Assembly: GCA_031384285.1 (NCBI GenBank)
Contig: JANNAJ010000346.1
Location: 1-40,579, forward strand
From: Verrucomicrobiota bacterium
GTDB taxonomy: Bacteria; Verrucomicrobiota; Verrucomicrobiia; Limisphaerales; UBA9464
Length of the DNA stretch: 40,579 bases
Direction: 5' to 3'
In this document: one piece after another, positions 1 to 40,579 of the stretch
Layout: each line of letters starts with the position of its first letter
Numbering within the stretch: the stretch's first letter is position 1
Notes under the pieces: model-generated
Database searches by the model: none
Told to the model about the DNA's origin: nothing
What the model saw: the letters and a program-made list of their open reading frames with translations, nothing else
Program-made: the position numbers and the translations under genes

Positions 1-594
1 CGATGCGAACGCCGCGCGGATCTCCGCCATCTGCACCGCGCGCAACGCCTCCCATCCGGCACGTTCCTCCGGCAACAGCTCCGGCCCGAACACCGGCAAC
101 GCCACCACGGTCGAGGCCACGCCGATCAACACGTGCCGACCGAGCTCCAGCCGCCAGGTCGGGCGGATCCTGAGTTCCTCGCGACAGCGCGCCCAACTCG
201 CCAGCCGCGGTCCGCCGACCCCGCCGAAGAGGCTCTGCTTGCCGAGGTCATGGTCGCCGATGGTCGCGTGGACGCGGTCGCCATACGCCGCGCGCAGCTC
301 GCCGAGCGCCGACAGCGAGCTCTCCATCGCCGCGTCGTCGCTCACGCCGACGAAGGCCGAATCGACCGTGAAGTCACCGTTGGCCACGACCAGGTCCGGC
401 GAGGGGTTCTCGGCGATGATCCTTCCGAGGCGGTGGTTGTGGGCCAGCGGATCGCGCAGCCAGACGAAACGCCGGAAGGCGTTCGTCGCGATCTTCAGGC
501 CGGTCCCGCGGACGGCCCGCGCCTCATGGCCGCGCCGGGCTTGTTCGGCCGGACCGGCATGGTGGAGGTCGGAGACGACGAGGAGCTTCAGCAT
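1..594 (-). CDS. metallophosphoesterase (calcineurin-like), C-terminal part outside the window
   Basis: Own reverse-strand translation from ATG at 594-592 gives MLKLLVVSDLHHAGPAEQ...VVANGDFTVD...HATIGDHDLGK. The DxH, GD and G(D/N)HD metallophosphatase motifs appear in canonical order. It is missing from the ORF track because no stop lies inside the window. Confidence 0.75.
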   Translation of the reverse strand, partial: MLKLLVVSDLHHAGPAEQARRGHEARAVRGTGLKIATNAFRRFVWLRDPLAHNHRLGRIIAENPSPDLVVANGDFTVDSAFVGVSDDAAMESSLSALGELRAAYGDRVHATIGDHDLGKQSLFGGVGGPRLASWARCREELRIRPTWRLELGRHVLIGVASTVVALPVFGPELLPEERAGWEALRAVQMAEIRAAFAS

Positions 595-679
595 CGACCC
601 CTTCACCGTGGACGAAGCCCCGGCCGGCCGCGACAAAACTCCTCGCTTGGAGCACCGCTCCTCGGCTGGAATCCCCAGC

Positions 680-979
680 ATGAAAGCCCTCCCTCTCCTC
701 GTCCTATCGAGCTTCGCATCCGCGAACGTCGTCCGTGCCGCCGAGCCCGGCCCGACGTCCTGGCACGCGTCATCGCTCGGTGAAGCGATCGGCTTGGTCG
801 CTCTGTTCACGCTGGTCGGCGTGGCGCTCGCGGTCGCCGGCTACAAGCTCTTCGACGCCGCCACTCCCGGGGACCTGCACAAGGAGATCATCGAGAACCG
901 GAACGTCGCCGCCGCCATCGTCGGGGCGGCGATCATCGTCGGCGTCTGCATCATCGTGGCGGCGGCGATCGTCGGCTGA
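680..979 (+). CDS. DUF350-family small membrane protein (YjfL-like)
   Basis: In-frame ATG at 680 inside track ORF 239..979. MKALPLLVLSSFASA is followed by hydrophobic helices (GLVALFTLVGVALAVAG; AAAIVGAAIIVGVCIIVAAAIVG) and a short NRNVAAAIV motif typical of DUF350. The upstream part of the track ORF is Arg/Ser/Pro-rich junk. Confidence 0.75.
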   Translation: MKALPLLVLSSFASANVVRAAEPGPTSWHASSLGEAIGLVALFTLVGVALAVAGYKLFDAATPGDLHKEIIENRNVAAAIVGAAIIVGVCIIVAAAIVG

Positions 980-1046
980 CCCTTTGGAAAGACGCGCATC
1001 CGTTCCGAATGGCCCCCTCCCCGGCCGCTCCTAGCCTGCACGCCCT

Positions 1047-1574
1047 ATGAAACGCAGCCCGAATGTGAGGCTCGTCTTGTCCGGTGCCGTGGCTTCCGCG
1101 CTCTGGACGACCGGGTGCGGCCCCGGGCCGTCGGCGGTCCCCGAGCCGCCGGTCCTCTCCGCCGACCAGTCGTACACCAACAACCAGTACGTCCCGAGCG
1201 TCGGCTACTACCACGCGCCGTACGGCGGATGGTACGCCCGGCCGTACAACAGCTACCTGCCCGGGCGCGGCTATTTCCACGGCGGCGGTTGGTGGCCCGC
1301 GCCCCACGCCGCGCAGGTCATCGCGAGCATCCCCCGCGCCGAGGCGGTCGCGGCCGCGAACCTCAAGACCGGGCCGCTCCGGGCGAAAGCCAAAGCGGTC
1401 GAGACCGATCCCATCGGCTCCTCGGACAGCCGCCGGTCATGGACGACGGACGGTGATCCCGAAGGGCGCGGGCGGATGTCGGGGCCTTCCGAGACCTCCG
1501 GTCGCAGCGGAGGCACGCGATCGACGGTCTCGCGCGGCGGTTTCGGGGGCTCCGGATCCGGATCCGCATCCTGA
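1047..1574 (+). CDS. DUF1190-like lipoprotein (YjfM-like)
   Basis: Basic N-terminus plus lipobox (ALWTTGC), a Tyr/Gly/Pro-rich middle and a C-terminal SRGGFGGSGSG tail resembling E. coli YjfM. It sits between the DUF350 and GspS-like genes, as in yjfLMC. Confidence 0.65.
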   Translation: MKRSPNVRLVLSGAVASALWTTGCGPGPSAVPEPPVLSADQSYTNNQYVPSVGYYHAPYGGWYARPYNSYLPGRGYFHGGGWWPAPHAAQVIASIPRAEAVAAANLKTGPLRAKAKAVETDPIGSSDSRRSWTTDGDPEGRGRMSGPSETSGRSGGTRSTVSRGGFGGSGSGSAS

Positions 1575-1580
1575 CACGCC

Positions 1581-2708
1581 ATGCACCGTCGCTCCTGCAC
1601 GGCCCGGCCCGATTGGCGCGAACGCGTCGAGAAGATCGGCCTCACCTACCATTCCCACGAGGCGTCGCCGTACTGGGACGAGACCGCCTACTATGAACTG
1701 ACCGCTTCCGAGGTGGACACCGTCGAAGCCGCCACCGACACGCTCCACGCCCTCTGCATCGAGGCGGCCGGCGCGGTGATCGAACGCGATTGGTGGTCGA
1801 GGCTCGCCATCCCGCCCGCCGCGGTCCCTGCCATCCGTTCGTCGTGGGAACGCGACGATTTCAGCCTCTACGGTCGATTCGACCTCGCGTGGGACGGCCG
1901 GGGCGCTCCCAAGCTCCTCGAGTACAACGCCGACACCCCGACCTCCCTGCTCGAGGCCAGCGTCGCGCAGTGGTTCTGGCTGCAGGACAACTTCCGCGAC
2001 GCCGACCAGTTCAACTCCATCCATGAACGGCTGATCAAGGCATGGGCCTCCGCGCCGGACGGCCCCGTCCATTTCACCGCCGTGCGCGACAACCTCGAGG
2101 ACGCGCAGACGGTCCACTACCTGCGCGACACCTGCGCCCAAGCCGGCCGCGTCACCCAGGAGCTGCCGATCGAGGAGATCGGCTGGGACGCGCGCCGGCA
2201 GGTCTTCCTCGACCTTGAGAACCTGCCGGTCCGGAACCTCTTCAAGCTCTACCCGTGGGAATGGCTCTGGACCGAGCCGTTCGCGGTCCATCTCGCGGCG
2301 CGCCGGGCGAACTTCATCGAGCCGTGCTGGAAGATGCTGCTCAGCAACAAAGGCCTTCTGCCCGTGCTCTGGGAACTCTTCCCGGACCATCCGAACCTGC
2401 TGCCCGCCCACACCTCGCCCGAGCCGCTCGGCGGGAACTTCGCGCGCAAGCCGCTGCTCAGCCGCGAGGGCGCGAACGTGTCGCTCGTCGTCGGTGGACG
2501 CCCGCTCGCCGAGACCGGCGGCGGGTACGGCCAAGAAGGCTTCATCTACCAAGCGCTCGCGCCGAAGGCGGAGTTCAACGGCAACCATCCGGTGCTCGGA
2601 TCGTGGATCGTCGCCGGGGAAGCCGCGGGCCTCGGCATCCGCGAGGACACCCGGTGGATCACCGGGAACCTGAGCCGCTTCGTGCCGCATCTGTTCTGGC
2701 CGCGGTGA
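1581..2708 (+). CDS. glutathionylspermidine synthase-like ATP-grasp family protein (YjfC-like)
   Basis: 375-aa track ORF. PKLLEYNADTPTSLLEASVAQWFW and KPLLSREGANV are characteristic of the GspS synthetase-domain family. It starts 7 nt after the preceding gene. Confidence 0.85.
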   Translation: MHRRSCTARPDWRERVEKIGLTYHSHEASPYWDETAYYELTASEVDTVEAATDTLHALCIEAAGAVIERDWWSRLAIPPAAVPAIRSSWERDDFSLYGRFDLAWDGRGAPKLLEYNADTPTSLLEASVAQWFWLQDNFRDADQFNSIHERLIKAWASAPDGPVHFTAVRDNLEDAQTVHYLRDTCAQAGRVTQELPIEEIGWDARRQVFLDLENLPVRNLFKLYPWEWLWTEPFAVHLAARRANFIEPCWKMLLSNKGLLPVLWELFPDHPNLLPAHTSPEPLGGNFARKPLLSREGANVSLVVGGRPLAETGGGYGQEGFIYQALAPKAEFNGNHPVLGSWIVAGEAAGLGIREDTRWITGNLSRFVPHLFWPR

Positions 2709-2765
2709 CCGGTGTCCCGAGAAAGCCGGTTGAGCCCGGGCGGCGGGTCCCGGCATGTTCCGCCC

Positions 2766-3716
2766 ATGACCACGCCCGCCGTCAGCCGCCGCGATTTCCT
2801 CACGACCACCGGGCTCGCCACCGCGGGCGCGCTCGCCGGGTGCGCGACCGGCGACGGCCTCCCGGACGGGATCATCGACACGCACACGCACTTCTACGAC
2901 CCGACCCGGCCGCAAGGCGTGCCGTGGCCGTCCAAGGACGACCCGACGCTCTACCGTCCGGTGCTGCCCGCGGAGTACATCGCCATGGCGCGACCGCACG
3001 GCGTCACCGGCACCGTCGTGGTCGAGGCGAGCGCCTGGGTCGAGGACAACCAGTGGATCCTCGACATCGCCGAGCGCGAACCGTTCATCGTCGGCTTCGT
3101 CGGCCATCTCACCCCCGGCACGCCGGAGTTCGCCGGCCAGCTCGCGCGTTTCGCCAGGAACCCGCTCTACCGCGGCATCCGCATCGGCGGCGACCTCGTC
3201 CAACAGGCGTCGCGCGACGCGGGGACGCGGGACGACCTGCGGCGCCTCGCCGACCGCGGCCTCACGCTCGACGTGCTCGCCGGCCCCGACCAGATGCCCG
3301 CCGTGGCGACGCTCGCGGACACGCTGCGCTCCCTGACGATCGTCGTGGACCACGTCGGCAACGTCCCCGTCACGGCGGGGCCGCATCCGAAGGCCTGGGT
3401 CTCCGGCCTCGCCGCGTGCCACTACACGCCCAACGTGGTCATGAAGATCTCCGGCCTGGTCGAAGGATCCGGTCGCCGCGGCGGGAAGGCTCCGACCGAT
3501 CCGGGCTTCTACCGGCCCGTGCTGGATGTCGTCTGGAACATCTTCGGCGAAGACCGCCTGCTCTACGCGAGCAACTGGCCGGTGAGCGACCTCTTCGCAT
3601 CCTACGCCACGGTCCAGCGGATCACGCAGGACTACGTCTCAGGGAAAGGCCCGACGGCGGCGGCGAAGGTGTTCCGGAAGAACGCTCAGCGCGTCTACCG
3701 CTGCGTGAAGCGCTGA
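2766..3716 (+). CDS. amidohydrolase-2 (TIM-barrel metal-dependent hydrolase) family protein with Tat-type signal
   Basis: ATG at 2766 in frame in track ORF 2712..3716. MTTPAVSRRDFLTTTGLATAGALAGC is a twin-arginine signal that may also carry a lipobox. IIDTHTHFYDP and TIVVDHVGN are metal-ligand motifs of the Amidohydro_2 type. Confidence 0.8.
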   Translation: MTTPAVSRRDFLTTTGLATAGALAGCATGDGLPDGIIDTHTHFYDPTRPQGVPWPSKDDPTLYRPVLPAEYIAMARPHGVTGTVVVEASAWVEDNQWILDIAEREPFIVGFVGHLTPGTPEFAGQLARFARNPLYRGIRIGGDLVQQASRDAGTRDDLRRLADRGLTLDVLAGPDQMPAVATLADTLRSLTIVVDHVGNVPVTAGPHPKAWVSGLAACHYTPNVVMKISGLVEGSGRRGGKAPTDPGFYRPVLDVVWNIFGEDRLLYASNWPVSDLFASYATVQRITQDYVSGKGPTAAAKVFRKNAQRVYRCVKR

Positions 3717-3738
3717 GAGCCAACGCCCGTGGCGATGC

Positions 3739-4215
3739 TCAGACCGGCTTGACCGTCCAGCCGCCCCCCAGCAGCGGCACCGAGGCGCAAGCCGGACCGC
3801 CGTCCTTCGCGACCGCGTGGACGCGGGCTTCCAAGACACCGTCGGTCGTCGCGGCCCGCCCGATCTGCGCGGACGTCACATCGCGCAGGTGGACCTTGAT
3901 CCGCCGGAACATCTCGCGGTGCCCATATCTCTCGCTCGACCAGCTCAGGTAAAAGAACCGCTCACCCCGTTTGCCATGCACCGCGGTCCCGGCGAAATCC
4001 GGCGCCCCGTCGGGTCCTGCCTTCACCGCGACCTCCGTCGTCCAAGCGAGCGAGTCGGGACCTGCCGGAGTCCCCGCGACATGACCGTCCTTGGTCTGCA
4101 ACGTCACGCGGATGTCGTGGCGTCCGTCGCACCCCTCGAAGCGGTCCGACGGGAGGCCTTGGCACACGACGCGGAAGCGCGCGGCGGTCTTGGAAGCGGA
4201 GCGGGCGGAGGGCAT
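3739..4215 (-). CDS. conserved hypothetical protein (tentatively DUF5990-like)
   Basis: 158-aa track ORF with protein-like composition. FAGTAVHGKRGERFFYLSWS and RRIKVHL resemble small proteins I recall as DUF5990. The family name comes from memory only. Confidence 0.55.
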   Translation of the reverse strand: MPSARSASKTAARFRVVCQGLPSDRFEGCDGRHDIRVTLQTKDGHVAGTPAGPDSLAWTTEVAVKAGPDGAPDFAGTAVHGKRGERFFYLSWSSERYGHREMFRRIKVHLRDVTSAQIGRAATTDGVLEARVHAVAKDGGPACASVPLLGGGWTVKPV

Positions 4216-4313
4216 GGCTCAGAGGTCGACGGACTTCAGTCCACGAGGCCCAGCGGGTTGCTGCTGATGTTCATCGAAGGCGAGGAAATGCCGTTGGCCG
4301 GGCCGAGTGCGGG

Positions 4314-4583
4314 TCAAACTGGCTTGCCCGGCCACGCGCCGACCGCGCCTTTGCCCGGCGCTTTGGCGATCGGTTCGGTCGTCGGGTCGCTGAAGGCGAG
4401 AAGTACCGTCTCGGCCCGTCGCGCATCGCCGTCGGCGAGGTGCCTCATGGCGTCGCGGAAAGCCGGCAAGCGGAAATCGGCGTCGCCGGTACCGCGGTCC
4501 ACGCGGTCGAGGAACGCCGCGAGCTCGATGAGCTTGCACCGGGCATCCATGAAATAAAGGTCGAGCACTTGCTGGCGGGTCAT
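4314..4583 (-). CDS. hypothetical small protein (about 89 aa), divergent from copA
   Basis: Track ORF 4314..4631. The ATG at 4583 gives MTRQQVLDLYFMDARCKLIELAAFLDRVDR, a helical, protein-like sequence. An alternative GTG start lies at 4631. No recognisable family. Confidence 0.5.
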   Translation of the reverse strand: MTRQQVLDLYFMDARCKLIELAAFLDRVDRGTGDADFRLPAFRDAMRHLADGDARRAETVLLAFSDPTTEPIAKAPGKGAVGAWPGKPV

Positions 4584-4782
4584 AGGCGGGTGTGTGACGG
4601 CCGGAAGGTGGACCGCCTTCACGCGGGGCACAAGCGGGCGCGCGGGAGATCGGGGTGTCTTGTTCCCGCCCCCGACAACAGCCCATCAGATCCAATCGGA
4701 CCCACCCGAAGATCCATCGGCGGTCGGCTTTCGCCAGCAAACGATTTGCCCGCCTCCTCGCAGCGACCGACGCTGTCCGCCG

Positions 4783-7281
4783 ATGGCTACCGCTCCGATC
4801 CAGTTCCGCCCCCGGCCCACGCCGACGACGGTCGAACCCGCGGCGGTCGCTCCCACGGAGCTGGCCGTCGAAGGCATGGATTGCGGCAGCTGCGTCCAGC
4901 ATGTCGTGAAGGCTCTGCGCGAGGTCGAGGGCGTCGCGTCGGCGCAGGCGGAACTGACGAAAGCCCGGGCCACGGTCGTCTGGAAGACAGGGGCGGCACC
5001 CGACGCCGGAGCACTGGTCCGGTCGGTGAAGAGCGCCGGCTATGATGCGCGACCGGTCGCGCCGCCGGCCCCGGACGAATTCCTCGTCGAAGGGATGACC
5101 TGCGGCAACTGCGCGCAAGCCGTGCGGAAGGCGCTCAGCGGGATCCCCGGGGTCGCCAGCGCGCAGGTCGACCTCGCGAGCGGGAGCGCGAAGGTAGTCT
5201 GGTCGGACCCGTCCCGCGCGGATGCCGGAGCCGTCGTCGCCGCCGTGGCGAACGCCGGATATCGGGCCGCGAGCGTCTCCTCGGCCGCGACCGGCCCGGT
5301 TCCGCCGTCCTCGGCCGAGACCGCCTGGAAGCGCGCCGTGCTGCTCGGCGGACCGGTCACGGCCATGTTCATCATCGCGGAGTGGTTCCTCGGCCTGGGC
5401 ATGGACCGGACGTTCCATTGGATCGGGTTCGCGCTCGCCTTGCCGGTGCAGGTGGTGGTCGGCGCCGGGTTCTACCGCGGCGCGTGGCGGCAGCTGCGCG
5501 TGCGCCAAGCGAACATGGACACGCTCGTCGCGCTCGGATCCACCGCGGCGTTCGCGTTCAGCGTCTGGGGGGTGGCCACCGGGCAGCCCGGGCACCTGTA
5601 CTTCATGGAATCCGCTTCGATCCTCACGCTGGTCAGCGTCGGACATTGGGTCGAGGCGCGGATGAGCGCCAAGGCCGGCGCGTCGATGCGCTCGTTGCTC
5701 GATCTCGCGCCGAAGATGGCTCGGAAGCTCTCCGACGGCACCGAGACCGAGGTGCCCGTCGCCGATCTGCGGTCCGGCGACCTCATCGTGCTCAAGCCCG
5801 GCGACCGCGTGCCCGTCGATGCCGAGGTCGCGAGCGGCGCGTCGGCCGTGGACGAGGCGATGCTCACCGGTGAACCGTTGCCGGTCGACAAAACCGCCGG
5901 CGCGAAGCTGTTCGCCGGCACCATCAACCAGACCGGCCAGCTCGTGGGCCGCGTCACCGCCACCGGCGAGGCCACCGCGCTCGCCCATATCGTCGCCGCG
6001 GTGCGGCGCGCGCAGTCGAGCCGCGCGGACATCCAACGGCTCGCCGACCGCGTCAGCTCGGTCTTCGTGCCGGTGGTGCTGCTGGTCGCGGTGGCGGCGG
6101 CCGCGTGGTGGGGCCTGGCACCGGCTTCGGCCCGGGGCGTCCACGACGCCTTGGCGACGTTCCTCTGGCACGCACACGTCGACGGCTCGCCGCTCGCGAC
6201 GGCCGTGGGGATCGCGTGCGCGGTGCTCATCGTGGCGTGCCCGTGCGCGATGGGGCTCGCGACGCCGGCAGCGCTCATGGCGGGCGTCGACGCGGCGGCG
6301 CGGCACGGCATCTTGATCCGCGACGCGCAGGCGCTGGAGAAATCCGGCGACATCACGACGCTCGTCTTCGACAAGACCGGCACGCTGACCGAAGGGCGCC
6401 CGAAAGTCGTCGCCAGCGAGGATCTCCGGCCCGCTTCCGACCGCACCGTCCCGGTGGCCGAGATCGTCGCGTCGATGGCGCGGCGTTCGCAGCATCCGCT
6501 CAGCCGCGGCCTCGCGGCGCTCGCGCCCGGCGACCTGCCGGTCGAGGCCTGGCAGGAGGTGCGCGGCTCCGGTGTCTCGGCGCGGTGGTGGGGACGCGGT
6601 CTGCGGGTCGGGTCGGTGGCGTGGTTCCGCGACGAGGGCATCGACCTCGCGCCGGTCCGGTCGTTCCTCGACCATTGGCTGGCGGAGGGCGCGACCGTGG
6701 CCTTGCTGGTGGCCGACCGCGAGGTGTGGGGCGCCTTCGCGCTGCGCGACGAGCTGAAGCCGCGGGCCGCCGAGGTCGTGGCCCGGCTAGCGAGCGGCGG
6801 ACGCCGCATATTCCTGCTCACCGGCGACAACCGCCGGACCGCGGATGCCATCGCGCGCGAGGTCGGGATCGCCGCGGCGGACGTCTTCGCCGAGGTGCAT
6901 CCCGAGCAGAAGGCGGCGCACATCCGGCGGCTCCAGGACGAGGGCCGGCGGGTGGCCTTCATCGGCGACGGTCTGAACGATGGTCCGGCGCTCGCGCAGG
7001 CCGATCTCGGCATCGCGGTCTCCCGGGCGACCGACGTGGCGCGAGAAGCGGCGGACATCGTGCTTCTCCGCGCGGATCTCGCCGCGATCCCCGCCGCGCT
7101 CGACCTCGCGCAGGCGACGTTGCGGGTGATCCGCCAGAACTTGTTCTGGGCCTTCTTCTACAACGCGGCCGCGATCCCTCTCGCGGCACTCGGCTTCCTC
7201 AGCCCCGTCGTGTGCGCGCTGGCCATGGGCCTGAGCGATGTGGTGGTGATCGGGAACGCGCTGCGCTTGCGCCGGCGTTGA
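4783..7281 (+). CDS. copA: copper-translocating P1B-type ATPase with two N-terminal HMA domains
   Basis: ATG at 4783 in frame in track ORF 4594..7281. Two GMxCxxC metal-binding motifs (GMDCGSC, GMTCGNC), the transmembrane CPC motif (VACPCAMGLATP), DKTGTLT at the phosphorylation site, and GDGLNDGPAL. Confidence 0.95.
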   Translation: MATAPIQFRPRPTPTTVEPAAVAPTELAVEGMDCGSCVQHVVKALREVEGVASAQAELTKARATVVWKTGAAPDAGALVRSVKSAGYDARPVAPPAPDEFLVEGMTCGNCAQAVRKALSGIPGVASAQVDLASGSAKVVWSDPSRADAGAVVAAVANAGYRAASVSSAATGPVPPSSAETAWKRAVLLGGPVTAMFIIAEWFLGLGMDRTFHWIGFALALPVQVVVGAGFYRGAWRQLRVRQANMDTLVALGSTAAFAFSVWGVATGQPGHLYFMESASILTLVSVGHWVEARMSAKAGASMRSLLDLAPKMARKLSDGTETEVPVADLRSGDLIVLKPGDRVPVDAEVASGASAVDEAMLTGEPLPVDKTAGAKLFAGTINQTGQLVGRVTATGEATALAHIVAAVRRAQSSRADIQRLADRVSSVFVPVVLLVAVAAAAWWGLAPASARGVHDALATFLWHAHVDGSPLATAVGIACAVLIVACPCAMGLATPAALMAGVDAAARHGILIRDAQALEKSGDITTLVFDKTGTLTEGRPKVVASEDLRPASDRTVPVAEIVASMARRSQHPLSRGLAALAPGDLPVEAWQEVRGSGVSARWWGRGLRVGSVAWFRDEGIDLAPVRSFLDHWLAEGATVALLVADREVWGAFALRDELKPRAAEVVARLASGGRRIFLLTGDNRRTADAIAREVGIAAADVFAEVHPEQKAAHIRRLQDEGRRVAFIGDGLNDGPALAQADLGIAVSRATDVAREAADIVLLRADLAAIPAALDLAQATLRVIRQNLFWAFFYNAAAIPLAALGFLSPVVCALAMGLSDVVVIGNALRLRRR

Positions 7282-7454
7282 GGCAGGCGCCTTGCCAGGG
7301 CGGTGCCGTCACGGAAGCCGGGCCCACGATCCCGGTCATCCCCGGGGAACATCAGGGCTTCCCGACGTCGTCGCCCCTGCGAAGGTGAAAACCCTCCGAC
7401 GCACCGCCGATCACCGTCGCCCTCCGGGCCGTGCGGACTTGCTTCGCAGACCGT

Positions 7455-9173
7455 TCAGACCGGCTCCGCGATCAGGTCGTAATCGGTGTGGCCGACGATC
7501 TTCACCTGCGCGAACTGGCCGACCGGCAGCTTGCCGCGGATGTACACCCGGCCATCGATGTCGGGAGCGTCGGCCTCGCCGCGGGCGACGAGGTGCTTCC
7601 GTGTGCCCAGCTTCGCATCGGCGGCCGCGCCGTCGCGCATCAGGCCGTGCTCCCACGACTGCACGCGCGCCGCCTCGATCTGCTTGGCCGTGGCCTCGCC
7701 CTCGACCAGCACCTTGAGCGTGCGCCCGACGAAGGATTCCGCGACCGCCACCGCGACCTCGTGCTGCGCCGCCATCGCCTGCCCGCGGCGTTTCTGGCGC
7801 TGCTTGGGCGTGAGCTGCCCCGCCATCTTGCCCGCGATGGTGCCGTCCTCCTGCGAGTAGGCGAACACGCCGAGCCGCTCGAACCTCGTGTCGCGGATGA
7901 AATCCAGCAGCGTCCGCAGATGCGCCTCGGTCTCGCCGGGGAAACCGACGATGAAGGTCGTCCGCAAGGCGATCCCGGGGACGCCGGCGCGGATCTTCGC
8001 GATCAGTTCGCGGATGTAATCGCCGGTCGTCTCGCGGCGCATGCGGGCCAGCAGGTCGTCGTGGACGTGCTGGAGCGGCATGTCCACGTAGCGCGCCACC
8101 TTCGGGCAATCGGCGATGGTGCGGATGAGCTCGTCGGTCCAGTGGGCCGGATGCGTGTAGAGCAGGCGGATCCAGAAATCGCCCTTGATCGCGTCCAGCT
8201 CGCGCAACAAGGAGCTGAGCGTGGTCGCGTCCGCCGCCAGCGCCTTGGTCGCCGCCGTGAACTTCTCCGGCGACGCGATGGCGCGGGAATGTCCCGGGCG
8301 CAGGTCGAGGCCGTAGTAGGTGGAGTCCTGCGAGATCAGGTTCAGCTCCTTCACGCCGTCCTTGATCAGCGCCCTGGCCTCGGCGACGACATCGGCCTGG
8401 GTGCGGCTGCGGTGCGAGCCGCGCATCCGCGGGATGATGCAGAAGCTGCACGGATGGTTGCAGCCCTCCGCGATCTTCACGTAGGCGAAATGTTTCGGCG
8501 TCAGACGGAACCGCGGCGTCTCGAACTGCGGGATGTACAGCGGACGCGACGTGACATCGACGACGGGCTTGGCCGGCGCCGCCTTGGCCGCGACGACCTT
8601 CTTGGTCTTGCCGGGTTTCCCGCCCGCTCCGGACGACGGACCGTGGTCATCGCCGTGGTCGTGGTCGTGCGGCTCCTTCGCCCCGTCGAGCTCGGCGAGC
8701 TTGGCCTTGAGCGCGGCCTTGGCGGCGGACGTGACGGCCTTGGGATCCTGGACCTTGAGCGCCCGGCTCGCGATCGCTTGCTCGACCAGCTGACCGACCT
8801 GCTCGACCTGGTCGATGCCCATGAAGACATCCACCTCGGGCATGAGCTTGGGCAGCTCCTCGCGGAACCGCTGGGGCATGCAGCCGGAGACGATCACCGC
8901 CTGGCCGGGCCGCGTCTTCTCGCGGAACTCGGTCGACTCGAAGATGGTGTCGACGCTCTCCTCCTGCGCCGCGTCGATGAAGGAGCAGGTGTTGACGATG
9001 ACGGCATCCGCCTCGGCCGGGTCGTTGACGATCTCGACGCCGCCCTTGAGCAACGACCCGAGCATGATCTCGGCATCGACGAGGTTCTTGGCGCAACCGA
9101 GCGAGATGAGCCCCACGGTGCGGGGTCGGGTCGGCGTGGCGGGCGCGGCGGGGACGGGTTTCTTCGCGGTCAC
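7455..9173 (-). CDS. rimO: ribosomal protein S12 methylthiotransferase RimO, with a long internal insertion
   Basis: 572-aa track ORF. It has the MTTase N-terminal domain (GLISLGCAKNLVDAE...NTCSF...SGCM), the radical-SAM CNHPCSFC motif and a C-terminal TRAM-like region. An extra Lys/Ala- and His/Asp-rich segment lies between the first two domains. Confidence 0.9.
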   Translation of the reverse strand: MTAKKPVPAAPATPTRPRTVGLISLGCAKNLVDAEIMLGSLLKGGVEIVNDPAEADAVIVNTCSFIDAAQEESVDTIFESTEFREKTRPGQAVIVSGCMPQRFREELPKLMPEVDVFMGIDQVEQVGQLVEQAIASRALKVQDPKAVTSAAKAALKAKLAELDGAKEPHDHDHGDDHGPSSGAGGKPGKTKKVVAAKAAPAKPVVDVTSRPLYIPQFETPRFRLTPKHFAYVKIAEGCNHPCSFCIIPRMRGSHRSRTQADVVAEARALIKDGVKELNLISQDSTYYGLDLRPGHSRAIASPEKFTAATKALAADATTLSSLLRELDAIKGDFWIRLLYTHPAHWTDELIRTIADCPKVARYVDMPLQHVHDDLLARMRRETTGDYIRELIAKIRAGVPGIALRTTFIVGFPGETEAHLRTLLDFIRDTRFERLGVFAYSQEDGTIAGKMAGQLTPKQRQKRRGQAMAAQHEVAVAVAESFVGRTLKVLVEGEATAKQIEAARVQSWEHGLMRDGAAADAKLGTRKHLVARGEADAPDIDGRVYIRGKLPVGQFAQVKIVGHTDYDLIAEPV

Positions 9174-9326
9174 AGGACGGGCACGCTAGCGGATCGGCGG
9201 CCCGCCGCGCAACGACGGCGAAACTTCGGCGAGCCGGCCGGAGGGCCCATGCGGATCGGTCCGACCCGGGCCCGGTCAGAATCGCGTTGTCCCGTCCCCG
9301 GCGCATCGGCACGCTCCGCGCCTCGT

Positions 9327-10655
9327 ATGCAACAGGTCACATTCGGCCTCATCGGAGGCGGCACGGTCGGCGGCGGCGTCCACCAGGCTCTGCAGCGCAA
9401 CGGCGCGCTCATGGCCTCGCGGCTCGGCATCGGATTGACCGTCGCCAAGGTCGCCGTCCGCGACCTCACGAAGGCCCGCGCCGCCGCGATCCCCGCCGGT
9501 CTGCTGACCGACGATTGGCGCGGCGTCGTCCAGGACCCCGCGGTGCAGGTGATCGTCGAGCTGATGGGCGGGACGACCACCGCCAAAGACGTCGTGCTCG
9601 CCGCGCTGCGCTTGGGCAAACCGGTGGTGACCGCGAACAAGGCCCTGCTCTCCACGCACGGGCCGGAGCTCTTCGCCGCCGCGGCCAAGCATGGGGCGAA
9701 CCTGTACTACGAGGCGTCGGTCGCCGGCGGCATCCCGGTCATCAAGGTCCTGCGCGAATCGCTCGTCGGGAACCGGCTGATCTCCGTGCACGGCATCGTC
9801 AACGGCACCTGCAACTACATCCTCACCCGGATGAAGCTGGAAGGCGCGGAGTTCGCGGACGTCCTCGCCGAAGCCCAGCGCCTTGGATACGCCGAGGCCG
9901 AGCCCTCGCTCGACGTCGACGGCCACGACGCGGCCCACAAGACGGGCATCCTCGCCTCGCTGGCGCACGGCTTCTGGGTCAAGCCCGGCCAGATCCACAC
10001 GGAAGGCATCCGCGGCATAAGCAAGCTGGACATCCAGTTCGCCGCGAGGCTCGGCTACACCATCAAGCTGCTCGGCGTGGTCAAGCAGGTCCCGTCCGCG
10101 AAACGCGGTCGTCCCGGCCCATGCCCGCCGATCCAGGTCGCCGTGTATCCCGCGCTGGTGCCGGACAGCCATGTGCTCGCCTCGGTGAACCACGCGTTCA
10201 ACGCCATCTCCGTCCGCGGCGATGTCGTGGGCGACACGCTCTTCTACGGCCGCGGCGCCGGCGCCGAGCCGACCGCGAGCGCCGTCCTCAGCGACCTCGC
10301 CGACGCCGCGCTCGACCTCAAGCACGGTTCGCACAACCGCGTCCCCTGCTTCGTCGCCCATTCCGGCGACGGCTGCGTGGTGCCGATGGACGACGTGGTC
10401 TCCCGCTACTACGTGCGCCTATCGGTCGTGGACCGGCCCGGCGTCTTCGCCCGCATCGCCAACCTCCTCGCCAAGGCCCGCATCGGCATCTCGTCGATCA
10501 TCCAGCCCGAAGGCCACGCCGGCGAGACCGTGCCGGTGATACTGATGATCCACGACGCCCCCAACGCCGCGATGAAGCGCGCCCTCGCCCAGATCGCGAA
10601 GCTCAGCGCCGTGAAGGACGCGCCGGTGATGATCCGGGTCGAGCCGTTCGAGTGA
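9327..10655 (+). CDS. hom: homoserine dehydrogenase with C-terminal ACT domain
   Basis: ATG at 9327 in frame in track ORF 7431..10655. FGLIGGGTVGGGV is a Rossmann motif. YYEASVAGGIPVI, NGTCNYILTRM and DVDGHDAAHK are homoserine dehydrogenase motifs. The ACT-like tail is YYVRLSVVDRPGVFARI. Confidence 0.95.
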   Translation: MQQVTFGLIGGGTVGGGVHQALQRNGALMASRLGIGLTVAKVAVRDLTKARAAAIPAGLLTDDWRGVVQDPAVQVIVELMGGTTTAKDVVLAALRLGKPVVTANKALLSTHGPELFAAAAKHGANLYYEASVAGGIPVIKVLRESLVGNRLISVHGIVNGTCNYILTRMKLEGAEFADVLAEAQRLGYAEAEPSLDVDGHDAAHKTGILASLAHGFWVKPGQIHTEGIRGISKLDIQFAARLGYTIKLLGVVKQVPSAKRGRPGPCPPIQVAVYPALVPDSHVLASVNHAFNAISVRGDVVGDTLFYGRGAGAEPTASAVLSDLADAALDLKHGSHNRVPCFVAHSGDGCVVPMDDVVSRYYVRLSVVDRPGVFARIANLLAKARIGISSIIQPEGHAGETVPVILMIHDAPNAAMKRALAQIAKLSAVKDAPVMIRVEPFE

Positions 10656-10687
10656 ACCGCGGCCTCAAGGGGGCGGAGACGGAAGAA

Positions 10688-10706
10688 GACCGCGCCGCCC
10701 GCGGTC
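10688..10706. terminator. GC-rich hairpin between convergent hom and kinase genes (candidate bidirectional terminator)
   Basis: GACCGCG-ccgcc-CGCGGTC, a 7-bp perfect stem. On the minus strand it is followed by TTCTTCC. There is no strong U-tract. Confidence 0.3.
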
Positions 10707-10778
10707 AGCGCGGTGATGGCCATGTTCGCCAAGGCACGGTCGTCGATCGCGCCCACCGTGAGCTTTTCGACGGCCGCT

Positions 10779-13700
10779 TCATTCTGTGGTGACCGCCACG
10801 AGGAACGGCAGCCTCCCCTGCCCCTCCGTCTCCAGCGTCAGCGAGACCACCGGGACGTCCGGCCTCGGATTGTCCCAGGCCAGGTGGAACAGGCCGATGC
10901 CCATGCCGAGCTCCTGCACGACCGGATTCCTACCGGTCCAGACCGGTGCCGGCGTCGCCGGAACTTTCGGATCGATCCACCAATCCCGGATGTTCTCGCC
11001 ATGCCGGAGCAGCACCACCTCGGTCGTGCCGTCGGCATAGCGCACCGTGTACCGGCCGATCTCCCCGAGCAGCGGACCGTCCCAAGCGCTCGCGTGGAGG
11101 AAATGGAGCCGCCGGCAGACGCGGTTCACCGGGAGCCCTTCGACGCGACGCGGAAGGGCCGGCAGCATCTGGCCGCCCAACTGGATGACGCCGCGGACCT
11201 CGAAGCGGATGTCGCCGACGACGAGGGGGCCCGGCACCAGGCCATCGAGCTGGTTGCGGAGCCCTCCGGAGGAGAAGTTCGCGAGCGTATGGGTGAGATA
11301 TCCGGACAGTTCCAGCGGCCCGGTCCGGTCCGTGACAGACGGCGCTGCCGCTTCCTTCAGCGGAGCAAACGTCACCTTCCCGGCGACCGGCGCCGCTTGG
11401 ACCAGCGGGGCGGACCAGTCGAGACCCATCCCGCGCAGACCGGACCGCACCTCGGCGAGGTCCCAGAGCACGACGGTGTGGTTGCCGGTCGCGACCGCGA
11501 GATGCCGGCCGTCCGGGCTGAAGCGCAACGCCGTCACTTCACCGCGCTCTGAGCTTTCGAGCCGGCACCACACCGTGCCGCTGTCGCCGTCCATCAGCAC
11601 CACCTGCTGCGCATCCATCGCGGCGGCGAGGGACCGTCCGTCCGGGGCGATCGCAAGCGGGCCGGACGACGTCGCGGACCCGGGTCGCGGCACCGTCCAA
11701 CGCGGTGGCCCGCCGGCCGAGGGCTCGCGGCGCAGTTCGGTCGCGGTGGACACCACCAGGTCGGCCCCGTCGGCAAGGAATATCCCGTGGCCTTTGGGAC
11801 CGGTCACGATGCGCCGTACGAGCCGGGCCTCCGGAGCGGACAACAGCAGCAGCTCCGCGGCATGATAATCACCGGCCAACAACCAGCGCCCGTCGGGGCT
11901 GGCCCGCAGGCGGGTGGTGTCATCCGGGAGTCCACCCACGGCACGCACGCCGGTGGACGAGATCCGGAACAGCTCGCGCCCCTGCGCGCTGAGCGCTTCG
12001 TCGATCGTCACCGCCGCCAGCGGAAGTTCCCGGCCGACCGCGCCCGCGGGCCGCGCGTCGCCCACCGACAGCCGGCGGGCGGCCGGGTCCCAACGCAACG
12101 CGACACGCACGACCGCTTCGGCGGTGCTGGCCCACAACACCTCGCCACCGGGATCCGTCTCCAGCCAACGGGTCCAACCCAGAGGGAGCAGGAGCGGTTC
12201 GCCTCCGGCCACCGGCCACAACCGGATGCCATCGTAGCTGGCAACGGCCAGGACATCGCCTCCCGCCAGGAAGGCGATATCCCAAGTGCCCTTGTTCGAG
12301 GCCAGCGCGCGCGGCGGAACCGGTTCGGACAACACCCGCACGCCATCCGACAACGCGGACTCCCATTCGATCAGATCGTAACGCCCGTTGCCGTGCTCCA
12401 ATACCCCGCCCAAACGGCCGTCGGACCGCCAGCGGAACTCCGTGGCGGTCCGGTTGATCCGGAGCATCTGCCTTCCCGTCTCCAGTTCCCAAAGCCGCGT
12501 CGTGCCGTCCCAACTCGTGGACAAGGCGAACGGCAGCGTCGGGTGCATCACCCCGCCCACGATCTCCGCCTGATGCCCTTCGAACCGGATGGCCCGCAGA
12601 TCAGCTCCGCCGAGCCGGAACAGGTAGCCGCGGAAATCGTCGCCCGCGAGCAACAGGCCGCCGCTGTCCGGCGTCCAGAGCAGCCCGTACGGGCAGACCG
12701 GCGGTGGCAACCGCAGGGTCTGGCGCGAACCCCCGTCCGCATCGGACAGCAGCACTTCGCAGCGCGACGGGCTGAAAGAAGCCACCCTCCGGCCATCGGG
12801 GCTGAACCAGAATGCCCCGTCCGCGAAACCGCGGTCGAGGCGCGGTCCCGCCGAGCCGTCCGCCAGCCGCACCAACTGCAGCGCCCCGGACGCAAGTTGG
12901 AGCACGACCGACTCGCCGTCGGGCGTGAGGTCCAGGGCGGATACTCCGGACACGGCGCGTTGGAAGAGGAGGCGGCCGGTGGCCGTGTCCCAGACGTAGG
13001 CCATGTCGGCCCGGAGCGCGCCAACGCGGCGGCCGTCGGCGCTGAACGGCCAGACGAGCAGCCCCTCGGCCCGCGACCCTTCCAACAAGACGATCTCGCG
13101 GTCATCCGAGCACGCGTGGATGCCCACCGAACCGTCGGCCTCCGCACGGGTGTAGCGGTCGAAACCCGCATCCGCCGTGCACCATCGCCCGGGCGGCCCG
13201 GCGATCCGAGACCGGCGGCGCTCGCGCAGGTCCGGCAGTGCGCGGGCGGCGATGGCCTCGGTGCGAAGTTCGGCGAGGTTGGTGGAGACGGCGACCGCCT
13301 CGCGGATGAGCTCCAGGACGTGGAAGCGTTGCCCCGGGAGGCCAGAGCGCCTTTCCAATCCGGCCTGCGCGAGCTGCGCTTCGGACAACCGTTGACGGGC
13401 CACCTGCTCGGCTCGCTCCGCCCGCTGCCGCAGCCCATCGGCCTTCGCCGCGTTCGCCAGCTCCAGACGCGCGCGATAGGCGGCGGACAGACCGAAGGCG
13501 CCCAACAAGAGCATCGCCGACACCGCGACCATCCCGGTCCGCCGCAGCGTCCGCAACCGGCGTTCCAGCTTCCGGGCCCGCCGGACCGATTGACCGCTCT
13601 GGAGAAGGGCCAGGTCCGCTTGGAGCTCGGCTGCCGTGCGATAACGACGACTGAGATCGCTGTCGCAGGCCCGCAGCACCACCTCGTGGAGTTCCAGCGC

Positions 13701-14492
13701 GTCGTGCGGCACGACACCGGTCAACCAATCCGGCGGCGGGTTGGGGAACTCATCCGGAGGCAGCCCGGTCACCGCCTCGTAGAGCACCTTGCCGAGCGCG
13801 AAAAGATCGGCGGCCGGCGCCCCCGGCCCCTCCGGCGGGATGTAGCCTTCGGTGCCGACGAAGGTCCGCGACTCGCTGATATCGCCCACCAACCCGAGGT
13901 CGGCGAGCTTCGCCCGACCACGGACGAACACGATGTTGGCCGGTTTGACATCGCGATGGACCAGCCCGTTCCGATGGAGATGCGCCAATCCAGCCGTCAA
14001 CGCCAACCCGACCCCGATGACCTCATCCGCCGGTAGCCGCCCGCGCCGCTCGAGTTCCGAGCGGAGGGTGCGCGGCGCGTAGCGGTCCGGATCCAAAGCC
14101 GCCCCGACGGGGTCGGGTTCCTGGACTTCGCAGTCACCCCGCGCGGTAGCACCATCCACCATCGGGCCCGCGATCACACCCCCGACAGGGTCGGCGAGCT
14201 CCATCACGTAGTAGAAACAACCGGCCGCCGGATCCCTTCCGACATGCAGGACGGGGACGAGCCCTTCGGCACCGCGGGAGATCGGCTCGTAGCGGCGGAT
14301 CCCGTTGAACTCACGGTCGAACGGCCGTTCCGACAAGAACCGGTCCCGGCGGACGACCTTCACCGCCCGCCAGGCCCCCATGACGTTCCGGGCCAGCCAG
14401 ACCTCGCCGTAGCTACCCCGACCGACCCGTCTCGACAGCACGTGGTCGGGAACGTCCACGACCGGACCCTCGTTGGAAGTCGGATCTCTCAA
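10779..14492 (-). CDS. transmembrane Ser/Thr protein kinase with extracytoplasmic WD40/beta-propeller repeats and an uncharacterised C-terminal domain
   Basis: 1237-aa track ORF. Kinase motifs are GRGSYGEVW, AVK, HRDVKPANIV, a DLG in place of DFG (KLADLGLV), and TEGYIPPE. One TM helix (GMVAVSAMLLLGAFGLSAAY) and a coiled coil follow, then many SPDG/WD-type repeats ([45 protein letters not shown]). The track start at 14492 is TTG. A GTG at 14459 preceded by GAGGG is an alternative start. Confidence 0.9.
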   Translation of the reverse strand: MRDPTSNEGPVVDVPDHVLSRRVGRGSYGEVWLARNVMGAWRAVKVVRRDRFLSERPFDREFNGIRRYEPISRGAEGLVPVLHVGRDPAAGCFYYVMELADPVGGVIAGPMVDGATARGDCEVQEPDPVGAALDPDRYAPRTLRSELERRGRLPADEVIGVGLALTAGLAHLHRNGLVHRDVKPANIVFVRGRAKLADLGLVGDISESRTFVGTEGYIPPEGPGAPAADLFALGKVLYEAVTGLPPDEFPNPPPDWLTGVVPHDALELHEVVLRACDSDLSRRYRTAAELQADLALLQSGQSVRRARKLERRLRTLRRTGMVAVSAMLLLGAFGLSAAYRARLELANAAKADGLRQRAERAEQVARQRLSEAQLAQAGLERRSGLPGQRFHVLELIREAVAVSTNLAELRTEAIAARALPDLRERRRSRIAGPPGRWCTADAGFDRYTRAEADGSVGIHACSDDREIVLLEGSRAEGLLVWPFSADGRRVGALRADMAYVWDTATGRLLFQRAVSGVSALDLTPDGESVVLQLASGALQLVRLADGSAGPRLDRGFADGAFWFSPDGRRVASFSPSRCEVLLSDADGGSRQTLRLPPPVCPYGLLWTPDSGGLLLAGDDFRGYLFRLGGADLRAIRFEGHQAEIVGGVMHPTLPFALSTSWDGTTRLWELETGRQMLRINRTATEFRWRSDGRLGGVLEHGNGRYDLIEWESALSDGVRVLSEPVPPRALASNKGTWDIAFLAGGDVLAVASYDGIRLWPVAGGEPLLLPLGWTRWLETDPGGEVLWASTAEAVVRVALRWDPAARRLSVGDARPAGAVGRELPLAAVTIDEALSAQGRELFRISSTGVRAVGGLPDDTTRLRASPDGRWLLAGDYHAAELLLLSAPEARLVRRIVTGPKGHGIFLADGADLVVSTATELRREPSAGGPPRWTVPRPGSATSSGPLAIAPDGRSLAAAMDAQQVVLMDGDSGTVWCRLESSERGEVTALRFSPDGRHLAVATGNHTVVLWDLAEVRSGLRGMGLDWSAPLVQAAPVAGKVTFAPLKEAAAPSVTDRTGPLELSGYLTHTLANFSSGGLRNQLDGLVPGPLVVGDIRFEVRGVIQLGGQMLPALPRRVEGLPVNRVCRRLHFLHASAWDGPLLGEIGRYTVRYADGTTEVVLLRHGENIRDWWIDPKVPATPAPVWTGRNPVVQELGMGIGLFHLAWDNPRPDVPVVSLTLETEGQGRLPFLVAVTTE

Positions 14493-14535
14493 GCAGCAGA
14501 TTCTTGGAAGTTGCCGTCAAAACTGTTGCCGGGAA

Positions 14536-15171
14536 CTAGAAATCCCCTTCTTCCGACCGAAGTTTGGCGACCTCCGCCTTCACCAGACGACCGACCCGAT
14601 GCCGGGCAAGATAGATCTGGGCAACGTTGGCATCATAACGCTCACGGATGGTCGCCATGGGCACCTGCCTGATCACGGTCAGGCTGAACAGGAGGAACTG
14701 CCGGGGGCTCACCTTGGTCTGGACACGCCGCAAGGCCGCATCGAGCAGGTTGCGCTCCCACTCGGTCTGCCACAGGGCGTCGAACTCCGGAGGTGCCTCC
14801 ATGGCGAGGTCCTCTCCGGGCCCGTCCACTTCGCCATTCCAAGCCGCATCCGCCGAGGGATTGCGCCGGGCCTTCCGCCAATGGCGCGACAAACGCCCTC
14901 GGATGACCGTGTGGAGCCAAGCCTTGAACGATCCCCGGTCGGGATCATAGCGGAACCCAGGCATCTGCTGGGCGACCACCACCATCGTCTCCTGCACCAC
15001 GTCCTGGGCTTCGGCATCGCCCAACCCGGCCCTTCGGGCCACAGCGTAGATCAACCGCCAATAGGTCTCGAAGAATTCCTGCCAACCGTCCTGGTCGCCC
15101 AGGTCCTTGAGCCGGCTCAACAGGCTTTGCCTGGTCGCGAACGGATCGTCGGATGGATGAGGAGTCGTCAT
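14536..15171 (-). CDS. ECF-type RNA polymerase sigma-70 family factor (kinase-associated type)
   Basis: Track ORF 14536..15300. ATG at 15171 (alternative at 15204). Region 2 is WQEFFETYWRLIYAVARRAGLGDAEAQDVVQETM...FKAWLHTVIRGRL. Region 4 is PMATIRERYDANVAQIYLARHRVGRLV. It lies directly upstream of the kinase, with a 43-nt gap. Confidence 0.85.
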   Translation of the reverse strand: MTTPHPSDDPFATRQSLLSRLKDLGDQDGWQEFFETYWRLIYAVARRAGLGDAEAQDVVQETMVVVAQQMPGFRYDPDRGSFKAWLHTVIRGRLSRHWRKARRNPSADAAWNGEVDGPGEDLAMEAPPEFDALWQTEWERNLLDAALRRVQTKVSPRQFLLFSLTVIRQVPMATIRERYDANVAQIYLARHRVGRLVKAEVAKLRSEEGDF

Positions 15172-15340
15172 GGTCTGCGGATGGATAGTCCTCCTGACGG
15201 CCATATCTTTCAGTCGACCGGAGAAATCGGTCTCCTCGCCCACCCGCGTCCGCCTCGTTGATAACCCGGGGCTCTCGGGGGACTTGCCTCCAGATGCCAC
15301 CCGCTTCCGTGGTCACCGGATCCCGTGCTGACCGGCTCCA

Positions 15341-15376
15341 AGAAAAAGGCGTCCCAGCATGAGCCGGGACGCCTTC
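15341..15376 (-). terminator. rho-independent terminator after rplQ
   Basis: On the minus strand, AAGGCGTCCC-(10-nt loop)-GGGACGCCTT forms a perfect 10-bp stem and is followed by TTTTCTT. It lies 32 nt downstream of the rplQ stop. Confidence 0.8.
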
Positions 15377-15407
15377 TCTGACACGAGCCGGATGGGCCCG
15401 CAAAGAC

Positions 15408-15950
15408 TTACTTGGACGCTTCAGTCGTCGCGACCACAGGTGCGGCATCGGTGGTCGGTTGCTCGACCCACTCGAGGATGGCCATGTGGGCGACGTCGCC
15501 GCGGCGTTGGCCGAGCTTGACGATGCGGGTGTAGCCGCCGGAGCGCTCCTTGAAGAGCGGAGCGATCTTGTCGAACAAGATGTGGACGACGTCCTCGTTC
15601 TCACGGAACAGCTCGCGTGCGACCTTGCCCGGGAACTTCTTGGTCCCCTTGAACTGGGTGCGCGGCTGCTGCCGAAGTTTGGCGGCGGCGAGACGACGGT
15701 AATGGACGTTCTGGGCGGTCGCCAAGGCCTTCTGTTTGTCGTCGCCAGCGGCGGCGACGGAGGCGATGGCGACCTGGGCATGCTTGCCCAAGGTGAGCAG
15801 CTTCTCGGCGACCGGGCGGGCCGCTTTGGCTTTCGCAAGCGTCGTGGTGATACGCTTATGCTTGATGAGGCTGCAAATCATGTTGGCCAACATCGCGTTG
15901 CGATGTGAGCCGGTGCGGCCGAGTTTGGCGGTGCGACGAAGGTGGCGCAT
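15408..15950 (-). CDS. rplQ: 50S ribosomal protein L17 (extended, 180 aa)
   Basis: MRHLRRTAKLGRTGSHRNAMLANM...GGYTRIVKLGQRRGD. It follows rpoA. Confidence 0.95.
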   Translation of the reverse strand: MRHLRRTAKLGRTGSHRNAMLANMICSLIKHKRITTTLAKAKAARPVAEKLLTLGKHAQVAIASVAAAGDDKQKALATAQNVHYRRLAAAKLRQQPRTQFKGTKKFPGKVARELFRENEDVVHILFDKIAPLFKERSGGYTRIVKLGQRRGDVAHMAILEWVEQPTTDAAPVVATTEASK

Positions 15951-15956
15951 GGTACG

Positions 15957-16967
15957 TCAGATGGTTTTGGGTTCCACCGACGGCTCCAACAGGGCGGCGT
16001 CGATGTTCATTCCGAGGGATAGGCCGAGACCGGTGAGCTTCTCTTTGATCTCGTTCAAGGACTTCTTGCCGAAGTTGCGGTACTTCAGCATCTCCGCCTC
16101 GGTCTTCATGGCCAACTGGCCGACCGAGGTGATGTTCGCGTTGTTCAAGCAGTTCGCGGCGCGGACCGACAGCTCGATCTCGTTGACGCTCATGTTGAGC
16201 AGCTTCCGCAGCTTCGACTTCTCGTCGTCCTGGGGCTTCTGCTCCTCCTCGAACTCGATCGCGTTCTTGTCGTAGCCGACGAACACGTCGAGGTGGTGCT
16301 GAAGGATCGCCGAGGCCTGGGTCAGCGCGTCGTCCGGAGAGATGCGTCCATCGGTCCAGATCTCGATCAAGAGCTTGTCGTAATCGGTCCGTTGACCGAC
16401 ACGGGCCGCCTCGACCGCGTAGCGGACACGGCTCACCGGGGAGAACAGCGAATCGATCGCGATCACCCCGATCGACTGGTCGACCTTCTTGTTCTCGTCC
16501 CAAGGGCAGAAACCGCGGCCGACCTTGACCTCGATCTCCATCTCGAACTTCTTCTTCCGGTCGAGCGTGCAGATCGGCTGGGTCGGGTTGACCACCTCGA
16601 CGTTCTGCTTGAGCTGGATGTCGCCGGCGGTGACGACGCCCTCTTTGTTGGCGGACAACAACAGGGTGACAGGTTCGCGTGACGTCGACTTGAACTTGAT
16701 CTTCTTCAGGTTCAGCACGATGTCCGTGACATCCTCGACGACGCCGTCGACGGTCGTGAACTCGTGCATCGCACCGTCGACCTTGACGGAAGTGATGGCG
16801 CTGCCTTCCAGCGAACTGAGGAGGACCCGCCGGAGCGAGTTGCCGATGGTATGTCCAAAGCCCGTTTCGAAGGGCTCCGCGACGAACTTGGCATAGGTTT
16901 CCGTCGCGCTCGACTCATCCTTGGTCAAGCGCTTCGGCATCTCAAAACGGCCTAGACGAACTGGCAT
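15957..16967 (-). CDS. rpoA: DNA-directed RNA polymerase subunit alpha
   Basis: 336 aa. FVAEPFETGFGHTIGNSLRRVLLSSLEGSAITSVKVDG, and a C-terminal domain with ELSVRAANCLNNANI. Confidence 0.97.
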   Translation of the reverse strand: MPVRLGRFEMPKRLTKDESSATETYAKFVAEPFETGFGHTIGNSLRRVLLSSLEGSAITSVKVDGAMHEFTTVDGVVEDVTDIVLNLKKIKFKSTSREPVTLLLSANKEGVVTAGDIQLKQNVEVVNPTQPICTLDRKKKFEMEIEVKVGRGFCPWDENKKVDQSIGVIAIDSLFSPVSRVRYAVEAARVGQRTDYDKLLIEIWTDGRISPDDALTQASAILQHHLDVFVGYDKNAIEFEEEQKPQDDEKSKLRKLLNMSVNEIELSVRAANCLNNANITSVGQLAMKTEAEMLKYRNFGKKSLNEIKEKLTGLGLSLGMNIDAALLEPSVEPKTI

Positions 16968-17072
16968 ATTTTTTATCGACGCAATTTTAAACTGGGCCGG
17001 ACCGTCTCTGGATCTCCCACGGCGGCAGCCCCATATAATTGCTTTTGTCCCCCTGTTTGAGGGGAGGACGGG

Positions 17073-17681
17073 TTAACGGGAGTAGAATTCGACGACCGCC
17101 TGTTCGTTGGCGATCGGGTTGATCTCGTCACGGGACGGGATGCGCAGCAGGACGCCCTTCAAAGCGGCCTTGTCGACCGACAACCAATCCGGCACCACGC
17201 GGCTGGTGGAGCCTTCCACGTTTTTGCTCGCGAGCTGCTTGCTGACGGTGTGGTCGCGGACCTCGATGACGTCGTTCACCTTCACCGCGTAGCTCGAGAT
17301 GCTGACCTTCCGGCCGTTCACCTTGACGTGCCCATGGCCGACCAGCTGACGCGCCGCAGGACGGGTGAGGGCGAAACCCAGGTGGTACACCAAGTTGTCG
17401 AGGCGGCACTCCAGGATCTGGAGCATCTTCTCGCCGGTGACGCCGCGCATGCGCAACGCTTTCTCATAGACGTTGCGGAACTGGCGTTCTTGGAGGCCGT
17501 AAAAATAGCGGAACTTCTGCTTCTCCAGCAGACCGAGGGCGTAGTCGCTGAACTTGCGACGGGATTTGGGGCCATGGACACCCGGGCCGTAGTTGCGGCG
17601 TTCGAGATACTTCGACGGACCGAAGATGGGGATGCCGAAACGGCGGCTGATGCGGGTGCGGGGGCCGGTATAACGAGCCAT
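17073..17681 (-). CDS. rpsD: 30S ribosomal protein S4
   Basis: MARYTGPRTRISRRFGIPIF...YGLQERQFRNVY...RLDNLVY. Confidence 0.97.
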   Translation of the reverse strand: MARYTGPRTRISRRFGIPIFGPSKYLERRNYGPGVHGPKSRRKFSDYALGLLEKQKFRYFYGLQERQFRNVYEKALRMRGVTGEKMLQILECRLDNLVYHLGFALTRPAARQLVGHGHVKVNGRKVSISSYAVKVNDVIEVRDHTVSKQLASKNVEGSTSRVVPDWLSVDKAALKGVLLRIPSRDEINPIANEQAVVEFYSR

Positions 17682-17717
17682 AAGACGTGCGTATTATCGA
17701 TTACGGTGGAGCGGAGA

Positions 17718-18305
17718 CTAGACGCGGCGCTTCTTGCGCGGACGGCAACCATTGTGCGGTACCGGTGTGACGTCCTTGATCGCCGATATCTCGAGACCGA
17801 TGGCCTGCAGGGCGCGGATGGCAGATTCGCGGCCGGAACCCGGCCCGTTCACCCTGACCTCGACCTCGCGCATGCCGTGGGACATCGCCTGACGGGCGGC
17901 ATCTTGCGCGGCCTGCTGGGCAGCGAAGGCGGTGCTCTTCCGTGAGCCTTTGAAGCCGACGCGTCCCGCGGTGCTCCAGCCGATCACATTGCCCTGCATG
18001 TCCGTGATGGACACCTGGGTGTTGTTGAATGTGGCAAGGACGTTCGCGATGCCGATCGAGATGTTCTTGGCGCCTTTGACCCTTACGATCTTCTTGGCAT
18101 TGGGATCATCACCGAGCAGCTCCGCCGCCGTCGGCGTGGCGACCGTCGGTGCGACCGGAGCGGCCACGGCACCCGCGGCGACAGGCGCCGTGGTCTCTTC
18201 CGCAGCGCCAGTCGCCTTCTTGGCCGGCTTCGTAGCCGGAACCGTCGCGGCGTCGGCGCCGTCCTTCTTCACAGGAGCCTTCTTGGGCTTAATCTCGTCA
18301 GCCAT
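17718..18305 (-). CDS. rpsK: 30S ribosomal protein S11 with a roughly 65-aa Ala/Pro/Lys-rich N-terminal extension
   Basis: The core is [29 protein letters not shown]...[11 protein letters not shown]...[13 protein letters not shown]. The N-terminus is low complexity. Confidence 0.95.
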
Positions 18306-18324
18306 AATCGTTCGTCAGATAAGT

Positions 18325-18720
18325 TTACTTGCCGGCGGCCTTGGCCGCCATCGCACGTTGCACGCCGACGGTCTTCCGCGGGCCCTTGCGGGTCCGGGAG
18401 TTCGTCTGGGTGCGTTGCCCGCGCACCGGGAGGCTGCGGAGATGGCGCTGCCCGCGATAGCACTTGATCGCCTGCAACCGCTTGAGGTTGATGCCGAGTT
18501 CCCGGCGCAGGTCGCCCTCGACGACATACTTGCCGTCCTGGATCGCGTTCACGATCAGCGACATCTGCTGTTCGGTCAACGTCTTGGCACGGGTCGCCGG
18601 ATCGATCCCGGCCTTGGCCAAGATGACCTTGGCGTTCACCGGACCGATGCCGTAGATGTAGCGGAGGGAGATGTCCACCCGCTTGTCACCCGGAATATCA
18701 ACACCTAGAATACGTGGCAT
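18325..18720 (-). CDS. rpsM: 30S ribosomal protein S13
   Basis: [27 protein letters not shown]...[26 protein letters not shown]. Confidence 0.97.
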
Positions 18721-18732
18721 AGCTCAAATGGT

Positions 18733-18846
18733 TCAGCCTTGGCGCTGCTTGTGGCGCGCGTTGGAGCAGATCACACGGATGATGCCCTTTCGGCGCACAA
18801 TCTTGCAATTCTCACAAAGTTTTTTTACTGATGCTCTGACTTTCAT
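18733..18846 (-). CDS. rpmJ: 50S ribosomal protein L36 (zinc-ribbon type)
   Basis: Not in the ORF track. Own translation of the minus strand gives [37 protein letters not shown] followed by a stop. It has the CxxC...C...H pattern and sits between map and rpsM. Confidence 0.9.
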
Positions 18847-18870
18847 CTTAAAATCCTTGCTCTCACCATC

Positions 18871-19641
18871 TCAATACATCGGCGGCAATCCATCCTTCGT
18901 CAGGATCTCCGCCTCCCCGTCGGTCACCAGAACGGTGTGCTCGAAATGCGCCGACAACTGCCGGTCCTTCGTCACCACCGTCCAACGGTCGCCCAACACC
19001 TCCACCGCCGCACCGCCCGCGTTGACCATCGGTTCGATGGCGATCGTCATGCCGGCCCGTAGCCGCACATCGTTCCGCGGATCCACGTAGTTCGGCACCT
19101 GCGGTTCCTCGTGGACCGACCGGCCGACACCGTGTCCTACAAATTCCCGCACGACGCTGAATCCTGCGGCCTCGACCCGCTTCTGGACAGCCCGCGAAAC
19201 ATCACTCACGCGGTTCCCCGCCCGCGCAAAGGAGATCCCGTCATAGAGAGCTTGCGTCGTCACGTCCATGAGTTTCTGCCCTGCGGGCAAGCATCCCCCG
19301 ACCGCGACCGACATCGCGACATCCCCCACGAAACCTTTGTACCGGACCCCGATGTCGAGTTTCACGAGGTCCCCGAACTGCAGCCTCCGGGCGTTCCCGA
19401 TCCCGTGGACCACGGCCTCGTTCACCGAGATGCAGCACTGCCCAGGAAAACCGCGATAGCCGAAGAACGCACTCACCGCTCCTTGGGCCTTGATCAGATC
19501 GCCAACTTTGGAATCCAGCTCCAAGGTGGTCATGCCCGGTTCCACGAGCGCTATGGCCGACCTAAGCACCACCGCTGCCAGCCTTCCGGCTTCGCGCATC
19601 GCGGTGATCTCCGAGGAGTTCTTGGTGATCACGCTTCCCAT
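18871..19641 (-). CDS. map: type I methionine aminopeptidase
   Basis: Track ORF 18871..19686 starts at a TTG. The ATG at 19641 is preceded by AGGTGG. Motifs are VVHGI, DIG, FVGHGVG, IEPM and EHTVLVT (metal ligands). Confidence 0.93.
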   Translation of the reverse strand: MGSVITKNSSEITAMREAGRLAAVVLRSAIALVEPGMTTLELDSKVGDLIKAQGAVSAFFGYRGFPGQCCISVNEAVVHGIGNARRLQFGDLVKLDIGVRYKGFVGDVAMSVAVGGCLPAGQKLMDVTTQALYDGISFARAGNRVSDVSRAVQKRVEAAGFSVVREFVGHGVGRSVHEEPQVPNYVDPRNDVRLRAGMTIAIEPMVNAGGAAVEVLGDRWTVVTKDRQLSAHFEHTVLVTDGEAEILTKDGLPPMY

Positions 19642-19733
19642 GGTCCACCTTTGGTCGTCGCAAGAATCGGCGCCAAGCCGATCCAAAGTGATGTCCCGAC
19701 CCTAAAAATTAAAAGAACAGACACTGGCAGACC

Positions 19734-21122
19734 TCAACCCACCCGGCCCTTGACACGACCCTTTTTCAAAAATCCGTCATAGTGCCGCATCAAGAGATAC
19801 GACTCCATCTGCCGCATCGTGTCCAAAAGGACGCCGACCGTGATCAGCATGGAGGTGCCTCCAAAAAACTGGGCGACCGTGTAGTCGATGCCAAGATACT
19901 TGGACATCAGTGTCGGGATGGTGGCGATGATCACCAAGAAAATGGCGCCGGCCAAGGTGATCCGGCTCATCGTCCGATGGAGAAAATCACTGGTCTGGCT
20001 GCCAGGACGCACCCCGGGGATGTACCCACCGTGCTTCTTCAGGTCGTCGGAGACCTGGAGTTCGTTGAATTGGGTAGCGACCCAGAAATACGAGAAGAAC
20101 AAGATCATCAAAGCGAACAGGAACAGATACAACCATCCGTGTTCGGAGAGCGAGACCCCTAGAGCGGTCAAGAAGCTCAGCTTATAGAGTTCACCCAGCT
20201 TCGTGAAGATCATGCTCGGGAACATCAAGATCGCTTGGGCGAAAATCACCGGCATGACACCCGCGTAGTTGACACGCAGCGGCATGAAGGAGGTTCCTCC
20301 GGAGAACACCTTCCGACCGACCGCCCTTTGAGCGTACTGGACCGGGATCTTCCGTTGAGCTTGGGTGATCGCGATGACACCTGCCACGACCACGCCGAGA
20401 CACGCCACCAAGAGGAACGCCGTCGGCCATCGGGCCGCCTGCTCGACACCCTCAGGGGGGAAGAACATCACCTGGAGGGACTTCAAGGCCAAAGGGAGGC
20501 GGGCCAAGATGCCGATGGTGATGATCAACGAGACACCATTGCCCACGCCGCGCTCAGTGATCTGCTCTCCCAACCACATCAACAGGAGGGTACCCGTCGT
20601 CAGGACCACCACGGTTTGAGCGCGATACCACCAAATATTCGCGTCTGCAGGAATCAAAGTTCCCGTGAAACCGGAGAACGTTTTGTCGGGATGCTCCCAG
20701 CCCAACGTCATGACCAATCCTTGCCCGAGGCACAGCAGAACGGTCAGATAGCGTCCGTAGGCGATGATCTTGGCGCGTCCACCCTCTTCGCGGGCCAACT
20801 TGCTCAACGCCGGGATGACCGCGGTCAACAACTGGATGATGATTGTCGCGCTGATGTAGGGCATGATGCCCAACGATCCGACCGCGCATTTCTCGAGCGC
20901 GCCCCCGGTGAATAGGCTATAGAGCCCGACCACAGAGTTGCCGCCCGCCGATTGGGACTGGCTCTCGAAGAAGAGCGACAGCGCGTTGCCATCGAGCCCC
21001 GGAATCGGCGTCATGGCGATCAGCCGGCAGACACCAAGGACCAAAGCCGTGAAGATAATCCTCGAGCGCAGCTCGGGAATCTTGAAGCAATTGGCGAATG
21101 TCTGGAATAACTGGCCGAACAT
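19734..21122 (-). CDS. secY: preprotein translocase subunit SecY
   Basis: 462 aa, multi-pass membrane protein. LGIMPYISATIIIQLL...GRAKI...YGRYLT, in the conserved position after rplO. Confidence 0.97.
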   Translation of the reverse strand: MFGQLFQTFANCFKIPELRSRIIFTALVLGVCRLIAMTPIPGLDGNALSLFFESQSQSAGGNSVVGLYSLFTGGALEKCAVGSLGIMPYISATIIIQLLTAVIPALSKLAREEGGRAKIIAYGRYLTVLLCLGQGLVMTLGWEHPDKTFSGFTGTLIPADANIWWYRAQTVVVLTTGTLLLMWLGEQITERGVGNGVSLIITIGILARLPLALKSLQVMFFPPEGVEQAARWPTAFLLVACLGVVVAGVIAITQAQRKIPVQYAQRAVGRKVFSGGTSFMPLRVNYAGVMPVIFAQAILMFPSMIFTKLGELYKLSFLTALGVSLSEHGWLYLFLFALMILFFSYFWVATQFNELQVSDDLKKHGGYIPGVRPGSQTSDFLHRTMSRITLAGAIFLVIIATIPTLMSKYLGIDYTVAQFFGGTSMLITVGVLLDTMRQMESYLLMRHYDGFLKKGRVKGRVG

Positions 21123-21144
21123 GATACGCTATGATTGGACCGTC

Positions 21145-21597
21145 TTAGGAGACCACTTCCGCGGTCCCGCCCAGTTTTTCGATTGCCGCTTTCGCGGTGG
21201 CGCTGAACTTGGCGGCCTTCACATGAAGCTTCTTGGTCAGTTCACCGGCCCCGAGGATTTTGATCTTCAGCTTCTTCTTGCCGCTCGCGAGCCCGGAGGA
21301 CCGCAGGAGTGCCTCGTCGATGGTGGCTCCATCATCGAACTCGTTGAGGAGCTCCAAGTTGATGGGCAGATACTCGGTGCGGAAGGCGTCGTTGTTGAAA
21401 CCGCGCTTGGGCAGACGCCGGATCAACGGCATCTGACCGCCTTCGAACCCGATGCGGATCGAGCTACCGGAGCGGGCTGTCTGGCCCTTTCCACCGCGAC
21501 CGGACGTTTTACCGTGGCCGCTGGATTCACCGATGCCGTAACGCTTCTTGCGATGCTTCGCACCCGGGCGAGGCTTAAGATTATGGAGGCGCATCAT
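21145..21597 (-). CDS. rplO: 50S ribosomal protein L15
   Basis: LHNLKPRPGAKHRKKRYGIGESSGHGKTSGRGGKGQTARSG. Confidence 0.96.
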   Translation of the reverse strand: MMRLHNLKPRPGAKHRKKRYGIGESSGHGKTSGRGGKGQTARSGSSIRIGFEGGQMPLIRRLPKRGFNNDAFRTEYLPINLELLNEFDDGATIDEALLRSSGLASGKKKLKIKILGAGELTKKLHVKAAKFSATAKAAIEKLGGTAEVVS

Positions 21598-21599
21598 AC

Positions 21600-22235
21600 T
21601 CAGGAGGTCTTCTTGGTGAGCCGGGCTTCCAAGCCGCGGGCTTTATAGATGTTCTCGCGGCGACGGAGCTGCAGGAGCGCCTTCAACGTGGCCTTGGCGA
21701 CGTTCGCGGCGTTCTTGGAACCCAAGGACTTGGACAGGACGTCCTTGATCCCGACCGACTCGACGATGGCGCGGACCGTCTTTCCGCAGATCAAGCCGGT
21801 ACCGGGGCTCGCCGGACGGAGGAGCACCTTGGCGCCGCCGAAATGGGAATAGACCTCGTGGGGGATGGTCTTGTCCTTCAGGGACACGGCCAACAGGCGC
21901 GATTTGGCGTTTTCGCCGCCCTTACGGATGGCTTCGCTGACCTCTTTGCCTTTCCCGAGGCCCAAGCCGACACGACCTTGACGGTCGCCGACCACGATCA
22001 AAGCGCTGAAGCTGAAACGACGACCGCCTTTGACGACCTTCGATGAGCGGTTGATGAACACCGTCTTCTCGGCGAACTCGCCCTTGTCATCGCCGCTGTC
22101 TCCACCCGGACGGCGAGGCCGACGCGGTCCACGGGGTCCGCCCCGGTCGAAGCGTTGTTCCGGACGGCCTTGAGGCGCCTCGGCGGGCACAGCGGCCGCC
22201 GGCGTCGGGGTAACATTTGTGATATCGTCAGCCAC
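21600..22235 (-). CDS. rpsE: 30S ribosomal protein S5 with an N-terminal Pro/Arg/Gly-rich extension
   Basis: GTG start at 22235 preceded by GGAGGA. The core is [39 protein letters not shown]. Confidence 0.95.
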
Positions 22236-22255
22236 TATAGATTCCTCCGTTTGGA

Positions 22256-22618
22256 TTAAAACTTGAGACCGGCCTCGCGAGCAGCATCGGCAAGCGCCTT
22301 GACTTTGCCGTGGTACTTGGCCGAACCGCGGTCGAACACGACCTCGGCGACACCCTTGGACTTGGCCGCTTCGGCGGCTGCTTTGCCGATGATGGCGGCG
22401 GACGCCACGTTCGCACCCTTCACCCCGGCGTGGGCAGCCTTGTCCCGGCTGCTGACGGCGGCGACGGTATGCCCGGCGGCGTCATCGATGAACTGGACGT
22501 AGATATGCTGCCCGGTGAACTTCACGCTCATCCGGGGCCGCTCAGAGCTGCCGCTGACCTTCTTACGGACGCGCCAATGGCGGAGCTGGGCGAGTCGCTG
22601 CTTATGTTCGGTTCTCAT
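22256..22618 (-). CDS. rplR: 50S ribosomal protein L18
   Basis: RHWRVRKKVSGSSERPRMSVKFTGQHIYVQFIDD...VVFDRGSAKYHGKVKALADAAREAGLKF. Confidence 0.96.
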   Translation of the reverse strand: MRTEHKQRLAQLRHWRVRKKVSGSSERPRMSVKFTGQHIYVQFIDDAAGHTVAAVSSRDKAAHAGVKGANVASAAIIGKAAAEAAKSKGVAEVVFDRGSAKYHGKVKALADAAREAGLKF

Positions 22619-22654
22619 TCTGAGACGGAAATCAGTGGTTGAAGGATAAACACC

Positions 22655-23191
22655 TTACTGGACGGTCTTGCCTTCCTTGCGTATGACCTTCTCGCCGACG
22701 TAACGGACACCTTTGCCCTTGTACGGCTCGGGAGGATAGTAGCTGCGGATCTCGGAAGCGACTCGGCCGACGACCTCTTTGCTGGCGCCGTCAATCGTGA
22801 CCTTCGTGTTCTCTTCGACCGTCACCTTAATCCCGGCGGGGATCGGGTAGAGGATCGGGTGGCTGTAACCGAGAGAAAGGTTCACCACGGCGCCCTGGAC
22901 CGCGGCTTTGAAGCCGACGCCCTGGATCTCTAGCTTCTTCTGGAAGCCGTCGTTCACGCCCTTGACGAGATTGTTTACCAAGGCGCGGGCGAGACCGTGC
23001 ATGGCCTTCGAGCGGGAAGTGTCGTCTGCCCGCTGGATGAGGACGTTTCCGCCATCGACCTTGGCGGTGGTCAAGGCTGGAAGTTCAAGCTCAAGCTTGC
23101 CCTTGGGGCCTTCGACGGAGACACGGTTCCCGGCGACGGTCACCTTGACCTTAGCGGGGATCACTACCGGGGTTTTGCCAATACGGGACAT
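22655..23191 (-). CDS. rplF: 50S ribosomal protein L6
   Basis: MSRIGKTPVVIPAKVKVTV...GYSHPI...PEPYKGKGVRY. Confidence 0.96.
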   Translation of the reverse strand: MSRIGKTPVVIPAKVKVTVAGNRVSVEGPKGKLELELPALTTAKVDGGNVLIQRADDTSRSKAMHGLARALVNNLVKGVNDGFQKKLEIQGVGFKAAVQGAVVNLSLGYSHPILYPIPAGIKVTVEENTKVTIDGASKEVVGRVASEIRSYYPPEPYKGKGVRYVGEKVIRKEGKTVQ

Positions 23192-23200
23192 ACGAATCCT

Positions 23201-23587
23201 TTACCAAACGAAGCAGACGAGCTCTCCACCGATGTTTTGTTTGCGCGCCTCGGTCCCGGTCAGGAGGCCTTTCGGGGTCGAAAGGATGGCGACACCCATG
23301 CCGCCCAAGACACGAGGAATCTCCGAGCTGCTCACATAGCGGCGGAGCCCAGGCGAGCTGATCTGTTTGAGGCCGACGATGACGTTCTGTTTGCCTTGGT
23401 ACTTCAAGCGGAGCTTCATCCGTTTGATGGTGGTGCCCTCGACCGTGACGGAAGAGATGTAGCCCTCGTCCTTCAAGATCTGGGAGATGGACTCCTTCAT
23501 CTTGGAATGAGGGATGACCACTTCGGCGTGCTGGGCGAGACCCGCGTTGCGGATGCGGGTCAGAAGGTCTGAGATCGGGTCGTGCAT
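23201..23587 (-). CDS. rpsH: 30S ribosomal protein S8
   Basis: MHDPISDLLTRIRNA...STPKGLLT...GGELVCFVW. Confidence 0.96.
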   Translation of the reverse strand: MHDPISDLLTRIRNAGLAQHAEVVIPHSKMKESISQILKDEGYISSVTVEGTTIKRMKLRLKYQGKQNVIVGLKQISSPGLRRYVSSSEIPRVLGGMGVAILSTPKGLLTGTEARKQNIGGELVCFVW

Positions 23588-23599
23588 GGCGGCAAATGG

Positions 23600-23869
23600 T
23601 TACCAACTGGCCTTGATCACGCCCGGGATGAGCCCGGCGAGAGCGGCTTCGCGGAAAGTGAGACGGGAGCAGGCGTACTTGCGGAGATACCCGCGGCGAC
23701 GACCGCTGAACTTGCAGCGGTTCACGACCCGCACAGGGCTGGCGTTCTTGGGAAGCTTCTGGAGACCGAGATAGTCGCCTTTGGCCTTCAACTCCGCCCG
23801 GATGGCGGCGTATTTCTTGACCGTCTCCTGTTTCTTGAGGTTGCGTTCGCGCCAGGATGTTTTGGCCAT
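23600..23869 (-). CDS. rpsN: 30S ribosomal protein S14 (long form without a zinc-binding Cys cluster)
   Basis: [14 protein letters not shown]...[28 protein letters not shown]...KASW. Confidence 0.95.
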
Positions 23870-23888
23870 ATGATGTCTCTGGGAAAGT

Positions 23889-24428
23889 TTACTTGGAGAA
23901 CGGCATGCCCATCAACTTGAGGAGATCGTACGCCTCTTCGTTGTTGTCAGCCGTGGTGACGATGGTGATGTCCATCCCCTGCTGCCGCTTGATCTTCTCG
24001 AGCTCGATCTCGGGGAAGATCGTCTGGTCGGGAAGGCCGAGCGAAAAACTGCCCCGTCCGTCGAACTGACGGGCCGAGATCCCGCGGAAGTCGCGGATGC
24101 GCGGTAGCGTCGAGGTCACCAAACGGTCGAAGAACTCATACATCACATCGCGGCGGAGCGTGACGCGGCAACCGATGGCCTGGCCTTCGCGGAGCTTGAA
24201 GTTCGCGACGCTCTTCTTCGCCTTGCAGACGACGGGCTTCCTGCCGGTGATGGAGGTCATGTCCTTGACCGCCTCCTCGACCGAGCCTTTCTCGGCAGAT
24301 GCGCTCACGCCCATGTTGACCACGATCTTCTCGATGCGCGGGATCTGGTGCACGTTCGTGTAGCCGCGCTTCTCCTTGAGCGCTGGGACCACTTCTTGGA
24401 CGTACTTCGTGTAGAGACGGGGCTTCAT
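23889..24428 (-). CDS. rplE: 50S ribosomal protein L5
   Basis: [19 protein letters not shown]...[21 protein letters not shown]...FRGIS...[10 protein letters not shown]. Confidence 0.96.
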
Positions 24429-24442
24429 GGCGGTCTAGGAGA

Positions 24443-24766
24443 TTATCGGGTTTGTTTGGAACGCTTCGCGCTCCGGCGTTCGAACTCCTCGACCTTCATC
24501 ACGTTCGAGGAATGGATGGAGCCCTCCAACCAGAGAAGCCCGCCTTCCGGGTTCTGCTGGCTCTTGGTGAGATGATGCAGGACAGGCTTCACCAGACGGC
24601 GTTTCTCGTCGTTCTCCTTGCTCCGTTCATCGGAGCCCTCGAGGACCACGGCCGCCTTCTTGTTGAGCACTTCCTTCACCTTGCCGCGCCGCCCTTTGGC
24701 GGAACCTGCGATGACGACGACCTCGTCCCCGCTGCGGATATGCAATCGTTTTGTTTCCACTTTCAT
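24443..24766 (-). CDS. rplX: 50S ribosomal protein L24
   Basis: KOW motif IRSGDEVVVIAGSAKGRRGKV. It sits between rplN and rplE. Confidence 0.93.
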   Translation of the reverse strand: MKVETKRLHIRSGDEVVVIAGSAKGRRGKVKEVLNKKAAVVLEGSDERSKENDEKRRLVKPVLHHLTKSQQNPEGGLLWLEGSIHSSNVMKVEEFERRSAKRSKQTR

Positions 24767-24779
24767 GGTTCGTGTAGCG

Positions 24780-25145
24780 TCAGATCACCTCAGGAGCGAG
24801 CGAGATGATCTTCATGAACTTCTTTTCGCGCAGTTCCCGGGCGACAGGTCCGAAGATGCGGGTCCCCTTGGGGTTGTGGTCCTTGTCGATGATGACGACG
24901 GCGTTCCGGTCGAACCGGACATACGACCCGTCGGCCCGGCGGATGATCTTCTTGGTCCGCACGACCACGGCGTCCTGCACCTCGCCCTTTTTCACGGAGC
25001 CGTCCGGGGCGGCTTCCTTGATGTGGACCTTGATCACGTCACCCACCTCGGCGTAACGTTGGTTGCGGCCGAGCACACCGATGACCCACGCGATCTTCGC
25101 GCCGGTATTGTCGGCGACGTCTGCACCTGAGCGTACTTGAAGCAT
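24780..25145 (-). CDS. rplN: 50S ribosomal protein L14
   Basis: VADNTGAK...[24 protein letters not shown]...[28 protein letters not shown]. Confidence 0.97.
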
Positions 25146-25160
25146 AGGATGTCTTTCAGT

Positions 25161-25448
25161 TCAGGGTTTCGCTTTGCTCGACCCATCGGGGTTGAGCACC
25201 TCGACCAAACGCCAGCACTTCGTCTTCGACAACGGCCGGGTCTCTTGGATCCTGACGATGTCACCGACGGAGGCGAGCTCCGCGTCGTCATGGGCGTAGA
25301 GCTTCTTGTAGCTCGTCACGACCTTCTTGTACTGCGGGTGCTGGAAACGGCGCTCGACGCGGACGACGATGGTCTTGGTCATCTTGTCGGAGACCACTTC
25401 TCCGACGCGTTCTTTGCGGTGACCGCGGACTTGGGTTTGCTCAGCCAT
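25161..25448 (-). CDS. rpsQ: 30S ribosomal protein S17
   Basis: [29 protein letters not shown]...YAHD...[20 protein letters not shown]. Confidence 0.95.
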
Positions 25449-25454
25449 AGTTCG

Positions 25455-25664
25455 TCAAGCTTTCGGAGCGGCGGTTTTCTTGCGCAATTCGGTCAGACGG
25501 GTCTGACCACGGGCGATCTCCTTCCGCAGCTCGCGGATACGGTGCGGCTTCTCGAGCCGGGCGGTCGCCTTCTGGAGTGTAAGATTGAACAGCTCCTGCC
25601 GCAGATCAAGGCTCTTCGCCTTGAGTTCCTGCGCGGACAGATCGCTGAAAACAGTTTTAGCCAT
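25455..25664 (-). CDS. rpmC: 50S ribosomal protein L29
   Basis: Internal ATG at 25664 of track ORF 25455..25910. MAKTVFSDLSAQELKAKSLDLRQELFNLTLQKATARLEKPHRIRELRKEIAR. The upstream part of the ORF overlaps rplP out of frame. Confidence 0.93.
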   Translation of the reverse strand: MAKTVFSDLSAQELKAKSLDLRQELFNLTLQKATARLEKPHRIRELRKEIARGQTRLTELRKKTAAPKA

Positions 25665-25674
25665 GTGGTCTTCC

Positions 25675-26094
25675 TCAAGCCAGCTTGCGCCGGACGATGA
25701 ATTTCGTGGAGATAGGGAGCTTGGTGGAGGCCAGACGCATCGCCTCGCGGGCGACCGCCTCGGTGACACCGTCCACCTCGAACAGGATGTTCGCGGGGCG
25801 GATGACCGCGACCCAGGATTCGACGGCGCCTTTGCCGGTGCCCATCCGGACCTCGAGCGGCTTCTTGGTGTAGCTCTTGTCGGGGAAGACGCGGATCCAC
25901 ACCTTGCCACGGCGCTTCATGTAGCGGGTCACCGCGACACGAGCCGCCTCGATTTGCTTGGTGTCGAGCCAGCAACGTTCCAACGCCTGCAGGCCGTACT
26001 CACCGAACGCGACCGCGTTCCCGCGGGACGCGAGACCGGTCCGGTGACCGCGGTGCATTTTCCGATACTTTACTCTGGCCGGCATCAAAGCCAT
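25675..26094 (-). CDS. rplP: 50S ribosomal protein L16
   Basis: [17 protein letters not shown]...[26 protein letters not shown]...[11 protein letters not shown]. Confidence 0.97.
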
Positions 26095-26131
26095 AAACGC
26101 TCTCTTCTAGAAATGGTGGTTGTCGGTGGAC

Positions 26132-26797
26132 CTAGGCGGAAGCCTCGGTCGTCTTCGTGGTCAAAGGCGTCTTCTTGATCTCGCCTTTGCATATCCAGCA
26201 CTTGATACCCAACTTGCCGTACATCGTGCGGGCTTCAGCGAAACCGTAGTCGATGTTGGCGCGCAACGTGTGCAGAGGAACACTGCCCTCGTGGTAGGTC
26301 TCCACCCGGGAGATCTCCGCGCCGCCGAGCCGGCCACCGCAGCGGACCTTGATGCCTTCGGCACCGAAATCCATCGCGGTCTGCAACGCCTTCTTCATCG
26401 CGCGGCGGAAAGAGATGCGGCGTTCCAACTGGATGGCGATGTTGACCGCCACCAACTGTGCGTCGATCTCGGGCTGCTTGACCTCTTGGATGTCGACATA
26501 GACATCCTTGCCGGTGAGCTTCGAAAGATCTTCCTTCAGCTTGTCGATCTCGGTGCCCTTGCGGCCGATGACCACACCGGGACGGGCCGTGAAGATCGTC
26601 ACGCGGCAGCGGGAAGCGGCGCGCTCGATGTTGATACGAGGAACGGACGCGGACTCGAGACGACGTTGGAGGGTCTCCCGGATGATGCGGTCCTCATGCA
26701 ACAGAGCCCCGAACTCCTTGTTGGACGCGAACCACTTCGAGCGCCAGTCATGGTTGACCGGGATGCGGAAGCCTATCGGATTGGTTTTCTGGCCCAT
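26132..26797 (-). CDS. rpsC: 30S ribosomal protein S3
   Basis: [24 protein letters not shown]...[10 protein letters not shown]. Confidence 0.97.
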
Positions 26798-26801
26798 ATG
26801 C

Positions 26802-27134
26802 TTACTTGTCCGTGAGAACGATCTTGATATGGCAGCTGCGCTTCAGCATGGGGCCGGCGGACCCGCGCGCCTTGGGCAGGAAGCGTTTCATGCTGCCGGC
26901 GGTGAGAGCGTGGGCCTCGGCGATGACCAAGGTCTCGGACTTGAGACCGTGGTTGTTCTCGGCGTTGGCGATCGCGGACTTGAGCGTCTTCGCGACGGCG
27001 GTAGCGGCCTTGCGGCGCACGAAACCGAGCGTGGAGAGCGCTTGGACCGCGTTCATCCCCCTGACCTGGCGCACGACCTCGCGCGCCTTCTGGGCGGACA
27101 TCCGGAGATTTTTGTATGTGGCGGTGACTTCCAT
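26802..27134 (-). CDS. rplV: 50S ribosomal protein L22
   Basis: [28 protein letters not shown]...[32 protein letters not shown]. Confidence 0.96.
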
Positions 27135-27148
27135 GCGAATCCTTGGGA

Positions 27149-27430
27149 CTACTTGGCTTCGGCCTTTGCCGTGTGGGCGCCGTGCTTCTTGAAGGTCCGG
27201 GTGATCGAGAATTCTCCCAATTTATGCCCGACCATGTTCTCGGTCACGAACACCGGGTTGAATACCTTCCCGTTGTGGACGTTGAACGTCAGCCCGACGA
27301 AATCGGGCGTGATGGTGGACCGACGGGACCAGGTCTTGATCGGCAACTTCGACTTCGAAGTCTTGGCCTTCTCGACTTTGTCCAACAGATACAGGTCGAC
27401 AAACGGACCCTTTTTTAGCGAACGTCCCAT
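27149..27430 (-). CDS. rpsS: 30S ribosomal protein S19
   Basis: [12 protein letters not shown]...[25 protein letters not shown]...MVGHKLGEF. Confidence 0.97.
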
Positions 27431-27434
27431 ACGC

Positions 27435-28283
27435 TTACTTGAGTTTCATCGGCCGACCATCGCGACGAACGAGGATGAACCGGTTCGATATCTTGCGCTT
27501 GTTGCGGGTGCGGGCACCCTTGGCAAGTTTGCCCCACGGCGACATCAGGTGCTGGCGTCCGCCACCACCCTTAGATTTGCCCTGGCCGCCACCGTTCGGG
27601 TGGTCGACCGGGTTGCGGACCATGCCGCGGCTCATCGGGCGCTTGCCCAACCACACGTTGCGGCCGGCCTTGCCGATGGTGACATTCTCCCATTGGGCAT
27701 TGCCGACCTGGCCGATGGTGGCCAAGCAACGTTCGTGGATCAACCGGATCTCACCGGACGGTAGCTTCACCTGGGCATACCCGCCGTCCCGCGACATCAG
27801 CGTCGCGAACGAACCGGCAGAGCGGACGATCTGGGCACCACGGCCCGGGACGAGTTCGATGTTGTGGATGCTGACGCCGACCGGGATGATCCCGAGAGGA
27901 AGAGCGTTGCCGACGGTCGGGGCCGCCGCATCACCGCTCATCAAGGTGTCGCCCACTTTGATCCCGTCCGGAGCGACGATGTACGTCTTCTCCTTGTCGG
28001 AATATTCCAAGAGGGCGATACGGGCGCTGCGGCCCGGGTCGTATTCGATGGCGACGACGGTCGCCGGCACACCGAACTTCTTCCGCATGAAGTCGACGAT
28101 GCGGATCTTCTGCTTGTGCCCGCCACCGATGGCGCGGGCGGTCACCCGGCCGTAGTTGTTGCGGCCACCAGTCTTCTTCTTGGTGAACACAAGCGAACTT
28201 TCCGGGTACGTCTTTGTGACGTCCGAAAAATCCTGCACGGTCGTATACCGCTGGGACGGCGTTAACGGTCTAAACGTTTTCAC
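27435..28283 (-). CDS. rplB: 50S ribosomal protein L2 (first gene of the cluster here)
   Basis: GTG start at 28283. [11 protein letters not shown]...[17 protein letters not shown]...[10 protein letters not shown]. No ribosomal-protein gene lies upstream. Confidence 0.96.
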
Positions 28284-28286
28284 AGC

Positions 28287-28343
28287 AAAAAAATCACGAA
28301 GCGGAGCTCACGCGGGGTTCGGCCATAATTCCCTCCCCGCGTG
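28287..28343 (-). promoter_or_regulatory. rplB 5' leader: 9-bp perfect hairpin plus a U7 tract immediately upstream of the GTG start
   Basis: On the minus strand, CACGCGGGG (28343-28335), a 17-nt loop and CCCCGCGTG (28317-28309) are followed by 15 nt and then TTTTTTT (28293-28287), 3 nt before the GTG. No Shine-Dalgarno sequence is present. Confidence 0.4.
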
Positions 28344-28404
28344 GAGCGGATTGGTTGTCGGCCTAACCGACTTCCCGCAGCAACCAGTTACAATTGAAAC
28401 GGGA

Positions 28405-28460
28405 GCGCAGAGCTTAGGAATTGGAGGCTTCGCTGCAATACCTTTTTTGATTTTTTTCGC
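28405..28460 (-). promoter_or_regulatory. candidate sigma-70-type promoter with an A-tract UP element for the rplB-led cluster
   Basis: On the minus strand, CGAAAAAAATCAAAAAAGG is an UP-like A-tract (28441-28459). TTGCAG (28438-28433) is followed by a 16-nt spacer and TAAGCT (28416-28411). It lies in a locally AT-rich stretch of an otherwise GC-rich window. Confidence 0.4.
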
Positions 28461-28760
28461 GGACCGACACGGGACACGCCAACGACAAAGGCGATGAAGC
28501 CCATTGTTTGCGGCACTTCTGTTGAGGTCGCAGCCGTCACGGACGACACCTGGAAAATGTCCATGCATGTGCGGATCGTTGATGACCTCGTGCGACCAAG
28601 GAGTCGGCGGCGTGACGGTTCGAAATGGCGACCGGAGCGGACGACCAGGCATCCACTGGATCTCTGCGGCACCTGCGATCGAACGATGCCGCCGCATCCG
28701 GGAAAGATGCTTCCCGGGTTCGGGGTTGAATTTTTTGACCCGGCCTCCAAGCGTCCCACC

Positions 28761-29207
28761 ATGCTCAAGCACTCCCTGATCCATCCGGAGATCAACGCCA
28801 TCCTCGGCCGCGCGGGCCACCACGCGAAGGTCCTCATCGCGGACGGCAACTATCCCGCTTCGACGAAGAAAGGCCCGAACGCACAGGTGATCCACCTCAA
28901 CCTGGCGCCCGGCTGTGTCACGGTCGCGCAGGTGCTCAAAGCCATCCTGAGCGCGGTCCCGGTGGATCTCGTGAACACCATGGGCATCCCGGCGGACGAC
29001 GCGTACGCCAAGTTCGGCGAACCTCCGGCGTGGGCGGAATTCCGCGAGATCGTGGCGGCCAACGACCCGGAACCACGGTTGGAGCCGGTGCTGAAGTGGG
29101 ATTTCTACAAAGCCGTCGAGTCGCCCGACCATGTGCTCACCGTGCAGACCGGTGACCAAGCTCTGTGGGCCAACGTGCTCCTCACGCTCGGTTGCCGGAC
29201 TGTCTGA
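28761..29207 (+). CDS. RbsD/FucU family sugar mutarotase/pyranase
   Basis: ATG at 28761 inside track ORF 28494..29207. MLKHSLIHPEINAILGRAGHHAKVLIADGNYPA matches the RbsD/FucU N-terminal signature. The upstream 89 codons of the track ORF do not look protein-like. Confidence 0.85.
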   Translation: MLKHSLIHPEINAILGRAGHHAKVLIADGNYPASTKKGPNAQVIHLNLAPGCVTVAQVLKAILSAVPVDLVNTMGIPADDAYAKFGEPPAWAEFREIVAANDPEPRLEPVLKWDFYKAVESPDHVLTVQTGDQALWANVLLTLGCRTV

Positions 29208-29254
29208 GCACCCGATCCCGCTGCGGCGCTGGCGACGTCGCCTCGACCCGGGAC

Positions 29255-29890
29255 CTACCGTCCGGCCTTGGCCGGCAACGTCGCGGCGAGCGCGGCGACC
29301 GACTCCGCTGGTTCTTGGCCCAGGCCAGCTTGACGGTGGATGATCTCGCCCTCGGCGTTCAGCACCGTGATGACGTTGGAATGGGCGAACTGGCCGCGCG
29401 CATCGCGCTGATAGTTCACACCGAGCAGGACGGCGAGTTCGCGCACGTCGTCGGGCCGTCCCGTGAGCAGGGTCCAGTGGTCCGTGCCAAGGTGCATCTG
29501 CTCACGATAGGCGCGCAGGGCCTCGGGGGTGTCGCGTTCCGTATCGAAGCTGACGAGCACGAAATCCACACGGTCGCGCTGTTCCGGAGAGAGGGTCCGC
29601 TGGATCCGCTGGAGGTCGCTCACGATGATGGGACAGGCGGATTCGCAGCGGGTGAAGACCATGGCCAGCACCTGCGGGCGACCGCGCAGCACGCCGAGCT
29701 TCACCTTGCGGCCGACATCGGACGTCCACGTGGAATCGAGCAGATAAAGCGATCGGTCGGTGGGCGCGTTCGTGGCCAGCGCGGCGCGACAGCAGGGCGG
29801 CGGACGGGTCACGGAGGGCGTCGTGACCGGACCTGCCCGCAGGAGCATCACGGGACCGAAGGCGATGAACAACGCGAGAGAAGTCTTCAT
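29255..29890 (-). CDS. senC: SCO1/SenC family copper chaperone (thioredoxin fold)
   Basis: N-terminal signal peptide. The CxxxC copper motif in FTRCESACP and the downstream His (FAHSNVITVLN) are present. There is a 4-nt ATGA overlap with the upstream FGE-like gene. Confidence 0.85.
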   Translation of the reverse strand: MKTSLALFIAFGPVMLLRAGPVTTPSVTRPPPCCRAALATNAPTDRSLYLLDSTWTSDVGRKVKLGVLRGRPQVLAMVFTRCESACPIIVSDLQRIQRTLSPEQRDRVDFVLVSFDTERDTPEALRAYREQMHLGTDHWTLLTGRPDDVRELAVLLGVNYQRDARGQFAHSNVITVLNAEGEIIHRQAGLGQEPAESVAALAATLPAKAGR

Positions 29891-30849
29891 GGAGCGGGAG
29901 ACGGGCGGACAGGAGGCTCAGGCAGGTCCTGGGCGCAGCGGAAGCCGAGGTTGTGGACGGCGTACGGCGCTTGCAGGCTGCTGCGGAGACCGAAGCGGAG
30001 GAACGCGGCGTAGTCCGCCGGATTCTTCGCCGACTGCGAGCCGCTGCCGCAGAAGAGCCGCCGCTCAAGCCCCGCATCACCGCGCGCGTCGCCGGTGACC
30101 ATCGCGGTGTTGAAGTCCGACACCCACTCCCAGACAAGGCCGTGCAAGTCCAGCACGCCGAAACAATTCGCCCGGCCGCCGCCGACCGGGGGCAGACGCC
30201 CGGGTGACGGGGCCGAGTGCCAAGCGGCGATCTGTCTCTGGAAATCGGCGTCGTTCTCGCCGTCCGGGCGCGTGGGGCTCGCGGCGGCGGCGAGTTCCCA
30301 CTCGGATGTGGTGGGAAGACGCTTGCCCTTCCATGACGCGTAGGCCTTGGCCGCGAACCAAGAGACCTGGGTCACCGGGCTGTCCGCCGGCGAGGAGGCG
30401 CCCGGCTGCAGGTCGCCGGTCCAGTCCGCGAGATAATTGGCGTCCGCGAAGAGCCGCTTCACTTGCGACCGGCGCCAACGTGGGTTCGCGCGGACGAAAC
30501 CGAGGAAGTCGCCGTTCGTGACCGGCAACCGGTCCAGCGCGAATGCCTTGACCGGCACCTGCTTGGCGTCGGTCTGGCTGCCGAAGGGCGGCTGGTAGAC
30601 ACCGGCGGGCACGGCGACCATGCCCACCGGTGGGCGGGCATGCTCAGGACTTCCCGCTGCGAGCACCTTGGCGAAAGCCACGAGACAGGCGATGGACAAA
30701 ATCACGGCCGTCGACATCGCAAGCCCCGGCTTCGACGGAAGGGCCGCCGTCACCCAGCCTCCGCCCTGCGGCCGGCGGTGGACCGCCGGTCGCAGGGACA
30801 GCATCGGCGGCCTGTTCTTCTTGCGAAGAGGTTCTCCGATGGGGCTCAT
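29887..30849 (-). CDS. nirV: formylglycine-generating-enzyme (SUMF1) family protein, NirV-like
   Basis: RLPVTNGDFLGFV, KGKRLPTTSEWELAA, HGLVWEWVSDF and NLGFRCA are FGE-sulfatase domain hallmarks. It has an N-terminal hydrophobic anchor and starts 10 nt downstream of nirK, the position of nirV in other nirK loci. The start codon is uncertain (M1 at 30849 versus internal Met codons). Confidence 0.8.
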   Translation of the reverse strand: MSPIGEPLRKKNRPPMLSLRPAVHRRPQGGGWVTAALPSKPGLAMSTAVILSIACLVAFAKVLAAGSPEHARPPVGMVAVPAGVYQPPFGSQTDAKQVPVKAFALDRLPVTNGDFLGFVRANPRWRRSQVKRLFADANYLADWTGDLQPGASSPADSPVTQVSWFAAKAYASWKGKRLPTTSEWELAAAASPTRPDGENDADFQRQIAAWHSAPSPGRLPPVGGGRANCFGVLDLHGLVWEWVSDFNTAMVTGDARGDAGLERRLFCGSGSQSAKNPADYAAFLRFGLRSSLQAPYAVHNLGFRCAQDLPEPPVRPSPAP

Positions 30850-30859
30850 CGTCGGTGCC

Positions 30860-32401
30860 TCACTCGAAGGTGTTGGCCGGAGGAGGCGGGGCCTCGCTGC
30901 GGATGCGGCGGACCTCGGCGACGCTCACCGCGTCCCCGCTGTTGCCCCAACTGTTGCGCACGTAGGTGACCACGTTGGCGATGTCGTCATCGGGAAGATA
31001 GTTCAGCGGGATCATCGTGCCGCTGAACTTGGTCCCGTTGACGGTGACCTCGCCCGACATGCCTTGCAGCACGGCCCGCACGGAACGTTCCTTGTCCGCC
31101 ATCAGGAAGTCCGACTTGGCCAACGGAGGGATCTGCCCCGCGATGCCCTGCCCTTCGACCTGATGGCACACGAAACAGGTCTGCATGAAGACCTGCTTGC
31201 CCTTCTCGACCTGGATCTCCTTGGTCAGGCTGGCGATGCGCGGGTCGGTCTTGATGGCCTCCTTCATCTGAGCCTGCAACGACGCGACCTTCTTCTCCGA
31301 ATCGCTGCCCGCCTCGGCCTGGCGTCCGAGATACACCGCGTCGACCTCCTTGCCGGAATAGACGAGCAGGTCCTCCTTGCCGCTGACCTTCAGCATGCCG
31401 AGCGCGCCCTTGTTGAAGGCCCGGGAAAGCGAGTGGTCCACGATCACGAACGTGCCCGGCACCTGCACCTTGAAGTCGACGATGGCCGATCCGCCGGCCG
31501 GGACGAGCGTGGTCTGGACGTTCTGCTGCGACGCGACGGTGCCGCCCTCGGGATAGACACGGTCGAAGATCTCGCCGATGACGTGGAACGACGAGAGCAG
31601 GTTGGGCCCGCCGTTGCCGACGTAGAGCCGCACCGTCTCGCCGACTTTGGCCGTGATGGCCTTGTCGCCCACGAGCGCGCCGACGGATCCGTTGAAGACG
31701 ACATAGGTCGGCCGTTCGTCGATGGCCTTCTCCTGGTCGAAGGTCTGCAGGCCGGGCGTGCCGTATCTGCCGGTGGTGTAGACATCGCCCTGCATCACGT
31801 AGTATTCGCGGTCCACCTTCGGCAGCCCCTCCTTCGGCTCGACGAGGATGAGCCCGTACATGCCGTTGCCGATGTGCATGGGCACCGGCGCGGTCGCGCA
31901 ATGGTAGACGTAGAGGCCGGGGTTGAGCGCCTTGAACGAGAACCGGGACGAATGCCCCGGCGCGGTGAACGACGACGCGGCACCGCCGCCCGGCCCGGTG
32001 ACGGCGTGCAGGTCGATGTTGTGCGGCATCTTCGACGACGGATGGTTCGCAAGCGTGAACTCGACCAGGTCGCCCTCCCTCACCCGGATGAACAGGCCGG
32101 GGACCTCCCCTCCGAACGTCCAGAAAAGGTAGTCCACGCCGTCCGCCAACCGGCGCACGACCTCCTTCACCTCGACGTCGACGAGGACCTTGGTCGCGTG
32201 CCGTCGGGTGATCGGCGGCGGCACCATCGGCGCATGGGTGAGCACGGCCTTCTCCTCGCCCTGGATCTCCGGATCGATGACCTTGGGCGACGCGCCCGGG
32301 CTGTCGGCGGCGAGCGCGGTGGATGCCAGCAAAAGGCCGGACAAGAACTTGGCCCAGCGCGCGGCGCGCGCTGGCGATGATTGGTGGGGCGGGTTCTTCA
32401 T
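30860..32401 (-). CDS. nirK: copper-containing nitrite reductase (AniA-like class) with a fused C-terminal class I cytochrome c domain
   Basis: ATG at 32401 (MKNPPHQ..., signal-like [16 protein letters not shown]) inside track ORF 30860..32629. Motifs are [15 protein letters not shown] and [35 protein letters not shown] (type 1 and type 2 Cu ligands). The C-terminal CFVCH haem motif is followed by a distal Met region. Confidence 0.93.
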
Positions 32402-32493
32402 GGTGGTGGGTCTTCCGATCTTCGTTGCCGGCCGGACGTCGCCGGCCGCGGTTGTGGATCTGGGTTGGCGGGCGCGGTCCGGCCACGACGGGG

Positions 32494-32889
32494 TCATGCC
32501 GTCAGCGGGATGCGGCCGGCCGCGGGCGGGTGGGGTGCCGGAATCGGCCCCCCGGGTCTCGCCAAGGTCAGCAGCATCGAGAAGCGTTCCGTCGCCTTCA
32601 CGGCATGGAGCAGGCCGGGCGGCATCCACACGAGGTCGCCGGATCCCAGCGCGCGCGCGACGCCGCCGAGCGTCACCTCGCAGGAGCCGGACAGCACCTG
32701 GATGAGCGCTTGTTGCGTCGACGTGTGCTCGGTGAGCTCTTGGCCGGCCGCGAAGCCGAACAGCACGACACGCAGGTCGGGCGTGCTGAGCAACGTGCGG
32801 CTCACGATGCCTTGGTCGGCATACCGGGTCTCCAGCGGCAACGAGAGCACGCCGGGCCGGTCCGATGAGAACGACGGGGAAGTCTGCAC
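32494..32889 (-). CDS. cupin-2 domain protein, first gene of the nirK operon
   Basis: This is the 3' part of track ORF 32494..33438. [25 protein letters not shown] and [16 protein letters not shown] are cupin motifs 1 and 2. The start is assigned to the in-frame GTG at 32889, 41.5 bp from the box centre. An alternative GTG lies at 32850. The upstream part of the ORF overlaps the GYD gene and regulatory DNA. Confidence 0.7.
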
Positions 32890-32923
32890 GTCCCCAGCTT
32901 GGGGTGCCCGGACCGGACCCGCC

Positions 32924-32937
32924 TTGATGCGGGTCAA
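32924..32937 (-). promoter_or_regulatory. Crp/Fnr (Dnr/ANR-type) box TTGATGCGGGTCAA, centred 41.5 bp from the cupin GTG
   Basis: The 14-mer matches TTGAT-N4-GTCAA. Its centre at 32930.5 minus 41.5 gives 32889. CAAGCT lies at -12..-7 on the minus strand. Confidence 0.7.
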
Positions 32938-32967
32938 GGCTCCGTCATCCGGCCTCGCACCGATGTC

Positions 32968-32981
32968 TTGACCGCCGTCAA
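32968..32981 (+). promoter_or_regulatory. Crp/Fnr-type box TTGACCGCCGTCAA (perfect half-site dyad), centred 41.5 bp from the GYD ATG
   Basis: TTGAC and GTCAA form a perfect inverted repeat. The centre at 32974.5 plus 41.5 gives 33016. CACATT lies at -12..-7. Confidence 0.7.
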
Positions 32982-33015
32982 CGCGCGGGCCGCCGCCATC
33001 GCGCACATTCCGCGC

Positions 33016-33303
33016 ATGCCCACTTACATCGCGTTGCTCCGCTTCACCGAAGCCGGCGCCAAAGACATCGGACATTCCGTCTCCCGCGCCCTCGCCTTCG
33101 ACGACATCGCAAGGAAGGCCGGAGTCAAGATCGTGGGCCAGTGGTGGACCCTGGGCCGCTACGACGGCGTCCTGGTGCTGAGCTGCGACGACGGCACCCG
33201 GATCGGTCGTCTGTTGGCGGAGCTCAACGCGGGCGGGAGCGTCCGCTGCGAGACGACACCGGCCTACGACAGCGAGGAGTTCGCCGCGCTGGTCCGCCGC
33301 TGA
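33016..33303 (+). CDS. GYD domain-containing protein (95 aa)
   Basis: ATG at 33016 inside track ORF 32899..33303. MPTYIALLRFTEAGAKDI...QWWTLGRYDGVLVL has the typical GYD-family length and motif. Confidence 0.8.
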   Translation: MPTYIALLRFTEAGAKDIGHSVSRALAFDDIARKAGVKIVGQWWTLGRYDGVLVLSCDDGTRIGRLLAELNAGGSVRCETTPAYDSEEFAALVRR

Positions 33304-33356
33304 GAAGAACCGACCCACTCCACGGCGGTCCTGCGCTTCCCGGCGGTGTCGACCGC

Positions 33357-34172
33357 TCAATCGGCCCGCCGGTCGGCCTGCTGGGCGGCCTGCTGGGCGG
33401 CCCGGCGCAGGGTCTCCACGAAGGCGACCAGATCCCAACGTTCGCCCTCGGTGGTCGCCTCCGAGAAGCTGGGCATCGGAGTGCCGTTCAGGCCGGTGAC
33501 CAGCGCCTTGTAGATGTCCCGCGGGCCGGGCCCGCTGCCGATCGAGGGCAGGCCGAGGTCCCGAGGTCTGGCCGGTCGGCCGAGATCATCTTCCAGGTTC
33601 CCAGCGGAGGGGCCGTCGCCCTTGCCTTCCGTGCCGTGGCAGGCCGCGCAGGCACGCACGAAGAACGCCTTTCCCCGGACCGCGTGCCGGTCGTGCTCGA
33701 CGGGGTCGGACATCCAGCCCGGAGCCTCGGGGATGGCGACCGGCGCAGCGAAGTTCTGCGGCTTGTCCCAACGCGAGGAGAACGACTTCACGTAGGCGAC
33801 GACCGAACGCACCTCCCGGTCGCCCAGTTGCGCGAACACGGGCATCGCGCTGCCGTAGACCCCGCCGCGGATCGTGCGCTCCAGATCGGCGTCGGACGGG
33901 AGCGCTCCCGACGGCGTGCTGCGGTACTTGAAGACGCCGGCGGAGAACTTCCGCGGACGCGGGAGCATCCCTTTCGCCATCTCGCCGTCGCCGTCGCCCC
34001 AGCGCCCGTGGCAGACCTGGCAATTCCGTTCGTAGACGAAGCGGCCTTCCGGGATGAGCGACATCTCCGGCGGACGGAACCACGACGGAGCGGCCTCCGC
34101 GGCCGCGGCACCCGTCGCGAGGAAAAACGCGCAAAACGCGCACCAGATCGTTGTCCTCAGGCGAAAGCTCAC
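33357..34172 (-). CDS. dihaem c-type cytochrome (two class I-like domains), secreted
   Basis: GTG start at 34172 and a signal peptide (TTIWCAFCAFFLATGAAAA). Two CxxCH motifs (CQVCH, CAACH) are each followed by a G..G..MP region that supplies the Met ligand. Confidence 0.85.
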   Translation of the reverse strand: MSFRLRTTIWCAFCAFFLATGAAAAEAAPSWFRPPEMSLIPEGRFVYERNCQVCHGRWGDGDGEMAKGMLPRPRKFSAGVFKYRSTPSGALPSDADLERTIRGGVYGSAMPVFAQLGDREVRSVVAYVKSFSSRWDKPQNFAAPVAIPEAPGWMSDPVEHDRHAVRGKAFFVRACAACHGTEGKGDGPSAGNLEDDLGRPARPRDLGLPSIGSGPGPRDIYKALVTGLNGTPMPSFSEATTEGERWDLVAFVETLRRAAQQAAQQADRRAD

Positions 34173-34382
34173 GAGACGGAGACCGCGACCAGCTCAACGA
34201 GCACCCTCGCGACGATCTCCGTGCCGAGCCCGGAGCGGGCGTCGCGGTCTTGACGGATCCAGCCCGCGGGTATCGGCGTCGGCCTAGGTTGCATGTCCGA
34301 CAGCAGACCCGTGTGCGAAGATCCCGTCCACCCGCGGCTTGCCCGACACCGCTCCGCGATTGCGCGCCCCGGGAAGGAAGCA

Positions 34383-34396
34383 TTGATCAAAGTCAA
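34383..34396 (+). promoter_or_regulatory. Crp/Fnr-type box TTGATCAAAGTCAA, centred 41.5 bp from the porin ATG
   Basis: The centre at 34389.5 plus 41.5 gives 34431. CACCGT lies at -12..-7. Confidence 0.7.
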
Positions 34397-34430
34397 TGCG
34401 GCGGCAGCCGGGGTCCGGCACCGTGCCTCC

Positions 34431-35900
34431 ATGAAACCACTGGCCGTCCTCAGCCTCGTCGCCGCTCTTTCCCCGGCGGTCGCTGTCGCCCAGACCGCCA
34501 CGGCCGCCGCGGCGCCCTTGGCACCCTCCTCGGAAGGGCTCGCCAACGACTGGCTCCGGCAACAGAGCGGCACCTTCAGCGCGTGGGATATCGGCGGACA
34601 GTTCCGCGCCCGCTTCGAGCACCGTGGGCACGCCGCGATCCCCGGTTCGCCGGGCGCGATCGATTTCCGCGACCATGGCGCCGATACGGGCAACACCTAC
34701 GAGCTCTTCCGCACGACGCTCCATCTCGGGTATGCGCCGACCGCGTGGGCCGGTGTCCGTGTCGAGGGGCGCGACAGCTTCTCGCTCCACGACGACCGTG
34801 TCCCGGACCCGGAATCGGACCGCACCGAGCTGCACCAGGCCCACCTCCGGCTCGGCGATCCGGCCGGCTTCCCGCTCAGCGCGAAGATCGGGCGCCAAGA
34901 GCTGAGCTACGGCGACGAACGCCTGGTCGGTGCCTTCGACTGGAACAACGTCGGACGCGTCTTCGACGCGGCGAAGCTGCGCTACGAGGACCGCGACGTC
35001 TGGGTGGACGCCTTTGCCGGACGCGTGGTCGTCCCGGACGACCACAACCTCGATCTGGCCAACGATTACGACTGGTTCTCCGGCATCTACGCCTCGTCGG
35101 CTACCCTCGTCCCGTTCCAGGAGACCCAGGCCTACCTGCTCGCCCGCAACACAGGGACGGGATCGCCGACGACGCTGGGCGCCGGTCTGCCCGCGACCAT
35201 GACCGGCGCCAGCCCGCGGGACATCTACACGGTCGGCATCCGGATGAGGTCGCTGCCCGGGAAACTGCGCGGCTGGGACCACAGCTTCGAGGCCGCCGGC
35301 CAGTTCGGGCGCTTCAAGGACACCGTCGCCGGACCGAGCCTGTCGCAACTGGCTTTCGCCACCCACATCGCCGGCGGATACACCTTCGCCGATCTTCCGG
35401 CGTCGCCGCGGCTCGGGCTCGAGCACGATCACTCTTCCGGCGACAGCGATCCGACCGACGGCCGGCACGGCACCTTCGACAACCTTTTCCCCACGAACCA
35501 CCGCTTCTACGGGCACATGGACTTCGCCTCGTGGCAGAACCTCCACGACCTCCGCGCCTCCGCTTCGGCGAAGCCGGTCAAACGGCTGCTCCTCGCGCTC
35601 GACTGGCATGCCTTCTGGCTCGCCGACACGCATGACAGCTTCTACCAGGTCAACGGCGCGCGCCGCACCGGCCAGGTCGCGGGACCGGGGACCGGCTACG
35701 GGATCAACCCGGCCTTCGACAGCTACATCGGCCAAGAAGCGGACCTCACCGCGACCTGGACGCTCCGGCCGTGGGCGACGTTGCAGGCCGGCTACGGGCA
35801 CTTCTTCGTCGGCGGCTATATCGAGCGATCGCTCGCCTCGCCGGGGTTCGGAGCGACCGACGCGGACTTTTTCTTCACGCAGGCGACGCTCTCGTTTTGA
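34431..35900 (+). CDS. alginate-export (AlgE-like) family outer-membrane beta-barrel porin
   Basis: ATG at 34431 (MKPLAVLSLVAALSPAVAVAQ signal peptide) inside track ORF 34293..35900. RLGRQELSYGDERLVG..DWNNVGR.FD and a C-terminal ...FFFTQATLSF (terminal aromatic residue) are typical of the alginate_exp family. Confidence 0.85.
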   Translation: MKPLAVLSLVAALSPAVAVAQTATAAAAPLAPSSEGLANDWLRQQSGTFSAWDIGGQFRARFEHRGHAAIPGSPGAIDFRDHGADTGNTYELFRTTLHLGYAPTAWAGVRVEGRDSFSLHDDRVPDPESDRTELHQAHLRLGDPAGFPLSAKIGRQELSYGDERLVGAFDWNNVGRVFDAAKLRYEDRDVWVDAFAGRVVVPDDHNLDLANDYDWFSGIYASSATLVPFQETQAYLLARNTGTGSPTTLGAGLPATMTGASPRDIYTVGIRMRSLPGKLRGWDHSFEAAGQFGRFKDTVAGPSLSQLAFATHIAGGYTFADLPASPRLGLEHDHSSGDSDPTDGRHGTFDNLFPTNHRFYGHMDFASWQNLHDLRASASAKPVKRLLLALDWHAFWLADTHDSFYQVNGARRTGQVAGPGTGYGINPAFDSYIGQEADLTATWTLRPWATLQAGYGHFFVGGYIERSLASPGFGATDADFFFTQATLSF

Positions 35901-35921
35901 ACGCCGGTCCCCGTCCTTGCC

Positions 35922-36164
35922 ATGCCACCGCTCGACCGATTCCGCCGCCTCGACGTCCGAAGGCTGCTCGCCCGGGGCATCGAACCCTTGCCCGCGGTCC
36001 GGAAGCGCCTTGCCGCGCTCCAGGACGGCGAAGGATTGCTCCTGCTCGCGCCCTTCCTGCCGTCGCCGCTCATCGAGCTTCTCGGCGGCGAAGGCTTCAC
36101 GTCGAAGGTCGAGCGGGGCGACGCCTCGGATTGGTTGGTGTTCATCTGGCGGGCCGTTCCGTAA
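35922..36164 (+). CDS. DUF2249 domain-containing protein (80 aa)
   Basis: Track ORF. LDVRRLLARGIEPLPAVRKRLAALQDGEGLLLLAPFLPSPLIELL fits the DUF2249 pattern (the region of LDVR..P through P.PL). It starts 21 nt after the porin stop. Confidence 0.75.
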   Translation: MPPLDRFRRLDVRRLLARGIEPLPAVRKRLAALQDGEGLLLLAPFLPSPLIELLGGEGFTSKVERGDASDWLVFIWRAVP

Positions 36165-36174
36165 CATCGCCGCG

Positions 36175-36900
36175 ATGCCCGCCCCCGCTGAAGCGCTGAA
36201 GCACGCCGCCGTCGTCCACACGCTCCGGACGAGCCAGCTCTTCAGCGGATTGCCCATGGCCGACCTCGAGGCGATCTCCTCACTGGTCAGCAGCAGGTCG
36301 CTCGACAAGGGCAGCTATCTTTTCCACGAAGGCGACCCGTCCTCCGGTTTCTATCTCGTCCAGCGCGGCGCGGTGAACGTCCACCGCGTCAACGCCGCCG
36401 GCAAAGAGCAGGTCATCCACGTCTTCCGGGCCGGCGACACCTTCGCCGAGGTGTCGCTCGTCACGCCGGACGGCTATCCTGCCGAAGCCCGGGCCATCGA
36501 GCCGTCCCAGGTGCTGCTCGTGCAGAAGGCGGGTTTCCTCGCCTTGCTCCGGCACCGGCCCGAGCTCGCGTTGCGCATGCTCGCCTCCATGAGCTCGCAC
36601 CTGCGCGTGCTGGTCGCCCAGCTCGAGGACCTCACCCTCAAGGACGTGGAGACGCGCCTCGCCAACTGGCTGCTGCAGCGGTGCCCCGACCCCGCCGCCG
36701 CCGGCCCCGTGGCGATCGAGCTCAGGTCCACCAAACGTGTGCTCGCCGCCGAGCTCGGCACCGTGAGCGAGACCCTTTCGCGCACGCTCGCGAAGTTCCG
36801 CGGCCAAGGCCTGCTGGAGGTGAAGGCCGGGACGCTCGTGGTCCGGGAGCCCCGTCAGCTCCGGGCCCTGCTCCGCCGCCATCTCGGCGAAGCTGCGTGA
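36175..36900 (+). CDS. Crp/Fnr family transcriptional regulator, Dnr/NnrR-like (no N-terminal Cys cluster)
   Basis: ATG at 36175 inside track ORF 35608..36900. The cNMP-binding-type beta-roll is LFHEGDPSSGFYLVQRGAVNV...GDTFAEVSL. The C-terminal HTH is LAAELGTVSETLSRTLAKF, carrying the E-x-x-S-R recognition motif of FNR-type proteins. The protein has only one Cys. Confidence 0.88.
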   Translation: MPAPAEALKHAAVVHTLRTSQLFSGLPMADLEAISSLVSSRSLDKGSYLFHEGDPSSGFYLVQRGAVNVHRVNAAGKEQVIHVFRAGDTFAEVSLVTPDGYPAEARAIEPSQVLLVQKAGFLALLRHRPELALRMLASMSSHLRVLVAQLEDLTLKDVETRLANWLLQRCPDPAAAGPVAIELRSTKRVLAAELGTVSETLSRTLAKFRGQGLLEVKAGTLVVREPRQLRALLRRHLGEAA

Positions 36901-36955
36901 CGCCGCGACGCTTGCCGCAGATGTCCACGGCTGCTCTCGTCGCGGCGTTCTCCGC

Positions 36956-37915
36956 ATGACCTTCCCGACCCTCGCCAAGTTCTTTCGCGCGGCAGCGGTC
37001 TGCGCGGTCGTGTCGATCGCGACGGCGCAGGAGCCGGTGGACACCGGGTCCGCCCCGATGCCCCCGAAGGTCGGACCGCTCCAGGCGCCGGGGATCGACA
37101 ATCTCTTCCGCGCGACCGACCGCATCTATTCCGGTAGCCGACCCGAAGGCGACGAGGCCTTCGCCTCGCTGCGGAAGCTCGGGGTGAAGACGATCCTCTC
37201 GGTGGACGGCACCCGGCCCGACGTGGAACGCGCCGCGAAATTCCAGCTGCGCTACGTCCATATCCCGCTCGGCTACGACGGCATCCCGGCGGAGACGGCG
37301 GCGCGCTTGACCCAAGCGGCGCGGACGCTGGAAGGCCCCGTCTTCGTCCACTGCCATCACGGCAAGCACCGCGGTCCCGCGGCCGTCGGCGTGATCTGCC
37401 AGGCCACCGCCGGCTGGACGCCGGACCAAGCCGTCGCCTGGATGAAGCAGGCAGGCACCTCGCCGGATTACGCCGGACTCTACCGCGCCAACGCCGGGTT
37501 CCACATGCCCACGGCTGAGGATCTCGCGCGCGTGCCGGACGCTTTCCCGTCCCGTGCCGAAGTGTCCGGCCTCGTCGACGCCATGGTCGCGATCGACCAT
37601 CGTTGGGACGACCTGAAGGCCGTGCAAAAGGCCGGCTGGCGCGTCCCGCCGGGCCGACCCGACCTCATCCCTGCGACCGAGGTGCTGCTGTTGCAAGAGG
37701 CCTATCGCGAACTCCAGCGCGATGCCTTGGCACAGGCCAAGGGCGACACGTTCCTCGGACTTCTCCGCAAAGCGGAATCCGACGCAAAGGACCTGCACGC
37801 CCTGCTCGGTTCCAGCGCGACGACGCTCGACGAGGCCGCCCACCGGCAAGCCGACGCTCTGTGGAAAGCGGCAGGCGAGGCCTGTGCCGGGTGCCACAAG
37901 AAGTTCCGGAACTGA
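36956..37915 (+). CDS. secreted fusion protein: Cys-X5-Arg (PTP/DSP-like) phosphatase-fold domain plus a cytochrome c-prime-like four-helix haem domain
   Basis: Signal peptide MTFPTLAKFFRAAAVCAVVSIATA/QEP. VFVHCHHGKHRG is an HCX5R P-loop (Cys at nt 37352-37354). The helical C-terminal ~120 aa end in CAGCHKKFRN, the C-terminal CxxCHxx(F/Y)R signature of class II cytochromes c (nt 37883-37897). Confidence 0.75.
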   Translation: MTFPTLAKFFRAAAVCAVVSIATAQEPVDTGSAPMPPKVGPLQAPGIDNLFRATDRIYSGSRPEGDEAFASLRKLGVKTILSVDGTRPDVERAAKFQLRYVHIPLGYDGIPAETAARLTQAARTLEGPVFVHCHHGKHRGPAAVGVICQATAGWTPDQAVAWMKQAGTSPDYAGLYRANAGFHMPTAEDLARVPDAFPSRAEVSGLVDAMVAIDHRWDDLKAVQKAGWRVPPGRPDLIPATEVLLLQEAYRELQRDALAQAKGDTFLGLLRKAESDAKDLHALLGSSATTLDEAAHRQADALWKAAGEACAGCHKKFRN

Positions 37916-38078
37916 CCGGATCGTCCGCGGCTGCCATCGCCGTGGATCTTGCATGCTTCGCATGCATCCGGTCCGCGGTCTCAATCGTTGGAACCTGCGA
38001 CATGCGTTCCGCCACGCATCGCTTGCCGGGCCGGCCTGATCCTGACTTCCTTTGACCATCCACCCGGGGCAGCGATGG

Positions 38079-38092
38079 CGGAAACGTTTCCG
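38079..38092. promoter_or_regulatory. perfect 14-bp palindrome CGGAAACGTTTCCG upstream of the TonB-dependent receptor (candidate operator)
   Basis: Exact dyad symmetry, 87-100 nt upstream of the ATG at 38179. No cognate regulator was identified. Confidence 0.3.
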
Positions 38093-38178
38093 TAGCTGTC
38101 GTGCGGGTGGCTTTTTGCTGCCCGAACGTTGAAAAACCTGCGTCGCCGGTCCGCGTGCGGACGACCGGCACGGGCACC

Positions 38179-40263
38179 ATGAACAAACGAAACTCCGTCC
38201 GTCCGGTCGCCGGCCTCGCCGGCCTGCTCCTCCCCGCGCTGCTCCTCGCGCACGAGCCCGAGGTGATGCAGAAACAGGTCGTCACCGGGCGCGCCGATCC
38301 GTTGTTGGCGATCGCCGCGGCGAGCAGCGAGGGCTACGTCGGCCGCGACCATCTCGATCTCCGGCCGCTGCTCCGGCCAGGCGAAGTGCTGGAGACGGTT
38401 CCCGGGCTTCTCGCGACGCAGCACAGCGGCGCGGGCAAGGCGAACCAGTACTTCCTCCGCGGCTTCAACCTCGACCACGGGACCGATTTCGCGACGTCGC
38501 TCGACGGCGTGCCGGTGAACCTCCCGACACACGCCCACGGCCAAGGCTACACCGACCTCAACTTCCTCATCCCGGAACTCGTCGAGACCGTCCACTACCG
38601 CAAGGGGCCCTACTACGCGGACGTCGGTGATTTCGGGTCCGCCGGCGCGGCCGATCTAAGCTACGCGAAGACTCTCGACGGAGGGCTCGCGCAGCTCGAA
38701 GCAGGCTCGTTCGGATACGCGCGCGGTGTGTTCGCCGGCTCCGGCAAGACCGGTCCGGGGAACCTGCTCTACGGCCTGGAACTGGCGCACGACGACGGCC
38801 CGTGGACGAATCCTCAGGACTACCAGAAGATCAACGGCGTCCTCCGCTACAGCCAAGAACACGACGGCACCGGCTTCGACGTGACCGCGCTCGCCTACGC
38901 AGGCCGTTGGGATTCGACCGACCAGGTGGCCCGGCGCGCGCCGATCGGTCGCTACGACGCGCTCGACGATTCCGACGGCGGCGAGTCGAAGCGCTTCAGC
39001 CTCGCCGCCGCTTGGCATCACGAGACCGACTCGGGCCACACCGAGGCCCAGGTCTATGGCGTTTATTACGACCTGGACCTGTTCTCGAACTTCACCTACT
39101 TCCTCGCCGACCCGGTCCGCGGCGACCAGTTCGAGCAGCACGACCGTCGCGGCTTCGGCGGGCTGAAGGCGCACCATACCTGGAAGCACGAACTGGCCGG
39201 GCACGAGATGGAGGACACCGTCGGGATCCAGGTGCGCGGCGACCACATCGAGAACGGGCTGGACGCGACGGAACGCCGCCAGCTCCTCTCGACGACGCGC
39301 GCCGACACCGTGGGCGAGATCAGCATCTCGCCCTACGTGCAGGACCTGACGCGGTGGGGAGACAAGCTCCGCTCCACCCTCGGCGCGCGCGTGGACCACT
39401 ACCGCTTCGACATCCGTTCCGACAACCCGGCCAACAGCGGGACCAAGGACGCCACCTTGGCCAGCCCGAAAGCCGCCCTTGTGATCGGACCGTGGGCCGA
39501 CACGGAGTTCTATCTGGACGGCGGGCTCGGCTTCCACAGCAACGACGGCCGCGGAGCGACCACGACGGTCGATCCGGCGACCGGCGCGGCGACGACCCCG
39601 GTGGATCCGCTCGCGCGGACCTACGGCGCCGAGTTCGGGATCCGCACCCTCGCCGTGAAGGACCTGCAGAGCACGGTGTCCGTGTGGTGGCTCGACATCG
39701 ATTCCGAGCTGCTCTTCGTCGGCGACGCGGGCAGCACCGAAGCGAGCCGCCCGAGCCGCCGCTATGGGATCGAGTTCGCCAACTACTACACGGCCACGAA
39801 GTGGCTCACGCTCGACGTCGACCTGAGCGGGTCCCGGGCCCGGTTCCGCGACGCCGATCCGGCCGGACGGGAGATCCCGGGCAGCATCGAGACCGTTGTC
39901 GCGGCCGGCGTCAGCGTGCACGACCATCCGGCACTGAAAGGCTTCTTCGCCAGCCTGCGCCTCCGCTACTTCGGGCCGCGCCCGTTGATCGAGGACGATT
40001 CCGTCCGCAGCGCCGGCACGCTGATGCTCAACGCGCAGGCGGGCTACCGTTTCAACGCCGATTGGACGCTCGCGGTGGAGGCCTTCAACCTGCTCGACCG
40101 GAAGGACAGCGACATCGACTACCTGTACTCCTCGCGTCTGCGCGGGGAGGCCATCAACCCGGCAGACCCTCGCTACGACGCGGGATCCGGAGGCTACAAC
40201 GACATCCATTCGCATCCCGTGGAGCCGCTCTCCGCGCGGGTCGTGCTGACGGCCCGGTTCTGA
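38179..40263 (+). CDS. TonB-dependent outer-membrane receptor
   Basis: ATG at 38179 (signal peptide MNKRNSVRPVAGLAGLLLPALLLA) inside track ORF 38101..40263. The plug-domain motif is PGLLATQHSGAGKANQYFLRGFNLDHGTDF. A long beta-barrel ends in ...VVLTARF (terminal Phe). Confidence 0.9.
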   Translation: MNKRNSVRPVAGLAGLLLPALLLAHEPEVMQKQVVTGRADPLLAIAAASSEGYVGRDHLDLRPLLRPGEVLETVPGLLATQHSGAGKANQYFLRGFNLDHGTDFATSLDGVPVNLPTHAHGQGYTDLNFLIPELVETVHYRKGPYYADVGDFGSAGAADLSYAKTLDGGLAQLEAGSFGYARGVFAGSGKTGPGNLLYGLELAHDDGPWTNPQDYQKINGVLRYSQEHDGTGFDVTALAYAGRWDSTDQVARRAPIGRYDALDDSDGGESKRFSLAAAWHHETDSGHTEAQVYGVYYDLDLFSNFTYFLADPVRGDQFEQHDRRGFGGLKAHHTWKHELAGHEMEDTVGIQVRGDHIENGLDATERRQLLSTTRADTVGEISISPYVQDLTRWGDKLRSTLGARVDHYRFDIRSDNPANSGTKDATLASPKAALVIGPWADTEFYLDGGLGFHSNDGRGATTTVDPATGAATTPVDPLARTYGAEFGIRTLAVKDLQSTVSVWWLDIDSELLFVGDAGSTEASRPSRRYGIEFANYYTATKWLTLDVDLSGSRARFRDADPAGREIPGSIETVVAAGVSVHDHPALKGFFASLRLRYFGPRPLIEDDSVRSAGTLMLNAQAGYRFNADWTLAVEAFNLLDRKDSDIDYLYSSRLRGEAINPADPRYDAGSGGYNDIHSHPVEPLSARVVLTARF

Positions 40264-40579
40264 CACCAAGCAGCCTTGCTTTCCCGTGACGCGGCCACGG
40301 TCGTCGTGACCGACCGCTGTCCCGAATGGGCGATCCGAGGGCCTGCGGAGCGATGCCGTCTCCGACGACGGCGAGCGATTGGTGCCGGAGGTTTCCGCGA
40401 GAAACCGTCTGATACCGACTCTTGGTGGATACCGGCAGAACTCGGCTTCATGTTGTGGGCGGCTTGCCCTGCAAGCCGAGCGGGTTGCGGGGGCGACCCG
40501 CCAACGGTCCGACCAGAGATCACCCGGACTTGGTATGAGGCTCCGTTGGCCCGCCATGGCCAGGAGCTGCCGTGACCCA

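Follow-up and report, generated by a model that had tools for sequence, protein, structure and literature searches.

Predicted leaderless class II promoters of a denitrification regulon in a Verrucomicrobiota bacterium

The stretch of Verrucomicrobiota DNA analyzed here (40,579 nucleotides, hereafter the window) probably carries three class II promoters of the sigma-70 type that belong to a NO/denitrification regulon and drive leaderless first cistrons. This reading is well supported because several lines of evidence agree, namely Fnr/Dnr-type boxes, start codons, promoter bases, the geometry of 65 of 77 cupin loci and a DNR-like regulator. The original prediction had proposed the same core (class II activation, transcription beginning at the start codon and a Dnr/NnrR-like regulon), and each computational test that we ran supports it; the transcription start points themselves are assigned to the start codons on the strength of the sequence.

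Boxes, start codons and promoter bases

The window contains three Fnr/Dnr-type boxes: TTGATGCGGGTCAA (32924..32937; TTGACCCGCATCAA when read on the minus strand, the orientation assigned to it), TTGACCGCCGTCAA (32968..32981, plus strand), a perfect dyad located 44 bp from the first box, and TTGATCAAAGTCAA (34383..34396, plus strand). Their centres (32930.5, 32974.5 and 34389.5) lie exactly 41.5 bp upstream of, respectively, GTG 32889 of a cupin gene on the minus strand, ATG 33016 of a GYD-domain gene and ATG 34431 of a porin gene; direct reading reproduced all the originally reported box coordinates, centres and distances. The claim that these are the only TTGAY-N4-GTCAA 14-mers in the right-hand ~12 kb is correct and holds for the entire window, in which the three boxes amount to 4 strand-matches vs 0.11 expected, a number reached in none of 100 shuffled windows. 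The looser pattern TTGA-N6-TCAA adds just two sites, at 15107 and 16045, both within coding sequence. A relaxed composite scan of the window, which accepted boxes with 0-2 mismatches at 41.5 +/- 1 and required A-11, T-7 and a start codon with an ORF of 50 codons or more, returned the three known sites and no others. Given that ORFs of 100 codons or more begin with an ATG or GTG at ~1% of strand positions (3925 starts in ~205 kb of Verrucomicrobial DNA), the probability that three of three boxes are phased to such starts by chance is ~1e-5.

The three start codons are supported apart from the boxes. Public gene calls for the cupin (32494..32889, minus strand; 131 aa, Pfam Cupin_2), a predicted leaderless cistron at the head of the cupin-nirK-nirV-senC unit, disagree (118, 131, 147, 170 and 207 aa); 24 homologues have N-termini that line up with GTG 32889 (M-N/S-E-x-P-L-I..., with a nearly invariant P5). 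The GYD-domain gene (33016..33303, plus strand; 95 aa), a putative leaderless monocistron, has been called at 95, 111 and 137 aa, and the Pfam GYD match spans residues 4-92 of 95 and profile positions 1-90 of 91. The third gene (34431..35900, plus strand; 489 aa), which encodes a porin of the alginate-export family (Pfam Alginate_exp, 9e-57), heads the third unit as another predicted leaderless cistron; its signal peptide, MKPLAVLSLVAALSPAVAVAQ, starts at ATG 34431, and the orthologues open with comparable signal peptides. In four close relatives (L001-L004), GTG occupies the position of the GYD ATG. Thus, two of the relevant start codons, that of the cupin in the window and that of GYD in the relatives, are GTG, which counts against the leaderless reading. 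The absence of a Shine-Dalgarno sequence, which had been put forward as an argument for leaderlessness, is weak and non-discriminating evidence because the genome is poor in such sequences in general, ribosomal protein genes included.

The hexamers at -12 to -7, which we take as the putative -10 elements, read CAAGCT for the cupin (32896..32901, minus strand), CACATT for GYD (33004..33009, plus strand) and CACCGT for the porin (34419..34424, plus strand), exactly as originally described. All three promoters have in common A-11 and T-7, the most important positions of a -10 element, as well as C-1 and G-33/C-32, and each contains a C-1/purine+1 initiation pair. In the relatives (boxes 1 and 2 in L001-L004, box 3 at equal distance in L003 and L004), the boxes, spacing, A-11, T-7 and C-1 are unaltered and the flanking bases are substituted. 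Specifically, A-11 and T-7 of the cupin element are invariant in L001-L004 whereas -12 and -10 to -8 vary; the GYD element becomes CACCCT or CAGCGT, with C-12, A-11 and T-7 retained and different middle bases; and the porin element is GACCGT in L003 and CACCGT in L004, again with A-11 and T-7 retained. The -10 elements are weak in this lineage, that is, CAnnnT or GAnnnT rather than TAnnnT. Such weakness is expected of an activator-dependent promoter, yet it also makes the element easier to encounter by chance.

The same geometry in related loci

Eighty metagenomic cupin loci were fetched without regard to boxes, and 77 of these (cupin orthologues of 54-68% identity) include upstream DNA. A box with at most 1 mismatch is located precisely 41.5 bp upstream of the cupin start in 65 of the 77 and within 1 bp of that distance in 69; in the others, the distance is 40.5 (two loci) or 42.5 (two loci), or a box is lacking (eight loci). 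Beyond this set, the distance is 41.5 in L017, L018, L101, L102 and L103 and 40.5 in L016. The logo of 64 distinct cupin promoters is dominated by A-11 (64/64), T-7 (63/64), A+1 (60/64), C-1 (57/64), C-32 (55/64) and G-33 (52/64), with T-12 found in 38/64. The mean pairwise identity of the spacer from -31 to -13 is just 34% among these promoters, so it is the length of the spacer that is conserved and not its sequence.

When the distance from box to ORF start (ORF of at least 70 codons) is plotted over all fetched loci, a check proposed along with the original prediction, the preferred offset is 41.5 (79 cases), followed by 42.5 (9 cases), with no more than 8 at every other offset. The geometry recurs at other denitrification genes, including YgbA_NO (box at 41.5 in 4 loci), nirK (L030) and DUF2249 (L064). 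In a dihaem cytochrome c-cupredoxin gene, which lies upstream of nosZ in L102 and L103, the box is at 42.5 in 7 distinct loci and the -10 element shifts along with it. The phasing had been considered unusual; it is not peculiar to this genome but is conserved in the cupin family and in neighbouring denitrification genes of many uncultured lineages.

The porin and GYD genes fared differently in the orthologous-locus comparison that bears out the cupin promoter. Porin orthologues at 46-68% identity have no box at 41.5: none was found in L005-L010, L012 and L013, and the box of L011 is at 152.5. For GYD, there are almost no detectable relatives. The comparative evidence for these two promoters therefore consists of 2-4 near-identical sequences.

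Putative activator, operons and mechanism

The candidate box-binding activator, judging from its sequence, is the product of 36175..36900 (plus strand), a DNR-like regulator of the Crp/Fnr family. As originally noted, it has an E-x-x-S-R recognition helix (E-T-L-S-R, in GTVSETLSRTLAKF) and lacks the N-terminal Cys cluster of FNR, its single Cys being located far from the N-terminus. The matches in PDB include Pseudomonas aeruginosa DNR (3DKW, 5.9e-26), FNR (~1e-11) and FixK2 (2e-8), which identifies DNR as the closest characterised relative with a solved structure; motifs and structure matches together favour the Dnr/NnrR-like assignment made at the outset. None of the NCBIfam equivalog cut-offs was reached (the best was FtrB, 91 bits vs 211). 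Orthologues of the regulator (58-72% identity) are encoded in at least 12 cupin loci, and the cupin operon of L101 and L102 itself has a Crp/Fnr-family gene as its last member. We infer that the local regulator binds the boxes and that NO is the signal; judged by operon position, the regulator is probably positively autoregulated.

In the cupin unit, nirK (30860..32401, minus strand) encodes a copper nitrite reductase whose C-terminus carries a cytochrome c domain (Pfam Cu-oxidase_2, Cu-oxidase_3 and Cytochrom_C) and starts 92 nt 3' of the cupin gene; no box was found in this gap. It is followed by a nirV-like gene of the FGE-sulfatase family (29887..30849, minus strand; Pfam FGE-sulfatase, 1e-35), the start of which is ambiguous (ATG 30849 or ATG 30717), and, as the final gene, by that of a SCO1/SenC copper chaperone (29255..29890, minus strand; Pfam SCO1-SenC). 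In the third unit, a DUF2249 gene (35922..36164, plus strand; Pfam DUF2249) lies 21 nt past the porin gene and is adjacent to the regulator gene, as it is in L066, L074, L101 and L102. The last gene of this unit is probably 36956..37915 (plus strand), which encodes a secreted protein that combines a PTP-type loop (HCHHGKHRG) with a CAGCH haem motif at the C-terminus; a hairpin resembling a terminator is located at 38094-38112. The predicted leaderless cupin gene of L044 has a porin orthologue (56% identity) as its immediate 3' neighbour.

We propose the following tentative mechanism. A DNR-like Crp/Fnr dimer, most simply the 36175-36900 product, would bind every TTGAY-N4-GTCAA box, which overlaps the -35 region and has its centre 30.5 bp before the A of the weak -10 element (nAnnnT). 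RNA polymerase would then initiate 7 nt past the T of the -10 element, with C at -1, on the +1 purine (A or G) with which the start codon opens. The first cistrons (cupin, GYD and porin) would be made as leaderless mRNA and translated, with no Shine-Dalgarno sequence, from the AUG or GUG at the 5' end, and the downstream genes (nirK-nirV-senC and DUF2249-regulator-phosphatase/cytochrome) by internal initiation. Because the regulator gene sits in the box-3 unit, induction would feed back positively.

Alternative explanations and known systems

It is true that the cupin GTG was originally picked among several in-frame candidates; nevertheless, the probability that the phasing reflects chance and post hoc choice of start codons is negligible, considering the box enrichment, the composite scan, the estimate given above, the independent validation of all three starts and the recurrence of the geometry in loci sampled without regard to boxes. 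The comparative data already effectively refute this explanation. A highly improbable alternative is that the boxes are genuine class II sites but translation begins at a downstream codon, resulting in ordinary short leaders, e.g., a 39-nt leader for the cupin, the start of which is placed at GTG 32850 in part of the public annotation. Gene callers indeed gave the 118-aa cupin for the window's own contig and for L001, and GTG is a poorer leaderless start in E. coli. However, residues 1-13 of the 131-aa cupin line up with the N-terminal stretch conserved throughout the family, with homologue ATGs at exactly that column; in 60/64 promoters, ATG is the codon found at the 41.5-bp distance from the box, preceded by C-1; no in-frame start further downstream would leave intact the Pfam domain of GYD, in which residue 4 is the first; and the signal peptide of the porin opens at ATG 34431.

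Similarly improbable, in our estimate, is that the boxes are repressor or roadblock operators, or class I/III upstream sites, with the real promoters elsewhere, in which case 41.5 bp to the start codon would not be the distance to the transcription start. Crp/Fnr proteins are capable of repression and, given the 44 bp between them, each box in the cupin-GYD intergenic region is 85.5 bp from the opposite start, but this 126-bp region is too small for further promoters, and a search for sigma-70-like promoters across 29000-40579 found none. Moreover, the sole conserved bases between box and start are a -10 element in the class II register and the C-1/purine+1 pair, the -10 element moves along with boxes at the 42.5-bp distance, and a repressor site does not require single-base conservation of spacing over 65 diverged promoters. 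Less remote, although still unlikely, is that the boxes are served by another Crp/Fnr paralogue, e.g., one of the O2-sensing Fnr/Anr type, and that the local regulator is not autoregulated through box 3. The boxes of the Fnr, Anr, Dnr and FixK types, as in Pseudomonas ANR/DNR, are not separable by sequence, the visible portion of the genome is 40 kb only, and the DUF2249-regulator pair of other lineages lacks its own box at 41.5. Against this stand the matching E-x-x-S-R helix of the local regulator, the presence of its orthologues alongside the cupin promoter in 12 or more independent loci and the Crp/Fnr-family gene that closes the cupin operon in L101 and L102.

The predicted leaderless class II arrangement resembles the DNR/NNR/NnrR systems of P. 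aeruginosa, Paracoccus and Rhodobacter in the Crp/Fnr activator with an E-x-x-S-R helix and no Fe-S Cys cluster, in the class II placement of a TTGAT-N4-ATCAA/GTCAA box, and in targets such as nirK, nor-type, nos-type and accessory genes. As far as we know, the mRNAs of the proteobacterial targets have leaders and Shine-Dalgarno sites; here, in contrast, the distance from box to start codon would equal that from box to transcription start, and the targets are a cupin of unknown function, GYD, a porin of the alginate-export type and DUF2249. As in the class II promoters of E. coli FNR and CRP, the box takes the place of the -35 hexamer and is centred 30.5 bp upstream of A-11, i.e., at -41.5 from the predicted +1, whereas the E. 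coli promoters drive leadered transcripts and the O2-sensing N-terminal Cys cluster of FNR is absent from the local regulator.

A TAnnnT hexamer ~12 bp before the start codon has been published as the signature of bacterial leaderless genes (PMC3160421), which make up 20-40% of the genome in Actinobacteria and Deinococcus-Thermus (PMC3160421; PMC12340547). The promoters described here share with the leaderless genes of these phyla a TAnnnT-type -10 element ending 6 nt before the start, the lack of Shine-Dalgarno sequences and a strong preference for ATG, which is seen in 60/64 cases here (Zheng et al. 2011, PMC3160421; PMC12340547). Another similar system is that of Thermus thermophilus, a member of a phylum rich in leaderless genes (PMC3160421; PMC12340547), in which DnrT, a CRP-like master activator of denitrification, is genetically linked to the DUF2249 modulators DrpA/DrpB (PMC6282519); the phylum, box and gene set differ, and the Drp paper says nothing of leaderless transcripts (PMC6282519).

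A crude scan of ~205 kb of Verrucomicrobial DNA found no genome-wide TAnnnT-N6-start peak; thus, the design appears to go with a single regulon, and with an activator site in place of a -35 element, and not to be a genome-wide feature. Nor is it unique to this genome: held in 65 of 77 distantly related cupin loci, the geometry represents a conserved way of activating denitrification genes.

Promoter geometry in the denitrification cluster

Using Pfam and NCBIfam, we identified the genes of a denitrification cluster in the window (G+C of 60-72%), which derives from an uncultured member of the Verrucomicrobiota. The cluster is flanked on its left side by a ribosomal protein operon and on its right side by a gene for a TonB-dependent receptor. 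The minus strand carries genes for a cupin (32494-32889), NirK with a C-terminal cytochrome c domain (30860-32401), a NirV-like protein of the FGE-sulfatase family and SCO1/SenC. On the plus strand are a GYD-domain gene (33016-33303), an alginate-export-family porin gene (34431-35900) with counterparts of 92-95% identity in two metagenome-assembled genomes (MAGs; L003 and L004) labelled Verrucomicrobiota or Verrucomicrobia, a DUF2249 gene (35922-36164), a gene for a Crp/Fnr regulator with a cNMP-binding domain and an HTH_Crp_2 domain (36175-36900), and a gene at 36956-37915. The product of the latter is a secreted protein of 319 aa that combines a protein-tyrosine-phosphatase (PTP)-type loop, HCHHGKHRG, with a C-terminal haem c motif of the CXXCH type, CAGCH; it yields weak matches to the Pfam PTP families and is conserved in the same two MAGs.

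Three perfect TTGAY-N4-GTCAA boxes precede the cupin (32924-32937), GYD (32968-32981) and porin (34383-34396) genes. A direct check confirmed the coordinates and sequences of these boxes, the 41.5 bp that separate each box centre from the start codon's first base (3/3) and the hexamers CAAGCT, CACATT and CACCGT at -12 to -7, all as given in the original prediction, and the claim that these are the sole matches to the pattern holds across the entire window. All three are 14-bp inverted repeats of the TTGAT-N4-ATCAA type, as in class II promoters. At each promoter, counting from the first base of the start codon as +1, A-11 and T-7 are present at the distance proper to a -10 element, the box centre lying 30.5 bp upstream of the invariant A and 34.5 bp upstream of the invariant T, and C-1 and the G-33/C-32 pair directly after the box are shared as well (3/3). 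This spacing puts the box in the class II register for the hexamer at -12 to -7, which we use as a proxy for a position of -41.5 (+/-1) from the transcription start, where a class II box would overlap the -35 region. In the loci of four close relatives (L001-L004), the boxes, the spacing, A-11, T-7 and C-1 are unchanged whereas positions -12, -10 to -8 and -6 to -2 vary, and the GYD start codon is GTG at the same position. The combination of box, -10 element and start codon was not seen at any other gene start in the window.

Several alternative accounts of this arrangement were considered. Coincidence appears improbable: the three boxes represent 4 strand-matches vs 0.11 expected, with 4 or more obtained in 0 of 100 shuffles of the window, and because ~1% of strand positions in comparable DNA hold an ATG or GTG from which a long ORF begins, the chance that all three boxes would fall exactly on such a start is ~1e-5. 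The looser pattern TTGA-N6-TCAA adds two sites in the window, at 15107 (in an ORF) and 16045 (in rpoA), which were dismissed because both lie within coding sequence. A relaxed composite scan of the window recovered the same three sites and nothing else; it tolerated as many as 2 mismatches in the box and a spacing shift of +/-1, and required A-11, T-7 and a start codon that opens an ORF of 50 or more codons. A sigma-70 consensus scan of 29000-40579 found no promoter. An RNA element was dropped as an explanation because Rfam returned no match in 29000-38500. The dihaem cytochrome c gene located between the GYD and porin genes (33357-34172, minus strand) was left unassigned to the regulon, having no box, A-11 or T-7 in register.

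That the -10 element stops 6 nt short of the start codon and that C-1 is paired with a purine at +1 suggest that the 5' end of the mRNA coincides with the start codon. The 34 nt that separate box and start contain no GGAGG-like element at any of the three promoters, which is weak evidence by itself because the genome is poor in Shine-Dalgarno (SD) sequences, even at ribosomal protein genes. In the 14000-30000 region, where G+C falls from ~0.70 to ~0.60 across the ribosomal protein/rpoA/secY operon, the AAGGA-like SD motifs at gene starts are uniformly weak, in keeping with an SD-poor genome. Some Verrucomicrobia have been described as 'SD-scarce' (PMC10783764), and a TAnnnT hexamer located ~12 bp before the start codon is an accepted in silico signature of bacterial leaderless genes (PMC3160421).

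Start codons of the cupin, GYD and porin genes

The geometry depends on the start codons, and evidence independent of the boxes indicates that all three are right. The initiator methionine of 24 cupin homologues (55-95% identity) aligns with the GTG at 32889, and the residues that follow, x-x-x-P-x-x...LSLP, are conserved (alignment A1 of cupin homologues). For the GYD protein, the Pfam model spans residues 4-92 of 95 and covers profile positions 1-90 of 91. The porin opens, from the ATG at 34431, with a canonical signal peptide, MKPLAVLSLVAALSPAVAVAQ, and its orthologues begin with comparable signal peptides. Public gene calls vary, with lengths of 118, 131, 147, 170 or 207 aa for the cupin and 95, 111 or 137 aa for the GYD protein; cupin starts that give 118, 147, 170 or 207 aa are at odds with the family. 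The rule that the box centre plus 41.5 bp marks the first base of the start codon requires sequence alone and fixes starts that are miscalled in public annotations.

Conservation of the cupin promoter across lineages

Phasing at orthologous loci, proposed in the original prediction as a test, proved exact for the cupin in most of the loci but did not extend to the porin beyond the genus (orthologues of 46-68% identity). The cupin family is large (1152 matches), and in the three loci viewed at 59-61% identity a TTGA-N6-TCAA box lies 40.5-41.5 bp before the ATG (3/3). A metagenome scan with the cupin alignment gave 80 loci chosen by protein similarity only (54-68% identity, G+C of 44-67%), and among the 77 with upstream DNA, the box is exactly 41.5 bp before the cupin start in 65, at 40.5 bp in 2 and at 42.5 bp in 2. 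The remaining 8 have no such box; TAnnnT at -12 to -7 is kept in four of these and CAAATT in three. A 13-bp box, TTGATTGAATCAA, one base short in the central spacer, is present at L065:330-343, L081:687-700 and L084:355-368, and these three cupin promoters retain CAAATT at -12 to -7.

Among 64 distinct cupin promoters, A-11 is found in 64, T-7 in 63, T-12 in 38, C-1 in 57 and A+1 in 60 (the other four have G), and G-33 and C-32 in 52 and 55, respectively. Between -31 and -13, the spacer sequences are close to random (mean pairwise identity of 34% among 62 distinct spacers). Selection on the geometry is indicated because the length of the spacer is held constant while its sequence is not. A tally, over all fetched loci, of how far each box lies from the start of any ORF of 70 codons or more supports the predicted phasing, with 79 instances at 41.5, 9 at 42.5 and at most 8 at any other distance (20.5-119.5). 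NCBI labels on members of the cupin family include Verrucomicrobiota, Limnocylindrales, Acidimicrobiales and Paceibacterota MAGs, with binning errors possible.

Invariant residues of the cupin include E54, H55, C70, H95 and K98 (alignment A1), and the solved structures nearest to it come from structural genomics (1YHF, SPy1581; 3RNS). Of the regulon's targets, this small, strongly conserved protein is the most constant and hence a priority for functional work.

The porin promoter appears to be lineage-specific, given that the more distant orthologues (L005-L013) have no box at 41.5. One of these, from a Verrucomicrobiales MAG (L011:7027-7190, porin 68% identical), has an Fnr-type box 152.5 bp upstream of the porin start codon. 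A 37-codon ORF begins at a GTG 42.5 bp past the box centre and ends in a TGA that overlaps the porin ATG (ATGA), possibly a leaderless upstream ORF whose translation is coupled to that of the porin. In three Verrucomicrobium genomes, another conserved motif, atatcattgacaaaatatatc, stands before the porin orthologues, and the same loci contain a conserved ORF, MQTP[AV]DV[KT]PGFNLQPRLRVF (L009:9360, L012:9361, L013:3699), with TAnnnT at -12 to -7 of the ATG in all three, a candidate activator-independent leaderless gene. A search for GYD homologues returned only two near-identical clusters. The relatives that support the GYD and porin promoters of the window are all near-identical.

The geometry recurs at other denitrification genes. 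A box at 41.5 precedes genes of the YgbA_NO ('nitrous oxide-stimulated promoter') family in L023, L027, L066 and L093 and a DUF2249 gene in L064, and a box at 42.5 precedes nirK in L030 and a dihaem cytochrome c-cupredoxin gene in L102 and L103 (directly upstream of nosZ), L024, L028, L031, L058, L067 and L083. The cytochrome c-cupredoxin proteins are larger than the window dihaem cytochrome c, to which they are 37-40% identical. In the 42.5 group, TAnnnT is also one base farther from the start codon and the distance from box to -10 element is unchanged; in the cupin locus L016, with a distance of 40.5, the hexamer stays at -12 to -7 and the box is one base closer. Such shifts are what a two-part constraint predicts, namely a class II spacing between box and -10 element and a spacing between -10 element and ATG that sets the transcription start at the start codon.

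A Dnr-like regulator and the predicted regulon

The product of 36175-36900 has, as originally predicted, an E-x-x-S-R recognition helix, which reads VSETLSRTLAKF (E-T-L-S-R), and lacks the N-terminal Cys cluster of Fnr, its sole Cys being in the stretch LLQRCPDP. Its closest characterised solved structure is Pseudomonas aeruginosa DNR (3DKW, E-value 5.9e-26), followed by CRP (~1e-15), FNR (~1e-11) and FixK2 (2e-8). We refer to this protein as DNR-like rather than as a DNR orthologue because it reached no NCBIfam equivalog cut-off. A regulator with a helix matching the box is encoded in the cluster itself and co-occurs with the cupin promoter in other lineages; orthologues of the window regulator (58-72% identity) are present in at least 12 of the cupin loci and DUF2249 in 32, and in L044 a porin orthologue lies directly 3' of the cupin. 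This protein is the candidate activator of the three promoters. Genomic context, in the form of nirK, nor-like, nosZ, YgbA_NO and DUF2249 neighbours, is the sole argument for haem-dependent NO sensing by the regulator. The pairing of DUF2249 with the regulator parallels Thermus, where DnrS/DnrT are modulated by the DUF2249 proteins DrpA/DrpB (PMC6282519).

In the model that is best supported, a dimer of the DNR-like protein would bind the box and recruit RNA polymerase to the weak -10 element, transcription would initiate on the purine that opens the start codon, and the first cistron would be translated as a leaderless mRNA, with later cistrons relying on internal initiation. No terminator-like site was detected between the porin, DUF2249, regulator and PTP/cytochrome genes, and one is present at 38094-38112; being part of this unit, the regulator would be positively autoregulated. 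In other lineages, the starts of DUF2249 and regulator genes, most of which are internal to operons, have no box at 41.5. Autoregulation through a box of the regulator's own is not general; nonetheless, the Crp/Fnr gene belongs to the cupin operon in L101 and L102. This conserved operon (L101:6001-10105, L102:6001-9977) comprises a cupin gene, predicted to be leaderless, followed by double DUF2249, COX1, FeS_assembly_P, DUF2249, DUF2249 and the Crp/Fnr regulator, and in L102 cytochrome c-nosZ-...-nosD lies divergently to it. COX1-family haem-copper oxidases include NO reductases, and the oxidase encoded here (483-484 aa) is possibly one of them.

General use of leaderless mRNAs in these genomes would account for the same start-codon spacing. 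A count of TAnnnT-Nk-start (k = 0-20) in ~205 kb of Verrucomicrobial loci, a crude test on a small sample, gave no peak at k = 6 (11 vs ~8 background), and this explanation was rejected. The cupin loci do show an excess at k = 6 (65 vs ~15), which is almost wholly due to the cupin promoters. From these counts, the leaderless design looks regulon-specific.

Both class II Fnr/Dnr promoters and leaderless mRNAs are familiar individually, and leaderless promoters that depend on an activator occur in Actinobacteria and Deinococcus-Thermus. A limited literature search (Verrucomicrobia, Acidobacteria, nirK, Crp/class II, Thermus SdrP) yielded no prior description of a leaderless class II denitrification arrangement. 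What appears to be new is the combination of the two as a conserved, cupin-centred architecture of a denitrification regulon, exact to a single base, in Verrucomicrobiota and allied uncultured lineages. A more far-reaching proposal, which we consider tentative and rather doubtful, is that Verrucomicrobiota and further uncultured lineages of soil, peat and sediment share the leaderless class II promoter as an evolutionarily locked, regulon-specific design for the NO/denitrification response, in which every unit of the regulon opens with a 5'-terminal start codon in genomes whose mRNAs are otherwise leadered, and that the promoter and first gene, above all the 130-aa cupin, form a portable cassette that needs only a Dnr-like activator and SD-independent (70S/IF2-type) initiation. 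If so, such a cassette could have evolved to move horizontally between SD-rich and SD-poor hosts; alternatively, the leaderless design could suit translation under nitrosative or hypoxic stress.

To our knowledge, regulation of the nirK, nor-like and clade II-type nosZ neighbourhoods is essentially uncharacterised in these groups. For Verrucomicrobiota and related uncultured bacteria, the present analysis delineates a denitrification regulon together with a high-information model of its promoters, and it suggests that leaderless expression can belong to one regulon rather than to a phylum.

Follow-up and report, generated by a model that had tools for sequence, protein, structure and literature searches.

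Cysteine-dependent phosphatases are classic targets of redox regulation, which in every case that we know of comes from diffusible oxidants. Class II cytochromes c (cytochromes c-prime 3VRC, 1BBH and 1E83, and c-556 1S05) are known as small stand-alone proteins of 12-14 kDa, which have the same four-helix bundle as cytochrome b562 and carry a CxxCHxx(Y/F)R haem motif at their extreme C-terminus. A periplasmic precedent among the dual-specificity phosphatases (DSPs) is TpbA (PA3885, Pseudomonas aeruginosa; PDB 4R0S, 2M3V), with the catalytic residues Cys132, Arg138 and Asp105 (PMC4409338). The related protein-tyrosine phosphatase (PTP) fold is also found in the DUF442 domain of Blh, which is a thiosulfate sulfurtransferase (PMC5823870).

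In the window (the whole stretch of 40,579 nt that was analysed) we found a gene in which a TpbA-like domain is covalently joined to a cytochrome of class II, which thus serves as a domain of a larger enzyme. The ORF of 319 aa starts at its first possible start codon. In the encoded protein a signal-peptide-like leader precedes a TpbA-like dual-specificity/PTP-fold domain, and the third part, at the C-terminus, is a class II cytochrome (Table 1). The leader, MTFPTLAKFFRAAAVCAVVSIATA followed by QE, combines basic residues, a hydrophobic core and an A-x-A site, is likely cleaved after ATA, and forms a detached helix (residues 4-24) in the AlphaFold model. A heuristic count found a comparable hydrophobic leader in 226 of 246 full-length family members. 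The leader is of the Sec type, and export, as the preliminary description had proposed, appears likely. A lipoprotein anchor was rejected because the surroundings of Cys16 (AAVC) do not match a lipobox.

Table 1. Features of the fusion gene and its local context (positions in the window)
Feature	Position	Strand	Residues	Basis
Complete ORF (319 aa plus stop), putatively exported PTP-fold / class II cytochrome c fusion	36956..37915	+	1-319	ORF reading, full-length homologues
Signal-peptide-like leader MTFPTLAKFFRAAAVCAVVSIATA	36956..37027	+	1-24	sequence reading, model, homologues
TpbA-like dual-specificity/PTP-fold domain	37073..37525	+	40-190	PDB phmmer, Foldseek, sub-threshold Pfam PTP families
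General-acid-type loop HIPLGYDG	37259..37282	+	102-109	TpbA alignment, family alignment
P-loop VHCHHGKHRGP	37346..37378	+	131-141	sequence reading, family alignment
Ordered interdomain linker	37526..37567	+	191-204	high pLDDT
Class II four-helix-bundle c-type cytochrome domain	37568..37912	+	205-319	model, profile, Pfam, Foldseek
Met210 codon, probable sixth haem ligand at axial/distal position	37583..37585	+	210	conservation and alignment (inference)
Helix-B segment EAYRELQR with E248, E252, R255	37697..37720	+	248-255	conservation, covariation (inference)
Haem attachment and proximal-ligand motif CAGCHKKFR (C310, C313, H314, R318)	37883..37909	+	310-318	sequence, profile, conservation
Crp/Fnr-family regulator gene, 55 nt upstream of the fusion gene (local context only)	36175..36900	+
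FNR/Dnr-type box TTGATCAAAGTCAA (local context only)	34383..34396	+		head of porin-DUF2249-crp-fusion gene array

When PDB sequences were searched with phmmer, residues 33-169 matched TpbA with an E-value of 1e-8 (about 25% identity). TpbA was also the top Foldseek match of the full-length model (E 2.8e-7, probability 1.0, TM 0.73 on the target), followed by Cdc14, DUSP23, VHR, Siw14 and DUF442 (structure 3gxg). In the model the N-terminal domain is therefore a DSP/PTP alpha-beta fold; the PTP/DSP P-loop domain of the preliminary description is borne out, the top Foldseek matches after TpbA being bona fide phosphatases. All PTP-family Pfam matches of the window protein were sub-threshold, the best being PTP-SAK with 17.3 bits against a cut-off of 27, and no fitting NCBIfam model was found for it. 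Like TpbA, the protein has an HCxHGxxR P-loop, and Cys133 falls on Cys132, Arg139 on Arg138 and Asp108 on the general acid Asp105. TpbA differs in being a single domain without haem, in lacking the invariant set H134/H138/Y107 and in having Thr after the P-loop Arg (HCKHGNNRTG), and it comes from Pseudomonas, whereas the fusion family occurs in PVC bacteria.

We aligned 201 family members and found C133, H134, G136, H138 and R139 in all of them; the three histidines that lie in the P-loop (134, 135 and 138) beside the nucleophile Cys133 and Arg139 are given as invariant, as are H102 and Y107. That Cys133, Arg139 and the P-loop Gly are kept in 201/201 members speaks for a catalytic domain and against a dead one. 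The four loops of a DSP active-site wall (S59-G60-P63; H102..Y107; the P-loop; G167-T168..Y172-G174-L175) are all near-invariant, which suggests one specific substrate. D108 is conserved in 92.5% of the members and replaced by G, N or S in about 7%. The Ser or Thr that usually follows the P-loop Arg in PTPs, where it normally helps to hydrolyse the phospho-cysteine intermediate, is absent here, the position being held by Gly140 and by Gly in 96% of the members (G 192, S 8, A 1). A second cysteine, C148, is only 84% conserved, and a backdoor-cysteine mechanism was downgraded for this reason.

The P-loop (CHHGKHR) is also similarly basic to that of the PFA-DSP / Siw14 inositol-pyrophosphate phosphatases (Pfam Y_phosphatase2), CKRGKHR. 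The matches to Siw14/Y_phosphatase2 were weak (HMM E 0.008, and likewise by sequence and Foldseek) and all sub-threshold, and those enzymes differ in being eukaryotic, cytosolic and haem-free; at most, the P-loop resemblance suggests a polyanionic substrate.

The C-terminal domain was modelled as a bundle of four helices (205-225, 239-261, 264-286 and 293-318), with a pLDDT of 91.3 when modelled by itself. A profile of 37 family C-domains matched the cytochromes c-prime 3vrc (E 7e-5) and 1bbh (E 1.6e-4) in the PDB, as well as cytochrome b562 and c-556, and 33 of the 37 matched Pfam Cytochrom_C_2 at E <= 0.1 (best 1.4e-9), the window protein itself staying under the gathering threshold (16.3 against 26.5 bits). 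Foldseek with the isolated domain returned cytochromes c-prime and cb562 at the top (TM about 0.6-0.7), with non-significant E-values above 0.1, as is usual for small helical bundles, so that this search was taken simply as consistent with the assignment. The protein ends with the ten residues CAGCHKKFRN, in which C310-A-G-C313-H314 aligns to the CxxCH of 3vrc, 1bbh and 5b3i; C310, C313 and H314 occur in 201/201 members and R318 in 200/201. Given that the key residues of both the P-loop and this motif are conserved across 201 members, neither is a chance occurrence. By sequence and model, the domain is a class II four-helix-bundle c-type cytochrome with His314 as its proximal ligand, so that the haem domain of the preliminary description, and its reading of a C-terminal CxxCHxx(F/Y)R as the hallmark of this class, are both upheld.

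The further claim that the domain is a cytochrome c-prime, which binds NO and CO, fared less well. Met210 is invariant (201/201). An hhalign comparison of the domain with b562 and the A. xylosoxidans c-prime (AXCP) aligned only helix D and gave no placement for this residue, and for that reason we used a global MAFFT alignment, with hand-entered reference sequences, which placed Met210 over the axial Met7 of cytochrome b562 and over the distal Leu16 of AXCP. The model has Met210 close to the N-terminus of helix A, a position like that of Met7 in b562. Because Met210 is invariant and occupies the position of the b562 axial Met, the haem is probably six-coordinate (His314/Met210), as opposed to an open five-coordinate NO-binding c-prime site. 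Distal residues vary among genuine c-prime proteins, whereas the fusion family shares its axial-position Met with b562 and the low-spin c-556. It is therefore improbable, in our judgement, that the family is a Dnr-controlled accessory of denitrification or NO stress in which a five-coordinate c-prime that binds NO or CO gates or nitrosates the Cys domain. Such a function would fit the sequence similarity to cytochromes c-prime and the CxxCHxxYR motif with its proximal Arg, and known His/Met haem sensors operate by ligand displacement, so the invariant Met leaves some room for gas sensing.

The same explanation draws on the neighbourhood of the gene, which in the window follows an Alginate_exp porin, a DUF2249 gene and a Crp/Fnr regulator, with a NirK-cytochrome c gene and a FGE/NirV-like gene nearby. 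FNR-type boxes were found at 32924, 32968 and 34383, the last lying some 35 nt ahead of 34431, the likely start codon of the porin. No terminator-like site was found in the 55-nt gap between the regulator gene and the fusion gene, which makes their co-transcription plausible; the gap holds no FNR-type box directly upstream of the fusion gene either. A search for sigma-70-like promoters in 32400-38300 found none, and Rfam gave no match in the window and thus no riboswitch ahead of the TonB receptor gene. The position of the gene behind a Dnr-type regulator and next to nirK suggests that in the lineage of the window it is probably expressed under low-oxygen or denitrifying conditions, a statement about this local arrangement only. 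Of the operon that the preliminary description had drawn, the gene order holds and co-transcription with the Crp/Fnr gene is plausible, but the denitrification context is confined to the nearest relative.

That relative, locus L005, encodes a fusion protein that is 87% identical and shares the nirK/Dnr context and the gene arrangement. In a tblastn comparison of 84 loci, the NirK, DUF2249 and porin of the window had full-length matches in L005 only, and the Crp/Fnr regulator had a match in L005 and a remnant in L006. The latter locus (85% identical) has lost the porin-DUF2249-crp block, yet keeps the fusion gene intact, and in about 80 other loci the gene has neither nirK nor a Dnr-type regulator nor DUF2249 nearby. 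Their flanks are heterogeneous and unrelated, with no conserved neighbour in common, and about 85 neighbourhoods showed no evident phospho-substrate, kinase or conserved partner gene; when 74 downstream and 76 upstream ORFs were annotated in bulk with Pfam, no listed family had more than 4 members. Thus the nirK/Dnr neighbourhood, tempting as an inference on function until corrected by the family-wide comparison, is a lineage-specific accident of gene order that is silent on the function of the family. The NO-gated phosphatase and the thiol-processing enzyme that the preliminary description had proposed are conceivable functions, but nothing across the family points to NO. An association with porins was likewise rejected as a general feature: Alginate_exp adjoins the gene in L085 and Porin_O_P lies near it in P0040, and neither is among the recurrent families listed for the flanking ORFs. 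For the iterated porin HMM search only the first round was used, the later ones being contaminated by out-of-frame ORFs that overlap the target.

The AlphaFold model of the full protein has a pLDDT of 91.4 and a pTM of 0.77. Its linker is ordered (pLDDT 96 in the block 191-200 and 87 in the block 201-210), and in the model the two domains are rigidly linked. Mean-field DCA on 349 sequences (Meff 271) gave sensible intradomain contacts, and its top interdomain pairs, A173-L244 (rank 9), W162-V207, D171-N319, S59-D214 and H183-L245, join the loops that line the active site with helix A, helix B and the C-terminus. From this covariation we infer that the haem end of the bundle packs against the phosphatase active-site loops. 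E248, E252 and R255, which lie one and two turns along helix B from L244 and L245, are near-invariant (>97% of the 201 members) and specific to the fusion family; the covariation would place them on the helix-B face that meets those loops.

The reading that we prefer, with a probability of roughly 0.4, is a periplasmic Cys phosphohydrolase gated by the redox state of its own haem. The protein is, by sequence and model, a two-domain haemoprotein, likely periplasmic, with an intact Cys133-X5-Arg139 P-loop and Asp108, in which the six-coordinate His314/Met210 haem would be a redox-active centre and not an open site for gases. The haem end (helix A near Met210, the helix-B face with E248/E252/R255 and the C-terminus) would stand against the loops that form the wall of the active site. 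A Cys-dependent phosphohydrolase of this kind may act on a specific, conserved periplasmic phospho-substrate. The built-in haem would gate its activity through a change of redox state or, with lower probability, through displacement of the Met ligand, which could tie dephosphorylation to the redox poise of electron transfer in the periplasm. The gate might control the oxidation state of a low-pKa Cys133, or it might reposition the interface residues E248/E252, either of which may act as general acid/base in members without Asp108. Phosphohydrolase activity as such has on its side the match to TpbA in sequence and fold, the conserved catalytic residues and the periplasmic precedent of TpbA itself, and against it the sub-threshold Pfam PTP scores, the 96% Gly after the P-loop Arg and the Asp replaced in 7%.

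A Cys-based redox or sulfur/oxyanion-processing enzyme, with the haem as an electron relay, is a serious if doubtful alternative to a phosphatase. Its P-loop would bind a tetrahedral oxyanion or some form of sulfane sulfur, such as the thiosulfate/persulfide of DUF442 sulfurtransferases or the arsenate/arsenite of PTP-fold arsenate reductases, Cys133 would form a covalent adduct, and the His/Met haem would pass single electrons to or from periplasmic cytochromes. Where a c-type cytochrome is fused into an enzyme of the periplasm, it usually transfers electrons for a redox enzyme, which favours this explanation, and the inferred His/Met low-spin haem is a typical electron-transfer configuration. 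The haem end also appears, from covariation, to abut the active site; the protein lacks the Ser/Thr required to hydrolyse phospho-Cys, 7% of the members do without Asp108, and the His/Tyr/Glu set (H102, Y107, H134, H135, H138, E248, E252) goes beyond the needs of a phosphatase. The fusion gene has a dihaem cytochrome c gene next to it in the window and in both L005 and L006, and L058 has a 48% homologue. Non-hydrolytic Cys chemistry is known for PTP-fold domains from the DUF442 domain of Blh (PMC5823870), which shares with the fusion protein a PTP-like fold, a catalytic Cys and a weak HMM and Foldseek similarity (Blh/TIGR01244 at E 9e-4 and 6e-3 in NCBIfam; structure 3gxg). These scores are far below threshold (TIGR01244 16.6 against 85.85 bits, Blh 18.2 against 625, Pfam BLH_phosphatase 15.5 against 26.1), and Blh, a cytoplasmic protein, has a persulfide dioxygenase as its fusion partner in place of a cytochrome. 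In sequence as in fold the protein of the window is closest to TpbA, a true phosphatase, and neither the sulfur-oxidation families, among the recurrent families listed for the 74 downstream and 76 upstream ORFs, nor persulfide dioxygenase, SQR, sox, ars and aio genes recur in the flanks. A one-electron haem would moreover be awkward for two-electron thiol/disulfide chemistry, and the second Cys is conserved in only 84% of the members.

Possible, on a tentative footing, is that the family represents a novel type of periplasmic enzyme, whose composite active site lies at the domain interface and is formed by the His-rich Cys/Arg P-loop, the helix-B Glu pair and the His/Met c-haem. Such a site might act by redox chemistry on an oxyanion or sulfur species bound to the Cys; alternatively, the catalytic Cys might serve as a hard-wired redox switch that the haem reversibly oxidises or nitrosates. 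If so, it would be the first catalyst of the PTP fold to contain its own electron-transfer cofactor.

Around the P-loop and the interface there is a cluster of five invariant His, one Cys and two Glu, and the His-rich P-loop with E248/E252 could in principle form a Cu/Ni/Co/Fe site of a periplasmic metallochaperone or of a metal reductase that takes electrons from the haem. The window, L021, L055 and L073 each have an orthologous TonB-dependent receptor gene beside the fusion gene; in L021 it is flanked by TonB and by two HupE/UreJ permease genes, HupE/UreJ genes lie nearby in L023, and in the window a copper nitrite reductase gene is near. We hold this to be very improbable, since the association is seen in about 5/85 loci only, the side chains of PTP-fold P-loops mostly point away from the anion hole, Arg139 and the DSP active-site architecture are conserved as for oxyanion binding, and Pfam and NCBIfam gave no metal-binding family match.

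The preliminary description knew of no characterised protein with this architecture, and source names, NCBIfam and the literature agree: the PTP-fold/class II cytochrome combination is without a characterised representative, a literature search for such a fusion having found nothing. Members are named 'protein-tyrosine phosphatase family protein', 'cytochrome c' or 'hypothetical' in the databases, and many are annotated 'DUF442 family' by JGI. Should the haem indeed be rigidly and covalently joined to a phosphatase fold, as in the preferred reading, this would be the first hard-wired redox regulation of such an enzyme; the alternative is a PTP fold recruited for electron-transfer chemistry. 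The family bears an unusual set of invariant or near-invariant residues (H102, Y107, HCHHGxHR, E248, E252, R255), and a survey of its distribution yielded 824 clusters at 50% identity in at least 548 species genomes, mostly of Verrucomicrobiota and Planctomycetota, phyla with poorly known periplasmic biochemistry. Cultured strains make this large family directly testable, and one such carrier is Singulisphaera acidiphila DSM 18658 (WP_015247758).

The gene announced in the preliminary description, joining a phosphatase motif to a haem motif, is indeed present: read from first start to stop, it encodes 319 aa, with the P-loop VHCHHGKHRGP at residues 131-141 and CAGCHKKFRN at the carboxy-terminal end, and its G+C content (0.69) is in line with that of the window (0.665). 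The amino terminus, MTFPTLAKFFRAAAVCAVVSIATA followed by QE after the cut site as read from the sequence, looks like a Sec signal peptide, and a comparable hydrophobic leader was found in 226 of 246 full-length homologues. Both domain calls of that description, a phosphatase fold and a class II cytochrome c, were also borne out. For the amino-terminal domain, several PTP and DSP families and DUF442 were matched below threshold in Pfam and NCBIfam, and a PDB sequence search matched TpbA, a periplasmic dual-specificity phosphatase of Pseudomonas aeruginosa, over residues 33-169 (E 1e-8). The aligned pairs (fusion/TpbA) are Cys133/Cys132, Arg139/Arg138 and Asp108/Asp105, the TpbA residues being the nucleophile, the P-loop arginine and the proposed general acid (PMC4409338). 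An AlphaFold2 model from an alignment of 67 sequences gave two confident domains (pLDDT 91.4, pTM 0.77) joined by an ordered linker, for which Foldseek placed TpbA first (TM 0.73 on target, probability 1.0), followed by Cdc14, DUSP23/VHZ, Siw14, DUF442 and VHR.

The carboxy-terminal domain was modelled as four long helices (205-225, 239-261, 264-286 and 293-318); modelled alone (pLDDT 91.3), its top Foldseek matches were cytochromes c-prime and cb562, with weak E-values. A profile of 37 carboxy-terminal halves matched cytochromes c-prime (3vrc, E 7e-5; 1bbh, 1.6e-4; 5b3i, 1.4e-3) and also cytochrome b562 and cytochrome c-556. Pfam Cytochrom_C_2 was matched by 33 of the 37 halves (best 1.4e-9), and hhalign against the A. 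xylosoxidans c-prime gave 92% probability over the extent of helix D. In the model, Met210 lies near the amino-terminal end of helix A and His314 four residues short of the end of helix D, the same geometry in which cytochrome b562 places Met7 and His102. When reference sequences were aligned globally with MAFFT, Met210 fell on the axial ligand Met7 of b562 and on Leu16, which sits over the iron in the A. xylosoxidans c-prime, and His314 on b562 His102 and c-prime His120, a lead rather than a test. Since Met210 is invariant amid variable neighbouring residues, whereas the distal residues of true c-prime proteins vary, the haem is probably His/Met-ligated, with Met210 as its sixth ligand, and not an open c-prime site. 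This weakens the premise of NO or CO binding, and the NO-gated phosphatase first suggested becomes an improbable reading; haem sensors acting through Met displacement do exist.

Conservation was scored over 201 family members. Y107, C133, H134, G136, H138, R139, M210, C310, C313 and H314 were found in all of them, H132, H135 and R318 in 200, H102 and E252 in 199, E248 in 198 and R255 in 196, while D108, the putative general acid, was kept in 186 (G, N, S or E in the remainder) and C148 in 169 (84%). Directly after the P-loop arginine, where Ser or Thr is nearly universal in PTPs, position 140 is Gly in 192. The Cys/Arg catalytic centre thus deviates from canonical phosphatases at two mechanistically relevant positions, and a family-specific set of invariant His, Tyr and Glu residues accompanies it. 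The loops walling the DSP active site (S59-G60-P63, H102..Y107, the P-loop and G167-T168..Y172-G174-L175) are near-invariant, which suggests that the family acts on a single specific substrate. Mean-field DCA on 349 sequences (Meff 271) gave plausible intradomain contacts, among them I47-F130 and V101-L125 between beta-strands and Y250-A306, I213-Y250 and R251-E274 within the bundle. The top interdomain pairs (A173-L244, rank 9 overall, W162-V207, D171-N319, S59-D214 and H183-L245) tie the active-site-lining alpha4-alpha5 loop and the S59 loop to helix A around Met210, to the helix-B face running into E248, E252 and R255, and to the carboxy terminus beside His314. The two domains thus appear to be coupled, and because these pairs join active-site-lining loops to helices A and B and the carboxy terminus, we infer that the bundle would abut the active site with its haem end, E248 and E252 pointing to that site.

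The evidence supports an exported DSP-fold enzyme with a Cys/Arg P-loop, physically coupled to a redox-active c-haem. Our preferred reading, at a probability of about 0.4, is a haem-redox-gated periplasmic phosphohydrolase, since true phosphatases are its nearest relatives in both sequence and fold, the nucleophile, the arginine and usually the aspartate are kept, and TpbA provides a periplasmic precedent. Against these points must be weighed the main rival, less probable yet serious, in which the cysteine chemistry would be non-hydrolytic and the haem an electron relay, for example in sulfur or oxyanion redox. It would fit the missing Ser/Thr after the P-loop arginine, the dispensable Asp108, the extra invariant His, Tyr and Glu residues and the fact that c-cytochromes fused to periplasmic enzymes are, as a rule, parts of redox enzymes. 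PTP-fold arsenate reductases perform redox chemistry of this kind, and sulfur chemistry on a PTP fold is exemplified by the DUF442 sulfurtransferases (PMC5823870). The phosphohydrolase assignment is a proposal.

The gene order previously described, porin, DUF2249, Crp/Fnr regulator and fusion gene with nirK nearby, was recovered. FNR-type boxes have 17 matches across the window against 4.4 expected from shuffles, and no terminator-like site was found between crp and the fusion gene, so these genes are plausibly co-expressed in the window organism when oxygen is low or during denitrification. The nitrite reductase of this Verrucomicrobial genome is itself a fusion, of NirK with cytochrome c, and is followed by an FGE/NirV-like gene, and overlapping cupin and GYD ORFs lie between nirK and the dihaem cytochrome c gene.

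Features of the window and of related loci
Feature	Sequence	Position	Strand	Remark
FGE-sulfatase/NirV-like gene	window	29887-30849	-	
Copper nitrite reductase with C-terminal class I cytochrome c domain	window	30860-32629	-	TIGR02376, E 3e-106
ORF with cupin domain	window	32494-33438	-	Pfam tested on 32494-33000
GYD-domain ORF	window	32899-33303	+	
FNR/Dnr-type boxes upstream of nirK	window	32924-32937, 32968-32981		TTGAT-N4-ATCAA, 1-2 mismatches
Dihaem cytochrome c	window	33357-34172	-	
FNR/Dnr-type box ~35 nt before likely porin start	window	34383-34396		TTGAT-N4-ATCAA, 1-2 mismatches
Alginate_exp porin	window	34431-35900	+	
DUF2249	window	35922-36164	+	
Crp/Fnr regulator	window	36175-36900	+	
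Fusion gene	window	36956-37915	+	
TonB-dependent receptor	window	38101-40263	+	
Region with deletion junction	L006	6480-7000		vs window 34100-36965; porin, DUF2249, most of crp gone
TonB receptor-associated locus	L021	2006-5011, 7954-9182		
TonB receptor-associated locus	L055	3245-5233		
TonB receptor-associated locus	L073			
Locus with HupE/UreJ genes nearby	L023			
Alginate_exp porin	L085	7105-8481		109 nt downstream, same strand

The denitrification context, however, did not hold for the family. A tblastn search with each window neighbour recovered nirK, DUF2249 and the porin from no locus but the related L005, and the Crp/Fnr regulator from L005 and, as a remnant, from L006 (fusion protein 85% identical). 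In L006 about 2.3 kb have been deleted, so that the 5′ region of the porin gene now adjoins the final ~190 nt of crp; the fusion gene and its upstream sequence are intact there, and the FNR-type box is degenerate (TCGATCAATGACGA). De novo ORF clustering of 85 loci gave no conserved neighbour and no clusters other than those of paralogues abundant in PVC bacteria (DUF1559/prepilin-like, Ser/Thr kinases, ECF sigma factors, DUF1501 and PSCyt); when the nearest ORF flanking the gene on either side was annotated in bulk with Pfam (74 and 76 ORFs), no family occurred in more than four members, and the Pfam-labelled contexts of five further homologues were mutually unrelated. The fusion gene is effectively stand-alone, and the NO angle is unsupported.

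At three distant loci the family gene has an orthologue of the window's TonB receptor (50-55% identity) as its neighbour; the L021 receptor is accompanied by genes for TonB and for two HupE/UreJ metal permeases, and HupE/UreJ genes are also near the family gene in L023. The window receptor gave only sub-threshold NCBIfam matches, and its upstream region yielded no riboswitch. A role in metal handling, suggested by the His-rich site and by the recurrence of this neighbourhood in about five loci, is a long shot. The L085 porin shares its Pfam family with the one in the window, and two genes downstream of the homologue P0040 there is a phosphate-selective Porin_O_P; as a family trait, porin association was rejected, being not general across ~75 loci.

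A word-indexed search returned 2467 matches, the best 120 of which are nearly all 290-345 aa long with both motifs, and an exhaustive search of 50%-identity cluster representatives gave 824 proteins at E <= 1e-30, a number that rises to 3099 at E <= 1e-3; every one of the top 150 covers both domains. The species-representative genome collection contains at least 548 stretches that encode a relative. Among the matches listed, most come from Verrucomicrobiota (Limisphaerales, Pedosphaera, Chthoniobacterales) and Planctomycetota (Singulisphaera, Tautonia, Paludisphaera, Gemmataceae), with a few Armatimonadota, Abditibacteriaceae and Hydrogenedentales; the closest to the window is L005 (fusion protein 87%, neighbours 80-97% identity), and the window DNA is Verrucomicrobial. 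The family is real and widespread, and it is open to direct testing in cultured planctomycetes. As had been supposed, no characterised protein of this architecture emerged: homologues bear generic names, such as 'protein-tyrosine phosphatase family protein' or 'cytochrome c' for that of Singulisphaera acidiphila DSM 18658 (WP_015247758, UniProt L0DHA6), and the literature searched held no mention of a PTP-fold/cytochrome fusion. The PTP and class II cytochrome folds are each already known; no description was found, in the sources searched, of the two folds fused, of the invariant HCHHGxHRG loop or of the cytochrome helix that bears the glutamates.

Some distant members carry added domains, an amino-terminal DUF2231 membrane domain in P0233 and a DUF1080/3-keto-disaccharide-hydrolase-like domain in P0238. 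HRS replaces HRG after the P-loop in P0233, P0262 and P0276 and HRG is retained in P0238; E248 and E252 are lost in P0233 and P0262. Six MAG contigs with this PVC-typical gene (L021, L022, L023, L024, L028 and L082) are titled Bifidobacteriaceae, Bifidobacterium sp., Akkermansia muciniphila or Alcaligenaceae, titles that probably reflect binning or taxonomy errors.
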